64,000 bases of DNA from Pedococcus sp. (GCF_036554925.1 NZ_DATBMI010000189.1:10224-74223), one strand, 5' to 3'. Positions 1 through 64,000 are shown, numbered from the stretch's first letter. Notes: generated by a model not told the origin, from the sequence alone. Translations and numbers: made by a program.

Positions 1-207
1 TACGACCACAGCAACCCGCTGCGCACGGAGTCGCCCTCTGCCGCAGCCGAGGTCGACGCCCGCATCCTGGAGGCGTGGGCCGACCACCCCCGCCGGTTCG
101 TCGTCGAGCCCTCCCACAGGTTCCTCGACAAGGCGGCGCGCGCGATCGAGATCCTGCACGCCGAGCTGCCCGCGTGCTGCTCCCACGGACCTGCGCTGGG
201 CGCCTGA
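1..207 (+). CDS. C-terminal fragment of a probable AAA-type ATPase (5' end outside window)
   Basis: Frame 1 is open from the window edge to TGA at 205-207. The tail ...HPRRFVVEPSHRFLDKAARAIEILHAEL resembles C-termini of AAA_28/NadR-like ATPases, from memory only. Confidence 0.3.
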   Translation, partial: YDHSNPLRTESPSAAAEVDARILEAWADHPRRFVVEPSHRFLDKAARAIEILHAELPACCSHGPALGA

Positions 208-234
208 CCGGCCTGTGCCCGGTGCCCGGCGGGC

Positions 235-2559
235 TCAGCCGTGCCGAGCGTGCTCGAGCAGCATCCGCCGCTCGGCTCGGGCGATCGCGGCGCGTGCCCG
301 CGGCACGGCATCGGGGTTGACCGAGATCGAGGTGATGCCCTGGCGCACCAGGAACTCGGCGAACTCCGGCCGGTTCGACGGCGCCTGCCCGCACAGGGAC
401 GAGGTGAGGCCCGCGTCGGAGCAGGCGGAAATGATGCGCCGGATGGCGTCGAGCACGGCGGCGTCGGACTCGTCGAAGAGCTCGGCGCAGATCTCGGAGT
501 CGCGGTCGACACCCAGCACGAGCTGGGTGAGGTCGTTCGACCCGATGGAGACGCCGTCGATGCCCATGGCGGCGTACTCGGGGATGCGGTAGACGACGGA
601 GGGCACCTCGGCCATGACCCAGCGGTGCATCCCGCGCTGCCGGCCGAGCGGGTGGGCGTCGATCGCCTCGAGGCAGGCCTCGAGCTCCCACCGGGTGCGC
701 ACGAAGGGGATCATGAGGTGCAGGTTGGGCGACTCCTCACGCACCCTCGCCAGGACGTCGAGATCGAGCGCGAAGATCTCGGGGTCCCGGACGTACCGGT
801 AGCAGCCGCGGTAGCCGATCATCGGGTTGGCCTCGACCGGCTCGTGCTCCGCGCCGCCGGTCAGCCCCCGGAACTCGTTGGTGCGGAAGTCCACCGCCCG
901 GTAGACGACAGGGCGTGGCGCGAAGGCCTGCGCGATGCGACGCACCGAGGCGGCCATGCGGTCGACGAACTCGGCGCGCCTGCCGGTGGCGAGCAGGTGC
1001 TTCGGGTGCTCGCCGGCCAGCGCGTCGGTGATCATGAACTCGGCCCGGAGCAGGCCGACCCCGTCGACAGACATGGCCGCCACCTCCTCGGCGTGGTCGG
1101 CGATCGCCAGGTTGACGTAGAGCAGGGTTGCCGTCGTCTCTGCCGGGGGAGCGGAGGCCGGAGCCGCGGCGCCCGACACCACCGTGGGGACGGCGTCGAC
1201 GGCAGGTGCCGCCACCCCGGCCCCGGGTCGAACGGTGCCCTTCGCGCCGTCGACCGTCACGACCTCACCGTCGCGCAGGACGGTGGTGGCGGTGCGGGTA
1301 CCGACGATCGTGGGCAGGTGGAGCTCGCGACCCACGATCGCGGCATGACACGTGACACCACCGCCGTCGGTGACCAGGGCGGCGGCGCGACGCATCGTCG
1401 GGACCCAGTCCGGGTTGGTCATCGTTGCCACCAGCACCTCGCCCCGCAGCAGCCGGGCGCCGTCCGCCGGGCTGCGCAGGATGCGTACCGGGCCGGTGGC
1501 GATGCCCGGCGCGGCGCCCAGGCCGCTCACCAGCACCCCGCCCTGGCGGTCCTCCTCGGGTGACGCGGGCCCCGTCTCCAGGGTGGTGATCGGCCGGGAC
1601 TGCACGATCCACACGCGTCCGTCCGAGATGGCGAACTCGGCGTCCTGGGGGACGCCGTAGTGGCGCTCGATCTCCAGGCCCATCCGGGCCAGGTCCACGA
1701 GGGTGGTGTCGTCCAGGACCCGCTGGTGCTGCCGCGACGTGGGCACGGGCAGTCGCTGGTCGTGGCCGTCCGGGCCGCGGACGACCTGCTCGGACTTGGT
1801 GCCGATGTGGACGTGCGTGACGCGCGGTCCGTCCTTGGACACCACGTAGGTGTCGGGCTCGACCTGCCCGCCGACCACGACCTCGCCGAGGCCGAACGAG
1901 GCCTCGATCACGAGGGTGCCCCGGTCGCCGGAGGCGGGGTCGGCGGTGAACATCACGCCCGACGCGTCGGAGTCGACCATCTGCTGCACCACCACGGCGA
2001 TCGCCGGCTCGGCCGTCAGGGCCTGCGAGGCGCGGTAGGCGACCACCCGGGCGCTCCACAGGGAGGCCCAGCAGTCGACGATGCGCTCGACGAGCTCGTC
2101 ACCGCCCCGCACGTTCGTGAAGGTCTCGTTCATCCCTGCGAAGGACGTCGACGCCGTGTCCTCGGCGGTCGCGGACGAGCGCACGGCCACGGGCGTCCCG
2201 TCGCCCATCCGCGCGTAGGCGTCGAGGACCGCCCGCCGCAGCACTGGCGGCATACCGGCGGTGTGGACGAGCGCCTGGAGCTCGCGCACCGCGCGGGTGA
2301 GGCCGTCGGGGGAGTCGACGTCGGCGCCCTCGACCGACCGCAGCAGTGCTGCGCGGACCCCGCCGGTCTCCATGGCGTCGAGATAGGCCTGCGCGGTGAC
2401 CACGAAACCCGGTGGAACGGGCAGGCCCGCCGCGGTCAGCTCACCCAGGTTGGCGCCCTTGCCGCCCACGCGGGACACGTCGGCTCGCGACAGGGTGTCG
2501 AACCACGCGACCAGGTCCGACCGGGCCGCCACCGCGGTGGGAACGCCGGGCTCGCTCAT
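235..2559 (-). CDS. ppsA: phosphoenolpyruvate synthase (pyruvate, water dikinase)
   Basis: About 775 aa. N-terminal PPDK_N ATP-grasp ([11 protein letters not shown]), central swivel His motif ([17 protein letters not shown]) and C-terminal PEP-utilizer TIM barrel. Start is ambiguous: ATG 2559 or TTG 2595. Confidence 0.85.
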
Positions 2560-2625
2560 GGCTCCAGCGTCGCCACCCCTCGAGGCGGCAGCCAAGGGCC
2601 GTAGGTCCCAGACGCGGCAGGTGGG

Positions 2626-4140
2626 TCAGGGGGTCGGGGGCTTGCTGGGGGTCCGCAGCCAGGTGTCGAAGAAGGCGTCGAGGCTCTCGCCGGAGACCTT
2701 CTCGCACACCGCCTCGAAGTCCTCCGTGGTCGCCGTGCTGTCGTCGTAACGCTGGAGCCACCGGCGGGCGCTGGCGAAGAAGGCCCTGTCGCCGATCTCG
2801 AGCCTCAGGGCGTGGAGCGTGGCCGCGCCGCGGTCGTACACGGGCGCGACGAACAGTCCCAGCGGGCCCGGGTCGGCGACGACGACGGTCCAGAACGGGT
2901 CGTCGGCGGGGATGGCCATGACCTCCTCGAAGCTCGCCTGCGCCGACCGGCCGCCGCTCTCCTCGGCCCACAGCCACTCGGCGTACGACGCCCAGCCCTC
3001 GTTGAGCCAGATGCCCCGCCAGAGCTCCGGGCTCACCGCGTTGCCCAGCCACTGATGGGCCAGCTCGTGCGCGACCGTCGACTCGCTGGCCACTCGGGAG
3101 TACACGGGGCGGGTCTGTGTCTCGAGGGCGTACCCGACACTGTCGTCGTCGACGATCGCGCCGAAGGAGTTGAACGGGTAGCGGGTGAAGGTGTCCTCGA
3201 AGAAGGCGATCATGTCGGCCTGTCTGGCCAGGCTGGCGCTCGTGGTGGCGGCGTTGGCGGCCGTCAGGTCCTTGTCGACGGCGTTGACCACGGCCAGGCC
3301 GCGGTCCGTCTTCGAGGTGTGGAGCGTGAAGTCGCCGACCGACGCCGTCGTCAGGTAGCTGGCCTGCTGGTCCGGGGCCTTCCAGAACCACGTGGTCCAG
3401 CCGTCCTTGGTGACGGGCTTCCGGCGCGGCAGCCCGTTGGCCACGGCGACCTTTCCCTCGGGCACCGTGATCTCGAAGCCGTAGGTGGCCTTGTCGGTGG
3501 GGTGGTCACTGACGGGGTACCACGTCATGGCCCCCTCGGGCTCGTTGACCACCATGGCGCCGTCGCGGGTGGTCACCCAGCCGTAGAGCGCGCCCTCGAT
3601 GTCCGTCGGCCGGGTCGTGTCGCCGCCGTAGGTGACGACCACCCGTGCGCGCTCTCCCTTCGTCAGCCGTGGCCGGGGCTGGATCGTCAGCTCCCACTGG
3701 CGTTGCGCGTCGTTCTGGACCCGCCAGTAGGCAGCGCCCTCGACCTGCTCGCCGGGGCTCGGTGGGTCGACCTCCTCCGCGGACCTCCCGTTCACCTCGA
3801 CCTCGTGCACGTCCAGTCCCCGCAGGTCCAGGTTGAAGCGGTCGAGGTTCTGGGTGGCTGTCAGGTCGATCGTGGCCACGCCGCTCAGCCGGCCGACGAG
3901 GGGAGCCGGCTCAGGTGCGGGCGGCTGGTAGGTCAGGTCGAGGTCGTAGTGCCTCACGTCGTAGCCGCCGTTGCCGGCGAAGGGGAAGTACGGATCTCCG
4001 GCACCGGAGTCGCCCGGCGTCGCTGCCTCCCCCCTCGGCTCGGCCGCAAGGGCGGCGACGGGCGTCGCGCCGGGAACGGCCACTGCTGCAGCCGCCAGGG
4101 CTGCCAGCACGGCTCCGGTGGTCCGTGTACGAGCACTCAT
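2626..4140 (-). CDS. exported M1-family zinc metallopeptidase
   Basis: HELAHQWLGN...WLNEGWASYAEW gives HEXXH-x18-E. ATG 4140 is preceded by AAGGGGG. N-terminal signal-like segment is TGAVLAALAAAAVAVPGATPVAALA. Confidence 0.85.
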   Translation of the reverse strand: MSARTRTTGAVLAALAAAAVAVPGATPVAALAAEPRGEAATPGDSGAGDPYFPFAGNGGYDVRHYDLDLTYQPPAPEPAPLVGRLSGVATIDLTATQNLDRFNLDLRGLDVHEVEVNGRSAEEVDPPSPGEQVEGAAYWRVQNDAQRQWELTIQPRPRLTKGERARVVVTYGGDTTRPTDIEGALYGWVTTRDGAMVVNEPEGAMTWYPVSDHPTDKATYGFEITVPEGKVAVANGLPRRKPVTKDGWTTWFWKAPDQQASYLTTASVGDFTLHTSKTDRGLAVVNAVDKDLTAANAATTSASLARQADMIAFFEDTFTRYPFNSFGAIVDDDSVGYALETQTRPVYSRVASESTVAHELAHQWLGNAVSPELWRGIWLNEGWASYAEWLWAEESGGRSAQASFEEVMAIPADDPFWTVVVADPGPLGLFVAPVYDRGAATLHALRLEIGDRAFFASARRWLQRYDDSTATTEDFEAVCEKVSGESLDAFFDTWLRTPSKPPTP

Positions 4141-4458
4141 TGGTGCCCCCTTAGCGTGGTCCCCACCACAAGCACTTCCAGAAGGCCGGGCCCCGATGCG
4201 GGATGACACGAGGTCCTGCAGTCACACGCCGACCAGTCGAGGCTAGCAGCGGGGAAAGGTCGCGTCGACGCCCCGCAGCGGCCGCGCCATCCGGGGGTGA
4301 ACGGGGTCTGTCGTCGACAAACACATGAGTGCTTCCCACCTGAACGGCTGAGGTGCCCCGAAGTCGCCGGTGGCATTCTTCTGACAGCCGCCGTTCCGAG
4401 AGTCACCGCATGACCGAGAACAGCGGGTCTGCCTGCGTCAACCCCCGGCCAGGCACAT

Positions 4459-4507
4459 GGAAGCGCCGCGGGCCAAGCTTCCCCCGGGCCTGGTCCGCGG
4501 CGCTTCC
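4459..4507. promoter_or_regulatory. perfect 13-bp inverted repeat GGAAGCGCCGCGG / CCGCGGCGCTTCC with 23-nt spacer
   Basis: Read directly in the 480-bp divergent region between the exported M1 peptidase gene and the small membrane protein gene. Confidence 0.6.
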
Positions 4508-4625
4508 TCCATGATGGCGGGTCCGGTGCGTCGTGCGACAGAGCCCACCTGGGTCATTCGGTCACGCCGAACGGACTAGTCACTCCACCCGATGCACCGG
4601 GGCAGCGGCGTCCTACGCTCGACCC

Positions 4626-4811
4626 ATGCGCAGGGGTCTGTCGATCGGCGCGGGCGCCGTGCTGGCGCTCGTGGGTGTCGTGTGGACCCTCCAGGGGCTG
4701 GGCCACCTCGGCGGCAGCGTGATGACCGGAGTGACCTTCTGGGCCGTGGTCGGGCCACTGGTCGCGCTCGCGGGTCTGCTGCTCGCGGTCGTCGGGGGCC
4801 GTCGCCGCTAG
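4626..4811 (+). CDS. small two-TM membrane protein (hypothetical)
   Basis: 61 aa from ATG 4626 with two hydrophobic helices (LSIGAGAVLALVGVVW, FWAVVGPLVALAGLLLAVVG). No recognisable family. Confidence 0.4.
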   Translation: MRRGLSIGAGAVLALVGVVWTLQGLGHLGGSVMTGVTFWAVVGPLVALAGLLLAVVGGRRR

Positions 4812-4839
4812 GGACTCCTGCGAGGGGGAGCGCGTGCGC

Positions 4840-5775
4840 CTAGCGGGGAACCGACTTCCGCAGCTCGATCAGGTGCAGGGCGTGGCGCTCCAGCGCGACG
4901 TCCTCCTGCGAGGCCGGCACCCAGGTCGGGGCCGGGGCGGCCTGCCCGTCCGGCGTGAGCGGCACGAAGACGATCAGGCAGTGGGTGGTGAGCTCCATGT
5001 CCGCCGTGGCGGGATCTCCGGAACGCACGTGGACGCTGACGTGCAGGCTGCTGCTCCCGGTGTGCAGCAGCCGTGCGTCGACCTCCACGAGGTGACCGAT
5101 GCGCAGGGGTCGGTAGAACCGCACGCCACCCGCATAGACGGCCACGTTCGCGGCGCTGCCCGTCCACCTCGTCGCCAGCACGTGCGCCGCCTCGTCGATC
5201 CACCGCATGACGATCCCGCCGTGGACCTTGCCGCCCCAGTTCACGTCGGTGGGGGCCGCCAGGAAACGCAGCACGACACGCGGCGCCGTGCCGAGGTCGC
5301 TGTACGTCTGCGCCGCCATGGCGGTCTCGATCTCGCGGCGCAGCGCGATCCGCCTCATGGCGAGCTCCTGAGCGCGCGCGTCCGCCTCGGTCTGGGGCTC
5401 GAAGGCCGGCACCTCGACGGGACGGCCCTCGCCGTCGACGGCGACGAAGACCATGAGGCACTCGGTCGCGCTCGACAGCCGGGCTGTCTGCGGGTCGCCG
5501 GAGCGGACGCTCACGAGGATGTGCATGCTGCTGCGGCCGGTGTGGACCAGCCGGGCCGTTGCCTCCACCAGCTCCCCGACGGCGACGGGGCGCGAGAACT
5601 GCACGTTCCCGACGTAGGCCGTGACGCAGTAGCGGCCGCTCCAGCCCACCGCACACGCGTATCCCGCCTTGTCGATCCACTCCAGGACCCTGCCGCCGCT
5701 CACCCCGCCGGAGTAGCCGGCATCGGTGGGGGCGGCCAGGAACCTCAGGGTGATCTCGGGCTGGCCGGTGGGCAT
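4840..5775 (-). CDS. acyl-CoA thioesterase, tandem hotdog domains
   Basis: Two internally similar halves (LRFLAAPTD...GGVSGGRVLEWIDKAG and LRFLAAPTDVNWGGKVHGGIVMRWIDEAA). ATG 5775 has an AGGAGA Shine-Dalgarno (SD). Confidence 0.8.
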   Translation of the reverse strand: MPTGQPEITLRFLAAPTDAGYSGGVSGGRVLEWIDKAGYACAVGWSGRYCVTAYVGNVQFSRPVAVGELVEATARLVHTGRSSMHILVSVRSGDPQTARLSSATECLMVFVAVDGEGRPVEVPAFEPQTEADARAQELAMRRIALRREIETAMAAQTYSDLGTAPRVVLRFLAAPTDVNWGGKVHGGIVMRWIDEAAHVLATRWTGSAANVAVYAGGVRFYRPLRIGHLVEVDARLLHTGSSSLHVSVHVRSGDPATADMELTTHCLIVFVPLTPDGQAAPAPTWVPASQEDVALERHALHLIELRKSVPR

Positions 5776-5876
5776 GCCGTCTCCTGTCCCGGTCGTCGGT
5801 CCGCTGGGCACTGCGCGCCCAGACCGAGTGTGCCAACCACGCGGCCTGCGAGGACACCGGTTGGCACCGGCAGCCC

Positions 5877-5917
5877 GCGGCGTTGACCGTCCATGGCGGC
5901 GTTGACCGTCCATGGCG
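5877..5917. repeat. perfect 19-bp tandem duplication GCGGCGTTGACCGTCCATG x2 (plus partial third GCG)
   Basis: Read directly: 5877-5895 equals 5896-5914. It lies between the divergent thioesterase and the hypothetical gene. Each copy carries TTGACC and the CCATGG palindrome. Confidence 0.9.
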
Positions 5918-5936
5918 CCCGGAGGAGGCTGGCCCC

Positions 5937-6563
5937 ATGTTCGGCCCGATCGACCTCGACGCGGTGGATGTCCTGCGCATCAGAGTCGCCTGCAGCAGCG
6001 CACCCGAAGGCCCTTCGCTGGAGGTGTTCCTCCTCGACACGCACCTCCCGCCCGGGGCCGGCCCCTTCGAGGAGTCGGTGTACCTCAAGGCGCTCGAGCC
6101 CGTGCTGCACACACATGGGCCCCGACCGGAGCCGTGCGTGGTGCGCCTGACACGGACGCACCGCAGCGAGTCGGGCACCCATGGCGAGGCGGAGATCAGT
6201 GTCGGCCTGTCCACGGCAGGCGGGAGGGCGGTCGACCCGGCGACGAGAGAAGCGGTCCTGTCCGCGTTCCGGGACGTGCTGCGACGCGTCGACCTCGTGA
6301 ACGGCCACACCCCTGACCACGCGGAGGCCATTGCCGAGGCTCGGCTGCGGGTGCAGGAGGGCTTCCCTGACGTGGACGCGGCCTCCCTCCTCGTGACGGA
6401 CGAGGAGCACCGCGCCAGCGCGGGCATGTGGTCCGTTGGCCTCGCGCTGCCCGAGGTCGCTCGCTTCAAGGTCCTGCTCGGGTGCGTGGACGGCGTCCCG
6501 GGGACGACGCACATCACGCGCAGGCCGACGACCGAGGTCGTGGACTCCGTGGGCACCGGTTGA
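5937..6563 (+). CDS. hypothetical protein, no recognisable domain
   Basis: 208 aa. ATG 5937 lies 8 nt after GGAGGAGG. Codon usage resembles its neighbours. Confidence 0.55.
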   Translation: MFGPIDLDAVDVLRIRVACSSAPEGPSLEVFLLDTHLPPGAGPFEESVYLKALEPVLHTHGPRPEPCVVRLTRTHRSESGTHGEAEISVGLSTAGGRAVDPATREAVLSAFRDVLRRVDLVNGHTPDHAEAIAEARLRVQEGFPDVDAASLLVTDEEHRASAGMWSVGLALPEVARFKVLLGCVDGVPGTTHITRRPTTEVVDSVGTG

Positions 6564-6609
6564 CCCGGCCGTCCCACGCGGCTGTCAGCGGCTGGGCGGG
6601 CGACGCGCC

Positions 6610-7758
6610 TCAGATCCAGCCGCGGCGCTTGAACACCCCGTGGAGCCCGACGCTGACCAGGCCCATGAGCACGACGGCGAACGGGTAGCCGAGCTGCCAG
6701 CGCAGCTCCGGCATGTTCTCGAAGTTCATCCCGTAGACGGTCCCGATGAGGGTGGGCGCGAAGAGGATGGCCGCCCACGCGGAGATCTTCTTGACCTCCT
6801 CGTTCTGGGCGTTGCTGGCCTCGGTGAGGATCCTCATCTCCTCGTTCTGCTTCTGGGCCACGAGGGTCGCGTTGACCGTGAGGATGTCGCGCAGCAGGTG
6901 ACGGAAACCGTCGACCTGCTCGATGACCTGGATGAGGTGGTCCTCCACATCTCGCAGGTAGCGCCGCAGCTCCTCGTCCGTCCCGTACTTCTCGAAGCCG
7001 GCGCTCAGCGCTTGGGTCACGGCCGCCAGCGGCTTGGTCGCGCGCTCGAACTCGATGACCTCACGGGTCAGCTCGTACGTGCGGCGCGAGACCTCCGGGT
7101 CGCCGTGGAAGACCTCCGTCTCGATCTCGTCGATGTCGTTCTCCAGGCCCGCCACGACCGGGACGTAGCCGTCGACGACCCGGTCGAGGATCGCGTAGAG
7201 GATCGCCTCCGGGCCGAGGGCCAGCAGGTCCGGGTTGCTCTCCAGCCGGCGCCGGACCGCGGAGAGGTCGGGCGCCTCGCTGTGGCGCACCGTGATGACG
7301 AAGTCGGGTCCGACGAACACGTGGACCTCGCCGAACTCGACCTCCTCCGCCTCGTCGAGGTAGCGCGCCGCGCGCAGGACGACGAAGAGCGTGTCGCCGT
7401 ACCGCTCCAGCTTGGGGCGCTGGTGAGCCACGATCGCATCCTCGACGGCCAGCTCGTGAAGGTCGAACTCGGCTGCGAGAGAGGCGAGTTCGTCATGGTT
7501 GGGACGGTACAGGCCGATCCAGGCAACAGCGCCCTCCAGCTCGCGGAGGCTCCTGAAGGTCTCTGACAGGCTCTCCGGTGAGACCGTGCGGGCGCCGTCG
7601 ACGTAGATGGCGCTGTCAACCACGCTCGACCGCCGCTGGCCGGTCCCGTCGTGGTCGGCAGGAGGCACCGGTCGCAGGGGCGCGCCCGCAGGCGGGCCGG
7701 TGCGGCGGGTCACACGGTCCGCGAGCGTGCGGATGGGCTTGAAGCTGCGCTCAGACAT
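6610..7758 (-). CDS. corA: CorA-family magnesium/cobalt transporter
   Basis: 382 aa. C-terminal two TM helices carry the signature YGMNFENMPEL (GMN motif). Confidence 0.9.
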   Translation of the reverse strand: MSERSFKPIRTLADRVTRRTGPPAGAPLRPVPPADHDGTGQRRSSVVDSAIYVDGARTVSPESLSETFRSLRELEGAVAWIGLYRPNHDELASLAAEFDLHELAVEDAIVAHQRPKLERYGDTLFVVLRAARYLDEAEEVEFGEVHVFVGPDFVITVRHSEAPDLSAVRRRLESNPDLLALGPEAILYAILDRVVDGYVPVVAGLENDIDEIETEVFHGDPEVSRRTYELTREVIEFERATKPLAAVTQALSAGFEKYGTDEELRRYLRDVEDHLIQVIEQVDGFRHLLRDILTVNATLVAQKQNEEMRILTEASNAQNEEVKKISAWAAILFAPTLIGTVYGMNFENMPELRWQLGYPFAVVLMGLVSVGLHGVFKRRGWI

Positions 7759-7836
7759 GACGGCTCCGGGAACTGCGCTGAGATGGGAGACGACACAAGC
7801 AGACCCGTGGAAGGGGTCAGGTCACAGGCTGGTCGT

Positions 7837-7875
7837 TCAGTGGCTGGATCGATGACTGGGAGGTTCACCGCTCAT
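7837..7875 (-). other. candidate 12-codon upstream ORF in the corA leader (MSGEPPSHRSSH)
   Basis: On the minus strand, AGGAGG is followed 8 nt later by ATG (7875), with a stop at 7837-7839. The stop lies about 80 nt upstream of the corA ATG. Confidence 0.25.
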
Positions 7876-7993
7876 GGCGACCACCTCCTGCTCGTCCAGC
7901 GGCAGGCGCATCCTCGCCGCAGTCACAGCATAACCCGCCGGTCGGCGCCCGGAAGGTGAAACACGATGACGCCCAAGGTCGGACGCCAGCGGA

Positions 7994-8023
7994 CCCCGCC
8001 CCCGAGGCATTCTCGGGGCGGGC
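7994..8023 (-). terminator. GC-rich hairpin downstream of the VOC gene (possible intrinsic terminator without U-tract)
   Basis: CCCGCCCCCGAG-GCATT-CTCGGGGCGGG. About 11 bp of stem with a one-base bulge, roughly 30 nt after the stop at 8055. Confidence 0.4.
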
Positions 8024-8054
8024 CCGCTGGGAGGTCAGGAAGACGTCGGGGCCG

Positions 8055-8471
8055 TCACGCGTCCTGGGGCTGGGCGATGTTGACCATCCACCCGATGCCG
8101 AACCGGTCCACGCACATACCGAACTCGTCTCCCCACATCTGCTTCTCGAGAGGCATCGAGACGGTGCCGCCGTCGGCCAGCCTCTGCCAGTAGCCGCGCA
8201 GCTCGTCGGGGTCGTCGCCGCTGAGGCTGATGGAGATGTTCGTGCCGGGAGTGTGCTCCATCCCGGTGGGGGTGTCGGCGCCCATGAGGGTGAAGCCGCG
8301 CTCGGTCTCGAGCTGTGCGTGCATGATCTTGTCGGCGTCGGGGGAGCCCTGGGCGCCGTACTCCCCGAAGGTGTTCATGGTGAGGGTGCCCCCGAAGACG
8401 TCCTTGTAGAACTCCATGGCAGGGCGGGCGTTGTCGGTGAAGCTGATGTACGGGTTGAGTCGAGAGGCCAC
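8055..8471 (-). CDS. VOC/glyoxalase-fold protein (PhnB/YjdN-like)
   Basis: 138 aa. MASRLNPYISFTDNARPAMEFYKDVFGG...MWGDEFGMCVDRFGIGWMV is typical of the PhnB-like family. GTG start has an AGGAGG SD. Confidence 0.75.
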   Translation of the reverse strand: MASRLNPYISFTDNARPAMEFYKDVFGGTLTMNTFGEYGAQGSPDADKIMHAQLETERGFTLMGADTPTGMEHTPGTNISISLSGDDPDELRGYWQRLADGGTVSMPLEKQMWGDEFGMCVDRFGIGWMVNIAQPQDA

Positions 8472-8620
8472 GGCTTCCTCCTGGTGGGAGACGGGTACGT
8501 CGGCACCCTAGCCCCGGGACGAGCGGGGCGCCGTCGGGCCGATGGACGGTACCGCTCCGCTGTGCCCGGCAGGCTGCCGCCGGGGGCGGGCCAAAACGTG
8601 AGGTCCACCAGCCCCGCCGC

Positions 8621-9064
8621 TCATCGTCGGTGCCGCGCTGAGGGCACCACCAGGACCGGCTGGTCCGCGAACTCGAGCACGTGGCGGGTGAGGGCACCCA
8701 CGTACGGCTCACCGGTGGCGAGCCGGGCCGACTTCCCGATGACGATGAGGTCCGCGGACCAGGCGCGCGCCGCGTCGAGGATGGCGGACCCGATGCCGCC
8801 GGCCAGCACCATCGTGTCGACCTCGACACCCTCCGCCTGTGCCAGCGTCGACACCCGCGCCAGCAGCCGGGTCACCGACTGCTCACGTCGGCCCCCGAGA
8901 GGACGCCCGGTCGCAGCCTCCAGCGCGGCGTCGAGCTCGTGGTCCGCGAGGGCGTGCACAGCGCGCACGTTGGCGTGCAGCTCACTGGCCAGGAGGAGCG
9001 CCAGCCTGGTGGCGGCGAGGGAGTCCGGGGAGTCGTCGACAGCGAGGAGGATGCGCTCGATCAT
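8621..9064 (-). CDS. universal stress protein (UspA family)
   Basis: 147 aa. ILLAVDDSPDS...ADLIVIGKSARL...HVLEFADQPVLVVP. Its ATG (9064-9062) overlaps the TGA of V-ATPase subunit D as ATGA. Confidence 0.85.
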   Translation of the reverse strand: MIERILLAVDDSPDSLAATRLALLLASELHANVRAVHALADHELDAALEAATGRPLGGRREQSVTRLLARVSTLAQAEGVEVDTMVLAGGIGSAILDAARAWSADLIVIGKSARLATGEPYVGALTRHVLEFADQPVLVVPSARHRR

Positions 9065-9738
9065 GGGAGGGATCTCCTTCCGGGCTGCTGCTCTCCAGCC
9101 TGCGGACCGGCCGCGCGACGCAGTCTGAGCCCGTCCTCCTGCTCGCCCTGCTCCAACCCGAGGTCGAGGCGTGTCAGCTCCTGCTGGAGTCGGGGAAGCC
9201 ATCGCCGGTCCAGCGCACGCAGGCGTCGCCGGGTCACCGCGATCTCTGCGTCGACCCGTCGCACGGCTTCCTCGGCCGCTGCCGTGCGTACGCCCGCTGC
9301 GAGAGCCGTGTGGAACGCGGCGGTCGCGGGCGCGATCGCGGCATTGCCCGACGGCGCGCAGGCCCCTCGGAGCGCGGCCGGCCCTGGCGAGGCGCCCGCC
9401 GCGAGCGTGGGGGCCAGCGTGGCCTCCCGGGGGTAACCCAGACCCATCGTCGTCGTCCACTCCACCTCGACGCGCGTCTGCTCCGTCGGGCTGGCTCCGC
9501 GGATCGCGTCCTGCCCGCCGAGAACGGCCGCTCGCAGCAACCACGCCTGGGCGGCACTGCACGCCGACTCCCAGTCCGCGTGGACGCGGGCAGCCTTGAT
9601 GCTGAGCCGCTGCTGCTCCGGGAAGAGGAACCGAAGCTTGCGGTCCAGCTGTTCGCGTCCGCGTTCGGCCGCCGTCAGGCGTCGCCGCAGCACGTTGCGG
9701 CCAGCGCGGCCGGGGGGGACCCCTGGCAGGCCGGGCAC
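9061..9738 (-). CDS. atpD: A/V-type ATPase subunit D (central stalk)
   Basis: About 225 aa. Coiled-coil N-terminus (NVLRRRLTAAERGREQLDRKLRFL) and C-terminus (AEIAVTRRRLRALDRRWLPRL). The GTG 9738 start, 4 nt after the subunit B stop, is inferred. The ORF track extends to 9867. Confidence 0.8.
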   Translation of the reverse strand: MPGLPGVPPGRAGRNVLRRRLTAAERGREQLDRKLRFLFPEQQRLSIKAARVHADWESACSAAQAWLLRAAVLGGQDAIRGASPTEQTRVEVEWTTTMGLGYPREATLAPTLAAGASPGPAALRGACAPSGNAAIAPATAAFHTALAAGVRTAAAEEAVRRVDAEIAVTRRRLRALDRRWLPRLQQELTRLDLGLEQGEQEDGLRLRRAAGPQAGEQQPGRRSLP

Positions 9739-9742
9739 GGCG

Positions 9743-11155
9743 CTAGCCGCCTCTCCGGTCGCGGGCGTCGAGCAGGCGGGCCGGCAGCATCGTGAGCTCA
9801 CGGCGGGGCAGGCCGGTGGCGACCTCCCAGCACCGGTCGAGGGTCTGGTCCATCGAGCGGTGTTCATGGCGCTGCTGGTCGAGCAGCCCGCGCTCGAACG
9901 CGGTGGCGAACTCCAGGTAGAGCTGGTCGGTCTTGTTCAGGGCAGCACTGCCGACGATCTCCGCGAGCTCGCGCACCTGGCGGGCGCGGGCCAGGGCGGC
10001 GAGCAGCTGCGCGGCGAGGTCGAGGTGGTCCTCCCGGGTGCGACCAGCCCCTGCCCCGTTGCGCATCAGCCTGGACAGCGACGCCAGAGGATCGACGGGG
10101 GGGTAGATGCCTCGCGCGTGCACGTCGGCAGCCAGCACGATCTGGCCCTCGGTGATGTAACCCGTGAGGTCGGGGACCGGGTGCGTGATGTCACCGGCAG
10201 GCATCGTCAGGACGGGCATGATCGTGATGGAGCCGGCTCTGCCTCGGACCCGCCCGCAGCGCTCGTACAGCGTGGCGAGGTCGCTGTAGAGATACCCCGG
10301 GTAGGCGCGCCGGCCGGGGAGCTCACCTCGAGCCGCGGAGACCTCGCGCAGTGCCTCGGCATAGCTGGTCATGTCGGCCAGCACGACGAGGACGTGGCGG
10401 CCTCCTTCGAAGGCGAGGTGCTCGGCGACGGTGAGGGCGATGCGGGGGGTGAGGATCCGCTCGATCACCGGGTCGTCGGCGGTGTTGACCAGCAGCAGGA
10501 GCTCGCCGGCGCCGAGGCGCTCCTCGAGCGCGCCGCGGATGGCATCCGCATCGGCGTGGGTGAGACCCATGCCCGCGAAGACGACGCTGAACGGGTCCGT
10601 GCCCGTGTGGGACTGTGCCGCGATCTGGGCCGCGAGCTCGAGGTGCGGCAGTCCGGCGACCGAGAAGATGGGCAGCTTCTGCCCCCGCACGAGGGTCGTC
10701 AGGGCGTCGATGGCGGAGATGCCGGTCAGGACGGGGTCACCGGGACGGTCGCGGTGGGTCGGGTTGAGGGGGTGCCCGGCGACCGGCATCCGCAGGGAGG
10801 CAGAGACCGGCGGGCCACCGTCGACCGGCTCCCCCCGCCCGTTGCAGACCCGGCCCAGCCAGCTCGCAGTGACGGGGACCCGCACCGGCTCTCCGGAGAA
10901 GGCGACGCTGGCCCTGCGCGGGACCAGCCCCTCGGTTCCCTCCAGCACCTGGACCACGGCAAGGTCGTGGTCGACCTCCAGGACGACGCCGTGGCGTGCG
11001 GACGCGCCCTCTCCACCGACCCGGATGAGGGCCGCCTCGTCCCAGCCGACGCCAGCGACCCCACGCACCAGGAGCAGCGGACCGTGCAGCTCCTCCACGT
11101 CGGAGTACACGACCCCGAGACCCGTGGCGCGGCCCCGGGCGGTTGCGCTGGTCAT
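9743..11155 (-). CDS. atpB: A/V-type ATPase subunit B (non-catalytic)
   Basis: 470 aa. GQKLPIFSVAGLPH, PGRRAYPGYLYSDLATLYERCG and ITEGQIVL. Its ATG overlaps the subunit A stop (ATGA at 11152-11155). Confidence 0.9.
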   Translation of the reverse strand: MTSATARGRATGLGVVYSDVEELHGPLLLVRGVAGVGWDEAALIRVGGEGASARHGVVLEVDHDLAVVQVLEGTEGLVPRRASVAFSGEPVRVPVTASWLGRVCNGRGEPVDGGPPVSASLRMPVAGHPLNPTHRDRPGDPVLTGISAIDALTTLVRGQKLPIFSVAGLPHLELAAQIAAQSHTGTDPFSVVFAGMGLTHADADAIRGALEERLGAGELLLLVNTADDPVIERILTPRIALTVAEHLAFEGGRHVLVVLADMTSYAEALREVSAARGELPGRRAYPGYLYSDLATLYERCGRVRGRAGSITIMPVLTMPAGDITHPVPDLTGYITEGQIVLAADVHARGIYPPVDPLASLSRLMRNGAGAGRTREDHLDLAAQLLAALARARQVRELAEIVGSAALNKTDQLYLEFATAFERGLLDQQRHEHRSMDQTLDRCWEVATGLPRRELTMLPARLLDARDRRGG

Positions 11156-12876
11156 GGCAGGCTCCGCAGGCGCTCCAGGACCTGTTGCCGGCGGGCGAGC
11201 ACGCCATCCACCCCGTCGGGGGGTGTCTCGTCCGCGGCGCGCAGCAGCGGGGAGAAGTCCACCTCCTCGATCTCGGAGGCGGTCACGCCGCGGCCGACCA
11301 GCTGGTCGCACTCGTCGACGACGGCGAGGACGGCGTCGACCAGCGACGCCGTCTTGGCGGCGGTGCAGTGCGCATCGTTCGCAGAGAGCGCGCTCTGCTG
11401 GAGGACGGCCTCGCGCACCAGCCTGCCACCGAGCAGGACGACGCGCTCGTGGCCGGGCAGCGAGCCGGTGCCGACCAGTGCCGCGAGGTCGCCGAGCCGG
11501 TCCGCCTCGGCGAGCAGGCTCGTGACCCGGGCCCGGCGGTGGCCCCACTCCGGGTCGCCGTGGCGCGCGTACCAGCGTGCGATCGTGTCGGCGTCACGGG
11601 TGAAGGACCCTGCCCAGGCGACAGCGGGGTAGTGGCGGGCATAGGCAAGGTCGCGGTCGAGGGTCCACACCCCGCGGACGAAGCGCTCGGTCTGTGCGGT
11701 GACCGGCTCCGTGACATCGCCGCCGGGTGGCGACACCGCGCCGATGATGGTGACGGAGGCCGTCTCTCCCCCGAGGGTGGTGACGCGGCCGGCGCGCTCG
11801 TAGAACGCGGCGAGCGCCGACGGCAGCGACGCTGGGTAGCCCTCCTCGGCGGGCAGGGCGCCCGAGCGTGAGGCGAACTCCCGCAGGGCCTCCGCCCACC
11901 GGGAGGTCGAGTCGGCGATCACCACCGCGTCGTAGCCCATGTCCCGGAAGTACTCGGCGACGGTCACGCCGGTGTAGATGCTCGCCTCCCGAGCCATCAT
12001 GGGCATGTTCGAGGTGTTGGCGATGACCACGCTGCGCTCGGCCAGCCGCCGGCCGGTGCGCGGGTCGGACAGGGAACCGAACTCCTCCAGCACGTCCGCC
12101 ATCTCGTTGCCACGCTCCCCGCAGCCGACGTAGACGATCACGTCCGCTGCGCACCACTTGGCGACCTGCTGGAGCAGCATCGTCTTGCCGGTGCCGAAGC
12201 CGCCCGGGACTGCCGCGCTGCTGCCCCGCGCGAGCGGGTACACGGCATCGAGCACGCGCTGCCCCGTGAGCAGGGGCTCGCCGGCGGCGAGGCGCTCTCG
12301 AACCGGGCGGGCGTGGCGCACCGGCCACTCCGTCGTCATGAAGACGCGCAGCCCCGAGACGGAGGCCACGTGGTCACGCGAGTCGTGCTCGCCGGGCGGT
12401 GCGAGCCAGTCCACCCGGCCACGGACCGCGGGCGGTACCAGCACGCGGAGCTCCAGGCTCGCTGGGCCCCGGAGGGTCCCCAGCGTGGCTCCCTCGGTCA
12501 CGGTGGCGCCTTCGACCACCGAGGGCTGCCACCGCCAGGTGCCGGCGGCCTCACGCCGACCGCCGTCGGGGACGAGCCAGGTCGGGGCGCCGGACAGTGG
12601 ACGCAGCAGGCCGTCGAACACCCCGCCCAGGAGGTGGGGGCCGAGCCGCGCGGACAGCGGGTGGCCCAGGGCTGCAGCGGGGTCCCCTGCAGCGAGGCCA
12701 CCGGTGTGCTCGTAGGCCTGCACGGTGACAGCCGAGCCCCGGATCGACACGACCTCTCCGGTGATGCCCTGCGCGCCGAGCGCCACGAGCTCGGACATGG
12801 CGACATCGGTCAGCGGCTCGACCTCCAGGAGAGGGCCGTTGACCCGCACGATCCGCGGACTCAGCTGGGCGTCCAC
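11152..12876 (-). CDS. atpA: A/V-type ATPase catalytic subunit A
   Basis: 574 aa. Walker A is PGGFGTGKTMLLQQ, followed by GERGNEM and VVIADSTSRWAEALRE. The non-homologous insert typical of A subunits is present. Confidence 0.92.
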   Translation of the reverse strand: MDAQLSPRIVRVNGPLLEVEPLTDVAMSELVALGAQGITGEVVSIRGSAVTVQAYEHTGGLAAGDPAAALGHPLSARLGPHLLGGVFDGLLRPLSGAPTWLVPDGGRREAAGTWRWQPSVVEGATVTEGATLGTLRGPASLELRVLVPPAVRGRVDWLAPPGEHDSRDHVASVSGLRVFMTTEWPVRHARPVRERLAAGEPLLTGQRVLDAVYPLARGSSAAVPGGFGTGKTMLLQQVAKWCAADVIVYVGCGERGNEMADVLEEFGSLSDPRTGRRLAERSVVIANTSNMPMMAREASIYTGVTVAEYFRDMGYDAVVIADSTSRWAEALREFASRSGALPAEEGYPASLPSALAAFYERAGRVTTLGGETASVTIIGAVSPPGGDVTEPVTAQTERFVRGVWTLDRDLAYARHYPAVAWAGSFTRDADTIARWYARHGDPEWGHRRARVTSLLAEADRLGDLAALVGTGSLPGHERVVLLGGRLVREAVLQQSALSANDAHCTAAKTASLVDAVLAVVDECDQLVGRGVTASEIEEVDFSPLLRAADETPPDGVDGVLARRQQVLERLRSLP

Positions 12877-13372
12877 AGCGGCTCCAGGTCGAGCTTCGCG
12901 AGGGCGCTGTCCACCAGCGTGCCGATGGACGCGTCGATGCTGCGCCCGTCGGGCGCCTGGGCGAAGAGGCCCCCGTCCTCCGTGTCGCTCACACTGGCGA
13001 ACCCACCCAGTCCGCGCTGCACCGCCGCGGAGAGGAGGCTCCGGTTCCCGGGTTCTCGGAGGAGCTCGTGCACGGCCCGGACCGCGCCGCTGCGCAGCTC
13101 CTCGTATGCCGCGCGCTGGGCTGCGAGGAGCGCGGCACGGGCCGATCGCCGGACCGTGGCCTGCTCGGCCGCGAGCGCCTCTGCACCATCCACCTCGCCC
13201 TGGGCGCGGGCCGCCGAGAGCACGGCGTCCGCCTGGCCGCGGGCGGCTGTGACGGCGTTCTCGCCGTCGGCCTCGGCACTCGCGCGCACACGGTCTGCCT
13301 CGGCGCCGGCCCGGGCAAGCAGCGCCTGCCGAAGCGGCTGGAGCGCCGTCTGCTGTCTGGTCACGAGGTCAC

Positions 13373-13376
<4 letters not shown>
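12861..13376 (-). CDS. atpE: A/V-type ATPase subunit E (peripheral stalk)
   Basis: 171 aa. Long Ala/Arg-rich N-terminal helix with a globular C-terminus. Position and size fit subunit E. ATGA overlap with subunit F. Confidence 0.65.
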
Positions 13377-15432
<2,056 letters not shown>

Positions 15433-15446
<14 letters not shown>

Positions 15447-16356
15447 CGAGGGCCTCCGTGGGTCCGCCACCGCGTGCAGCGACCTCCAGGGCGGCGCGCA
15501 CCCGCCACGCATCGACGGCCAGGAGTGCCACGGCGCCCACCAGCACGCCACGGCCGGTGCCGGCATGGCGCACGAGCGCCGTCGCGTCTGCGTCCACCCG
15601 TGCCCACCAGCGCGCCTCGGCACGCCACAGGGCGTCAGGGCGCTCGACGCCGGCCAGGGCCCACCGGGCCCTGGCGGGTAGCGCCGCCGCCAGCTCGGGA
15701 AGGGAGGTCGCGGACACGGCTGCGGGGCCGATGACACGGGAGGCGGCCAGACGCGCGCGCTCGGGCAGGCGACGGCCCTCGAGGACCACCTCCCGGGCCA
15801 CGAGCAGCGCCGTTGCCCCCGACGCCCAGGCACCGGCCTCGGGCACCGCAGCCACGACCCGGTCGGCGAGCGTGGTCCGCAGCCACAGCGTGATCTCGCG
15901 CGGGGACTCTCCTCCGGGGTCACCCCACGCGGAGGCCGCCAAGGCCCTCCGGAGGCCGGGAGCGCTCGTGGTCCGCTGGAGCCGGGGCCAGGCCGTGGCC
16001 AGGCCACCGAGGCGGAAGGGGGCGGGCGGCTGCCCACCGGCGAGCCGCTCGAGGTGGTCCTGGACGTTGGCCGCCTCGAGCACCGCGATGAGCACCCGGA
16101 GGACGGTCACGCCCTCGCGAGGCACCCAGCCTGCCAGGACCCGTACGTTCCAGGCGGTCACATCGACCACCGCGCGCTGGACCTCGGACAGTGTCTGTCC
16201 GGGGCGGACCTGGCGCCCGTAGGTGGACCGGGCCAGCTCCACCACCGCTGCCTCGACCGACGGGTGCGATGCGAGCCGGACGCAGCCGGCCCGGCCGAGG
16301 CGGCGCCTGGTCATGGCGCGGGCTCGGACACCCGCGGCCACCCAGCCGGCCCTCAC
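15433..16356 (-). CDS. atpC: A/V-type ATPase subunit C (d-type)
   Basis: 307 aa, all-helical and Ala/Arg-rich. Size and operon position fit the C/d subunit. GTGA overlap with the upstream gene. Confidence 0.6.
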
Positions 16357-16823
16357 GTCGCACCAGCGCGGTGCTGCGGGGCGGGGACGCCGTCTTCCAG
16401 GACCGACCGGACGGAGGCGACGACCTGCTCGACGTACCGTGGCATCGCCTCGGCCGCGTGCTGGCGAACCGCCGCCACCTGGCGCTCCGCGTCGGCGGTC
16501 GTGGAGCCGAGCCGTGCCCTCCCGAGCCCGACGACCCTCGCCGCTGCATCGGCGCGCTCCGCTGCCTCGAGGGAGTGGGCCGTGGCGAGGACGACACGAG
16601 CGGCGTCGGCCTCGCGTGCCCGGATCGCGTCAGCCTCCCGGTGCGCCCACCGCACGATCTCGGCGCAGTCGTGCTGGGTCTGGCTCAGGCTGCCGAAGAC
16701 CGGTTCGAGCTCGACCGCCTGTTCGAGGGCACGGTCTGCGGGCACGCCTGCTGCGGTCGCGGCGCCGGGCGCCCCGGACGGACGGAAGCGGTACAGCAGG
16801 TCACGTACCCGAGGCATGGACAC
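16353..16823 (-). CDS. probable A/V-type ATPase peripheral-stalk subunit (G/H-like)
   Basis: 156 aa. It is the first cistron of the operon, with a long charged helix (EADAIRAREADAARVVLATAHSLEAAERADAAAR). The assignment rests on context. Confidence 0.45.
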   Translation of the reverse strand: MSMPRVRDLLYRFRPSGAPGAATAAGVPADRALEQAVELEPVFGSLSQTQHDCAEIVRWAHREADAIRAREADAARVVLATAHSLEAAERADAAARVVGLGRARLGSTTADAERQVAAVRQHAAEAMPRYVEQVVASVRSVLEDGVPAPQHRAGAT

Positions 16824-17026
16824 CCCTTGTCATCGAGCGGCCGACCTGCGTGCTCCGTGGGCGACGCCGGTGCCCGGCCCACCTGTCACGACTGTAGGCG
16901 GCGGAGCAGGGGACGTCTGGGGGCTTTGGTCCCCCGCCCGCAGGGACACCACCCGCCGTTCCCCTCGCGGCGGGATACTGCGGAGGTGAGCAGAGCTGCC
17001 CTCCGAGCCCGTGGACGGGGCGCGCG

Positions 17027-20000
17027 GTGACGATGCTGCGCGGCGACCGCGCGGCACCCCCGAGGACGCTGGTCGAGATCTTCCGTCAGACGGCGCGCGA
17101 CTGCGGCGAGCACCCGGCCCTGGACAACGGCGTGGACGTGCTGACGTACGCCGAGCTGGCCGAGGCCGCGGACGACGTGGCCGCCGAGCTGAACGCGCTC
17201 GGGATAGGCATCGGCGCCAGGGTCGGGGTCCGCATCCGCTCGGGGACCACCGAGCTCTACACCGCCATCCTGGGGATCCTCTTCGCCGGCGCCGCCTACG
17301 TGCCCGTCGACGCCGACGACCCGGACGAGCGTGCCCGCACGGTCTTCGGGGAGGCGCAGGTCGCGGCGGTCATCGGCGACGACCTCGAGATCACGGGCGT
17401 CCGGGGCCGCACGTCGGCGCTCGCGGCGGCGGAGCCCGAACCCCACCACGACGCGTGGATCATCTTCACCTCGGGCTCCACGGGCCTGCCGAAGGGCGTG
17501 GCGGTGTCCCACCGTTCCGCGGCGGGGTTCGTGGACGCGGAGTCGCGCCTCTTCCTGCAGGACCGCCCCATCGGGGTGAACGACCGGGTCATGGCGGGGC
17601 TGTCGGTCGCCTTCGACGCGTCGTGCGAGGAGATGTGGCTGGCGTGGCGCCACGGTGCCTGCCTGGTGCCCGCTCCCCGCTCGCTGGTGCGCAGCGGAAT
17701 GGACCTCGGTCCCTGGCTCGTCGCCAACGAGATCACCATCGTCTCCACCGTGCCGACCCTGGTCGCGCTCTGGCCGCAGGACGCGCTGGCCGAGGTCCGC
17801 CTGCTCATCCTGGGCGGCGAGGCCTGCCCCCCGGAGCTCGGGGAGCGGCTCGCGTCGCCCGAGCGGGAGGTCTGGAACACCTACGGGCCCACCGAGGCGA
17901 CGGTGGTGGCGTGCGCCGCCCGGCTCGACGGCGTGCCACCTGTCCGCATCGGCCTGCCCCTGGACGGGTGGGACCTCGCGGTGGTGGACACGGAGGGCGG
18001 ACACGTCGCGCCAGGGGAGACCGGCGAGCTGGTGATCGGCGGCATCGGGCTGGCGCGGTACCTCGACCCCGACAAGGACGCCGAGAAGTACGCGCCCATG
18101 GAGTCCCTGGGCTGGGAGCGCGCCTACCGCAGTGGCGACCTGGTCCGCTACGACGAGGCCGGGCTGGTCTTCGTGGGACGGGCCGACGACCAGGTGAAGG
18201 TGGGCGGCCGCCGGATCGAGCTCGGTGAGATCGACAGTGCGCTGCTCTCCCTTCCCGGTGTCGTGGGGGCGGCGGCCGCCGTTCGCAGGACCGGCTCGGG
18301 CAACACCGTCCTGGTCGGCTACCTCGCCCTCGAGGACGGCTTCGACGTCGACGCCTCGCTCGAGGTGCTGCGCGCCCGGCTCCCCACCCCGCTGGTGCCA
18401 CGGCTCGCCGAGGTCGAGGTCCTCCCGACGCGCACCTCGGGGAAGATCGACCGCGACGCGCTGCCCTGGCCGGTGCCCACCCTGGGGGCGACCCGGGCGG
18501 AGCCGCTGGTGCTCAGCGGCACTGCGGCCTGGCTCCAGGAGCTGTGGCTGGAGATCCTCGGGGCGGTCGTGACCGACCTGTCCGACGACTTCTTCGACGT
18601 GGGTGGAGGCAGCCTGACGGCGGCCCACCTGGTCTCCAGGCTGCGCTCGCAGTTCCCCGAGGCCACCGTGGCCGACATCTACGAGCGGCCCACGCTGGGC
18701 GCCATGGCCTCCGCGCTCGACGAGATGGCAAAGCCTGCCGCCACGACCAACCGCAGCGTGCGCCCGGTGCCGCTCCGGACCCAGCTCGGGCAGGTCGCGT
18801 TCACGGTCCCGCTGCGCACCCTGACCGGGCTGCGCTGGGTCACCTGGGTGGCGGCCGGCAACAACGTCGCAGCGGCCTGGCTGGGGGTGGCCTGGGTGCC
18901 GACAGCCCCCTGGTGGGCGGTCGCGGCCGGGTGGCTGGCGCTGGTCACCCCGGTGGGCCGGATGCTGGTCACGGTCCTGGGCGCCCGGGTGCTGCTGCGC
19001 GGCGTCGAGCCGGGGGAGCATCCCCGCGGAGGGCAGGTGCACCTGCGTCTCTGGGCCGCCGAGCGCCTGGCCGACGAGATGGGTGCGGCCAACATCGCAG
19101 GCGCCCCGTGGATGCGCCTCTATGCCCGCGCGCTCGGGGCCAGGGTCGGCAAGCACGTCGACCTGCACGCCGTGCCGCCGGTGACGGGAATGCTCAGCCT
19201 CGGCGACGAGTGCTCCATCGAGCCGGAGGTCGACCTCAGCGGCCACTGGCTGGACGGTGACATCCTGCACCTCGGACACATGGCGGTCGGCACGCGGGCG
19301 CGCGTCGGCGCACGGAGCATGCTCTGCCCGGGCGCCTCGATCGGGGCGCGGGCGGAGGTGGCGCCCGGCAGTGCGGTGTTCGGGGAGGTGCCCGAGAGGG
19401 AGTCGTGGGCGGGCTCCCCGGCGCGCGGCACCGGCCGGGCCCGGGGCCCGTGGGACGACGCCCGTCCGCTCAACCGCCCGAGGTGGCTGTGGGCGTATGC
19501 CGCGATGGCCGTCGTCATCGCGACCCTGCCCGTGCTCGCGGTGGTCGCCGGCCTGGCGGCGGTCTGGCCCTGGCTCGGTGCCACCGGGTCGCTGGGGGAG
19601 GGCGCGCGTGCCGCGCTGGTGTGGCTGCCGGTCGCGGTGGTGGTCGGCCTGGCCGTGCTGGCACTGCTCGTCTGGGCGCTGGTCCGGCTCCTCGAGCTGG
19701 GCCTCACCAGCGGCCACCACCCCATCCACGGACGGCAGGCCTGGCAGGCGTGGTCGATCATCAGGGTGCTCGACGAGGCCCGCACCTGGCTGTTCCCGCT
19801 GTACTCGAGCGCCCTCACCCCGGCGTGGCTGCGGGCGCTCGGCGCCCGGATCGGGGCCGACGTCGAGGCCTCCACCGTGCTTCTCATCCCGAAGCTCACG
19901 TGGGTCAACGACGGCGCCTTCCTCGCCGATGACACGCTGCTCGGCGGCTACGAGCTGGGCGGCGGATGGCTGCGCGTCGAGCACGTCAAGGTCGGCAAGC

Positions 20001-20878
20001 ACGCCTTCGTCGGGAACTCCGGGATGACCGCGCCCGGCCGCCGCGTGCCCAAGCGAGGCCTGGTCGCGGTGCTCTCCGCCGCTCCCCGCCGGACCAAGGC
20101 CAAGGCTGGCACGTCGTGGCTCGGGAGCCCGCCCACGGAGCTGCGACGGCCCGTCGAGGAGGGCGACACGAGCCGCACCTACCACCCGGCGACGCGGCTC
20201 AGGGTGGCCCGCGCCCTCGTGGAGCTGTGCCGGCTGCTCGCGGTCTTCGCCCACGTTGCGCTCTTCCTCGGTGTGGTCCTCGCCATCGAGCTGCTCGCGC
20301 AGACGGGCTGGTGGCTGCCTGCCGGGCTGACCGGGCTGGTGCTCCTGGCCGCGGGTGCCGTCGCCGCGGCGGTGGCCGCCGTGGCCAAGTGGGTGCTCGT
20401 GGGGCGCGTCAGGGTTCGCGACTTCCCGCTGTGGAGCTCCTTCGTCTGGCGCACCGAGCTGGCCGACTCCTTCATCGAGGTCGTCGCCGCACCATGGTTC
20501 GCCCGCGGAGCGACAGGGACCCCGGTGCTCAACGTGTGGCTGCGGGCCCTGGGGGCGCGGATCGGCACGGGCGTCTGGTGTGAGACCTACTGGCTGCCGG
20601 AGCCCGACCTGGTGGACCTGCAGGACGGCTCGACCGTCAACCACGGCTGCGTGGTGCAGACCCACCTGTTCCACGACCGAAGGCTCCAGCTCGGCACCGT
20701 GACCCTGCGCTCGGGAGCGACGCTCGGACCCAACGGCGTCATTCTGCCGGCCACCGTCCTCGGAAGGCACGCTACCGTCGGACCCGTGTCACTGGTGATG
20801 AGAGGCGAGACCGTTCCGGACAAGACGCGCTGGATCGGCAACCCCATCGGTCCGTGGGCCGAGGACGACGACGAGTGA
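17027..20878 (+). CDS. pls: Pls/PosA-family single-module NRPS (homopoly-amino-acid synthetase-like)
   Basis: 1283 aa. A-domain cores: FTSGSTGLPKG, AFDASCEEMW, NTYGPTE, YRSGDL, GRADDQVKVGGRRIELGEID and SGKIDR. PCP motif FFDVGGGSLTAAHL. Three repeats follow, each of two TM helices plus a hexapeptide-like soluble domain beginning W(M/L)R..ALGAR(V/I)G. Start is GTG 17027 or ATG 17033. Confidence 0.9.
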   Translation: MTMLRGDRAAPPRTLVEIFRQTARDCGEHPALDNGVDVLTYAELAEAADDVAAELNALGIGIGARVGVRIRSGTTELYTAILGILFAGAAYVPVDADDPDERARTVFGEAQVAAVIGDDLEITGVRGRTSALAAAEPEPHHDAWIIFTSGSTGLPKGVAVSHRSAAGFVDAESRLFLQDRPIGVNDRVMAGLSVAFDASCEEMWLAWRHGACLVPAPRSLVRSGMDLGPWLVANEITIVSTVPTLVALWPQDALAEVRLLILGGEACPPELGERLASPEREVWNTYGPTEATVVACAARLDGVPPVRIGLPLDGWDLAVVDTEGGHVAPGETGELVIGGIGLARYLDPDKDAEKYAPMESLGWERAYRSGDLVRYDEAGLVFVGRADDQVKVGGRRIELGEIDSALLSLPGVVGAAAAVRRTGSGNTVLVGYLALEDGFDVDASLEVLRARLPTPLVPRLAEVEVLPTRTSGKIDRDALPWPVPTLGATRAEPLVLSGTAAWLQELWLEILGAVVTDLSDDFFDVGGGSLTAAHLVSRLRSQFPEATVADIYERPTLGAMASALDEMAKPAATTNRSVRPVPLRTQLGQVAFTVPLRTLTGLRWVTWVAAGNNVAAAWLGVAWVPTAPWWAVAAGWLALVTPVGRMLVTVLGARVLLRGVEPGEHPRGGQVHLRLWAAERLADEMGAANIAGAPWMRLYARALGARVGKHVDLHAVPPVTGMLSLGDECSIEPEVDLSGHWLDGDILHLGHMAVGTRARVGARSMLCPGASIGARAEVAPGSAVFGEVPERESWAGSPARGTGRARGPWDDARPLNRPRWLWAYAAMAVVIATLPVLAVVAGLAAVWPWLGATGSLGEGARAALVWLPVAVVVGLAVLALLVWALVRLLELGLTSGHHPIHGRQAWQAWSIIRVLDEARTWLFPLYSSALTPAWLRALGARIGADVEASTVLLIPKLTWVNDGAFLADDTLLGGYELGGGWLRVEHVKVGKHAFVGNSGMTAPGRRVPKRGLVAVLSAAPRRTKAKAGTSWLGSPPTELRRPVEEGDTSRTYHPATRLRVARALVELCRLLAVFAHVALFLGVVLAIELLAQTGWWLPAGLTGLVLLAAGAVAAAVAAVAKWVLVGRVRVRDFPLWSSFVWRTELADSFIEVVAAPWFARGATGTPVLNVWLRALGARIGTGVWCETYWLPEPDLVDLQDGSTVNHGCVVQTHLFHDRRLQLGTVTLRSGATLGPNGVILPATVLGRHATVGPVSLVMRGETVPDKTRWIGNPIGPWAEDDDE

Positions 20879-22185
20879 CGCCCACCGCGACCGCCGTCGA
20901 CGACTACCTCCCGGGGCACGGCGACTGCACCTACGACGTCCGCCACTACGACCTTGCCCTCGAGTACAAGGTCGTCGGAAACCACCTGTCGGCGCGGGCC
21001 ACTCTCACCGCCGTCGCCGTGGAGGAGGTCGACTGGTTCGGCCTCGACCTCCATGCGCTGCACGTGGCCAAGGTCGTCGTGGACGGCGCCCGCGCCAGGT
21101 ACACGCACCGCGCCGGCAAGCTCGTCGTGCATCCCCGCGAGTCGCTGGCGCGTGGTCAGGAGTTCACGGTCACCGTCACCTACCAGGGGCACCCGACCAC
21201 CGTCCCGGGCATCGACGGCGAGGCGGGGTGGGAGGAGCTGCACGACGGCGTCATCGTGGCGGCGCAGCCGCATGGAGCCCCGTCGTGGTTCCCGTGCAAC
21301 GACAGGCCGTCGAACAAGGCGAGCTACCGGATCTCGGTGGCGGCAGCCACGGCATACCACGTCGTTGCCAACGGCAGGCTGGTCGACCAGCACCGGGGCG
21401 CCAGCCGGACCACGTGGGTCTACGACCAGCCGGAGCCGATGGCCACGTACCTCGCCACGGTGCAGATCGGCCGCTACGGCAGCCGCCTGCTCGCCACCGA
21501 GCCGGTGCCCATCCACGCGCTGAGGTCCGCGGCGCTGGCCCGTCGGGCCGACACCGCGCTCACGCGCCAGCCCGACATGATGGCGGTGTTCACACGGCGC
21601 TTCGGGCCGTACCCCTTCGCCGGGTACACCGTCGTCGTCACCGACGACGCGCTCGAGATCCCCCTGGAGGCGCAGGGCCTGGCCACCTTCGGCGCCAACT
21701 ACGCCACGACGGACTGGGACTCGGAGCGCCTGCTCGCGCACGAGCTGGCGCACCAGTGGTTCGGGAACAGCCTGACGGTCCGGTCCTGGCGCGACATCTG
21801 GCTGCACGAGGGTTTTGCCTGCTACGCCGAGTGGCTCTGGTCCGAGGAGTCCGGCGGACGCCCCGCAGACGCGCACGCCCAGCAGCACTGGCGGCGCCTG
21901 GCCCGGCTGCCGCAGGAGCTCATCCTCGCCGACCCGGGCCCAGACCTGATGTTCGACGACCGGGTCTACAAGCGGGGCGCACTCGTGCTCCACGCCCTGC
22001 GGCTCACCCTGGGGGACGAGACCTTCTTCGAGATGCTGCGCGCCTGGGTGGGCGCCAACGCCTACGGCACGGTGACCACGGGCATGTTCGTGGCACACGT
22101 CCAGCAGCACGCCGGCCGCCCGGTGGGTGGCCTGCTCGACCCCTGGCTGTTCGCCGGCCCGCTGCCTGCGCTGCCGGGGTCGTGA
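20875..22185 (+). CDS. cytoplasmic M1-family zinc metallopeptidase, translationally coupled to the NRPS
   Basis: HELAHQWFGN...WLHEGFACYAEW gives HEXXH-x18-E. GTG 20875 overlaps the NRPS TGA as GTGA (alternative GTG 20854). No signal peptide or TM segment. Confidence 0.85.
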   Translation: MTPTATAVDDYLPGHGDCTYDVRHYDLALEYKVVGNHLSARATLTAVAVEEVDWFGLDLHALHVAKVVVDGARARYTHRAGKLVVHPRESLARGQEFTVTVTYQGHPTTVPGIDGEAGWEELHDGVIVAAQPHGAPSWFPCNDRPSNKASYRISVAAATAYHVVANGRLVDQHRGASRTTWVYDQPEPMATYLATVQIGRYGSRLLATEPVPIHALRSAALARRADTALTRQPDMMAVFTRRFGPYPFAGYTVVVTDDALEIPLEAQGLATFGANYATTDWDSERLLAHELAHQWFGNSLTVRSWRDIWLHEGFACYAEWLWSEESGGRPADAHAQQHWRRLARLPQELILADPGPDLMFDDRVYKRGALVLHALRLTLGDETFFEMLRAWVGANAYGTVTTGMFVAHVQQHAGRPVGGLLDPWLFAGPLPALPGS

Positions 22186-22207
22186 CGGCGGCCGCGCGGC
22201 GCACGGG

Positions 22208-22441
22208 CTACCCGGCGACGACCTCTTCCTGGGCCTCCTCTCCCCGGCGGCCCATCGCCGTCAGCTGGGCGCGGGCCTCTCTCTCGACCAGCAGCGGCAC
22301 GTAGTCGCGAACCGGCCCGTCGAAGCGGGCGTGAACCTGCTCGACCGTGGCCCGCACCTGTGCGGCGGGCAGATGGGGGAAACGCGTCCCCAGCCTCTGG
22401 CAGACCTCCTCGAGGGCCTGGCGCTCATCCAGCTTCGACAT
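22208..22441 (-). CDS. small conserved actinobacterial protein (three-helix-bundle dimerisation-domain-like)
   Basis: About 77 aa. ALEEVCQRLGTRFPHLPAAQVRATVEQVHARFDGPVRDYVPLLVEREARAQL matches a pattern I recall from this family. Alternative GTG start at 22459. Confidence 0.5.
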   Translation of the reverse strand: MSKLDERQALEEVCQRLGTRFPHLPAAQVRATVEQVHARFDGPVRDYVPLLVEREARAQLTAMGRRGEEAQEEVVAG

Positions 22442-22689
22442 GGGAGCACTGTCCCCCACGGGGGCAGTGCTGACACCCCCCCAGGGGGACTAGTCCGTGC
22501 CCCTGCTCAGGCTGGCCCGCCCGCGGCCACGGTCGTGACCGGCGCCGGCGTGAAGAGGCCGGCGACGGCCTCGTACGACGACAGCAGCGGCGGGAGCGTC
22601 CGCACCCGACGCCAGCGGCGCCCCCTCACCCTCGCCACCTGTTGCGGACCGAGTTGCCGGCCTGCGGGGCGAGCAGGCATGGTGCCGCC

Positions 22690-23991
22690 ATGACCCCCAC
22701 CAGAGCCCAGGACCTCGCCGAGACGGCCGAGCTCGCCGCCCGAGCCCGCAGGGTCGGTGGGGCGGGCACCTCGCTCAGCGAGGACGAGGTGACAGCGTTC
22801 GTCGCCGAGTCCCTGGCAGGGGTGGACCTCGACGGTCGCAGTGTGTGCCTGGTAGTGCCCGATGGGACGCGCAGCTGTCCCCTCCCTCTGCTGCTCAAGG
22901 CGATTCACGCAGCCCTGGCGGGGCGGGCGACCCGGACCACTGTCCTCATCGCCCTCGGCACGCATGCCGCCATGGACGACGCTGCCCTTGCCCGGCACCT
23001 GGGCCACCCCGAGGGCGGCCTCGACACGGCATACCCGGGGGTGACCGTGATGAACCACGAGTGGTGGGACCCCCAGACCTTCGTGTCCGTGGGCACGATC
23101 CCGTCCGAGAGGATCAGTGAGCTCTCGGAGGGCCGGCTCGACCAGGCGGTGGACGTCCGGCTGAACCGCCACGTCGTGGAGCACGACGTGGCACTCGTGG
23201 TGGGCCCGGTCTTCCCCCACGAGGTGGTCGGGTTCTCGGGCGGCAACAAGTACTTCTTCCCCGGCGTCGCCGGGCAGGAGGTCATCGACCTCTCCCACTG
23301 GCTGGGCGCCCTCATCACCAGCGCCGACATCATCGGCACCCGCGGCATCACGCCGGTGCGGGCCCTGATCAACGAGGCCGCCTCGCTCATCCCATCGGAG
23401 CGTCTGGCCCTCTGCCTCGTGGTGAAGTCGGGCAGCAGCGTCCTGCATGCGATCTCGTTCGGCGATCCCGAGTCGGCGTGGGCTGCCGCGGCGGAGGTGT
23501 CCGCGCAGACCCATGTGCGCTACCTCGACGCGCCGGTACGCCGGGTGCTGTCCATCATGCCGGAGAAGTACGAGGACATCTGGACCGCGGCCAAGGGGTT
23601 CTACAAGCTCGAGCCCGTGGTGGCCGACGGCGGCGAGGTGATCCTCTACGCGCCGCACGTCACCGAGATCGCCGCGATGCACCCCGAGATCAACGAGATC
23701 GGCTACCACTGCCGCGACTACTTCGTGAAGCAGTGGGACCGGTTCAAGCACGTGCACTGGGGCGTCCTCGCCCACTCCACGCACCTGCGTGGGGCCGGCA
23801 CCTATGACGAGGTGGGCGGAGAGAGGCTCCGGCTGACGGTGACCCTGGCCACGGGCATCCCCGAGGACGTCGTGCGCGCAGCCAACCTCGACTACCTCGA
23901 CCCACGCGAGGTGGATGTCGCGGCCTTCGAGGCCGACCCGGACACCCTCGTCGTCCCCCAGGCGGGGGAGGTCCTCTTCCGGCTCCGATGA
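22690..23991 (+). CDS. larA: LarA-family nickel-pincer-dependent 2-hydroxyacid racemase/epimerase
   Basis: VVPDGTRSCP, ALGTHAAM (catalytic His), FPHEVVGFSGGNKYFFPG (second His and the cofactor-tethering Lys) and IDLSHW. The ORF track start is TTG 22642. Confidence 0.85.
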   Translation: MTPTRAQDLAETAELAARARRVGGAGTSLSEDEVTAFVAESLAGVDLDGRSVCLVVPDGTRSCPLPLLLKAIHAALAGRATRTTVLIALGTHAAMDDAALARHLGHPEGGLDTAYPGVTVMNHEWWDPQTFVSVGTIPSERISELSEGRLDQAVDVRLNRHVVEHDVALVVGPVFPHEVVGFSGGNKYFFPGVAGQEVIDLSHWLGALITSADIIGTRGITPVRALINEAASLIPSERLALCLVVKSGSSVLHAISFGDPESAWAAAAEVSAQTHVRYLDAPVRRVLSIMPEKYEDIWTAAKGFYKLEPVVADGGEVILYAPHVTEIAAMHPEINEIGYHCRDYFVKQWDRFKHVHWGVLAHSTHLRGAGTYDEVGGERLRLTVTLATGIPEDVVRAANLDYLDPREVDVAAFEADPDTLVVPQAGEVLFRLR

Positions 23992-24198
23992 ACAGGCGAT
24001 CCCCCGCACCACTAGCCGGGTCAGCAGGACCCAGCGGCGCAGAGATGGGGGATGGGCACGAGCGTTGTGCGTGCCACGTGGCCGCCGGTGTGCTCCCACG
24101 GGCTGGGGCGAGGTCGACCGGGAGGGCGTGTTCCACACACAATGGTCGCTCGACAGGTCCGAGAACCAGATGACGGCCCCCAGGTGAGGTGAGCAGTG

Positions 24199-25050
24199 AT
24201 GTCGCACGACGCGACGTTCGGCGCGGACGGCCCCCGTGTGGCAGCGTTGACAGCCGGGCTGGCCGGCATCGACCGCCTCGGCGTCGCCTACTCGGGGGGT
24301 GTGGACTCAGCCACGCTGCTGGCGCTGGCCGTGCGGGCGCTGGGCAGCGGGCGGGTGCTCGCCATCCTGGGCGTCTCGCCGAGCCTCGCGTCGTCGGAAC
24401 GCGAGAAGGCCCATGAGGTCGCGGGGGTCATCGGTGTCCCGGTGGTCGAGGTCCGCACGCTGGAGGGGGACAGCCCCGCCTACCGCGCCAACGGCCCGGA
24501 CCGCTGTTTCCACTGCAAGGACGAGCTGTTCAGCCGCATCGACGACGAGGTCGTGACGGCACACGGCCTCGACGCGGTGGCGTACGGCGAGAACGCCGAT
24601 GATGCTCGACGGCCCGACCGGCCGGGGTCCCGGGCGGCGCAGGATCACCGGGTGCTGCGGCCGCTGGCCGACGCGGGCCTGGACAAGGAGGCGGTGCGCC
24701 GGATCGCCCGAGTGCTCGGGCTGCCCTGCGCGGACAAGCCGGCGGCCCCCTGCCTGGCCTCGCGCATCCCGCACTTCGAGGAGGTCTCGCCGGAGAAGCT
24801 CGCCCAGGTCGAGGCGGCCGAGGCGGCACTGCACAGCCTCGGGTTCCACGAGTGCCGGGTGCGCCACCACGGCGAGGTCGCGCGCGTCGAGCTGCTCGCC
24901 GACGACCTCGAGCGGGCGGTCGGCCCGCACCTTCGCGAGGCGGTCCACGCCGGAGTGCGCAGCGCCGGGTTCCGTTTCGTGGCCGTGGATCTGGCGGGGA
25001 TCCAGTCCGGCGCGTTCACGCTCCCACTGGTGTCGGTCTCCCATGGCTGA
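24199..25050 (+). CDS. larE: LarE, ATP-dependent sulfur transferase for the nickel-pincer cofactor
   Basis: PP-loop VAYSGGVDSATL. Cys-containing motifs are DRCFHCKDELF and APCLASRIPH. Confidence 0.85.
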   Translation: MSHDATFGADGPRVAALTAGLAGIDRLGVAYSGGVDSATLLALAVRALGSGRVLAILGVSPSLASSEREKAHEVAGVIGVPVVEVRTLEGDSPAYRANGPDRCFHCKDELFSRIDDEVVTAHGLDAVAYGENADDARRPDRPGSRAAQDHRVLRPLADAGLDKEAVRRIARVLGLPCADKPAAPCLASRIPHFEEVSPEKLAQVEAAEAALHSLGFHECRVRHHGEVARVELLADDLERAVGPHLREAVHAGVRSAGFRFVAVDLAGIQSGAFTLPLVSVSHG

Positions 25051-25726
25051 CGCAGCCTGGGAGCCGGGGGAGGCGCTGCGCGGGTTGGCGGAGCTCGACG
25101 ACGACCGTGCCGCGCGTCGTGGATACCCCGAGGCCGTCTACTGCGAGGGCAAGACGCCGGAGCAGGTGGCGGCCATCGCCGCGGAGGTGGCCAGACTCGG
25201 CCTGCGCACCCTGTTCACCCGGGCGGCACCCGCACACGCGAAGGCGGTGCTCGCGTCGCTTCCGGACGCGCACTACGCGGAAGGCGCGAGGCTACTCGCG
25301 TGGCCGCCGGAACCGCCCGCGGCCGAGGGCGGCAGGGTGCTCGTCGTGACGGCCGGCACCTCCGACCTCCCGGTCGCCGAGGAGGCGCTGCTGACCGCAC
25401 GTCACCTCGGGCGTGAGGGCGACCTCGTCGCCGACGTGGGGGTCGCCGGGCTGCACCGCATCCTCGGCCGGCTGGCGCAGCTGCGCGCGGCCCGCGTGAT
25501 CGTGGTGGTCGCGGGCATGGACGGGGCGCTGCCGAGCGTGGTCGCCGGGCTGGTCTCCGCTCCCGTGGTCGCCGTGCCGACCTCGGTCGGGTACGGCGCG
25601 GCCTTCGAGGGGCTCGCCCCGCTGCTCACCATGCTGAACAGCTGCGCGCCCGGCGTGGCCGTCGTCAACATCGACAACGGGTACGGCGCCGGGCACATGG
25701 CCGCCCAGATCGCCGCGCCCGTCTAG
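25043..25726 (+). CDS. larB: LarB, nicotinic acid adenine dinucleotide carboxylase/hydrolase (PurE-like)
   Basis: 227 aa. VLVVTAGTSDLPVAEEA, VVVAGMDGALPSVVAGLVSAPVVAVPTSVGYG. Overlaps the larE stop by 8 nt. Confidence 0.85.
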   Translation: MADAAWEPGEALRGLAELDDDRAARRGYPEAVYCEGKTPEQVAAIAAEVARLGLRTLFTRAAPAHAKAVLASLPDAHYAEGARLLAWPPEPPAAEGGRVLVVTAGTSDLPVAEEALLTARHLGREGDLVADVGVAGLHRILGRLAQLRAARVIVVVAGMDGALPSVVAGLVSAPVVAVPTSVGYGAAFEGLAPLLTMLNSCAPGVAVVNIDNGYGAGHMAAQIAAPV

Positions 25727-25893
25727 CGTCTCGCCGCCCCGGTCACCGCTGCACGTCCGGCCCGGTGGGAGCGGCGGCGGCCGTCCGCTCCCGCACGCGG
25801 GCCACGCTCGCCTCCGCCCACGCGCGCCCGCCAGGGCTGACGGCCCGGTCCATTGCTGTGCCACCGGCCGGTGCCGGACGTAGCGTGGGACGG

Positions 25894-27285
25894 GTGAGCC
25901 AGACACCGCGTCCCACGACCCTCGGCGAGCTCCGCTCCAACGGTCACCAGCACCGCACCGTCAAGCAGGAGCTCCGCGACAACCTCCTGTCCCGGCTGCG
26001 CGCGGGTCAGCCGGCCTTCCCGGGGATCGTGGGCTTTGACGACACCGTGCTGCCCGAGCTCGAGAGCGCACTCCTGGCGGGCCACGACCTCGTGCTCCTG
26101 GGCGAGCGCGGGCAGGGCAAGACCCGGCTCATGCGGACCATCGCGGGGCTGCTCGACGACTGGAGCCCGGTCGTGCACGGCTGCGAGATCAACGACGACC
26201 CGATCGCTCCGGTCTGCACACGGTGCCGACGACTGCTGGCCGAGCGCGGCGACGAGCTGCAGGTCGCGTGGCGCCACCGGTCGGAGCGGTACGCCGAGAA
26301 GCTCGCCACGCCGGACACCAGCGTCGGTGACCTCGTGGGTGACGTCGACCCTGTCAAGGTGGCCCAGGGGCGAACCCTGGGCGATCCCGAGACCGTCCAC
26401 TACGGACTCGTCCCGCGCACGAACCGCGGCGTCTTCGGCCTCAACGAGCTGCCCGACCTCGCCGAGCGGATCCAGGTCGCGCTCTTCAACGTCCTCGAGG
26501 AGCGCGACATCCAGATCCGGGGGTACTCCCTGCGCCTGCCCCTCGACCTCCTCCTGGTCGCCAGCGCCAACCCCGAGGACTACACCAACCGAGGGCGGAT
26601 CATCACCCCGCTGAAGGACCGGTTCGGTGCCGAGATCCGCACCCACTACCCGCTCGAGGTCGCCGACGAGACACGTCTGCTGACCCAGGAGGCCGGGCTG
26701 GTTGCCACCGTGCCCGAGCACCTCGTGGAGGTCGTGGCGCGGCTGGCCCGCGCCCTGCGCGAGTCGCCGTCGGTCGACCAGCGGTCCGGGATCTCGGCAC
26801 GGTTCGGCATCGCCGCGCTCGAGGGGGTGGCCGCGACCGCACTGCGTCGCTCCGCCCGTGCCGGCGAGCCCGAGCCCGTGGCCCGGGCGGGGGACCTGCC
26901 CGCGGTCGTGCCGACCCTGCTCGGCAAGGTCGAGTTCGAGATGGGAGAGGAGGGCCGGGAGCGCGACGTGCTCTCGCACCTGCTGCGCCTGGCCATGGCC
27001 GAGACCTTCCGTGAGCGGCTCGCGGGGCTCGACCTGGGCGGCTTCACCGGGCTCTTCGCCGAGGGCGCCGTCGTCGAGACCGGGGAGCTCGTGCCCGCGG
27101 TGCGGCTGCTCGAGCAGGTGGGCACCGTCTCGGGCCTGTCCAAGGTGCTCGACCGGCTCGGCCACGGCGACGACGCCTCTCCGGGCGTCGTGGCCTCGGC
27201 CGTGGAGTTCACGCTCGAGGGCCTGCACCTCACGCGGCGGCTGCAGAAGGACTCCGTGGCGGGCCGGACCGTCTACGGCGCCTAG
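25894..27285 (+). CDS. ChlI/BchI-like AAA+ ATPase
   Basis: Walker A is LLGERGQGKTRL. A Walker-B-like segment (RGVFGLNELPDL), then ALFNVLEERDIQIRGY and LLLVASANPEDY parallel Mg-chelatase subunit I. Start is GTG 25894 or 25885; the ORF track starts at 25765. Confidence 0.8.
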   Translation: MSQTPRPTTLGELRSNGHQHRTVKQELRDNLLSRLRAGQPAFPGIVGFDDTVLPELESALLAGHDLVLLGERGQGKTRLMRTIAGLLDDWSPVVHGCEINDDPIAPVCTRCRRLLAERGDELQVAWRHRSERYAEKLATPDTSVGDLVGDVDPVKVAQGRTLGDPETVHYGLVPRTNRGVFGLNELPDLAERIQVALFNVLEERDIQIRGYSLRLPLDLLLVASANPEDYTNRGRIITPLKDRFGAEIRTHYPLEVADETRLLTQEAGLVATVPEHLVEVVARLARALRESPSVDQRSGISARFGIAALEGVAATALRRSARAGEPEPVARAGDLPAVVPTLLGKVEFEMGEEGRERDVLSHLLRLAMAETFRERLAGLDLGGFTGLFAEGAVVETGELVPAVRLLEQVGTVSGLSKVLDRLGHGDDASPGVVASAVEFTLEGLHLTRRLQKDSVAGRTVYGA

Positions 27286-27287
27286 CC

Positions 27288-29312
27288 ATGGCCCGCCCGT
27301 CGCCCCACGGCCGCTTCCGCTACGGCCCCTGGCGTGGCGGCCCGGACCCGCTCGAGCCGCCCTACGACGTGCGCGCGGCGGTCGACGAGATCGGGCGCGA
27401 CGTCCTGGCAGGCGCGAGCGCGCGCGACGCCCTGCGGGACCTGCTCCGTCGAGGCCTGGGCGGGCGCGACGGTCTTGACGACCTCGCCGACAGGGTGCGC
27501 CGGATGCGCGAGGCCGCCCGGAGGCGAGGCGCCCTCGGCGGGACCCTCGACCAGGTGCGGGCCATGCTCGACCAGGCGCTGGCCGCGGAGCGGGATGCGC
27601 TGGCGGCGGAGGACGGCGACGAGGCCCGACTGGCCGAGATGGACCTTGCCACCCTGCCGGACGACGTGGCCGGGGCGCTTCGCGCCCTCGCGCCCCACGC
27701 CTGGCACTCGGAGGAGGCGCGCGCGGCATACGAGCGGATCCTGGCGATGCTGCGCAGCGAGGTGCTCGACGCCCAGTTCGCCGGCCTGAGCCAGGCCCTC
27801 GCCGGCCAGGCCCCCGAGGCGATGGCGCGGGTCAAGGACATGCTCGCGGACCTCAACGCCCTCCTGGCCGCCCACGCGCGCGCCGAGGACACCACCGACC
27901 GGTTCCGCGAGTTCATGGACCGCCACGGCGAGCTCTTCCCCGAGCAGCCCCGCAATGTCGACGAGCTGGTCGACGCCCTGGCCCGACGCCAGGCGGCGGC
28001 CGAGCGGCTGCTGGCCTCGCTCAGCCCGGCGCAGCGTGAGCAGCTGGAGCAGCTCATGGCCCAGGCCCTGGCCGACCGGGACCTCGCCGCCCAGATGACC
28101 GCGCTCGCTGACAACCTGCGGGCCCTTCGGCCCGGCATGGACCGGCAGGGGCCGGTGCGGATGGCGCCGGGCGGGGGCGGCGAACCTCTCGGGTACACCG
28201 CTGCCGTCGAGGCCGTGGCCGAGCTCGCCGACCTCGAGGCCCTCGGGCAGCAGATCGGGCAGGCGTATGCGGGGGCATCCCTCGACGACGTCGACGTCGA
28301 GCGGCTCGAGCAGCGCCTCGGCGGCAGCGCCGTCCGCGACCTCGAGGCGCTCCGGGAGCTCGAGCGGGAGCTCGAGCGGCAGGGCTACCTCTCCCGAGGG
28401 GAGGACGGGCTCCGCCTCACGCCGCGCGCGGTGCGCCGCCTCGGGGAGAGCGCCTTGCGCAGGGTCTTCGCCCACCTCGAGGCATCCGGACGCGGTGACC
28501 ACGACGAGCACCGGCCCGGCCAGGCGGACGAGCCGACCGGCCTGACCCGTTCGTGGGAGTTCGGGGACGAGCTGCCGCTCGACGCGCCCCGCACCGTGGG
28601 TAACGCCCTGCGCCGCGGCGGGCTCCCGAAAGGCGTCACGGCCGCCGGGGCACCGCCCCGGGCCGGCGGCCCACGAGCGCGCGGCGGTGTGCGGCTGGTG
28701 GTCGACGACTTCGAGGTGGTCGAGACCGAGCGGCGCACCACGGCGGCGGTCGCGCTCTGCGTCGACATGTCGTTCTCGATGGTGCAGGAGGGCCGGTGGG
28801 CACCCATGAAGCAGACCGCCCTGGCCCTGACCCACCTCGTGCAGACGCGCTACCGGCAGGACGCCCTGCAGATCATCGGCTTCGACCGCACTGCCCGGCG
28901 GCTGTCGGCGGTCGAGCTCGCGGAGGTCGAGCCGGAGTGGGTCCAGGGCACGAACCTGCAGCACGCCCTGATGCTGGCGGGCCGGCACCTGCGCCGGCAC
29001 CCCGATGCCGAGCCGGTCGTGCTCGTCGTCACGGACGGGGAGCCGACAGCCCACCTGGGGGAGGACGGGGACCCGGTGTTCCAGTGGCCCACCACGGAGC
29101 AGACCCTGCGTGCCACCATCGCCCAGGTGGACGAGCTGCGCCGCGCCGGTGCAGTGCTCAACATCTTCATGCTGGGGGACGACCCCGGGCTGGCGCGGTT
29201 CGTCGACGCGGTGGCCCGGCGCGCCGGTGGGAGGGTCTTCACCCCGAGCCTCGACCGGCTGGGCGAGTACGTCGTCGCGGACTACCTCAGCACGCGGCGC
29301 GGGCGGCGCTGA
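27288..29312 (+). CDS. VWA-domain protein with long helical N-terminal region
   Basis: 674 aa. The C-terminal von Willebrand A domain has MIDAS motif ALCVDMSFSM, plus GTNLQHAL and VLVVTDGEPT. Its ATG lies 2 nt after the AAA+ gene stop. Confidence 0.8.
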   Translation: MARPSPHGRFRYGPWRGGPDPLEPPYDVRAAVDEIGRDVLAGASARDALRDLLRRGLGGRDGLDDLADRVRRMREAARRRGALGGTLDQVRAMLDQALAAERDALAAEDGDEARLAEMDLATLPDDVAGALRALAPHAWHSEEARAAYERILAMLRSEVLDAQFAGLSQALAGQAPEAMARVKDMLADLNALLAAHARAEDTTDRFREFMDRHGELFPEQPRNVDELVDALARRQAAAERLLASLSPAQREQLEQLMAQALADRDLAAQMTALADNLRALRPGMDRQGPVRMAPGGGGEPLGYTAAVEAVAELADLEALGQQIGQAYAGASLDDVDVERLEQRLGGSAVRDLEALRELERELERQGYLSRGEDGLRLTPRAVRRLGESALRRVFAHLEASGRGDHDEHRPGQADEPTGLTRSWEFGDELPLDAPRTVGNALRRGGLPKGVTAAGAPPRAGGPRARGGVRLVVDDFEVVETERRTTAAVALCVDMSFSMVQEGRWAPMKQTALALTHLVQTRYRQDALQIIGFDRTARRLSAVELAEVEPEWVQGTNLQHALMLAGRHLRRHPDAEPVVLVVTDGEPTAHLGEDGDPVFQWPTTEQTLRATIAQVDELRRAGAVLNIFMLGDDPGLARFVDAVARRAGGRVFTPSLDRLGEYVVADYLSTRRGRR

Positions 29313-29416
29313 CGCGGCCCCGGCGGGCGGGCTCCGGCATCGTTGACCGGACCCGACGCAGGGATGATGCTGGCTGTGTCCCGGCTTTCTCGGTGCCTGT
29401 GGATGGGAGGGACGCG

Positions 29417-29821
29417 ATGGGCGACGACGACCAGGTGGTGGACAACGGTCAGCGAGTGTGGCGGGTCACGCCATCGGAGCGGACGGAGGGGCAGCCGACG
29501 CCGGGCATGCTGCGTGAGCAGGCGGTGTCGACCGAGGGGATGTGGGCCGGCTACGTGACCACGGGCCCCGGCATGGTGTCGGGCTGGCATCACCACGGCG
29601 ACCACGAGTCGAGCATCTACGTGATGTCGGGGGCCCTGCACATGGAGTTCGGCCCGGGCGGGGACCGCGCGCTCGACGCCGCCCCGGGCGACTTCGTCTA
29701 CGTTGCCCCGCACGCCATCCACCGCGAGGGCAACCCCACCGACGTCGAGTCCACCCTCATCGTGGTGCGCGCCGGCAGCGGGGAGGCGGTGTTCAACGTC
29801 GACGGGCCAGCGGCCCGGTAG
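29417..29821 (+). CDS. cupin-domain protein
   Basis: 134 aa. GWHHHGDHESSIYVMSG...GDFVYVAPHAIHREGN gives the two cupin His motifs. GGGAGG SD. Confidence 0.75.
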   Translation: MGDDDQVVDNGQRVWRVTPSERTEGQPTPGMLREQAVSTEGMWAGYVTTGPGMVSGWHHHGDHESSIYVMSGALHMEFGPGGDRALDAAPGDFVYVAPHAIHREGNPTDVESTLIVVRAGSGEAVFNVDGPAAR

Positions 29822-29906
29822 GTCCCGCGCCTACGTCATCGGACGCTTCCGGAGGCGGTGAGAAGGCGGACCATGGGACCTGCGCCGCGTACCCACGGGA
29901 GGTGTC

Positions 29907-30368
29907 ATGTCGTTCACCACCCTCATGGAGGACGTCACGCGTGCCTTCGAGGCCTGTGGGGTCCTCGTCCTCGTGGTCGGCCTGCTCTGGTCGCTGGCCC
30001 TCGCGGGCAGGGTCTGGCGGGCCACCCGGCACGGGCAGGAGGCCTACCGCGTCCTCCGGTCGTCGTTCGGCGCGGCGCTGCTCCTCGGCCTCGAGATCCT
30101 CGTGGCCGCGGACCTGATCAAGACCGTGGCGGTCGCGACCACTCTGGAGAACGTCGTCGTGCTGGGCCTGATCGTGCTCATCCGCACCTTCCTCAGCTTC
30201 TCGCTCGAGGTGGAGATCGAGGGGACCCTGCCCTGGCGCCGTGCCCTGGGCGGTGGCGCCGGCCTCCTCGCCCGCACCACAGCCGGTGGCCGGGGGCGGA
30301 CGCAGGACCACGGCGTGGACCCGCGAGACGCGACCGGGCAGACCGCGGCCGGCGAGGGACGGGGCTGA
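29907..30368 (+). CDS. DUF1622-like membrane protein
   Basis: 153 aa. FGAALLLGLEILVAADLIKTV and VLGLIVLIRTFLSFSLEVE are typical of DUF1622. Confidence 0.65.
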   Translation: MSFTTLMEDVTRAFEACGVLVLVVGLLWSLALAGRVWRATRHGQEAYRVLRSSFGAALLLGLEILVAADLIKTVAVATTLENVVVLGLIVLIRTFLSFSLEVEIEGTLPWRRALGGGAGLLARTTAGGRGRTQDHGVDPRDATGQTAAGEGRG

Positions 30369-30413
30369 CGCACCCGACCTGGGCGGGCCTCGACGCCGGC
30401 TCCGCCGTGACAG

Positions 30414-31637
30414 CTACCTCGGCAGCGACCCGCCGGGCCCCAGGCCCTTCGCCTGGGCGGCCGCCCCAGCCTCGTCCAGCACCTGGCGCAGGGGAAGGCC
30501 GAGTCTCTCGGCCAGGCCGGCGGCGTCCTCGAGCTCGGGTGTGGCATGGCGGATCAGGCCGTTGCCGTCCAGCGAGAGCTTCACCCTCACGGAGCCGTCA
30601 CGCACCGTCACCGAGCGCCAGTCGCGTTCGAGCGCAAGGCGGTTCACGGCATACTCGCGCACGCCGAAGGTGGTCGTCAGCGTGAGGAGCAGGTCACGCA
30701 GGGACGGGGCCAGCGACGGCGCGGACAGCACGGAGACGGTGTGTGCGGGCCGGCCCTTCTTCATCAGGATGGGCGTCAGCCAGGCATCCGCAGCCCCAGC
30801 CGCCATGAGCCGGGCCAGGACGTCCGGCCAGACCCGCGGGTCCAGGTCGTCCACGTTGGCCTCGATGACCCAGAGGCGTTCCCCCGTCAGCCGGTCGGCC
30901 GGGGTGCCCACCACGACGCGGACGACGTTGGCGCGGCCGGGGGTGTCCCGTGTCCCCGCCCCGACCCCGGTCAGCTGTACCCGGAGCGGGGGCAGCGGCC
31001 GGCACTCGCTGGCCAGGCCCCGGACCAGGGCCATGCCGGTGGGGGTGGCGAGCTCGCCGGAGCCACCGGAGACGACGTCCCAGCCGCGGGACAGCTCGAG
31101 GACGGCGGGCACGGGCACGGGCATCTCGCCGTGGGCGGAGCGGGTGGTCCCGGAGCCGAGGGCCGGCGGCCCGGCAGTCACGGACGTGATGCCGAGCAGG
31201 TCCAGCGCAGCGCAGGACCCCACGACGTCGGCGATGGAGTCCCACGCGCCGACCTCGTGGAAGTGGACCTCCTCGGCAGGGATGCCGTGGGCACGAGCCT
31301 CCGCGTCGGCCAGGCAGGCGAAGACAGCCAGGGCGCTGTCGCGCACCCGGTCCGCAAGGCCGGACCGCTCGAGGAGGTGGCGGATGTCGGACCAGCGCCG
31401 GTGCGGCTGGTCACCGGCCAGGACCTCGACCTCGACCTTGGTCGCACGCAGACCGGCTCGCCTCACAGTGGAGGACGTCAGTCGCACCGCCCCGGGCAGG
31501 GCCGTGTCGATGACCCCTTGGACGTCGTCCAGGGGGGCACCCGCGTCGACCAGGGCCCCCAGGAGCATGTCGCCGGCCACCCCCGCGCCGAGGTCGAGCC
31601 ACGCGTGCAGGTCGGCGCTCCCGGCGGTCTGCGGCAT
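30414..31637 (-). CDS. larC: LarC, nickel insertase (cyclometallase) for the nickel-pincer cofactor
   Basis: About 407 aa. N-terminal HAWLDLGAGVAGDMLLGALVDAGAP and HFHEVGAWDSIADVVG, with a C-terminal LarC2-like part. Start is ATG 31637; the ORF track uses TTG 31646. Confidence 0.85.
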   Translation of the reverse strand: MPQTAGSADLHAWLDLGAGVAGDMLLGALVDAGAPLDDVQGVIDTALPGAVRLTSSTVRRAGLRATKVEVEVLAGDQPHRRWSDIRHLLERSGLADRVRDSALAVFACLADAEARAHGIPAEEVHFHEVGAWDSIADVVGSCAALDLLGITSVTAGPPALGSGTTRSAHGEMPVPVPAVLELSRGWDVVSGGSGELATPTGMALVRGLASECRPLPPLRVQLTGVGAGTRDTPGRANVVRVVVGTPADRLTGERLWVIEANVDDLDPRVWPDVLARLMAAGAADAWLTPILMKKGRPAHTVSVLSAPSLAPSLRDLLLTLTTTFGVREYAVNRLALERDWRSVTVRDGSVRVKLSLDGNGLIRHATPELEDAAGLAERLGLPLRQVLDEAGAAAQAKGLGPGGSLPR

Positions 31638-31670
31638 GGGACCCAACGTAGTGGACCGCGCTGCCGGTCA

Positions 31671-31745
31671 GCGGCGATCCGTCGTGCGGCGATCCGTCGT
31701 GCGCCGATCCGTCGTGCGCCGATCCGTCGTGGGGCGATGCGTCGG
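31671..31745. repeat. 15-bp tandem repeat x5 (GCGGCGATCCGTCGT consensus, last copy degenerate)
   Basis: Read directly: copies at 31671, 31686, 31701, 31716 and 31731. They fill the gap between the stop of the 60-aa ORF (31746) and the larC start. Confidence 0.9.
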
Positions 31746-31928
31746 CTAGCCCGGCGACGGGGTGAGCCGCTCCAGGCTGCGGGCTGCGAGCTCGCGCAGG
31801 TCGGCCAGGCGCGCCGCCGCCATGGCCATGGCCGACTCGTCGCCCGTCGCCTCGGCAGCCCTGAGCTCGGCGATGGCCAGGAAGCGCTCCTCCTCGAGGG
31901 CGGCGGCGAAGGCGGTCATGACGCTCAT
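31746..31928 (-). CDS. small helical hypothetical protein (60 aa)
   Basis: Its ATG overlaps the stop of the upstream gene as ATGA (31925-31928). No recognisable family. Confidence 0.35.
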   Translation of the reverse strand: MSVMTAFAAALEEERFLAIAELRAAEATGDESAMAMAAARLADLRELAARSLERLTPSPG

Positions 31929-32446
31929 GGTCTCTCCTGTCGTCCGGGTGAGTGGGGGTAGCGGCCGATGATGGCGCCCGAACCCGCGCCGATCTCGCGG
32001 AACAGGCTGTGCAGCAGCGTGAAGGGGTCGGCATCCAGCACGATGCTCGGTGGCCCGTGGAGGGTCCGGCCGAGGCTCTCGGGCAGGGCGTCGAAGGCCG
32101 CCGCGGAGAGGATCAGCAGGCGCTGGTCGCCGCCGATGTGGACGAGCTCCTGGCCCTCGCCGTGGCCGGGCACCGGCCGGTGGCCGCTCCGGGTCACGAG
32201 AACCGCTGGCGGCGCCTGTCGCGACATGACGAGGGCGTCGCCGTCATCGGTGCACGCGACCGCGGTGAAGCAGTCGCGGCCCGAGGCACGACCCCGCGGG
32301 AGATCGGCGACCACGATCTCCGTCAGGTGGGGGTGGTGGCTCTCGACCTGCGCCAGGCCGCGCCGGCACTCGATCGCGGTGATCTGCCACCCGCCCACGG
32401 CATGGTCGGTGCGGAGGACGTCGCGCTCGGTCAGCTGCATCACCAT
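31925..32446 (-). CDS. hypothetical protein, weak resemblance to a degenerate SpoIIE/PP2C fold
   Basis: 173 aa from ATG 32446. Overlaps the STAS gene end by 7 nt. The segments GRDCFTAV and GDQRLLILSAAAF recall PP2C motifs only loosely. Confidence 0.45.
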   Translation of the reverse strand: MVMQLTERDVLRTDHAVGGWQITAIECRRGLAQVESHHPHLTEIVVADLPRGRASGRDCFTAVACTDDGDALVMSRQAPPAVLVTRSGHRPVPGHGEGQELVHIGGDQRLLILSAAAFDALPESLGRTLHGPPSIVLDADPFTLLHSLFREIGAGSGAIIGRYPHSPGRQERP

Positions 32447-32775
32447 CGTGGGGTTCCTTCCGCTGGGTCGTCCAGGAGCCCGCACCGTTGCAGCACCTGT
32501 CGGTGGGCGGCGGCCCCGACCTCCTCGACCGCGAAGGGGACGGCAGCCGCCGCGCAGGTGCGCCGCGACCAGAGCAGGGCTGCGACGGTGACCGACGACA
32601 TCCGACTCAGGGCCGACACGTCGACGGCGACGCGGCCCCGGCGGTGGACGAGGCACTCGCCGACGCGCGCCCGGAGCGTGAGGAGGTCCTGGGCGAGGGA
32701 GTGGTCGCGCAGGGCCACCAGGCCGTCGCCGTCGTGGTCGGCGGGGTGCGCCCTGCCCGTCGCCTGGATGGTCAT
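32440..32775 (-). CDS. STAS-domain protein (anti-sigma-factor antagonist-like)
   Basis: 111 aa. The pattern VALRDHSL...RVAVDVSALSRMSSVTVAALL is typical of STAS/SpoIIAA. Confidence 0.7.
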   Translation of the reverse strand: MTIQATGRAHPADHDGDGLVALRDHSLAQDLLTLRARVGECLVHRRGRVAVDVSALSRMSSVTVAALLWSRRTCAAAAVPFAVEEVGAAAHRQVLQRCGLLDDPAEGTPRW

Positions 32776-32968
32776 GCCGCCCCCTCACCGGTCAGCGTTC
32801 CTTGTGGTGCCTGGCGCCCTGCGCCGCCGCTCTCTGCGGCTGCGACCCCCTGCGTGTTGAAGGCTGCCAGCGCTGTGTGACAGGACCTCGCTGGTTTTCT
32901 TTGCGGTTTCATGACAACCCCCTCTGCCGGCCCTCGGGTGCGTCGGGGGCCGCTCGGCCGGTGGCAGA

Positions 32969-33685
32969 ATGCCGAGCGTGTCGGTCAGCATCCTGGTTCT
33001 GGAGGACGACGACGGGATCCGGTCGTCGCTGGCGCTGGCCATGGGCGGAGAGGGGTACGACCCTGTGCCCCACGGCACCGCGGAGTCCGCACTCGCTGCG
33101 GTCCACGAGCGGCCCGTCGACCTCATGCTGGTCGACCTCATGCTCGGTGCCATGGACGGCTTCACCTTCATCCGCGAGGTCCGGCAGGTCAGCGATGCTC
33201 CGATCATCGTGGTCAGCGCGCGCACCGACACGCACGACATCGTGGCCGCCCTGGAGGCGGGCGCGGACGACTACGTCACCAAGCCGTTCGAGGTCAAGGA
33301 GGTCAGCGCACGGCTGCGTGCCCTGCTGCGGCGCCCGCAGGGGATCACCCGGGACGGCAGCCGCGAGGACCCCGACCGGATCGTCATCGACTCGCGCAGC
33401 GGGCTGGTTCTCGACGTGGCTGCAGGCCTGGTCCGGCGCGGGCAGGAACCCCTGCACCTGACCATGACGGAGTTCCGGCTGCTGTGCGAGTTCGCGCGCC
33501 CGGCGGGACGCGTGCTCAGCCGTCGCGGCCTGCTCGAGCGGGTCTGGGAGCACGGCTACTTCGGCGACGAGCGCATCGTCGACGTCCACATCCGCCGACT
33601 CCGCACCAAGATCGAGCCGGTGCCCAGCCACCCCGAGCTCCTCGTGACCGTGCGCGGGCTCGGCTACCGGCTCGACCCACGGTGA
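32969..33685 (+). CDS. OmpR/PhoB-family response regulator
   Basis: ILVLEDDD...DLMLVDLMLGAMDG...DDYVTKPF receiver domain plus a winged-helix C-terminus (LTMTEFRLL...VRGLGYRL). Confidence 0.9.
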   Translation: MPSVSVSILVLEDDDGIRSSLALAMGGEGYDPVPHGTAESALAAVHERPVDLMLVDLMLGAMDGFTFIREVRQVSDAPIIVVSARTDTHDIVAALEAGADDYVTKPFEVKEVSARLRALLRRPQGITRDGSREDPDRIVIDSRSGLVLDVAAGLVRRGQEPLHLTMTEFRLLCEFARPAGRVLSRRGLLERVWEHGYFGDERIVDVHIRRLRTKIEPVPSHPELLVTVRGLGYRLDPR

Positions 33686-35064
33686 GGCGCCGCGGCCCCC
33701 TCGGGCTCCGCACCGTGGCGACCCTCTCCTTCGCAGGGCTGGCGCTGGCGGTCTCGGCGATCCTGGCGTACGGCACCTACCTCACGGCGCGGCACTACCT
33801 GATCGGGCAGCGCGAGCAGAGCGCGGCACGCCAGGCCTTCGCCGACGCTTCCGTGGTGCGCGACGGGCTCCTCACCAGTGGGGCGGAGGTCAGCGAGGTG
33901 CTCGGGTCCATCTCCCCGGCCGCGGGGTCCGTCGTCCTGCTCCACCGCAACGGCCAGTGGTACTCCTCGTCGCTCAGCGTCGGGGCGGACGCCGTGCCGC
34001 CGACCCTGCGGCAGGAGGTCGAGGGTGGGGGCGCAGCCGTCTCCTGGGGCCGGACGGGGGCCGGCCCGGTGGTGGTGGTCGGCCTGCCCCTCCCCGCGAT
34101 CGACGGGGAGTTCTTCGAGGTGGCGCCGACCTCCGAGCTCGACTCCACCCTGACGACGCTGGGCAGCGTGCTCGCGGTGTTCGCCTTCCTCACCACCGTG
34201 GGTGGGGCCCTCATCGGCAGGGCTGCCACGGCCCGGGTCGTCTCGCCGCTCGACGACATCGCCACCGCGGCGGCACGGATCGCCGCCGGCGAGATGGACA
34301 CGCGCCTGGCGCCGACCGAGGATCCGGACCTCACCGTGATCGTCGGGTCCTTCAACGCCATGGTGGAGGCCCTCGAGGAGCGCGTCGAGCGGGATGCGCG
34401 CTTCGCCGCCGACGTGAGCCACGAGCTGCGCTCGCCGGTGACCACGCTGATGACCAGCGTGGAGGTGCTGTCGGCCGCCGAGAGGGAGCTCCCCGAGGCC
34501 AGCCGGCAGGCGCTGCGACTGGTCGCGGGGGAGGTCGCCCGGCTGCGCCGGTCCCTGGAGCACCTGCTCGAGCTGGCGCGCCTGGAGGCGGGGGCCTCCA
34601 GCCGCGAGGAGTCCGTCGTGGAGATCGGTGACCTGGTGGCCCACACGCTCCTCGACAGCCGCCGCGCGGGCGTCCACGTGGCCCGGAGCGACGCCGGGGT
34701 CAGCGTACGGGGGGACAAGATGCAGCTGAGGCGAGCGTTGCTGAACCTCTTCGACAACGCCGACCTCCACGGCGGGGGACTCACGGCCGTGGAGGTGCTC
34801 GCGTGGGGCGGGTCCGCGCGCGTGCTGGTCGACGACGGGGGCGAGGGCGTGCCGCCCGAGGAGCGGGAGCGGATCTTCGAGCGGTTCGCGCGGGCGGGCT
34901 CGCGCGGGTCGCGGACGGGCACCGGCCTCGGCCTGAGCCTTGTCGCCGAGACGGCGAGGACCCACGGCGGAGCCGCCTGGTGCGAAGCGAGCCCGGGCGG
35001 CGGCGCGAGGTTCGTCCTGTCGCTGCCGCTCGCCGGCGCCACGAGACCGGAGGACGGCAGGTGA
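33682..35064 (+). CDS. sensor histidine kinase (two TM helices, HAMP, HisKA, HATPase_c)
   Basis: GTG 33682 overlaps the response regulator stop (GTGA). H-box is FAADVSHELRSPVT, N-box is LLNLFDNADLHG and G-box is GTGLGLSLV. Confidence 0.88.
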   Translation: MRRRGPLGLRTVATLSFAGLALAVSAILAYGTYLTARHYLIGQREQSAARQAFADASVVRDGLLTSGAEVSEVLGSISPAAGSVVLLHRNGQWYSSSLSVGADAVPPTLRQEVEGGGAAVSWGRTGAGPVVVVGLPLPAIDGEFFEVAPTSELDSTLTTLGSVLAVFAFLTTVGGALIGRAATARVVSPLDDIATAAARIAAGEMDTRLAPTEDPDLTVIVGSFNAMVEALEERVERDARFAADVSHELRSPVTTLMTSVEVLSAAERELPEASRQALRLVAGEVARLRRSLEHLLELARLEAGASSREESVVEIGDLVAHTLLDSRRAGVHVARSDAGVSVRGDKMQLRRALLNLFDNADLHGGGLTAVEVLAWGGSARVLVDDGGEGVPPEERERIFERFARAGSRGSRTGTGLGLSLVAETARTHGGAAWCEASPGGGARFVLSLPLAGATRPEDGR

Positions 35065-35675
35065 GGCCCGCGCTGGTGCGGCTCGCGCTCGCCGTCTCGG
35101 TCGCGGTGCCGGCGGGCTGCGGCGTCCCCTCGGAGTCCGAGCCGCGGCCCATCGCGGCCGTACCCTATGGCCTCTTGAGCCCCGGGGAGACCGCGACGTC
35201 GCGGCCGTCGGCGGCCGCCGGGCCGGGGCCATCCGTCTACCTGCTGCAGGATGACGACCGTCTGGAGCCGGTCGAGGTGAGCACCACGGGCCCTGGCGCG
35301 CAGGAGGCGGTCCGGGCGGTCCTCGCGCAGCTCTCCGCTGGACCGTCCGAGCAGGAGCGAGCGGCGGGGCTGGCCACAGCCCTGGGCCCGGAGGTGACAG
35401 TCAGCCTGCGCCGGCTCGTCGGCGACACGGCGGAGGTCGACGTCGGGGCGAGTGCCTCCGTGGCGTCGGCCGGACGCCTGCCGTTGGCCGTCGGTCAGGT
35501 GGTGCTCAGCGTGACGTCGGTCGGCGGGGTGTCCCGAGTCGTGCTGACCGAGGCCGGGCGGCCACTCGAGGCACCGCTGCCGGGTGGCGCGCTCACGTCG
35601 AACCCCCTGACCGCAGCCGACTACCGCAGCCTGGTCGGCAGCAGGCCCGAGGGCACCCAGCCCACGACGGGCTGA
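35061..35675 (+). CDS. GerMN-like lipoprotein
   Basis: GTG 35061 overlaps the kinase stop (GTGA). Lipobox is AVPAGCG. AVRAVLAQLSAGPSEQE is typical of GerMN/LpqB-type domains. Confidence 0.7.
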   Translation: MRPALVRLALAVSVAVPAGCGVPSESEPRPIAAVPYGLLSPGETATSRPSAAAGPGPSVYLLQDDDRLEPVEVSTTGPGAQEAVRAVLAQLSAGPSEQERAAGLATALGPEVTVSLRRLVGDTAEVDVGASASVASAGRLPLAVGQVVLSVTSVGGVSRVVLTEAGRPLEAPLPGGALTSNPLTAADYRSLVGSRPEGTQPTTG

Positions 35676-35680
35676 TCGGG

Positions 35681-36313
35681 TCAGCCCGCCAGGACGACGA
35701 CGAGCGTCCTGGGGCCGTGGACGCCCTCGACGCGGCTGAGCTCGATGTCGCTCGTGGCCGACGGGCCGCTGACGAGGGTCAGGGGGCGGGTGGGGTCGAC
35801 GCGACGCAGCCCCTCGGGGACGGTCTGCACGACGTCGGAGGCCAGCACGACGCAGACGTGGACGTCCGGCACCAGCGTGATGGCCCGACGACCGCACAGG
35901 GGGCTCCCGTCGAGGACGATCGTCCCGGTCTCGGCCACCGCCGTGACCGAACCGGTGACCACCGCGGAAGCTCGGTCGAGTTCGCGGGCCGTGGTGCTGC
36001 CGTCGTCCGTGCGAGCCCGCGGCACACCTCGCAGCCAGTCCGCCGGGACGCCGGGGGCGGCGATCGCCTCGCGGATCCCCAGCTCGGACAGGGCTGCTGC
36101 GATGGCGTCCCCGATCACCTCGTCGCCGGCTGGGACGCATAGCACGCGGGCCCGGTAGTCCTCGAGCCGGTCCGCGAGCTGCTCGAGGGCCTCAGTAGAC
36201 CCCGGAGCGTGCTCTCCGCGGGTGCGATAGCCGCGGGGCAGGCTGGTCACGGCCGAGGCGTCGCCGAGCGCGCCCCGGACCCGGGCCAGGACCTCCTCGC
36301 GCGCGTCGCTCAT
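35681..36313 (-). CDS. lutC: lactate utilization protein C (LUD domain)
   Basis: 210 aa. VTGSVTAVAETGTIVL and LTLVSGPSATSDIE. ATGA overlap with lutB. Confidence 0.85.
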   Translation of the reverse strand: MSDAREEVLARVRGALGDASAVTSLPRGYRTRGEHAPGSTEALEQLADRLEDYRARVLCVPAGDEVIGDAIAAALSELGIREAIAAPGVPADWLRGVPRARTDDGSTTARELDRASAVVTGSVTAVAETGTIVLDGSPLCGRRAITLVPDVHVCVVLASDVVQTVPEGLRRVDPTRPLTLVSGPSATSDIELSRVEGVHGPRTLVVVLAG

Positions 36314-37827
36314 GGCCGATCGTCCTGGTCAGGCCGGGTGCGCGCCCACCAGTCGCGGAACGTCTCCGGCGGGGGTGTGGGCAGGTCGCGCGAGGCCGTC
36401 CACCCGCTCAGCGGCGGGGGCAGCGGGAGCACTGGTCTTCCCTTCCGTACGCCGCGCCGACCAGCCGCCGCGGCCCGGCCCGCCCGCGCGAACCTGTCGG
36501 CGTCGCGCATCACCCAGGCCGCGGCCCGCATCGCGCCGGCCTCGGCCGTGGGGAGGGTGTGCGTCTCGGCGTGGGCCTCGGTGTGCTCGGCCCGGAGCTG
36601 GACGAGCAGGTCGGGGATGTTGATCTTGACCGGGCACACGTCGTAGCACGCGCCGCACAGCGAGGAGGCATACGGCAGCGAGTCGTTCGGGTCGTCGCCA
36701 CCGGTCATTCCCGTGAGCAGGGGGGTGAGCACCGCGCCGATGGGGCCGGGGTAGACCGACCCGTAGGCGTGGCCGCCGGTCCGCTCGTAGACCGGGCAGA
36801 CGTTCAGGCAGGCCGAGCAGCGGATGCAGTGGAGGGCGGTGCGCCCCAGGTCGTCGGCCAGGGCCCGGGTGCGGCCGTTGTCGAGCAGGACGAGGTGGAA
36901 CTCCTGGGGTCCGTCGCCCGGGGTGACGCCGGCCCAGGTGGAGGTGTACGGGTTCATCCGCTCGCCGGTCGAGGAGCGGGGAAGCAGCTGCAGGAAGACC
37001 TCGAGGTCGTGCCAGGTCGGCACGACCTTCTCGATCCCCATGACGGTGATGAGGGTCTCGGGCAGGGTCAGGCACATGCGCCCGTTGCCCTCCGACTCGA
37101 CCACGACGAGGGTGCCGGTCTCGGCGACGCCGAAGTTCGCTCCCGAGATCGCGACGCGAGCGCGCAGGAAGGCCTCGCGCAGGTGGGCGCGGGCTGCCGC
37201 GGCGAGGACTGCCGGCTCGTCGGTCAGGGCGTCGAGGTCGAGTCCGGGCATGCGCCGGGTGAAGATCTCGCGGATCTCGGCGCGGCCGCGGTGGATGGCC
37301 GGGACGAGGATGTGGGACGGCTTGTCGTCGGCGAGCTGGACGATCAGCTCGGCGAGGTCGGTCTCCAGGGCGGTGATGCCGGCGGCCTCGAGCGCCTCGT
37401 TGAGCCCGATCTCCTGGGTGGCCATCGACTTCACCTTGACCACCTCGTCGGCCCCGGTCTCGCGCACCAGGGTGGTCACGATGGCGTTGGCCTCGGCGGC
37501 GTCGCGCGCCCAGTGCACCACGCCGCCGCGGGCGGTCACGTTGGCCTCGAGCTGCTCGAGGAGCTCGGGCAGCCGGGCCATGGTGTCGGCCTTGATCGCC
37601 GATCCGGCATCGCGCAGGCGCTCCCAGTCGGGGACCTCGTCGACCACGTGGGCGCGCTTGGCGCGGATGGTGGAGGTGGCGTGGGCCAGGTTGCGCCTCA
37701 GGCGGGAGTCGCCCAGCGCGTCGCGGGCCGCCGACGGGAACGGTCGGTCGCCGGTCAGCTGGCCCACCGAGACGTCCGCCGGCGGCCCGGGAACGCGGCC
37801 GGACGGCATACCGAGGAAGGTGCTCAT
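36310..37827 (-). CDS. lutB: lactate utilization iron-sulfur protein B
   Basis: About 505 aa. LUD domain plus two ferredoxin-type Cys clusters (CIRCSACLNVCPV and CGACYDVCPV). Confidence 0.88.
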   Translation of the reverse strand: MSTFLGMPSGRVPGPPADVSVGQLTGDRPFPSAARDALGDSRLRRNLAHATSTIRAKRAHVVDEVPDWERLRDAGSAIKADTMARLPELLEQLEANVTARGGVVHWARDAAEANAIVTTLVRETGADEVVKVKSMATQEIGLNEALEAAGITALETDLAELIVQLADDKPSHILVPAIHRGRAEIREIFTRRMPGLDLDALTDEPAVLAAAARAHLREAFLRARVAISGANFGVAETGTLVVVESEGNGRMCLTLPETLITVMGIEKVVPTWHDLEVFLQLLPRSSTGERMNPYTSTWAGVTPGDGPQEFHLVLLDNGRTRALADDLGRTALHCIRCSACLNVCPVYERTGGHAYGSVYPGPIGAVLTPLLTGMTGGDDPNDSLPYASSLCGACYDVCPVKINIPDLLVQLRAEHTEAHAETHTLPTAEAGAMRAAAWVMRDADRFARAGRAAAAGRRGVRKGRPVLPLPPPLSGWTASRDLPTPPPETFRDWWARTRPDQDDRP

Positions 37828-38567
37828 GACTGGCTTGCCAGGATCTCGGCGAGGTGCACCGGGCGCACCCCGGTCCGGAGGCGGGACAGCCCGCCGCCGA
37901 TGTGCATCAGGCAGGAGGCGTCGCCGGCAGTGACGGCCTCCGCACGCGTGGCGAGGACCGCGCTCATCTTGTCGGCCAGCATCGCTGTGGAGGTGTCGGC
38001 GTTCTTCACCGAGAACGTTCCCCCGAAGCCGCAGCACGAGTCCGCGGCAGGCAGTTCCACCAGGTCGATCCCACGCACTCGGCGCAGGAGCTGCAGCGGC
38101 TTCTCGCCAACCCGCAGCATGCGCAGGGAGTGGCACGTGGGGTGGTAGGTCACGCGGTGCGGGTAGGACGCCCCCACGTCGGTGACCCCGAGGACGTCGA
38201 CGAGCAGCTCGGACAGCTCGTAGGTCCTCGCCGCGACAGCCTCCGCGCGCTCGGCGAGGGACTCGTCGCCGGCGCGGCGGGCGACCACCGCGTGCTGGTG
38301 GCGCACCGAGCCGGCGCAGGACCCGGAGGGGGCCACGACCGCCTCGGCGCCGTCGGCCAGGGCCTGCTCGAACACGTCGACATGGTGGCGCACCAGCCCG
38401 ACGGCATCGCCCTGGTAGCCGGTGTTGGTGTGCATCTGGCCGCAGCAGGTCTGGGCCTGCGGGAAGAGGACGTCGTGCCCGAGCCGCTCCAGCACGGCGA
38501 CGGTGGCCTTCCCGACCTCGGGGAAGAGCACGTCGCCGAGGCACGTCACGAACAGGGCGATCCTCAT
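37824..38567 (-). CDS. lutA: lactate utilization protein A, (Fe-S) oxidoreductase with CCG domains
   Basis: 247 aa. IALFVTCLGD, QTCCGQ and DSCCGFGG are CCG motifs. Confidence 0.88.
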   Translation of the reverse strand: MRIALFVTCLGDVLFPEVGKATVAVLERLGHDVLFPQAQTCCGQMHTNTGYQGDAVGLVRHHVDVFEQALADGAEAVVAPSGSCAGSVRHQHAVVARRAGDESLAERAEAVAARTYELSELLVDVLGVTDVGASYPHRVTYHPTCHSLRMLRVGEKPLQLLRRVRGIDLVELPAADSCCGFGGTFSVKNADTSTAMLADKMSAVLATRAEAVTAGDASCLMHIGGGLSRLRTGVRPVHLAEILASQS

Positions 38568-39598
38568 GAGGCCACGGTCCGCGGTGCCGCCGTGGACGCC
38601 CTGGCGATGAGCTCGGGGGGGAAGACCACGTGCTGGTGCTCGTGGGTTGCGCCGCTGTCGCTCTCCTCCGCGAGCAGGCGCGCGGCCGTCCGTCCGAGAA
38701 GCTGCCGTGGCTGGGCGACGGAGGTGAGGGGGACGGCGGCGGCCGCGGCGTACTCGATGTCGTCGTAGCCGACGATGGCCACCTCCTCCGGCACGCGGAC
38801 TCCGTGCTGGGTCAGGTGCTGCAGGAGGCCCAGGGCAAGCAGGTCGTTGGCGCAGAAGATCCCTGTGGGACGGCGTCGCTTCGAGAGCCCGAGCAGCCTC
38901 TCGCCGGCCCGGCGACCCTCGGCGATGGTGAGCGCGTCGGTCTGGATCCACACCAGGCCCTGGGGGTCGAGCCCCGCGGCAGACATGGCGTTCAGGGCGC
39001 CGGCGTGGCGGTCGGCGACCTGGGGGATGTCGGCTGGGCCGCCGACCATGCCCAGGTGGCGGTGCCCGGCCTCGACGAGGTGGCTGATCGCGAGCTCGCC
39101 ACCGGCCACGTCGTCCACCCCGACGGTGCAGCAGTCCTCGGCGTCGACGGGGGCGCGGTCGACCAGCACGACCGGGACTCCCTGCCTCCGGAGCTTCCTG
39201 AGACGCGGGTTCGTGTAGTCCATGGCCGTGATGAGGACTCCGCGGACGCGCAGCTCGGCGAGCTGCTCGAGGTACTGGTCCTCCCGGTCTGCGTCCTGGT
39301 CGCTGTTGCACATGAACAGCGAGAGCCCGCTGGCGCGGGCGACCTCCTCGACACCCCGGGCGACGTCGGTGAAGAACGGGTTGCCCGCATCGAGGACGAG
39401 ATAGGCGATGGTGCGGCTGCGCCCGGCGGCCAGCTGACGGGCCGAGGCGTTGGGGACGAAACCGAGCTCGGCAATGGCCGCCTCCACTCGCGCCCGCGTG
39501 GCCGGGCGCACGGTGTCGGGCCGGTTCAGCACGTTCGACACCGTGCCGAGCGACACACCCGCCTTGGCCGCCACGTCCTTGATGCTCACCGATGCCAT
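38564..39598 (-). CDS. LacI-family transcriptional regulator (probable rhamnose/lactate regulon repressor)
   Basis: N-terminal HTH is SIKDVAAKAGVSLGTVSNVLN, followed by a periplasmic-binding-like core. Its stop overlaps the lutA ATG as ATGA. Confidence 0.88.
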   Translation of the reverse strand: MASVSIKDVAAKAGVSLGTVSNVLNRPDTVRPATRARVEAAIAELGFVPNASARQLAAGRSRTIAYLVLDAGNPFFTDVARGVEEVARASGLSLFMCNSDQDADREDQYLEQLAELRVRGVLITAMDYTNPRLRKLRRQGVPVVLVDRAPVDAEDCCTVGVDDVAGGELAISHLVEAGHRHLGMVGGPADIPQVADRHAGALNAMSAAGLDPQGLVWIQTDALTIAEGRRAGERLLGLSKRRRPTGIFCANDLLALGLLQHLTQHGVRVPEEVAIVGYDDIEYAAAAAVPLTSVAQPRQLLGRTAARLLAEESDSGATHEHQHVVFPPELIARASTAAPRTVAS

Positions 39599-39669
39599 CC
39601 GACCTCCGTTCGTCGATGCAAGGTACCGCGGGCGTCGCCTGGCCGTGCTCCTCGGCCTCGGGTCGGCGC

Positions 39670-41091
39670 TCATGACGGACGGAAGCGGCGGAGGTCCTCG
39701 GTGCGCGCGAGCCCTGCGCGGATCTCCTCCAGGGTCTCCGGCGCCGCGCCATGGGCTCTCGCCTGCACGAGCACGTTGCCCAGGGCCGTGGCCTCCACGG
39801 GGCCTGCAGTCACGGGGATTCCGGACAGGTCGGCGGTGAGCTGGCACAGGAGCCGGTTCTGGCAGCCGCCGCCCACGATGTGGATCGTGTCGACCTCCTG
39901 GCTGCCCAGCTCCACGGCCTGGCGGACGGTGAGCGCGTACGACGTCGCCAGCGAGTCGAGGACGCAGCGCACGACTGCCGCGGGGGTCTGCGGGTCGTCG
40001 TGCCCGTCGCGCACCGCCGCCGCGGCGATCCGTGCGGGCATCTTTCCGGGGGGGATGAAACGGTCGTCGTCGACGTTGACGATGGGCCCTCCCGGGGGGA
40101 GGGTCTCGGCCTCTGTCAGGAGGGAGTCCAGGTCCAGGCGCAGGCCCTGGGCCTTCCACTCGCGCAGCGACTCCTGGAGCAGCCAGAGCCCGCCCACGTT
40201 GCGCAGGAAGCGGGTGCGGCCATCCACCCCGCCCTCGTTGGTGAAGTTCGCGCGCTGGGCATCCATCGTGAGCACCGGCTTGTCCAGCTCGATCCCGACG
40301 AGCGACCAGGTCCCGCTCGAGACGTACGCGAAGCTCCTGTCGGTGGCCGGTACGGCCACCACGGCCGACGCCGTGTCGTGGGAGCCCACAGCAGTCACCA
40401 CGATGGTGGCCGGGAGCCCTGTCGCGGCCAACACCTCCGGACGCAGCGTCCCGCGCAGCTCGCCTGGACGCTGCAGGGGCGGCAGGGCGCCGGCCGGGAG
40501 GTCAAGGAGGGCGAGGACCTCCGTGGACCACGTGCCGGTGCGGATGTCGAGCAGGCCCGTCGTGGACGCGTTCGTCTCCTCCGTGGCCAGCTCTCCGGTG
40601 AGCCAGTAGGCGAGCAGGTCTGGGAGGAGGACCACATGGGCCGCCCTGTCCCACAGCGGCGAGAGCCGCTCCGCGGCGAGCTGGTAGACCGTGGTGAAGG
40701 GCAGGAACTGCAGTCCGTTCATGGCATACAGCTGCGCGGGGCCCAGCTGGGCGTGCACCTGGTCCAGAACGGCCTCGGTACGGCTGTCGCGGTAGGAGAC
40801 CGGCTCGGCAAGGAGGCGTCCGTCGGCGTCGAGCAGCCCGTAGTCCACGGCCCAGGTGTCGATCCCGATCGACTCCACCTGCGGGTAGGCCGTGGCGAGG
40901 CTGCGCAACCCAGCCAGGACCTCGGCATACAAGCCGGTGAGGTCCCAGCGCAGGTGGCCCTCTCGGTGCGCCGCTCCGTTCGGGAAGCGGTGCAGGGTGT
41001 GCAGCGTGGTCCGGTCGCCGTCGACGACGCCCGCAATGACGCGGCCACCCGATGCGCCGATGTCGACGGCGCCGAACACCCTTGCTGTCAT
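39670..41091 (-). CDS. rhaB: rhamnulokinase
   Basis: 473 aa FGGY kinase. FGAVDIGASGGRV, IGIDTWAVDYGLLD and HIVGGGCQNRLLCQL. Confidence 0.88.
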   Translation of the reverse strand: MTARVFGAVDIGASGGRVIAGVVDGDRTTLHTLHRFPNGAAHREGHLRWDLTGLYAEVLAGLRSLATAYPQVESIGIDTWAVDYGLLDADGRLLAEPVSYRDSRTEAVLDQVHAQLGPAQLYAMNGLQFLPFTTVYQLAAERLSPLWDRAAHVVLLPDLLAYWLTGELATEETNASTTGLLDIRTGTWSTEVLALLDLPAGALPPLQRPGELRGTLRPEVLAATGLPATIVVTAVGSHDTASAVVAVPATDRSFAYVSSGTWSLVGIELDKPVLTMDAQRANFTNEGGVDGRTRFLRNVGGLWLLQESLREWKAQGLRLDLDSLLTEAETLPPGGPIVNVDDDRFIPPGKMPARIAAAAVRDGHDDPQTPAAVVRCVLDSLATSYALTVRQAVELGSQEVDTIHIVGGGCQNRLLCQLTADLSGIPVTAGPVEATALGNVLVQARAHGAAPETLEEIRAGLARTEDLRRFRPS

Positions 41092-41094
41092 GGC

Positions 41095-43131
41095 TTATCG
41101 CAGGAAGGCCGCGGCGACGCCGGCGTCGACGGGGATGTGGAGCCCAGTGGTGTGGCTGAACTCGTCGGAGGTGATCTGGGCGGCGACGTTCGCCACGTGC
41201 TCGGGCAGCACCTCGCGCTTGAGCAGCGTGCGCTGGGCGTAGTAGGCGCCGAGCTGGTCCTCCGGGACGCCGTACACCGCGGCCCGCTTGGCGCCCCAGC
41301 CGCCGGCGAAGATGCCGCTGCCGCGCACCACGCCGTCGGGGTTGATGCCGTTGACCTTGATGCCGTGCTCACCGAGCTCGGCCGCAAGGAGTCGCACCTG
41401 GTGTGCCTGGTCGGCCTTCACGGCGCTGTAGGCGATGTTGTTGGGACCGGCGAAGACCGAGTTCTTCGACGAGATGTAGACGATGTCGCCGCCCAGCCTC
41501 TGGTCGATCATCGCCTTGGCTGCCGCCTTGGCCATGAGGAAGCTGCCCTTGGCCATGACGTCGTGCTGCAGGTCCCAGTCCGCCTCGGTGGTCTCCAGCA
41601 GCGGCTTGGAGATCGACAGGCCGGCGTTGTTGACGAGCAGGTCGATCCCGCCGAAGGCGAGCAGGGCCGCGTCGATGGCGGCCTGCACCTGGTCGGCGTC
41701 TGTGACGTCGGCCTGCACCGCGACGGCGACGTCGGTGGTGCCGATCTCGTCGGCGGCTGCCTGTGCCGTGGCGAGGTCGAGGTCGGCGATGACGACGCAG
41801 GCACCCTCGGCCGCGAGCCGGGTGGCGATGGCCTTGCCGATGCCCGAGGCTGCCCCGGTGACCAGCGCGATGCGCCCCGCGTGGGACCGCGGCTTGGGCA
41901 TCCTCTGGAGCTTGGCCTCCTCGAGAGCCCAGTACTCGATCCTGAACTTCTCGGACTCGTCGATGGGGGAGTAGGTGGACACCGACTCGGCACCGCGCAT
42001 GACGTTGATGGCGTTGACGTAGAACTCACCGGCCACGCGGGCGGTCTGCTTGTCCTTGCCGTAGGAGAACATGCCGACGCCCGGCACGAGCACGATGGCC
42101 GGGTCGGCGCCGCGGATCGCGGGGGAGCCGGGCGTGGCGTTGCGGTCGTAGTAGGCCTGGTAGTCCTCGCGATAGGCCGCGTGCAGCTCGCCGAGGCGGG
42201 CGACCGTCTCCTCGACGGTCGCCCCTGCGGGGAGGTCGACGACGAGGGGCTTGACCTTGGTGCGCAGGAAGTGGTCGGGGCAGGAGGTGCCGAGCTCGGC
42301 GAGCGGGGCCAGCCTCTCGCTGGCCAGGAACTCGAGCACCACGTCGGCGTCGGTGAAGTGGCCGACCATCGGCCTGTCCCGGGAGGCGACAGCGCGGACG
42401 TGAGGGGCGAGCGCGGCGGCCTTGGCGCGGCGCTCGGACTCCGGCAGGGCGGCATACCCGCGAGCCTCCGCGCCGAAGGGCTGGGCCCTGCCGTGCTCGT
42501 CGAGGTAGGCCTGCGCGGTCTGGATGATCCACAGCGAGTTGGCCTCCGCCTCGTCACTGGAGTCGCCCCACGCGGTGACGCCGTGGCCGCCGAGGATCGT
42601 GCCGACGGCCTGGGGGTTGGACTTCTTGATGGCGGCGAGGTCGAGCCCGAGCTGGAAGCCCGGGCGCCGCCACGGCACCCACACGACCCGGTCGCCGAAG
42701 ATCTCCTTGGTCAGCTGTTCGCCGTCCTTCGCCGTGGCGATGGCGATGCCGCTGTCGGGGTGGAGGTGGTCCACGTGGGCGGCGTCGACCAGGGCGTGCA
42801 TGGCGGTGTCGATGGAGGGGGCCGCCCCGCCCTTGCCGTGCAGGCAGTAGTCGAAGGCTGCAACCATCTCGTCCTCGCGCTCGACGCCCGGGTACACGTC
42901 CACCAGGGAGCGCACCCGGTCCAGGCGCAGGACCGCCAGGCCGGACTCCTTCAGGGTGCCGAGGTCACCCCCGGAGCCCTTGACCCACACCAGCTCGACC
43001 TGCTCGCCGGTCACCGGGTCGGTTTCGGTGCCCTTGGCGGAGGTGTTGCCGCCGGCGTAGTTGGTGTTCCTCGGGTCGGCGCCGAGGCGGTTGGAGCGGG
43101 CGATCAGGTCGGCGACGGTGGGGTTCGTCAT
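41095..43131 (-). CDS. rhaEW: bifunctional rhamnulose-1-phosphate aldolase / short-chain dehydrogenase (lactaldehyde dehydrogenase type)
   Basis: 678 aa. N-terminal class II aldolase (NYAGGNTSAKG) plus a C-terminal SDR (TGAASGIGKA, YSAVKA). Confidence 0.9.
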   Translation of the reverse strand: MTNPTVADLIARSNRLGADPRNTNYAGGNTSAKGTETDPVTGEQVELVWVKGSGGDLGTLKESGLAVLRLDRVRSLVDVYPGVEREDEMVAAFDYCLHGKGGAAPSIDTAMHALVDAAHVDHLHPDSGIAIATAKDGEQLTKEIFGDRVVWVPWRRPGFQLGLDLAAIKKSNPQAVGTILGGHGVTAWGDSSDEAEANSLWIIQTAQAYLDEHGRAQPFGAEARGYAALPESERRAKAAALAPHVRAVASRDRPMVGHFTDADVVLEFLASERLAPLAELGTSCPDHFLRTKVKPLVVDLPAGATVEETVARLGELHAAYREDYQAYYDRNATPGSPAIRGADPAIVLVPGVGMFSYGKDKQTARVAGEFYVNAINVMRGAESVSTYSPIDESEKFRIEYWALEEAKLQRMPKPRSHAGRIALVTGAASGIGKAIATRLAAEGACVVIADLDLATAQAAADEIGTTDVAVAVQADVTDADQVQAAIDAALLAFGGIDLLVNNAGLSISKPLLETTEADWDLQHDVMAKGSFLMAKAAAKAMIDQRLGGDIVYISSKNSVFAGPNNIAYSAVKADQAHQVRLLAAELGEHGIKVNGINPDGVVRGSGIFAGGWGAKRAAVYGVPEDQLGAYYAQRTLLKREVLPEHVANVAAQITSDEFSHTTGLHIPVDAGVAAAFLR

Positions 43132-43221
43132 GGTGGTGTCTCTCTGGGTCCGTGGTCGGTCGGGGTCGGTCGTGTCCGGGGTGGTGGGGGTGGTGGTGGG
43201 GCTCTTCTGGCAGGGGGCCGT

Positions 43222-44388
43222 TCAGGCGCCCCAGCCGGCCGGGGTGCCACCGAAACGGTCGGCGGCGATGCGCTCCTGGTAGCCGCTCTCGGCGTACGCC
43301 TTCATGGGGTCGGCGGGCAGCCCGCGCCCGGCGCGCCAGTCGGCGAGGTCGGCGCGGACGTCGGTGTAGAAGGCGTCCATGAGGATGCCGTTGCCCGCGA
43401 GGACGTCACCGGCGCGCTCGGCCTCGCGCAGCGCCTGGCGGTCGACGAGGAGCGCCCGTGCGGTCATCTCCTGGACGTTGAGCACCGAGCGGACCTGGCC
43501 GGGGATCTTGTCCTCGATGTTGTGGCACTGGTCGAGCATGAAGACCACGTCGCTGTCGTCGTCGTACCCGCCGCCGCGGATCACCTCGTAGAGGATGCGG
43601 AAGAGCTGGAACGGGTCGGCGGCCCCGACGATGAGGTCGTCGTCGGCGTAGAAGCGCGAGTTGAAGTCGAACGACCCCAGCCGTCCCAGGCGCAGCAGCT
43701 GGGCGACGATGAACTCGATGTTCGTCCCGGGCGCGTGGTGACCCGTGTCGAGGCAGACCACCGCTCGCTCCCCGAGAGCCAGGCAGTGCACGAGGGAGGT
43801 GCCCCAGTCGGGAACGTCGGTCGCGTAGAAGGCCGGCTCGAAGAACTTGTACTCCAGGACGAGCCGCTGGTGCTCGCCCAGGCGGGCATAGACCTGCTGG
43901 AGCGAGTCGGCGAGACGGTCCTGGCGGTCGCGCAGGTCGCCCTGGCCGGGGTAGTTCGTGCCGTCCGGCAGCCAGATCTTGAGGTCGCGGCTCCCCGTGA
44001 CGTCCATGATGTCGATGCACTCGTGCATGTGCGCGATGGCCTTGCTCCGGACCCGCTCGTCGACGTGCGTGAGGCTGCCGAACTTGTAGTCGTCGTCCTG
44101 GAACGTGTTGGAGTTGACCGTGCCGAGACGCAGCCCGAGATCCGCGGCGAAGCGGCTGAGCTTGTCGTAGTCGTCGACGCGGTCCCAGGGGATGTGCAGC
44201 GCGACTGAGGGCGCGAGACCCGTCAGCTCGTGCACCTGAGCGGCGTCGGCGAGCTTCTCCTCGATGCTGCGCGGCGTGCCGGGCGTCGTGAAGACCTTGA
44301 AGCGGGTGCCGGAGTTGCCGAAGGCCCAGGAGGGCAGTTCGATCGCCTGACGCGACAGGCTCGGCGCGATGTCATCGAAGGTCGTCAT
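43222..44388 (-). CDS. rhaI: L-rhamnose isomerase (actinobacterial xylose-isomerase-like TIM type)
   Basis: 388 aa from ATG 44388. ELPSWAFGNSGTRFKVF and VCLDTGHHAPGTNIE. Confidence 0.88.
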   Translation of the reverse strand: MTTFDDIAPSLSRQAIELPSWAFGNSGTRFKVFTTPGTPRSIEEKLADAAQVHELTGLAPSVALHIPWDRVDDYDKLSRFAADLGLRLGTVNSNTFQDDDYKFGSLTHVDERVRSKAIAHMHECIDIMDVTGSRDLKIWLPDGTNYPGQGDLRDRQDRLADSLQQVYARLGEHQRLVLEYKFFEPAFYATDVPDWGTSLVHCLALGERAVVCLDTGHHAPGTNIEFIVAQLLRLGRLGSFDFNSRFYADDDLIVGAADPFQLFRILYEVIRGGGYDDDSDVVFMLDQCHNIEDKIPGQVRSVLNVQEMTARALLVDRQALREAERAGDVLAGNGILMDAFYTDVRADLADWRAGRGLPADPMKAYAESGYQERIAADRFGGTPAGWGA

Positions 44389-44426
44389 GGTGATCCCGTC
44401 TGTGGGTGGTGCCGGCACTGATCTGC

Positions 44427-44440
44427 ATGAAGCGTTTCAT
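44427..44440. promoter_or_regulatory. candidate LacI-type operator ATGAAGCGTTTCAT
   Basis: 14-bp imperfect palindrome (ATGAA-NNNN-TTCAT) in the relatively AT-rich divergent rhaI/ABC intergenic region. Confidence 0.4.
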
Positions 44441-44591
44441 AACAGTGGCCCTGAGTAAAGCGCAGCTTCTGACCGCAGGTCAATCCCCAGGCCGGGAGCC
44501 CGGCTCGGTTGGCGCATCGTTGAGCACGTGCCGTGGTCGTCAAGGCAGAGATGGTCCGAGGCTATTGACACTCGCAGAGGCGGCCTCTACC

Positions 44592-44617
44592 TTGAAGCGA
44601 TCGAATGAAGCGATTCA
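44592..44617. promoter_or_regulatory. two further TGAAGCGAT motifs (TTGAAGCGATCGAA and TGAAGCGATTCA)
   Basis: The same core as the 44427 site, repeated twice 12 bp apart and about 50 bp upstream of the binding-protein ATG. Confidence 0.35.
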
Positions 44618-44666
44618 ATTCGGAACGACCAAGGCGATACACGCCCCAACGCTGTGGAGGTACCCC

Positions 44667-45962
44667 ATGAAGAGCCCCGGCTCGAGGTTTGCGACCGCCC
44701 TGGTCGCAGCAGCTGCACTTGTCCCGCTCGCCGCCTGCGCAGGTTCCTCGGGGTCGGGCGGCGACGGAAAGACCGAGATCACCCTGCTGACCGACAACGC
44801 GGAGACCACGGTCAAGCCCGCGAAGGCCGTGATCACTGCGTTCGAGAAGGCCAATCCCGACATCACCGTCAAGCTGGAGTCCCGGCCGGGAGGCGCTGAC
44901 GGTGACAACCTGGTCAAGACCAAGCTGTCGACCGGCGACATGGAGGACGTGTTCTGGTACAACTCCGGCTCGCTCCTGCAGGCGCTGAGCCCGGAGAAGA
45001 CGCTGGTCGACCTGACCAACGACCCGGTCCTGAAGGACACCGACCCGTCGTTCCTCCCGACAGTGACGCAGAACGGCAAGGTCTACGGAGCGCCGGTCGG
45101 CACCGTGATGGGTGGCGGAATCCTCTACAACAAGGACGTCTACTCCAAGCTCGGGCTGCAGGTTCCCAAGACCTGGTCCGAGTTCGAGTCGAACAGCGAC
45201 AAGATCAAGGCCGCCGGGATCACTGCGGTGATCGGCAGCTTCAAGGACACCTGGACCTCCCAGCTGTTCGTCCTGGGTGACTTCCACAACGTCGCCACCG
45301 CGAACCCCGAGTTCGCCGACGAGTACACCGCCAACAAGGTCAAGTACGCGACAGACCCCGCTGCGGTGAAGGGCTTCGAGAAGACGGCTGAGGCGCAGCA
45401 GAGGGGCTGGCTCAACAGGGGCGCCGGTTCCACCACCTTCGACCAGGGCATGAAGCTGTTGGCCTCCGGCAAGGCTGCCCAGTACCCGCTCCTCACCTTC
45501 CCCGTCGGGACCCTGCCCGCGGACGAGGCCGCCAAGATCGGCTTCTTCGGGATCCCCGGTGACGACGCCAGCACGCACGGCGCGACCATCTGGCCCGGCA
45601 ACGGGCAGTACATCCCCAAGACGAGCAAGAACGTCGACGCCGCGAAGAAGTTCGTCGCCTTCGTGGCCTCGGTGGCCGGCTCTGACGTGTACTCCTCCGA
45701 GGCGCCCCCGACCGGCCCCTACATGGTCAAGGGCTCCAAGCTGCCCGACTCTGCGCCGCCTGTCGCCAAGGACCTGCAGGCGTACATCGACGCCAAGACC
45801 GTCACCCCGGCGCTGGAGTTCCTCTCCCCGGTGAAGGGCCCCTCGCTGGAGCAGATCACCGTCGCGGTGGCCACCGGCCAAACCTCGCCCAAGGACGGCG
45901 CGGCCCAGTACGACGCGGACGTCGCCAAGCAGGCCAAGCAGCTGGGACTGCCGGGATGGTAG
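44667..45962 (+). CDS. sugar ABC transporter substrate-binding lipoprotein
   Basis: Lipobox is LVPLAACAG. It has the family-1 extracellular solute-binding pattern and sits in a rhamnose context. Confidence 0.85.
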   Translation: MKSPGSRFATALVAAAALVPLAACAGSSGSGGDGKTEITLLTDNAETTVKPAKAVITAFEKANPDITVKLESRPGGADGDNLVKTKLSTGDMEDVFWYNSGSLLQALSPEKTLVDLTNDPVLKDTDPSFLPTVTQNGKVYGAPVGTVMGGGILYNKDVYSKLGLQVPKTWSEFESNSDKIKAAGITAVIGSFKDTWTSQLFVLGDFHNVATANPEFADEYTANKVKYATDPAAVKGFEKTAEAQQRGWLNRGAGSTTFDQGMKLLASGKAAQYPLLTFPVGTLPADEAAKIGFFGIPGDDASTHGATIWPGNGQYIPKTSKNVDAAKKFVAFVASVAGSDVYSSEAPPTGPYMVKGSKLPDSAPPVAKDLQAYIDAKTVTPALEFLSPVKGPSLEQITVAVATGQTSPKDGAAQYDADVAKQAKQLGLPGW

Positions 45963-46921
45963 TCAGGACTCGGCCCAAGGAGGCCCGTCCGGTCGGCCCG
46001 CGCGTTGACGCGGGGCCTGGCCGGGCACCCCGGAAGCAGCCGCGGACCAGCGGCGTGCGCTCCAACCAGAAGCGCACCTACTCCTACTGGTTCTACCTGC
46101 CGGCCGGCGTGATCTACGGCGTCATCTTCATGGTCCCGACGGTGATCGCCTTCTACTTCGCGTTCACCCGCTGGACCCTGTTCGAGTCGGAGTTCATCGG
46201 TCTGGACAACTTCCGGCAGTTCTTCGCCGAGCAGTCCCTGCGGATCGGGCTCCGGAACACCCTCATCTACGCGGTGGTCACGAGCGGCCTCAAGGTCGTG
46301 CTCGGGATGCTGCTCGCGATCCTGCTCACCGCGCCGATCCGCTCCCGAGGGTTCCTCCGCTCGGTCGTCTTCTTCCCAGTGCTCGTCAGCACGGTCGCCG
46401 TGGGCATCACCTTCAGCGTCCTGCTCCAGCCCGACTTCGGCCTGGTGGCCACCATGTTGGGGTCCGTGGGGATCACCTCGCCGGACTGGCTCGGCGACCC
46501 GAGGACGGCCCTGCTGTCGGTCGCCCTGGTCGACGTCTGGAAGGGCGTGGGACTGGCGACGGTCATCTACATGGCCGGCATCCTGTCCATCTCCAAGGAC
46601 TACTACGAGGCGGTCGACGTGGACGGCGGCGGGATGTGGACGAAGTTCTGGAACGTCACGCTGCCGCTGTCGCGCCCGGCCACCTTCACCGTCATCCTGC
46701 TCTCGCTGATCGGCGGCCTCCGGTCCTTCGACCTCATCTGGACCATGACCGGGGGTGGCCCGGGCTTCAGCAGCGACGTCATCGCCTCGATCATCTACAA
46801 GCAGTACCAGGCGGGCTTCTTCGGCCTGGCCACCGCGGGCAACGTCGTCCTCTTCATCCTCGTGAGCCTGATCGTGTTTCCCCTGTTCCGCTACTTCAAC
46901 TCCCGGGAGGTGGAGGCATGA
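45956..46921 (+). CDS. carbohydrate ABC transporter permease
   Basis: Six TM helices with a BPD_transp_1 EAA-like loop (YYEAVDVDGGGMWTKFWNVTLPL). Its ATG overlaps the binding-protein stop. The true start could be further downstream. Confidence 0.85.
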   Translation: MVVRTRPKEARPVGPRVDAGPGRAPRKQPRTSGVRSNQKRTYSYWFYLPAGVIYGVIFMVPTVIAFYFAFTRWTLFESEFIGLDNFRQFFAEQSLRIGLRNTLIYAVVTSGLKVVLGMLLAILLTAPIRSRGFLRSVVFFPVLVSTVAVGITFSVLLQPDFGLVATMLGSVGITSPDWLGDPRTALLSVALVDVWKGVGLATVIYMAGILSISKDYYEAVDVDGGGMWTKFWNVTLPLSRPATFTVILLSLIGGLRSFDLIWTMTGGGPGFSSDVIASIIYKQYQAGFFGLATAGNVVLFILVSLIVFPLFRYFNSREVEA

Positions 46922-47751
46922 GAACCAGCACCCTCCGCAGGACCTCGCTCGAGGTCGTGGCCGTCCTCGTGGCCTTCGCCGTCTTCATCGTCCCGTTCAT
47001 CTTCATGTTCCTCACGGCGTCCAAGGACTCCACGGAGGCATCGGACCTGAAGTTCTCCCTCCCGACGACGTGGCCGATCGTCGACAACATCAAGGAGGTG
47101 TTCGAGGCCCGGGACCACATGCTCGTCACGGCGTTCAAGAACAGCATCATCCTCACCGTGGCCTCGGTGGCGATCCTCGTCGTCCTCTGCGCCATGGTCG
47201 CGTTCGTCCTGCAGCGCCGGCCCGGCCGGGTCGCGAACGCCGTGAACCTGCTGGTGCTCTCCGGCCTGATCATCCCTCCCGCGGTGGTGCCGACGATCTG
47301 GGTCCTCCAGGAGCTGCACTTGTTCAAGACGCTGCCCGGGTTGATCCTCGTCGAGGTCGCGTTCCAGATGTCTTTCACCGTGCTGCTCTTCCGGGCGTTC
47401 ATCGCGGCCATCCCGCGCGAGCTCGACGAGGCCGCCATGATCGACGGGTGCTCGGGGCTGAAGGTGTTCTTCAAGGTCATCTTCCCGCTGCTGCGCCCGG
47501 TGACGATCACGGTGATCCTGACCAACTCCGTCTTCATCTTCAACGACTTCGTCAACCCGCTGTACTTCCTGCCCGGAGACGAGAACGCCACCGTCCAGCT
47601 CACCCTCTACAACTTCATGAGCCAGTTCAGCACCGACTACAACCTCCTCTTCATGAACATCGTGCTCATCACCGTGCCGCCGCTGGTCCTCTTCATCTTC
47701 TTCAACCGCAAGATCGTCGCGGGCATGACCTCCGGCGCGGTGAAGGGCTGA
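46918..47751 (+). CDS. carbohydrate ABC transporter permease
   Basis: The ATG overlaps the previous stop (ATGA). EAA loop is LDEAAMIDGCSGLKVFFKVIFPL. Confidence 0.88.
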   Translation: MRTSTLRRTSLEVVAVLVAFAVFIVPFIFMFLTASKDSTEASDLKFSLPTTWPIVDNIKEVFEARDHMLVTAFKNSIILTVASVAILVVLCAMVAFVLQRRPGRVANAVNLLVLSGLIIPPAVVPTIWVLQELHLFKTLPGLILVEVAFQMSFTVLLFRAFIAAIPRELDEAAMIDGCSGLKVFFKVIFPLLRPVTITVILTNSVFIFNDFVNPLYFLPGDENATVQLTLYNFMSQFSTDYNLLFMNIVLITVPPLVLFIFFNRKIVAGMTSGAVKG

Positions 47752-47834
47752 CGCGCGCCACTGCATCCCGGGCGGGCGCGGGCCACTCCCGCGCCACTCC
47801 CGCACCTCATCCACCCCAGCACTGAAAGGCAGCC

Positions 47835-50120
47835 ATGACCCACACGTGGTCCGCGGACCTCATCGCCCCCGACCAGGACTTCGACGGAGCGCCGTTGCTG
47901 CGCAAGGAGTTCGAGCTCGACACCGGGCATGGTGCGGTGACCTCCGCCACCCTGCACGTGACGGCCCACGGCATCGTCGAGCCCACCGTGAACGGAGCGC
48001 TCGTCTCCGACGAGGTCCTGACGCCGGGTTGGAGCAGCTACGAGTGGCGGCTGCGCTACCGCACCTACGACGTCGCCGACCTCCTCGCCGAGACATCGGT
48101 CCTCGGCCTGGCGCTCGGCAACGGCTGGTTCCGCGGCCGTCTGGGCTGGAGCGGGAAGGGCGCGTTCTACGGCTCGGAGCTCGCCGCCCTCGCCGAGCTG
48201 CACGTCGAGTTCGAGGACGGGCACCGCCAGGTGGTCGGCACCGACGGTACGTGGCAGGCGGGGCCCTCGTCGACCCTCGCCAACGACCTCTACGACGGCC
48301 AGACCGTCGATGCGCGCCGGGCCTCGGACGGGTGGACGCAGGCGGGAGCGGACCTGCCGGGCTGGGTGGGCGTGCACCCGGTGGACCACGACGCCCGCCG
48401 CCTGGTGCCCTACCTCGGCCCGCCCGTGCGCCGGCAGGAGACGTTGCGGCCGGTCAGGGTGTGGACCTCGCCGAGCGGCGCGACCCTGGTGGACTTCGGC
48501 CAGAACCTCGTCGGCTGGCTTCGCTTCACGGTGCGGGGTGAGGCCGGCACGGAGATCACCATCCGGCACGCCGAGGTGCTGGAGCACGACGAGCTGGGCA
48601 CCCGCCCGCTGCGCACCGCGAAGGCCACGGACCGGTTCGTCCTCAGCGGGGAAGTGGACACCTTCGAGCCGACCAAGACCTTCCACGGGTTCCGCTACGC
48701 AGAGGTCACCGGCTGGCCCGGCGAGCTGGCGGCGGACGACCTCGAAGCCGTCGTCGTCCACTCCGACCTGCACCGGACCGGTGGCTTCGAGTGCTCCGAC
48801 GAGATGCTGAACCAGCTGCACCGCAACGTGGTCTGGGGCCTGAAGGGCAACTTCCTCGACGTCCCCACCGACTGCCCCCAGCGCGACGAGCGGCTCGGCT
48901 GGACCGGCGACATCGCCGCCTTCGCGCCCACCGCGGCATACCTCTACGACGTCTCCGGCTTCCTGTCGGACTGGCTGGCCGACGTCGACCTCGAGCAGCG
49001 CCACGCGGACGGCATGGTGCCCTTCGTCGTCCCCGACGTCCTCAAGTACGACGACCACCCATCGGACTTCCCGGAGCCCGAGAGCACCGCGATCTGGAGC
49101 GACGCCGCGGTGTGGGTGCCCTGGGCACTCTGGCAGGCGTACGGCGACCGGGAGGCACTCGAGCGGCACTACCCGGCCATGACGGCCCACACCCGCCGCG
49201 TCGAGGGCCTGCTGTCCGACACGGGGCTGTGGGACACCGGCTTCCAGTTCGGCGACTGGCTGGACCCCCAGGCGCCGCCGGACGACCCGATCAAGGCGAA
49301 GGCCGACAACGGCGTGGTCGCGACAGCCTGCTACCACCGCACGCTGCGCCAGGTGGCCGGGGCCGCTGAGGTCCTCGGGAACACCGAGGACGTGGGCTAC
49401 TTCTCGGCTCTCGCGGACCGGGTCCGCGGGGCGTTCCAGAAGCACTACGTGGCCGAAGGTGGTCGCGTGCAGAGCGACTGCGCGACCGTCTACGCGCTGG
49501 CCGTCGAGTTCGGCCTCCTCGACGAGGCAGACCGGCAGGGAGCCGGCGACCGGCTCGCGGAACTGGTGCGGGAGAACGGCTTCCGGGTCTCGACCGGTTT
49601 CGCCGGCACGCCTTTCATCACGGGTGCGCTCTCCGCGACCGGGCACCTCGACGACGCCTACCGCCTGCTGCTCGAGCGGGAGTGCCCGTCGTGGCTGTAC
49701 CCCGTCACCATGGGCGCCACCACCGTCTGGGAGCGCTGGGACTCCATGCTCCCGGACGGGACGATCAACCCCGGCGAGATGACCAGCTTCAACCACTACG
49801 CCCTCGGGGCCGTCGCCGACTGGATGCACCAGACCATCGGTGGGATCGCCCCGCTCGCGCCCGGGTACTCCCGCGCGCTCATCGCTCCCCGGCCCGGCGG
49901 CGGGCTCTCGTGGGCGAGGGCCTCGCTGGAGACCCCGCACGGGACCATCGCCACCGACTGGAGCGTGTCCGGTGAGGGGTTGCTCAGCCTGCGCGTCGAG
50001 GTCCCTGACGGGGTGGACGCCGTCGTGCGGCTCCCGGGCGCCGAGGACGTCGAGGTCGCGGGCGGCAGCCACCACTTCACCACGCAGGGTGTGCCGAGCA
50101 CCCGACGTTTGGTGGAGTGA
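47835..50120 (+). CDS. alpha-L-rhamnosidase (GH78)
   Basis: 761 aa. TDCPQRDERLGWTGD and TTVWERWDS are conserved GH78 blocks. Confidence 0.88.
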   Translation: MTHTWSADLIAPDQDFDGAPLLRKEFELDTGHGAVTSATLHVTAHGIVEPTVNGALVSDEVLTPGWSSYEWRLRYRTYDVADLLAETSVLGLALGNGWFRGRLGWSGKGAFYGSELAALAELHVEFEDGHRQVVGTDGTWQAGPSSTLANDLYDGQTVDARRASDGWTQAGADLPGWVGVHPVDHDARRLVPYLGPPVRRQETLRPVRVWTSPSGATLVDFGQNLVGWLRFTVRGEAGTEITIRHAEVLEHDELGTRPLRTAKATDRFVLSGEVDTFEPTKTFHGFRYAEVTGWPGELAADDLEAVVVHSDLHRTGGFECSDEMLNQLHRNVVWGLKGNFLDVPTDCPQRDERLGWTGDIAAFAPTAAYLYDVSGFLSDWLADVDLEQRHADGMVPFVVPDVLKYDDHPSDFPEPESTAIWSDAAVWVPWALWQAYGDREALERHYPAMTAHTRRVEGLLSDTGLWDTGFQFGDWLDPQAPPDDPIKAKADNGVVATACYHRTLRQVAGAAEVLGNTEDVGYFSALADRVRGAFQKHYVAEGGRVQSDCATVYALAVEFGLLDEADRQGAGDRLAELVRENGFRVSTGFAGTPFITGALSATGHLDDAYRLLLERECPSWLYPVTMGATTVWERWDSMLPDGTINPGEMTSFNHYALGAVADWMHQTIGGIAPLAPGYSRALIAPRPGGGLSWARASLETPHGTIATDWSVSGEGLLSLRVEVPDGVDAVVRLPGAEDVEVAGGSHHFTTQGVPSTRRLVE

Positions 50121-50150
50121 CCCGCGACGGCGCGGTGGCATCGTGGTGCC

Positions 50151-50717
50151 ATGGCGTCCGCGGCGGGCCCGTCCGCGCAGACGGCCCGCGCTGCGCTGGC
50201 CGCCGCGCTGCTCACCGGTGCCGCGACGGCGGTCGTCCTCGGGGTGTACGCCGGCGTGCACGCGCCTGCCGGGCGGCCGCTGTTCACCCTGGGCTTCTCG
50301 GGGATGCTCCAGATGAAGACCTGGCTGGCGACCGGCGCCGTCGTGCTGGTGGTCGTGCAGCTCGCCACGGCCCTGTGGATGTGGGGCCGGCTTCCGGGCG
50401 CGGGTGCGCCGCCGGGCTGGGTGGGGCCGGTGCACCGCTACAGCGGTGCGGTCGCCTTCGTCCTGACCGTGCCTGCCGGACTGCACTGCCTGTGGGCGCT
50501 CGGGCTCGGGGCAGGCAGCCCCCGGGTGCTGACGCACAGCGCCGTCGGCTGCGTGTTCTACGGCGCGTATGCCGCGAAGATGCTGGGCCTGCGCCTGCCC
50601 GGCCTGCCCGGGTGGGGCCTGCCGGTTCTCGGCGGGACCGTCCTCGCCTCCCTGGCGCTGGTCTGGGCCACCTCGGCCCTGTGGTTCTTCACCCGCTCCG
50701 GTCTCCCGCTCCTCTGA
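50151..50717 (+). CDS. DUF6529-like integral membrane protein
   Basis: 188 aa with about five TM helices. This type of gene commonly precedes a Rieske protein, from memory. Confidence 0.55.
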   Translation: MASAAGPSAQTARAALAAALLTGAATAVVLGVYAGVHAPAGRPLFTLGFSGMLQMKTWLATGAVVLVVVQLATALWMWGRLPGAGAPPGWVGPVHRYSGAVAFVLTVPAGLHCLWALGLGAGSPRVLTHSAVGCVFYGAYAAKMLGLRLPGLPGWGLPVLGGTVLASLALVWATSALWFFTRSGLPLL

Positions 50718-50738
50718 GCCCGTTCGTAGGAGGCGCCC

Positions 50739-51182
50739 GTGTCACCCGAGCCCCTGTCCCGGCGCTCCGCCCTGTGGGGCGCTGCCGTCGCCGGCGGAGC
50801 GGGCGTCGCCGGGTTCGTCGTCGCTCGTGGCAGCCACGCCGCGGACGCCAGCACGACGGCTGCCGCGAACGACTACGGCGCCGACGCCGCGCCGGGCCGC
50901 CTGCTCACGCAGCTGGACGAGCTGCCGGCCGGCGGTGGCGTGGTCCTCACCGACGAGAAGGTCGTGCTGGTGCGTGCCCAGGACGGCACGGTCCGGGCCT
51001 TCTCCGCCGTGTGCACGCACCAGGGCTGTCCCGTCACCGATGTCGTGGACGGGGTCATCGTCTGCCCTTGTCACGCAAGCCAGTTCGACGCCGCGACGGG
51101 GGAGGTGGTGTCCGGGCCGGCGAGGAGGCCGCTCCCGCCGGTCGACGTGGAGGTGCGCGACGACGGAGTGTTCACGACCTGA
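50739..51182 (+). CDS. Tat-exported Rieske [2Fe-2S] protein
   Basis: GTG start follows TAGGAGG. Tat-like motif is SRRSALWGAAVAG. Rieske ligands are CTHQGCP and CPCHASQF. Confidence 0.85.
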   Translation: MSPEPLSRRSALWGAAVAGGAGVAGFVVARGSHAADASTTAAANDYGADAAPGRLLTQLDELPAGGGVVLTDEKVVLVRAQDGTVRAFSAVCTHQGCPVTDVVDGVIVCPCHASQFDAATGEVVSGPARRPLPPVDVEVRDDGVFTT

Positions 51183-51192
51183 GGAGGGTGCT

Positions 51193-51276
51193 GTGCGGTT
51201 CTGGTCTGTGCTGCCCACCGTGCTGTGGCTGGTGACAGCCGGCTTCGCGGTCGGTGCGCTCGTCGCCCTGTCGTGA
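51193..51276 (+). CDS. candidate 27-aa single-TM micropeptide
   Basis: GTG 51193 lies 6 nt after GAGGAGG. The peptide is VRFWSVLPTVLWLVTAGFAVGALVALS. It starts 11 nt after the Rieske stop. Confidence 0.3.
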   Translation: MRFWSVLPTVLWLVTAGFAVGALVALS

Positions 51277-51303
51277 CGCCGGGGCACCGCGCCCACCCGC
51301 GGG

Positions 51304-53349
51304 TCACGCCGTGGCCGCGAGGTGCCTCCTGCCGGTGAGCAGCGCCAGACCGTAGAGCACGGCCACGACCAGCAGCAGGGTGTTGAACCCCAGCACGAGG
51401 GCGAGGTACTCCAACGCGCCCCCGACCATGGCGCCCAGAAGGTTCGCCCCGAACGCCACGGTCGACGAACCGACGCCCTTGAACCTCACGGCGAAGAGCA
51501 GGTTGGCCAGGAAGATGGGCAGGAACGCCACCGTCACACCGGCCGCGAACCGCGGCCCCGGTGGGAGGTCCAGGAGGGCGTCCTGTGGGATGACCCAGGC
51601 AGCCGCAAGGGCGGCGAGCAGCGCGGCATACAGCAGCAGGGGGCGCCGGATCGTCACCCGGCGGGCGGCCTCGATCGCCGCGAGGACGCTGAGGAGCACC
51701 CCCGCGAAGACTGCGGCGTTCACGGCCCAGGTCGTCCCGAAGAGCAGCGCGAACTGCACGACGTTCTTGGTCTCGAGCAGCAGGAAGGCCGCGCCCATGA
51801 AGAACAGGTCGGCGTAGGGCCGCATCCCACGCAGCGGCCCGGCCACCGTGCGCACCAGGACGACCGAGACCAGCAGCACCAGCGCCAGCATCCAGAGGTA
51901 GAAGGACGGGATGGTGCGGGTGCCGAGGTAGGGGAACGGCCGGTCGTCCACGGAGGGCTCCAGCGCGGTGCCCTCCGCCGCCCACCGGGTGGTGCAGCCA
52001 CCGGCGCTGCCGTCCTCCCGCAGCGTCAGCACCGCCTGCCGGCGCTGGCCATGGGTTGGCCCGAGCTGGACGCACGGTGCGGTGTCGTAGACCGTCTGCA
52101 CGGTGTTCGCGTAGCGGTCGAGCAGCCACGGCTCGTAGTAGTTGTACATCGCGAACGTCCCCTCCGGCTTGAGGAGGGAGCGGGCCCGCTCGAGTGCCTG
52201 GGTGGTGAACAGGTAGTTCTCCAGCCGCAGGGCCGACTGGCCGGTGACGATGGTCGCCGAGTCCGGCAGCGCCAGCAGGATGAGGTCGTAGCGGCGGGAG
52301 GTGCGCTCCATGAAGGCCCGCCCGTCGTCGACGTGGACCGTGACGCGGGGGTCGGAGTAAGGCCGCTCCGGGTGGCGCTCGCGGCCGATCTGCACCAGCG
52401 CCGGGTCGATCTCGACGGCGTCGACCCGCTGGGCGCCCTGGGCGAGGGCCACGGCCACGTCGTTGCCCGTGCCGGCGCCGATGACCAGCACGTCCTCGCG
52501 CGAGCCGGCGTAGGTGTACGGGTAGAGGTAGAAGGGGGAGTCCCTGCGGATCTGGGCGACGGTCGCGCTCGTCTGCAGCGGCGTGTTGTTGACATCGATG
52601 CGCACGTTGCCGCCGGGGGCGTCCTGGGTGCGGATCTTGTAGTACGGCGACCACTGGAACGGCCCGACGACGGACTCCACGCCGAGCAGCAGGACGAACG
52701 CGGCGACTCCCACGGCCGGCCAGCCCCGGGCGCGGCGGCCGAGCAGCACCGCGAAGGCCGCGCCGGCCGCGACGGCCCAGCCGAGGGGCGGAAGTCGGAG
52801 GAAGGACAGGCCGGCGAACGCTGCGATCCCGCTCAGGCTGCCGAGCACGTCCAGCCGGTAGGCCTCCAGTGGCGCGAAGGTGGCGAAGACCCGAGCCACC
52901 TCCTGGGCGAGCGCCATCAGCACCGCAACCGTGAGCAGGAAGACGACCGCGAGGCTGACCGGTCGGGGGAGCGGGGGCATGCCGAGCAGACCCCTGAGCT
53001 CCCAGCCGCCCGCGTTCGTGGTGCCGGTGCGGACCGGGAACGCCAGCACGAAGCCGACGAGGAGGGCGAGCAGGGGAGCGGCGAGCGGGAAGAGGTCGCG
53101 GCGCGACCGGGCGCTGAGGAAGCCCAGGCCGATGCCGAGGAAGCTGGCCAGCAGCACGAAGTTCGTCAGGTGCACCAGGTAGAGGTTGTTCGACGAGGTC
53201 CACCGGATCAGGGCCAGCTCGACGAACAGCATGAGCGCACTGGCGAGCACGAGCCGCGTGCGGTTCCCGGGAGACAGCGGTGGGCGACGCCTCGTGGGGG
53301 CGGAAAGGCCGGCCTCCTCGCGCAGCCCCACCTCGTGCTCGGGCCCCAT
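51304..53349 (-). CDS. polytopic membrane protein with embedded spermidine-synthase-like methyltransferase fold
   Basis: About 681 aa. TM bundles flank VLVIGAGTGNDVAVAL...VDAVEIDPALV...YDLILLALPDS. ATG 53349 has a GGAGGG SD. Confidence 0.8.
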   Translation of the reverse strand: MGPEHEVGLREEAGLSAPTRRRPPLSPGNRTRLVLASALMLFVELALIRWTSSNNLYLVHLTNFVLLASFLGIGLGFLSARSRRDLFPLAAPLLALLVGFVLAFPVRTGTTNAGGWELRGLLGMPPLPRPVSLAVVFLLTVAVLMALAQEVARVFATFAPLEAYRLDVLGSLSGIAAFAGLSFLRLPPLGWAVAAGAAFAVLLGRRARGWPAVGVAAFVLLLGVESVVGPFQWSPYYKIRTQDAPGGNVRIDVNNTPLQTSATVAQIRRDSPFYLYPYTYAGSREDVLVIGAGTGNDVAVALAQGAQRVDAVEIDPALVQIGRERHPERPYSDPRVTVHVDDGRAFMERTSRRYDLILLALPDSATIVTGQSALRLENYLFTTQALERARSLLKPEGTFAMYNYYEPWLLDRYANTVQTVYDTAPCVQLGPTHGQRRQAVLTLREDGSAGGCTTRWAAEGTALEPSVDDRPFPYLGTRTIPSFYLWMLALVLLVSVVLVRTVAGPLRGMRPYADLFFMGAAFLLLETKNVVQFALLFGTTWAVNAAVFAGVLLSVLAAIEAARRVTIRRPLLLYAALLAALAAAWVIPQDALLDLPPGPRFAAGVTVAFLPIFLANLLFAVRFKGVGSSTVAFGANLLGAMVGGALEYLALVLGFNTLLLVVAVLYGLALLTGRRHLAATA

Positions 53350-53522
53350 CGCGGTCACCCTCCGTCAGGTCGGTTGCGCCGGCCAGCGAACCGTAGCGCG
53401 ACGGCGCGCCGCACGCAGGACCACCGAGGGGCTCGAGCCTCCCGAAAGTGGCCACACCGGCGGCACGAGGTCCCTAGATTGAGGGGGTCATCGCTGTCGG
53501 GCCGCGCACCCGGGAGGCGTCA

Positions 53523-54773
53523 ATGCTGGACACGAGACTGATCGACCTGAGTGGACTCCAGGCGCTCATCGACGCGCTGCTCTCGCGCGGCTACACCGTG
53601 GTCGGCCCGACGGTCCGCTCGGGCGCCATCGCGAACGCCCCCATCCGCAGCGTCGACGAGCTGCCCCGGGGCTGGGGCGACGAGCAGGATGCCGCCCACT
53701 ACCGGCTGCGCCGCCGCGGCGACGACCGCCTCTTCGGGTTCGCCGCCGGCGCGCAGTCGGCGAAACCCGTGTTCTTCCCCGCCGACGAGCTGTTGTGGCG
53801 CGCGCGCCGCACGGACGAGGGCGCGGGGTATGCCGTGCGGCCCGGTGACGACGACGGCCGGCCGTCGGCGGACGGCGGCTCCCTGTCGGCGGAGGGCGGC
53901 CCGCCGTACGCGCTGCTCGGCGTCCGCTCCTGCGACCTCAGCGCGGTCGGCATCCACGACACGGTGCTGGCGGGGCGTGGCTTCGTCGACACCCACTACG
54001 CGGAGCGCAGGGCGGAGGCGTTCGTCGTGGCCGTCGCCTGCTCGGACCCGAGCGGCACGTGCTTCTGCGTCTCGATGGGCACCGGCCCCAGGCCCGAGAG
54101 CGGCCGGGGCGCCCCCTTCGACCTCTCCCTGACCGAGCTCGTCGACGGCGGCGACCACCGCTTCGTCGTCGAGGTCGGCACCGAGCGCGGCGCGGAGGTG
54201 CTCGGCGAGCTCGGGGCCGTGGCGGCAGCCGCGGCAGACCTCGACGCGGCGGCCCGGGTGACCGAGGAGGCCAGCCGGCGGATGGGTCGCCGGCTCGACA
54301 CCGACGGGATCAAGGAGCTCCTCTACTCCAGCGTCGACAGCCCCCAGTGGGACGACGTGGCCTCGCGCTGCCTGTCGTGCACGAACTGCACCATGGTCTG
54401 CCCCACCTGCTTCTGCACCTCCGTCGAGGACGTCACCGACCTCACCGGCAGCGCCGACGACCGCCACCGGGTCTGGGACTCCTGCTTCAACACCGACTTC
54501 TCCTACATCCACGGCGGCGTGGTCCGGGAGTCCACCCGGTCCCGTTACCGGCAGTGGATGACGCACAAGCTCGCCTCCTGGCACGACCAGTTCGGCTCGT
54601 CGGGCTGCGTGGGCTGCGGTCGCTGTGTCACGTGGTGCCCGGCGGCCATCGACATCACGGCCGAGGCCGCCGCCCTGCGCGGCGCGCCAGGCTCGCACCT
54701 GCCGGACGACGGCGGTCCCGTCACCGGAAACGCCACCCCTGGCGAGCCTGCCCCGCCACCGCCGGCCGGGTGA
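53523..54773 (+). CDS. hyhB: hydrogenase-associated 4Fe-4S subunit (AsrA/HyhB-like)
   Basis: 416 aa. Cys clusters are CLSCTNCTMVCPTCFC and CVGCGRCVTWCP. It is the first gene of the hydrogenase operon. Confidence 0.8.
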   Translation: MLDTRLIDLSGLQALIDALLSRGYTVVGPTVRSGAIANAPIRSVDELPRGWGDEQDAAHYRLRRRGDDRLFGFAAGAQSAKPVFFPADELLWRARRTDEGAGYAVRPGDDDGRPSADGGSLSAEGGPPYALLGVRSCDLSAVGIHDTVLAGRGFVDTHYAERRAEAFVVAVACSDPSGTCFCVSMGTGPRPESGRGAPFDLSLTELVDGGDHRFVVEVGTERGAEVLGELGAVAAAAADLDAAARVTEEASRRMGRRLDTDGIKELLYSSVDSPQWDDVASRCLSCTNCTMVCPTCFCTSVEDVTDLTGSADDRHRVWDSCFNTDFSYIHGGVVRESTRSRYRQWMTHKLASWHDQFGSSGCVGCGRCVTWCPAAIDITAEAAALRGAPGSHLPDDGGPVTGNATPGEPAPPPPAG

Positions 54774-54787
54774 GAGGAGCCGTCCGC

Positions 54788-55249
54788 GTGCAGACCATCG
54801 AGCAGTACCTCCCGCAGCACCCGTTCTTCGCCGGGCTGGGCGAGGACGTCATCGCCCTGGTCGCCGGATGCGCGGTCAACACCCATTTCCGGGCGGGGGA
54901 GCTGCTGTTCCGCGAGGGTGAGCCAGCCGACACCTTCTACGTGCTCCGGCGGGGGAGGGTCAGCCTCGAGGTCCGCCCGCCGGCGGGTCCGCCCGTCGTG
55001 GTCGACGCCGCCCACGCCGACGACGTGGTCGGGTGGTCCTGGCTCGTGCCGCCCCACCGCTGGCTGTTCGACGCCCGGGCCACCGAGGAGACGAGTGCCA
55101 TCGCCTTCGACGGCGCATGCCTGCGCGGGAGGTGCGAGACGGACCCGGCCGTCGGCTACGCCCTGCTGCAGCGGGTGGTGCGCGTCATGTCCGACCGGCT
55201 GCAGTCGGCGCGGGTCCGTCTCCTCGACCTCTACGGGGTGCGGGCATGA
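54788..55249 (+). CDS. stand-alone cyclic-nucleotide-binding-domain protein
   Basis: 153 aa. FRAGELLFREGEPADTFYVLRRGRVSL is the classic cNMP-binding beta-roll signature. No HTH. GTG follows GAGAGGAG. Its stop overlaps the next ATG. Confidence 0.8.
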   Translation: MQTIEQYLPQHPFFAGLGEDVIALVAGCAVNTHFRAGELLFREGEPADTFYVLRRGRVSLEVRPPAGPPVVVDAAHADDVVGWSWLVPPHRWLFDARATEETSAIAFDGACLRGRCETDPAVGYALLQRVVRVMSDRLQSARVRLLDLYGVRA

Positions 55250-56109
55250 CCGCGCTCACCGACCGGGCGCGCGGGGGTGCGCCGGTTCCCGATCCCTTCC
55301 TCCCACGCCCCTTCGTGGTGCGGACCGCGCGGCAGGACACCCGCGACACGCACACCCTCGAGCTCGAGCCGGTCGACGGTGGGCCGCTGGCCTTCGCGGC
55401 CGGCCAGTTCACGATGATGCACGCGTTCGGCGCCGGTGAGGTGCCCATCTCGATCAGCGGCGACCCGGCCCGCCCGGACCGGCTGGTCCACACCATCCGC
55501 GACGTCGGGGCCGTCACGCGCGCCCTGGTGCACGCGGTACCGGGCACCGTCGTCGGCATCCGAGGACCGTTCGGCACCGGCTGGGAGGTCTCTGCCGGCA
55601 GGGGTGGCGACGTCGTGTTCGTGGCGGGCGGGATCGGGCTCGCCCCGCTGCGGCCGGCGATCCTGGAGGTGTGCGCCGCACGCGCGGAGTTCGGGCAGGT
55701 GTCCCTCCTCTACGGCGCGCGAACGCCGGAGGACATCCTCTTCGAGGACGACCTGCTCGTCTGGTCCCGGGAGCACGGCATCGACGTCCAGGTCACCGTC
55801 GACAACGGCCAGCACGCCTGGCGTGGGCGCGTCGGGCTCGTCACGCAGCTCGTCGCGCGGGCGCGCTTCGCGCCCGAGTCCACCCTCGCCCTGGTCTGCG
55901 GTCCCGAGGTGATGATGCGGTATGCCGCGCTGGCACTGGCCGATCGCGGCATACCGAAGGACCGGCTGCGCCTGTCCATGGAACGCAACATGAAGTGCGG
56001 CGTCGGGCTCTGCGGCCACTGCCAGCTGCGCGAGTTCCTCCTGTGCGTCGACGGCCCGGTCCTCACCTACGACCGGCTCGAGCCCCTCATGTCACGAGCG
56101 GAGCTGTAG
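55246..56109 (+). CDS. hyhG: FAD/NAD(P)-binding oxidoreductase subunit with C-terminal [2Fe-2S] (AsrB/HyhG-like)
   Basis: 287 aa. [19 protein letters not shown] and [12 protein letters not shown]. Confidence 0.85.
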
Positions 56110-56111
56110 CG

Positions 56112-57008
56112 ATGACCCTGACCCACGACCACGGCCACGAGCACCGGGCCGCCCACCGCGGGAGGCCCAAGCTGGCGGTGTGGAAGTTCGCCTCGTGCGA
56201 CGGCTGCCAGCTCACGCTGCTCAACTGCGAGGACGAGCTGATCCCGCTGGCCGGGGAGGTCGAGATCGCCTACTTCCCCGAGGCCACGCGTGCCGTCGTC
56301 GAGGGGCCCTACGACGTCTCGCTGGTCGAGGGGTCGATCACGACCCCGGAGGAGCTCGAGCGGATCCAGCACGTCCGCGAGGTGTCGCGGCGCCTGGTCA
56401 CGATCGGGGCCTGCGCGACCGCCGGGGGCATCCAGGCCCTGAGGAACTTCGGCGACGTCGCCGAGTTCCGCTCGATCGTCTACGCCCACCCCGAGTACCT
56501 CAAGACGCTCTCCCGCTCGACTCCCATCTCGGCGCACGTCACGGTCGACTTCGAGCTGCGAGGCTGCCCGATCAACAAGCACCAGCTGCTCGAGGTGCTC
56601 GCGGCCTCCATCCAGGGACGCCGGCCCCGCATCCCGTCGCACAGCGTCTGCGTGGAGTGCAAGCGCCGCGGCAACGTGTGCGTCATGGTGGCCGATGGCA
56701 CGCCGTGCCTCGGCCCCGTCACCCAGGCCGGCTGCGGCGCCCTCTGCCCCAGCTTCAGCCGCGGGTGCTACGGCTGCTTCGGCCCGCAGGACACGCCCAA
56801 CACCGCCTCGATCGCGAAGCGGCTCAGCGGGCTCGGCATGGGCGAGCCCGAGGTGGTGCGCATCTTCCGCACCTTCAACGCCGCCAGCGAGGCGTTCCGG
56901 GCGGAGAGCGAGCGGCACGAGCCCGGGCCGTACGACGGCGAGGTGGACCTCGGCGGACGACAGGGGAGCGACGAGTCGGCAGCTCAGACGGGGGAGGTGG
57001 CGCCATGA
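56112..57008 (+). CDS. hyhS: [NiFe]-hydrogenase small subunit, group-3-type (NuoB-like)
   Basis: 298 aa. [20 protein letters not shown] and GCPI, plus distal cluster cysteines [11 protein letters not shown]...C...C. Confidence 0.88.
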
Positions 57009-58315
57009 GCCACAAGCTCACCGACGGCGGCCGGGTGATGCACGTCGGCACCCTGGCCCGGGTCGAGGGCGAGGGTGCGATGCACATCGAGTACCGCGAC
57101 GGCCAGGTCACGGACGTGCAGCTGCGGATCTACGAGCCGCCCCGCTTCTACGAGGCGTTCCTTCGCGGCCGGGCCCACACGGAGCCGCCGGACATCACCG
57201 CCCGGATCTGCGGCATCTGCCCGGTGGCGTACCAGATGAGCGCGTGCTGGGCGATCGAGGACGCGTGCGGGGTCGACGTGCCCGAGGAGATCCTGCTGAT
57301 GCGCCGGCTGCTCTACTGCGGCGAGTGGATCGAGAGCCACGCACTGCACGTCGTCCTGCTGCACGCCCCTGACTTCCTGGGCTACGACGGCGCCGTCGAG
57401 ATGGCGGCCGACCACCCCGACGTGGTCGAGCGGGGCCTGAGGATGAAGAAGGCCGGCAACGACCTGATGGATACGGTGGGCGGGCGCTCGGTGCACCCGG
57501 TCAACGTCAGGGTCGGCGGCTTCTACCGGATGCCGACCCGGCTCGAGCTGCGTGCGCTGCGCCCGCGGCTCGAGCGTGCCCGTGACGAGGCCGTGCAGAC
57601 CGTCGCGCTCGTCGCCGGCTTCGACGTCCCGGACTACGAGCAGCCCTACGAGTACCTCGCGCTGCGCACCGGGACCGGCTACCCGATCGAGTCCGGCAGC
57701 GTGGTGACCTCCTCGGGCGGCGCCTTCGCGGTGCGCGACTTCCCCCGGCACATCGAGGAGCTGCACGTCGAGCACTCCAACGCGTTGCACGCCCGCCTCG
57801 ACGGCTCGCCGAACCCCTACGTCGTGGGCCCGCTGGCGAGGTACTCCCTCAACTCCGACCAGCTCTCGCCCGTCGCCACCGATGCGGCGCGATCCGCGGG
57901 CCTCGGTCCCACGTGCCGCAACCCGTTCCGCTCCATCGTCGTTCGTGCCGTGGAGCTCGTGGAGGCGTACTCCGAAGCGCTGCGCATCATCGACGGCTGG
58001 ACCGACGGGGCCGCGCCCAGCGTCGCCGTGCCCCCGCGCGCGGGGGAGGGCTTCGGCGCGAGTGAGGCGCCCCGAGGGGTGCTGTTCCACCGCTACGTCC
58101 TGGACGGCACAGGCCTCATCCGGGACGCGCAGATCGTGCCTCCCACCTCCCAGAACCAGCCGAGCATCGAGGCCGACCTGCGCACGATGGTGCAGTCCTG
58201 GTCCGAGCTCGACGACCATGCGCTGCAGCACCGCTGCGAGCAGGCCATCCGCAACTACGACCCCTGCATCTCGTGCGCCACGCACTTCCTGGACCTGACC
58301 GTGGACCGGGGATGA
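57005..58315 (+). CDS. hyhL: [NiFe]-hydrogenase large subunit
   Basis: 436 aa. N-terminal RVEGEG, L1 motif [10 protein letters not shown] and L2 motif DPCISCATH, followed by a 9-residue C-terminal tail. Confidence 0.92.
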
Positions 58316-58845
58316 GCGACGGGACGGGGCCGGGTGGCGTCCTGGTGCTCGGTCTGGGCAGCCCCGACCGGGGCGACGACGCGGTCGGCCGCGAGGTCGC
58401 CGGAGTGGTTGCCGCGCTGGGCCTTCCCGGCGTCGCCGTCATCGAGCACGAGGACCCGACCTGTGTGATCGAGGCCTGGTCAGGCGCCTCCGCGGTGGTG
58501 GTCGTCGACGCCGTGCGCTCGGGAGCGCTGCCGGGGTCGGTCACGGTGCTGGAGGTGGGGGCCGACACCGCTGCGCTGCCGCGGTCCGCGTGGTCGCAGA
58601 CCGGTCGGGGCGGGACGCACGCGTTCGGCCTGGCGTCGGCCGTGGAGCTGTCCCGCGCGCTGCGACGACTCCCCGCCCGGCTGTGGGTCGTCGGTGTCGA
58701 GGCGGCAGGCCTCGAGCACGGCGCCCCCCTGTCGGCGCCGGTCGCGGCGTCGGTGCCCGAGGCGGTGCGCAGGGTGGTGGGTCTGGTGGAGCTGGCCTCC
58801 GAGGTGTCCGCCAGCGGGGGAGGGTGTGCGGATGTGCCTCGGTGA
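58312..58845 (+). CDS. hydrogenase maturation endopeptidase
   Basis: 177 aa. VLVLGLGSPDRGDDAVG and GGTHAFG are typical of HyaD/HycI-type proteases. ATGA overlap with the large subunit. Confidence 0.85.
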   Translation: MSDGTGPGGVLVLGLGSPDRGDDAVGREVAGVVAALGLPGVAVIEHEDPTCVIEAWSGASAVVVVDAVRSGALPGSVTVLEVGADTAALPRSAWSQTGRGGTHAFGLASAVELSRALRRLPARLWVVGVEAAGLEHGAPLSAPVAASVPEAVRRVVGLVELASEVSASGGGCADVPR

Positions 58846-59053
58846 GCTCGCGGAGGTGATCGAGCTGCGTCCCGGCGGGGCCGCGCTGGTCCGTTCGGAC
58901 CAGCGCACCTCGACCGTGTCGCTGCTGGTGCTGGACGTGCCGGTGTCGGCCGGCGACTGGGTCGTCTGCCACTCGGGCTTCGCCCTCAGCCGGGTGAGCG
59001 CCGAGCAGGCGCGCGACGCCGCCGCCCTCCGCGCCACCATCACGCCGCACTAG
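58832..59053 (+). CDS. hypC: HypC/HybG/HupF-family hydrogenase assembly chaperone
   Basis: 73 aa beginning MCLGELAEV, with the essential Cys2. Overlaps the protease gene by 14 nt. Confidence 0.8.
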   Translation: MCLGELAEVIELRPGGAALVRSDQRTSTVSLLVLDVPVSAGDWVVCHSGFALSRVSAEQARDAAALRATITPH

Positions 59054-59062
59054 GGTGCGGCC

Positions 59063-59512
59063 ATGGAGTACACCCAGGAGATCGAGATCGCGCTGCCCCG
59101 TGAGGACGTCGTCCGGCTGTTCGACGACCCGGCGAACCTGGTCCGGTGGCAGCGTGGGCTGCAGTCGTTCGAGCACCTGGACGGCACGCCGGGCGAGGCG
59201 GGAGCACGCTCGAGGCTGGTGTACGTCAACGGCAGGCGCCGGATCGAGATGGTCGAGACGATCACCCGGCGCGACCTGCCGGACGCCTTCCACGGGACGT
59301 ACGACGCCAAGGGCGTGCACAACGTGGTCGAGAACTACTTCACCGAGCCGGCGCCCGGCCGCACCCGGTGGGTCTCGCGCAACGTCTTCGAGTTCACCGG
59401 GTTCATGAAGGTCGTCGCAGCGCTCCTCGGCCGTTCGTTCCCCAAGCAGTCCAAGGTGTTCATGGAGGACTTCAAGGCGTTCGCCGAGAAGGGGACCGAC
59501 GTTCGCGGGTGA
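59063..59512 (+). CDS. SRPBCC (START/polyketide-cyclase-like) family protein
   Basis: 149 aa. IEIALPREDVVRLFDDPANLVRWQRGLQSFE is typical of SRPBCC proteins. Confidence 0.7.
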   Translation: MEYTQEIEIALPREDVVRLFDDPANLVRWQRGLQSFEHLDGTPGEAGARSRLVYVNGRRRIEMVETITRRDLPDAFHGTYDAKGVHNVVENYFTEPAPGRTRWVSRNVFEFTGFMKVVAALLGRSFPKQSKVFMEDFKAFAEKGTDVRG

Positions 59513-59539
59513 CGCGGCGACCGCCGGAGCGGCGTGTCC

Positions 59540-59968
59540 TCAGACCTTCACGACATCCCGTCCGTGCACGGTCACGGCCCAGATGACGAAGACGTCGAAG
59601 GCGATCACCGTGAGGCTCCAGACCGGGTAGTACGGCATCCACAGGAAGTTGGCCAGGATGCTGACGCAGGCCAGGACGACGGCGACGGTCCGCGCCCAGA
59701 TCGCGCCCTGGAACAGGAAGAACCCCGCCAGGGCGACGCCGATGCCCAGGAGCAGGTGGATCCAGCCCCACGACGTGAGGTCGAACTCGAAGACGTACTC
59801 CTTGCCGACGACGAAGAACTGGTCGTTGATGAGGGCGACGAAGCCCTGGAACGCGTGGAACGCCCCGGCCATGATCATGAGGATTCCGGCAAAGACGGTG
59901 ACACCGACCGCCCCCGCGCTCGCGTCTCGCGAACCGGAGCTCCGGCCGGTGGGGGTGCTGGTTGCCAT
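59540..59968 (-). CDS. DUF7144-like four-TM membrane protein
   Basis: 142 aa. FAGILMIMAGAFHAFQGFVAL...WGWIHLLLGIGVALAGFFL. Confidence 0.55.
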   Translation of the reverse strand: MATSTPTGRSSGSRDASAGAVGVTVFAGILMIMAGAFHAFQGFVALINDQFFVVGKEYVFEFDLTSWGWIHLLLGIGVALAGFFLFQGAIWARTVAVVLACVSILANFLWMPYYPVWSLTVIAFDVFVIWAVTVHGRDVVKV

Positions 59969-60047
59969 GACGGCCTCCGTGTGTTGTGCGCGCAGGGCGC
60001 GGTGGGTGCTGACACGACCTTTGTAGTCCGTCCTCCGCGACGGGGGA

Positions 60048-61457
60048 TCACCCGCCGCGGAGGATCCCTGACGGTGGCCCGGGTGCCTGTCCGGTGGAGG
60101 TGTGGTCCTCGACGTCGGCAGCGGCCCCCTCGGGCGACGTTCCGGGTGCCCCGGGGACGGGAGGACGGCCGAGGAACTCGATGAGGCCCAGCGCCAGCAG
60201 GCAGAGCAGGGCGACCACCAGCACCACGACCGCCGTGGGCCGTGTCCAGAAGACCAGCACGACGCCCGCGGCGATCAGGACCGCGATGCGCAGGGCCCGC
60301 TTGCGCGCGTAGACCCACGACCCCACGGGTCCGGTGTTCAGCCCGGCAGCCTCGGCGCCGCCACGCATGGACCCGATGCCGTGCTCGAGGAACTCGCGGG
60401 TGCGCACGGCCGTCGAGGAGGGGCCCGTGACGAACGCGGCCAGGGCGAGCACGAGGCCGAGCACAGCGACCGCGCGCAGCCCGGTCCGCAGGAAGCGCAC
60501 GAGCGTGTCGAAGATCGTCCCGGCGGCCTCGCGCGAGAGCAGGTCGGGGGGAACCGCCGCGAGGTAGAACGTGCGCCCGATGGCCAGGCCCAGGCCGAGG
60601 ACGATCATGCCGGCGACGAAGCCCAGGGAACCGCGCAGCAGGGCGCGTCGGCGGTCGCGTGCGAGGAAGACGCCCCCCACCAAGAGGGCGACGGCCACGA
60701 CGGGAAGCCAGGTGCCGAGGGTGTTCAGCAGCCGGTAGTAGGCCTGGGCGTCGGAGATCGAGCCGGACTGCACCAGGACGAAGGATCGCTCGATGGCGGG
60801 GATCCGGGAGGCCACGGAGAACCCGCGGGCGACCAGACGCTCCTTCACTGCCGTGATGACCGGGCCGAGGTTCAGGGTGATCTGGTCACCCTGCGCGCTG
60901 ACCGCGCCGGCCCCGGTGCCCTCGAGGAGCCTGACGATCTGCTCGTGGGCCACCCGGTTCACCTGCTCCCACAGCGCGGCGAACTGGGGGCTGGCCACGA
61001 ACCGGCCGACCTGGTCGCGGGTGAAGCTCTCGACGCCGTTGCTGATCGGCGCCGCCAGGCCGGGCAGGAGCGTGCCCAGCCGTGGAGGCATGTTCTCCTG
61101 CTGCGCGAGCGCCGTGAGCAGCTCGGTGCTCAGCGTCTCGACGTCGATGGCCTCGAGGACGGCCTGGGTCACCTCGTCGGCGATCGCCTGCTGCACGGCC
61201 GGGTCCTGGGCCAGCGGCGCCACCGTCTGGACGTAGCGGTCGGTGTCGGAGATCTGGGTGCTCGCCCAGACCGCCGCCACCGAGAGCGGGGCGAGCAGGC
61301 AGGCCAGCGTGAGGAGGATGGCGGAGGCCACCGCCCACCACGGGGAACGACGGGCGGTCTCGCCGCCCGGTGGTCGCGGGTCCTGGGTCTCCTCCAACTC
61401 GGCCTCCAGCTCAGCCACTCGGGCTCGCAGGCGTTCAACCTCGTTCGCGTCGGTCAT
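60048..61457 (-). CDS. integral membrane protein, unknown function
   Basis: 469 aa. N-terminal coiled coil (EVERLRARVAELEAELEE), a TM helix, a large extracytoplasmic domain and several C-terminal TM helices. Confidence 0.6.
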   Translation of the reverse strand: MTDANEVERLRARVAELEAELEETQDPRPPGGETARRSPWWAVASAILLTLACLLAPLSVAAVWASTQISDTDRYVQTVAPLAQDPAVQQAIADEVTQAVLEAIDVETLSTELLTALAQQENMPPRLGTLLPGLAAPISNGVESFTRDQVGRFVASPQFAALWEQVNRVAHEQIVRLLEGTGAGAVSAQGDQITLNLGPVITAVKERLVARGFSVASRIPAIERSFVLVQSGSISDAQAYYRLLNTLGTWLPVVAVALLVGGVFLARDRRRALLRGSLGFVAGMIVLGLGLAIGRTFYLAAVPPDLLSREAAGTIFDTLVRFLRTGLRAVAVLGLVLALAAFVTGPSSTAVRTREFLEHGIGSMRGGAEAAGLNTGPVGSWVYARKRALRIAVLIAAGVVLVFWTRPTAVVVLVVALLCLLALGLIEFLGRPPVPGAPGTSPEGAAADVEDHTSTGQAPGPPSGILRGG

Positions 61458-61603
61458 GGCAGGCGCTCCTCATGGACGGTCCCCGGGCCACGACCCGCGG
61501 TTGGCCCATCGGCCGGACATCTCACCGTCCCCCCGTGGCCCCGGACGGGCATCACCCCGCGGGGATGATGCTCACGGTCGCGCTCGAGCCGAGCCTGAGG
61601 GGT

Positions 61604-62020
61604 ATGAACCACAGGACTGCACCGAGAAGGCAGCGAGCGGCGGCGTTGGTGGTGTCCTTCATCCTCGTCACGACGGGTCTCCTCGCCTGTGGTGGCGAGC
61701 CCCCTGCCCTGTGCCAGAGCCTGGACACCCTGGCGGCGTCGGTGGAGAAGCTGCGGGCCGCGGACGTCAAGGACCCCACGGCGTTCCAGAGCGAGCTGAC
61801 GACCGTCCAGGACAACCTCCAGAAGGTGCGCGAGGACGCGGGGGAGCAGTGGGCGACGGAGATCGCCGCCGTGGAGTCGAGCGCGGCGACGGTGAAGGCG
61901 AGCCTTCAGGCGGCCGCGGCCAGCCCGTCGGCGGCAAGCCTCTCGGCGGTGGTGGACGCCGCGAGGGCCCTGCAGGTGTCCTTCGCCGACCTCAAGGCCG
62001 TCGCCTCGGCCAGCTGCTGA
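61604..62020 (+). CDS. helical lipoprotein, unknown function
   Basis: 138 aa from ATG 61604. Lipobox is TTGLLACGG. Confidence 0.5.
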   Translation: MNHRTAPRRQRAAALVVSFILVTTGLLACGGEPPALCQSLDTLAASVEKLRAADVKDPTAFQSELTTVQDNLQKVREDAGEQWATEIAAVESSAATVKASLQAAAASPSAASLSAVVDAARALQVSFADLKAVASASC

Positions 62021-62081
62021 GACCGGGACCAGTGCCGAGGCGCTGAGCTGCGCGGGAGACAGGACCTACCGGAGGAGAGCC

Positions 62082-63413
62082 GTGACAGACCCATCGCAGG
62101 GCGCGGAGCAGGCCGGGACCCGCGCCATGACCGTGCGCGGTGCGGCGTTCCTGGGCGTGGGCTCGATGGTGGGCGCAGGCATCTTCGCGCTGCTCGGCGA
62201 GGCAGGAGCCGTGGCCGGCTCGGCCGTGTGGGTCTCCTTCCTCGTCGCCGGCATCGTCGCGCTCCTGCAGGGGTATGCCGTGGCCAAGCTCGGTGCGACG
62301 TACCCCTCCTCGGGCGGCCTGATCACCTTCCTGATCCAGGGTTACGGCCGCGGCCACACCACGTCGATCACGTCGTGGCTGCTGTACTTCGCCTCGCTCA
62401 TCGTCACGGCCATGGTCTCGGTGTCCTTCGGCAGCTACGCCACGGCCCTGCTCATCAAGGACGCCGACCCGGGTGCGTGGGACAACATCCTGACGACCGC
62501 GCTGGTCGTGGCCGTGGCGGCCGTGAACATCGCGGGCGCGAAGTTCATCGACCGCGTGCAGAGCGTCATCGTGGTCGTGCTCCTGGCCGTCTTCGCGGTC
62601 TTCATCGTCGTCACGCTGTCCCAGATCGACCCGGAGCTGCTCGCGCCGTCGACCTACCCGGAGCGGAGCGCGATCGTCTCCAGCGTGGCGCTGACGTTCT
62701 TCGCGTACCTGGGCTTCGCCGTCATCACGTTCACCGGTGGCGACCTGCCCGACGCCGACAAGAACCTGCCGCGGGCCATGTACCTGGCCCTGGGCATCAC
62801 GACCACCCTCTACATCCTGATCGCGGTCGGCGTCTTCGGGACCCTCACGGTGGAGGAGGTCATCGAGAACGGCGACACCGCGCTGGCGGTCGCGGCACAG
62901 CCGGCCCTGGGCGACGCCGGCTTCGCCATGATGGCCGTCGCCGCGCTGCTGGCGACGTCGTCCTCGGTGAACGCGAACATCTACGCGGCCACCGGATCCA
63001 CCGCGAAGCTCGCCGAGTCCGGGCTCTTCCCACCCGTCTTCGGCCAGCTTGCGAGGGTCGGGGGTACCCGCGGCCTGGTGATCTCGGTGCTGCTGGTGCT
63101 GCTGCTGGCCAACCTCGTCGACCTCACGGCGATCGCCTCCCTCGGCAGTGTCGTCGCCCTGGTGATCTTCCTGGTGACCTCCCTCGGCGCCTACCGCCTG
63201 CGGCGGGAGATCGGGGCCAGTGCCTGGGTGCTGGTGGCCGCCATCGCCCTCACTGCGGGTGTGCTCGTGGTGTTCGCCGCGGAGACGTTGCGCACCGCAC
63301 CAGAGACGTTCACGGCGATGATCGGAGTATTGGTGCTGGCGACGGCGCTCGACCTCCTCTGGAGCCGTGTCCGCCAGCACCGCCAGACCTCCCAGCAGTC
63401 GCCGCGCACGTAG
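62082..63413 (+). CDS. APC-superfamily amino acid permease
   Basis: 443 aa with about 12 TM helices. GVGSMVGAGIFALLGEA is the APC signature. GTG follows GGAGGAGAG. Confidence 0.85.
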   Translation: MTDPSQGAEQAGTRAMTVRGAAFLGVGSMVGAGIFALLGEAGAVAGSAVWVSFLVAGIVALLQGYAVAKLGATYPSSGGLITFLIQGYGRGHTTSITSWLLYFASLIVTAMVSVSFGSYATALLIKDADPGAWDNILTTALVVAVAAVNIAGAKFIDRVQSVIVVVLLAVFAVFIVVTLSQIDPELLAPSTYPERSAIVSSVALTFFAYLGFAVITFTGGDLPDADKNLPRAMYLALGITTTLYILIAVGVFGTLTVEEVIENGDTALAVAAQPALGDAGFAMMAVAALLATSSSVNANIYAATGSTAKLAESGLFPPVFGQLARVGGTRGLVISVLLVLLLANLVDLTAIASLGSVVALVIFLVTSLGAYRLRREIGASAWVLVAAIALTAGVLVVFAAETLRTAPETFTAMIGVLVLATALDLLWSRVRQHRQTSQQSPRT

Positions 63414-63473
63414 GCGCGCGGATCATCCGACAGGGATGACGCCGGCGTCGCCAACCGCCCGTGGACTGGGGGG

Positions 63474-64000
63474 ATGAGAGGCCCACGGTGGCTCGCCCCC
63501 GTCCGTGGCCTGGGGCGGAAGGGCGGCGATGCGGCGCACCGGCTGCTCTCGGACCTCGCGAGGGTGGAGCTGATCGACCGCTCGCTCGCCCTCGGCGCGC
63601 AGGCCCTGCTGGCCCTCATCCCCATGCTCATGGCCCTGGGGACCTTCGCCCCCGCGAGCTGGGGCACCGGACTGCTCGCCCAGCTCCGGGACGTCCTCGG
63701 CGTGCAGGACGACGTCTTCGAGCCGCTCCGCGAGGCTGCCGTGCGGGAAGGGGTGACCCGGACCGAGACAGGCCTTGCCGGCGTCCTGGTCGCGCTCGTC
63801 TCGGCGTCGAGCTTCTCGCGTGCCCTGCAGCGCATGTACACCCGAGCCTGGGACCTGCCGGGTGACAAGGGGGTGCGGGCCCTGCGCAGCGGCTTGCTCT
63901 GGCTCGTTGGTTGGGTTGCCGTGCTCCAGGCCACCGCCATGCTGGTGCGCTCCCTGACCGGCAGCCCGGTGACAGGGGCGCTCCGGCTGGCGTTCCAGCT
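63474..64000 (+). CDS. YihY/BrkB-family membrane protein, N-terminal part (3' end outside window)
   Basis: Not in the ORF track because no stop falls in the window. I translated it from ATG 63474 with no stops to 64000. SFSRALQRMYTRAWDLP resembles the YihY family block. Confidence 0.55.
   Translation, partial: MRGPRWLAPVRGLGRKGGDAAHRLLSDLARVELIDRSLALGAQALLALIPMLMALGTFAPASWGTGLLAQLRDVLGVQDDVFEPLREAAVREGVTRTETGLAGVLVALVSASSFSRALQRMYTRAWDLPGDKGVRALRSGLLWLVGWVAVLQATAMLVRSLTGSPVTGALRLAFQ

Follow-up and report, generated by a model that had tools for sequence, protein, structure and literature searches.

A candidate Pls-type ε-poly-L-lysine synthetase gene and its coupled PldII-like peptidase gene in Pedococcus sp.

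The 64,000-nucleotide stretch of Pedococcus sp. DNA analysed here, referred to below as the window, very probably carries a two-gene cassette consisting of a Pls-type ε-poly-L-lysine (ε-PL) synthetase gene and a gene for a PldII-type polymer-degrading peptidase. ORF calling and translation confirmed the 1283-codon synthetase reading frame claimed in a first-pass annotation of this DNA, whose interpretation of the product as a Pls-type synthetase is supported by the present analysis; the frame has a GTG start and a TGA stop. The window derives from a metagenome, and in the JGI annotation of a metagenome contig with 100% identity the start lies two codons further in, which gives a protein of 1281 aa. 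Match to the family model, domain content, membrane hairpins and the predicted fold of the repeats identify the protein as a member of the Pls/PosA family. Within that family it appears from its sequence to be a Pls in the strict sense, with the code DAESIGTVVK carrying Ala at position 2, greater similarity to Pls than to PosA and an operon with a PldII-type peptidase. The features of the cassette are listed in Table 1.

Table 1. Coordinates of the synthetase gene, its predicted domains and the downstream peptidase gene in the window.
Feature	Coordinates	Strand	Evidence and remarks
pls-like gene (1283 aa) for a single A-PCP module joined to a membrane polymerisation domain	17027..20878	+	Alternative start ATG 17033; 53% identity to Pls P0260
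Adenylation domain, aa 11-485, code DAESIGTVVK	17057..18481	+	7wew_A best PDB match; TIGR01733; core motifs A3, A5, A7, A8, A10 intact
Carrier (PCP/T) domain, aa 502-564	18530..18718	+	PF00550, E 4e-12
First helical hairpin TM1-TM2, ~aa 583-656	18773..18994	+	AlphaFold2 model helices 9-45, 55-82 (model residue 1 = aa 575)
Soluble repeat C1, opens with WMRLYARALGARVG (nt 19109)	18995..19477	+	Beta-helix-like in the model; C1/C2 identity 29%, E 3e-17
Second helical hairpin TM3-TM4, ~aa 818-890	19478..19696	+	Hydropathy peaks 2.59, 2.88; model helices 244-276, 282-316
Soluble repeat C2, AWLRALGARIG at nt 19823	19697..20191	+	Repeat alignment, motif position, model
Third helical hairpin TM5-TM6, ~aa 1056-1124	20192..20398	+	Hydropathy peaks 2.42, 2.36; model helices 482-517, 522-550
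Soluble repeat C3, VWLRALGARIG at nt 20534	20399..20875	+	Best-modelled beta-helix, pLDDT mostly >85; hexapeptide-repeat acyltransferase fold matches
GTGA overlap, peptidase GTG start sharing three bases with pls TGA stop	20875..20878	+	Sequence; JGI call with same 4-base overlap
PldII-like M1 zinc metallopeptidase, 436 aa	20875..22185	+	PF01433, PF17900; HELAH-X18-E

The N-terminal part of the synthetase contains the adenylation and carrier domains. The AMP-binding family of Pfam matches residues 19-344 (E 6e-59), the adenylation domain scores 324 bits with TIGR01733 (cut-off, 317), and its top match in the PDB is the adenylation domain of epsilon-poly-L-lysine synthase (7wew_A; E 2e-181, 63.4% identity). 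The carrier domain has FFDVGGGSLTAAHL at residue 522 and retains an intact phosphopantetheine-attachment serine within FFDVGGGSL (aa 522-530). Pfam searches of the 1283-aa protein at E<=0.01 returned AMP-binding, PP-binding and Hexapep only, with no match to Condensation or Thioesterase domains, in agreement with the previously claimed content of one adenylation domain and one PCP with no C or TE domain.

The specificity code was read at residues 197, 198, 201, 240, 261, 263, 285, 293, 294 and 473. The choice of code columns was validated by mapping them onto the adenylation domain of Streptomyces albulus Pls (PDB 7WEW), since the mapped columns reproduce exactly the 34-residue NRPSpredictor2 signature published for BAG68864. 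The five anchors from which the first-pass annotation derived the code all occur in the sequence, and the extracted code is identical to that of genuine Pls for Lys. The lysine assignment of that annotation therefore stands, and the other published Lys codes to which it had appealed are unneeded, DAESIGTVVK itself being the published Pls code. Supp. Table 2 of PMC10522769 lists it for S. albulus Pls with the substrate Lys and as confirmed by experiment, and NRPSpredictor2 gives it (Data Set S3 of PMC8117764) for all seven enzymes that PMC8117764 lists as experimentally confirmed ε-PL synthetases, which come from S. albulus, S. roseoverticillatus, S. celluloflavus, Kitasatospora, C. variabile, Epichloe and Claviceps. 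The 34-residue signature of the window protein, FAELFDASCEELSTILGGEWNTYGPTEATVVACA, is identical to the signatures of the two fungal ε-PL synthetases (Epichloe and Claviceps).

The C-terminal domain of about 700 aa scores 706.3 bits with the NCBIfam model TIGR02353, 'Pls/PosA family NRPS' (cut-off, 423.1), and the alignment of residues 589-1274 spans positions 3-695 of the 695-position profile. It is 48% identical over 695 aa to the C-terminal domain of Streptomyces Pls, so that homology of the repeats to C1-C3 of Pls, on which the earlier interpretation depended, is present. The three repeats share 25-29% identity with one another (E 1e-10 to 3e-17), and their opening motifs, each found where it had been reported, are spaced 235 and 237 aa apart. 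The proposal of tandem modules, each with two TM helices and a hexapeptide-like domain, agrees with the six helices, three hairpins and three beta-helix regions indicated by the repeats, hydropathy and the model. Five of the six predicted TM helices rise above the threshold in a hydropathy scan; in the first hairpin the peak at aa 632-657 is barely over it and TM1 is under it. In the AlphaFold2 model of the domain (pTM 0.85), six long helices are arranged in three hairpins and accompanied by beta-helices. Repeat C1 is modelled less confidently (pLDDT 50-78) and has a borderline Pfam Hexapep match at aa 754-784. Repeat C3 contains the motif QTHLFHDR (aa 1211-1218), which is invariant in a 32-sequence alignment (columns Q637..R644). 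The best 50 fold matches in the PDB are serine, galactoside and maltose acetyltransferases, GlmU, AntD and LpxD, plus designed proteins; the best has an E-value of 3e-4 and a probability of 1.00, and TM-scores are low because the targets span one repeat only. Based on the model, the soluble repeats are thus predicted to adopt the left-handed beta-helix, hexapeptide acyltransferase-like fold of the family.

The gene directly downstream encodes a protein whose best-matching 432 aa show 45% identity (E 1e-124) with the Streptomyces peptidase that is encoded directly 3' of pls, the PldII position. The GTGA overlap of the two genes implies translational coupling, and the same junction occurs in the Streptomyces locus (L081). 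PldII, whose properties are taken here from PMC9223678, PMC8117764 and PMC8506220, is described as translationally coupled to pls and is reported to act on the external side of the membrane (PMC9223678), and a peptidase operon has been reported as specific to Pls among four synthetase types compared (PMC8117764). A motif scan of the 436-aa peptidase did not find the GxMEN exopeptidase motif, which is compatible with a putative endo-type hydrolysis of ε-PL. Neither a simple hydropathy scan nor inspection by eye revealed a signal peptide, TM segment or twin-arginine N-terminus in the peptidase with either start. Judged by its N-terminus, the window peptidase would not be placed outside the membrane, and its site of action may differ from that of PldII since the Tat-like leader with which the Streptomyces homologue starts (VTRCSRRALIRGAALLPFAATVA) is absent. 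The translationally coupled PldII-type peptidase gene, which the first-pass annotation missed, is the strongest contextual evidence at this locus.

The synthetase has many relatives, with at least 585 found in a genome scan that included one genome per species. The host is an uncultured actinobacterium, and its closest named relatives belong to Pedococcus (Intrasporangiaceae), at 73-75%. Among 80 related loci that were kept, the code is DAESIGTVVK in all 80, and the peptidase gene follows pls in 76 and directly abuts it in about 72. No neighbour besides the peptidase is conserved across these loci. The V/A-ATPase operon and Lar genes that flank the cassette were considered as members and rejected, as they occur in none of the 80, and a divergent 154-aa ORF gave no family in an NCBIfam scan. 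Pls homologues with DAESIGTVVK have been documented across coryneform and other Actinobacteria, one of them proven functional (PMC8117764), and an SSN survey had assigned such clusters to ε-PL (PMC10522769). The novelty that had been implied for a poly-lysine from a non-Streptomyces lineage was therefore overstated.

This wide distribution bears on the possibility that the enzyme polymerises L-lysine but that the product or its role is unlike the Streptomyces antibiotic, for example with much shorter or longer chains, or with a polymer that stays with the cell and is degraded by a peptidase in the cytoplasm in envelope or stress physiology. Such a reading appears unlikely. A cassette so widespread with an invariant code would suit it, as would the silence of C. 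variabile, the single native host tested (PMC8117764), the dependence of chain length on linker residues of the synthetase (PMC9223678), and the apparent lack of a signal peptide in the window peptidase and those of many relatives, whereas the Streptomyces protein has a Tat-like leader. The comparison of peptidase N-termini, however, was made by in-frame upstream extension, in which only clear cases were read, and is noisy because open frames extend far upstream in high-G+C DNA and start codons are uncertain. Moreover, the C. variabile enzyme, which is equally far from Pls, gave an ordinary 26-35-mer (PMC8117764), and no feature of the sequence points to another product. A related suggestion, which seems unlikely, is that the peptidase is cytoplasmic here and in the many non-Streptomyces actinobacteria that have this cassette, and that the conserved role of the polymer is in envelope charge, stress response or nitrogen storage instead of as a secreted antibiotic, in which case chain length or location might differ from those of Streptomyces ε-PL.

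It is very unlikely that the window protein is instead a family member that polymerises another cationic monomer, such as ornithine, 2,4-diaminobutyrate (Dab), 2,3-diaminopropionate (Dap), beta-lysine or arginine. The Pls/PosA family does include synthetases for all of these monomers, and Mobilicoccus, an actinobacterium of a related order, has a Dap-type code. Specificity codes are also not always predictive of substrate in this family: the nearest code match of PosA is a Lys-activating domain, yet PosA prefers ornithine and standard predictors failed to name its substrate (PMC10522769). In PosA, however, code position 2 is Met and not Ala, and this position separates the substrates in the published codes, with Ala in the window protein compared with Met for Orn, Phe for Dap and Dab, and Gly for beta-Lys. 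All ten code positions match the Lys code, overall identity to Pls (53%) exceeds that to PosA (31%), and the peptidase operon is of the kind reported as Pls-specific. The Dap, Dab and beta-Lys synthetases were compared through their published codes, and PosA through its sequence.

That the pls-like gene is an inactive remnant or permanently silent, with no product, is scarcely credible. Scans for sigma-70 promoters and intrinsic terminators over 16300..22700 found no site, and C. variabile did not express its own gene in culture (PMC8117764). An E. coli-type consensus performs poorly, however, in an actinobacterium with 72% G+C, so that the negative scan says little. The reading frame is uninterrupted across all 1283 codons with a GC3 of 0.94 (window, 72% G+C), the adenylation core motifs and carrier serine are intact, and the alignment of 32 sequences, which reaches down to 48% identity, has about 170 invariant columns.

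For the favoured reading, a Pls-type ε-PL synthetase with a partner peptidase, the literature on relatives suggests how chemistry, ε-linkage, export and peptidase substrate might fit together. The cytoplasmic adenylation domain would adenylate L-lysine in the DAESIGTVVK pocket, where Glu at code position 3 may bind the side-chain amine, analogous to Glu221 in the PosA structure, and the small Ala at position 2 would leave room for a side chain of four methylenes. The domain would then load lysine onto the carrier domain as a thioester. The C-terminal domain has three helical hairpins in the membrane, and its three beta-helix acyltransferase-like repeats, which have diverged from one another, probably assemble into a single pseudo-trimer. 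This domain would repeatedly transfer lysyl to an ε-amino group, either on free lysine or on a free growing chain, and polymerisation would proceed with neither a condensation nor a thioesterase domain. It is the C-terminal domain that sets linkage regiochemistry and chain length, and its identity to that of Pls is only 48%. The polymer may exit through or along the membrane part, and the downstream M1 zinc peptidase, coupled via GTGA, would cleave it for self-protection or turnover.

ε-Poly-L-lysine is a commercial food preservative, and each new synthetase is a possible source of other chain lengths. The window gene adds nothing new in kind since its code, architecture and partner gene match characterised enzymes, and the wide occurrence of its clade in Actinobacteria has been reported before; hundreds of species of this group have the same gene pair. 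In practical terms it is one further candidate for heterologous expression, and the only point that might reward attention is the partner peptidase, which apparently lacks an export signal outside Streptomyces.

Among known systems, S. albulus Pls (BAG68864; 7WEW) has the same order of parts, with A, PCP and three units of two TM helices and a soluble repeat. The window protein is 36 aa shorter, with 63% identity in the adenylation domain and 48% in the C-terminal domain; the ten-residue codes are identical and the 34-residue signatures differ at two positions. Full-length named Pls proteins were retrieved by a protein search with an 818-aa Streptomyces fragment. Streptomyces Pls P0260 ('epsilon-poly-L-lysine synthase Pls'), whose adenylation domain is 99.6% identical to 7WEW, aligns with the window protein at 53% identity over 1280 aa, which is full length with no missing parts, and Pls-type proteins of S. 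roseoverticillatus, K. aureofaciens and S. gilvosporeus are 53-55% identical. A GTGA-coupled M1 peptidase gene lies downstream of the synthetase gene in both Streptomyces and the window, but the flanking genes differ. The window peptidase shares with PldII of Streptomyces its position after pls, translational coupling and the M1 fold with HEXXH-X18-E, whereas the Streptomyces peptidase at the PldII position has a Tat-like leader and the window peptidase has neither a leader nor a hydrophobic N-terminus.

Pls of C. variabile DSM 44702 is likewise from a non-Streptomyces actinobacterium, though of a different order (Mycobacteriales), and is likened here through its published description (PMC8117764). 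It has the same code and peptidase operon, is 51% identical to S. albulus Pls (compared with 53% for the window protein), and produced ε-PL of 26-35 residues in S. coelicolor (PMC8117764). As ε-PL was not detectable in C. variabile itself (PMC8117764), pls-like genes may be silent under laboratory conditions. PosA, the δ-poly-L-ornithine synthetase of Acinetobacter baumannii (PMC10522769), matches the same TIGR02353 model and has the same architecture as the window protein, with which it also shares the Asp at code position 1 and the Glu at position 3. Its code is DMEHNGTVSK, it is encoded in a single-gene operon without a peptidase (PMC10522769), and its C3 motif is QTHLFEDR where the window protein has QTHLFHDR. 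Identity to PosA is about 31% overall and 29% in the C-terminal domain, the overall figure being approximate because the PosA sequence was machine-read from a PDF table with small errors (1316 of 1332 residues).

In the window, the Pls-type synthetase gene (pls) and the peptidase gene directly 3' of it very probably form a cassette of an ε-poly-L-lysine (ε-PL) synthetase and a polymer-degrading peptidase which, by analogy with characterised systems, would work by the mechanism proposed below. The pls ORF runs for 1283 codons from a GTG start to a TGA stop, as confirmed by an ORF and translation check. Its GC3 is 0.94, compared with 72% G+C for the whole window, which singles it out as truly coding where spurious ORFs are many. 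A protein (P0001) encoded on a JGI metagenome contig (sample 3300049592) is 100% identical to the window protein, and the independent JGI gene call on that contig places the start at an ATG two codons downstream of the GTG.

The first-pass annotation had described a membrane NRPS of the Pls/PosA type with three C-terminal repeats (C1-C3), and a motif search found all of the motifs it quoted where it had placed them, with repeat-to-repeat spacings of 235 and 237 residues. Pfam matches to AMP-binding and PP-binding domains are each present in a single copy, and no condensation or thioesterase domain was found with Pfam at E<=0.01. The A domain scores above the TIGR01733 cut-off (NCBIfam), and its core motifs are complete (TSGSTGLPKG, NTYGPTE, YRSGD, GRADDQVKVGGRRIELGEI and PTRTSGKIDR). 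The carrier serine is kept within FFDVGGGSL. The remainder of the protein matches the NCBIfam model TIGR02353 ('Pls/PosA family non-ribosomal peptide synthetase') across the whole profile length, scoring 706 bits where the curated cut-off is 423.

The specificity code had been read by hand as DAESIGTVVK, and the same anchors gave the same residues (positions 197, 198, 201, 240, 261, 263, 285, 293, 294 and 473). The choice of columns was validated by transferring the ten positions and the other 24 signature positions by pairwise alignment to the A domain of S. albulus Pls (PDB 7WEW). The resulting signature is letter for letter the NRPSpredictor2 signature of BAG68864 (Data Set S3, PMC8117764), and the code columns are therefore right. 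The 34-residue signature of the window protein (FAELFDASCEELSTILGGEWNTYGPTEATVVACA) is also that of the ε-PL synthetases of Claviceps and Epichloe; the S. albulus Pls signature differs from it at two residues. DAESIGTVVK is the code of S. albulus Pls, with lysine marked as experimentally confirmed (PMC10522769 Supp. Table 2), and NRPSpredictor2 returns it for all seven of the enzymes given as experimentally confirmed ε-PL synthetases (PMC8117764). Published codes of other polymer synthetases are set apart from it notably at position 2: DMEHNGTVSK for PosA, the δ-poly-L-ornithine synthetase of Acinetobacter baumannii, DFEYVGTVTK for the Dap synthetase, DFECLS.. for Dab synthetases and DGESVSVVNK for the beta-lysine synthetase. 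Changing position 2 of the PosA code from Met to Ala raised lysine efficiency about ten-fold (PMC10522769).

C1-C3 share 25-29% pairwise identity in an internal repeat comparison (E 1e-10 to 3e-17), and a hydropathy scan indicated three helix pairs, in which five helices are clearly hydrophobic and the sixth is marginal. For aa 575-1283, an AlphaFold2 model built from an alignment of 32 sequences (mean pLDDT 79.7, pTM 0.85) has three hairpins made of six long helices; after each hairpin come short helices and short strands wound into a coil. Save for a few designed proteins, the best 50 matches listed from a Foldseek search of the PDB with this model are all hexapeptide-repeat acyltransferases (best E 3e-4), namely serine acetyltransferase, galactoside and maltose acetyltransferases, GlmU, AntD and LpxD. 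These fold matches are consistent with the published PosA model, a helical bundle carrying three left-handed beta-helices (PMC10522769); sequence search and Foldseek found no solved polymerisation-domain structure in the PDB set searched. The sequence QTHLFHDR in C3 (aa 1211-1218) is invariant in the 32-sequence alignment, which reaches down to 48% identity, and has no counterpart that could be seen in C1 or C2. PosA has QTHLFEDR instead. QTHLFHDR is a candidate histidine motif for catalysis in the polymerisation domain.

A scan of one genome per species confirmed at least 585 relatives among 600 candidate stretches. The 80 loci kept from these come from Nocardioides, Rhodococcus, Nocardia, Mycobacterium, Mycolicibacterium, Kribbella, Gordonia, Tsukamurella, Kocuria, Brachybacterium, Amycolatopsis and others, and every one encodes DAESIGTVVK. 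Within a large protein collection, the code is the same in 113 of the 120 closest proteins, the remaining seven having one conservative substitution each. The nearest named relatives are from Pedococcus species (73-75% identity), and a MAG protein reaches 85% identity. A peptidase homologue follows pls in 76 of the 80 loci, directly abutting it in about 72, while the other neighbours of the window pls occur in none; the conserved unit is therefore a two-gene cassette. Pls homologues having this pocket are spread across coryneform actinobacteria (PMC8117764), and the ε-PL code is carried by sequence-similarity clusters of 'Streptomyces and other Actinobacteria' and, in a published table, by a Mycobacterium entry, cyanobacteria and fungi (PMC10522769). 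Since the code and Pls homologues are already reported across Actinobacteria, the enzyme, which the first-pass annotation identified correctly, belongs to a well-known kind (PMC8117764, PMC10522769).

A V/A-type ATPase operon precedes pls on the other strand. The starts listed for its ORFs are over-extended and overlap, and its genes are absent from all 80 related loci. The 154-aa ORF that diverges from pls, 210 bp on its upstream side, matches nothing in Pfam or NCBIfam; JGI predicted it too on the identical contig, and it was not found in the related loci. Downstream are a nickel-pincer nucleotide cofactor gene set and a rhamnose-utilisation cluster.

Positions of features in the window (nucleotides unless marked aa; last row partly from a Streptomyces locus)
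Feature	Position	Strand	Remark
pls	17027..20878	+	JGI start ATG 17033
AMP-binding	aa 19-344		Pfam
PP-binding	aa 502-564		Pfam
Hexapeptide match			Pfam, borderline
TIGR02353 match	aa 589-1274		NCBIfam
C1 motif WMRLYARALGARVG	19109	+	motif search
C2 motif AWLRALGARIG	19823	+	motif search
C3 motif VWLRALGARIG	20534	+	motif search
QTHLFHDR	20657..20680		in C3
PldII-like peptidase	20875..22185	+	436 aa, in-frame GTG 20875
Second M1 zinc peptidase	2626..4209	-	527 aa
V/A-type ATPase operon	9743..16037	-	
B subunit	9743..11548	-	
Catalytic A subunit	11152..12876	-	
c-subunit domain	in 13609..14688	-	
116-kDa I-subunit homologue	14040..16037	-	
154-aa ORF	16353..16817	-	
Nickel-pincer nucleotide cofactor set	22642..31646		
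LarA-like racemase/epimerase	22642..23991		best match 'NPN_18_hexonate', 168 bits, far below 500 cut-off
LarE	24196..25050		TIGR00268, 270 bits, cut-off 150
Chelatase-like AAA ATPase	25765..27285		between LarE and LarC
VWA protein	27288..29312		between LarE and LarC
LarC	30414..31646	-	PF01969, 422 bits
Rhamnose-utilisation cluster	39670..50120		FGGY sugar kinase, aldolase/short-chain dehydrogenase fusion, RhaA-like isomerase, solute-binding protein, alpha-L-rhamnosidase
Streptomyces twin-arginine-like leader SRRALIRGAALLPFAATVA	L081 9957..10040		compared with window 20854..20930

The ORF after pls encodes an M1 zinc metallopeptidase in which both Pfam domains of the M1 family and the zinc site HELAH-X18-E are present. 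Its in-frame GTG overlaps the pls stop as GTGA, and JGI called the same 4-base overlap on the identical contig. The gene context reported to distinguish Pls from Dap and Dab synthetases is an operon with a peptidase (PMC8117764), and PosA is without a peptidase neighbour (PMC10522769). In S. albulus, the gene of the endo-type ε-PL-degrading enzyme PldII is reported to lie beside pls, with translational coupling between the two (PMC9223678). On the Streptomyces contig encoding P0260, a Pls of that genus, pls is followed with the same GTGA junction by a gene for a 467-aa M1 peptidase, and the window peptidase is 45% identical to the Streptomyces enzyme over 432 residues (E 1e-124). By visual reading, the N-terminus of the Streptomyces peptidase (VTRCSRRALIRGAALLPFAATVA) resembles a twin-arginine leader, whereas the window peptidase (with either start) and many non-Streptomyces homologues lack a leader or hydrophobic stretch, a comparison made by visual and hydropathy reading only, in DNA whose start codons are uncertain. 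If the absence of a leader is correct, the window peptidase would act in the cytoplasm, unlike PldII, which is reported to act on the outer membrane face (PMC9223678). A second M1 zinc peptidase of the window, with a signal-peptide-like N-terminal stretch (MSARTRTTGAVLAALAAAAVAVPGATPVAALAAEP) and HELAH, is 34.5% identical to the PldII-like peptidase. S. albulus has a further ε-PL-degrading enzyme, Pld, besides PldII.

By analogy with Pls and PosA, L-lysine would be activated by the A domain and loaded on the carrier domain. From there the beta-helix domain anchored in the membrane would pass lysyl groups, one after another, to the ε-amine of a free chain acting as acceptor, with neither a condensation nor a thioesterase domain, and the polymer would be trimmed or destroyed by the partner peptidase. 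Each of these steps has a basis in the sequence of the window; we infer the chemistry, linkage, chain length, export and peptidase substrate from the characterised systems. The small share of probability left beside the ε-PL cassette is divided among a different role or product form, a different monomer and an inactive gene.

Among the characterised synthetases compared by sequence, Pls-type enzymes and PosA, the ε-PL enzymes are the closest. The top PDB match of the window protein is 7wew_A, 'Epsilon-poly-L-lysine synthase' (E 2e-181), with 63% identity between the A domains. P0260 (annotated 'epsilon-poly-L-lysine synthase Pls', 1319 aa), which is 99.6% identical to 7WEW, aligns end to end with the window protein at 53% identity, and the C-terminal domain is 48% identical to that of Streptomyces Pls. 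The window protein shares 53-55% identity with Pls-type proteins from S. roseoverticillatus, K. aureofaciens and S. gilvosporeus. With PosA it shares about 31% over the whole protein and 29% within the C-terminal domain, both values approximate as the PosA sequence comes from a machine-read supplementary table. The Pls of C. variabile, which has 51% identity to S. albulus Pls and 31-33% to Dap and Dab synthetases, made ε-PL 26-35 residues long when expressed in S. coelicolor (PMC8117764). Judged by sequence identity, the window protein is as far from Pls as this C. variabile enzyme of proven function.
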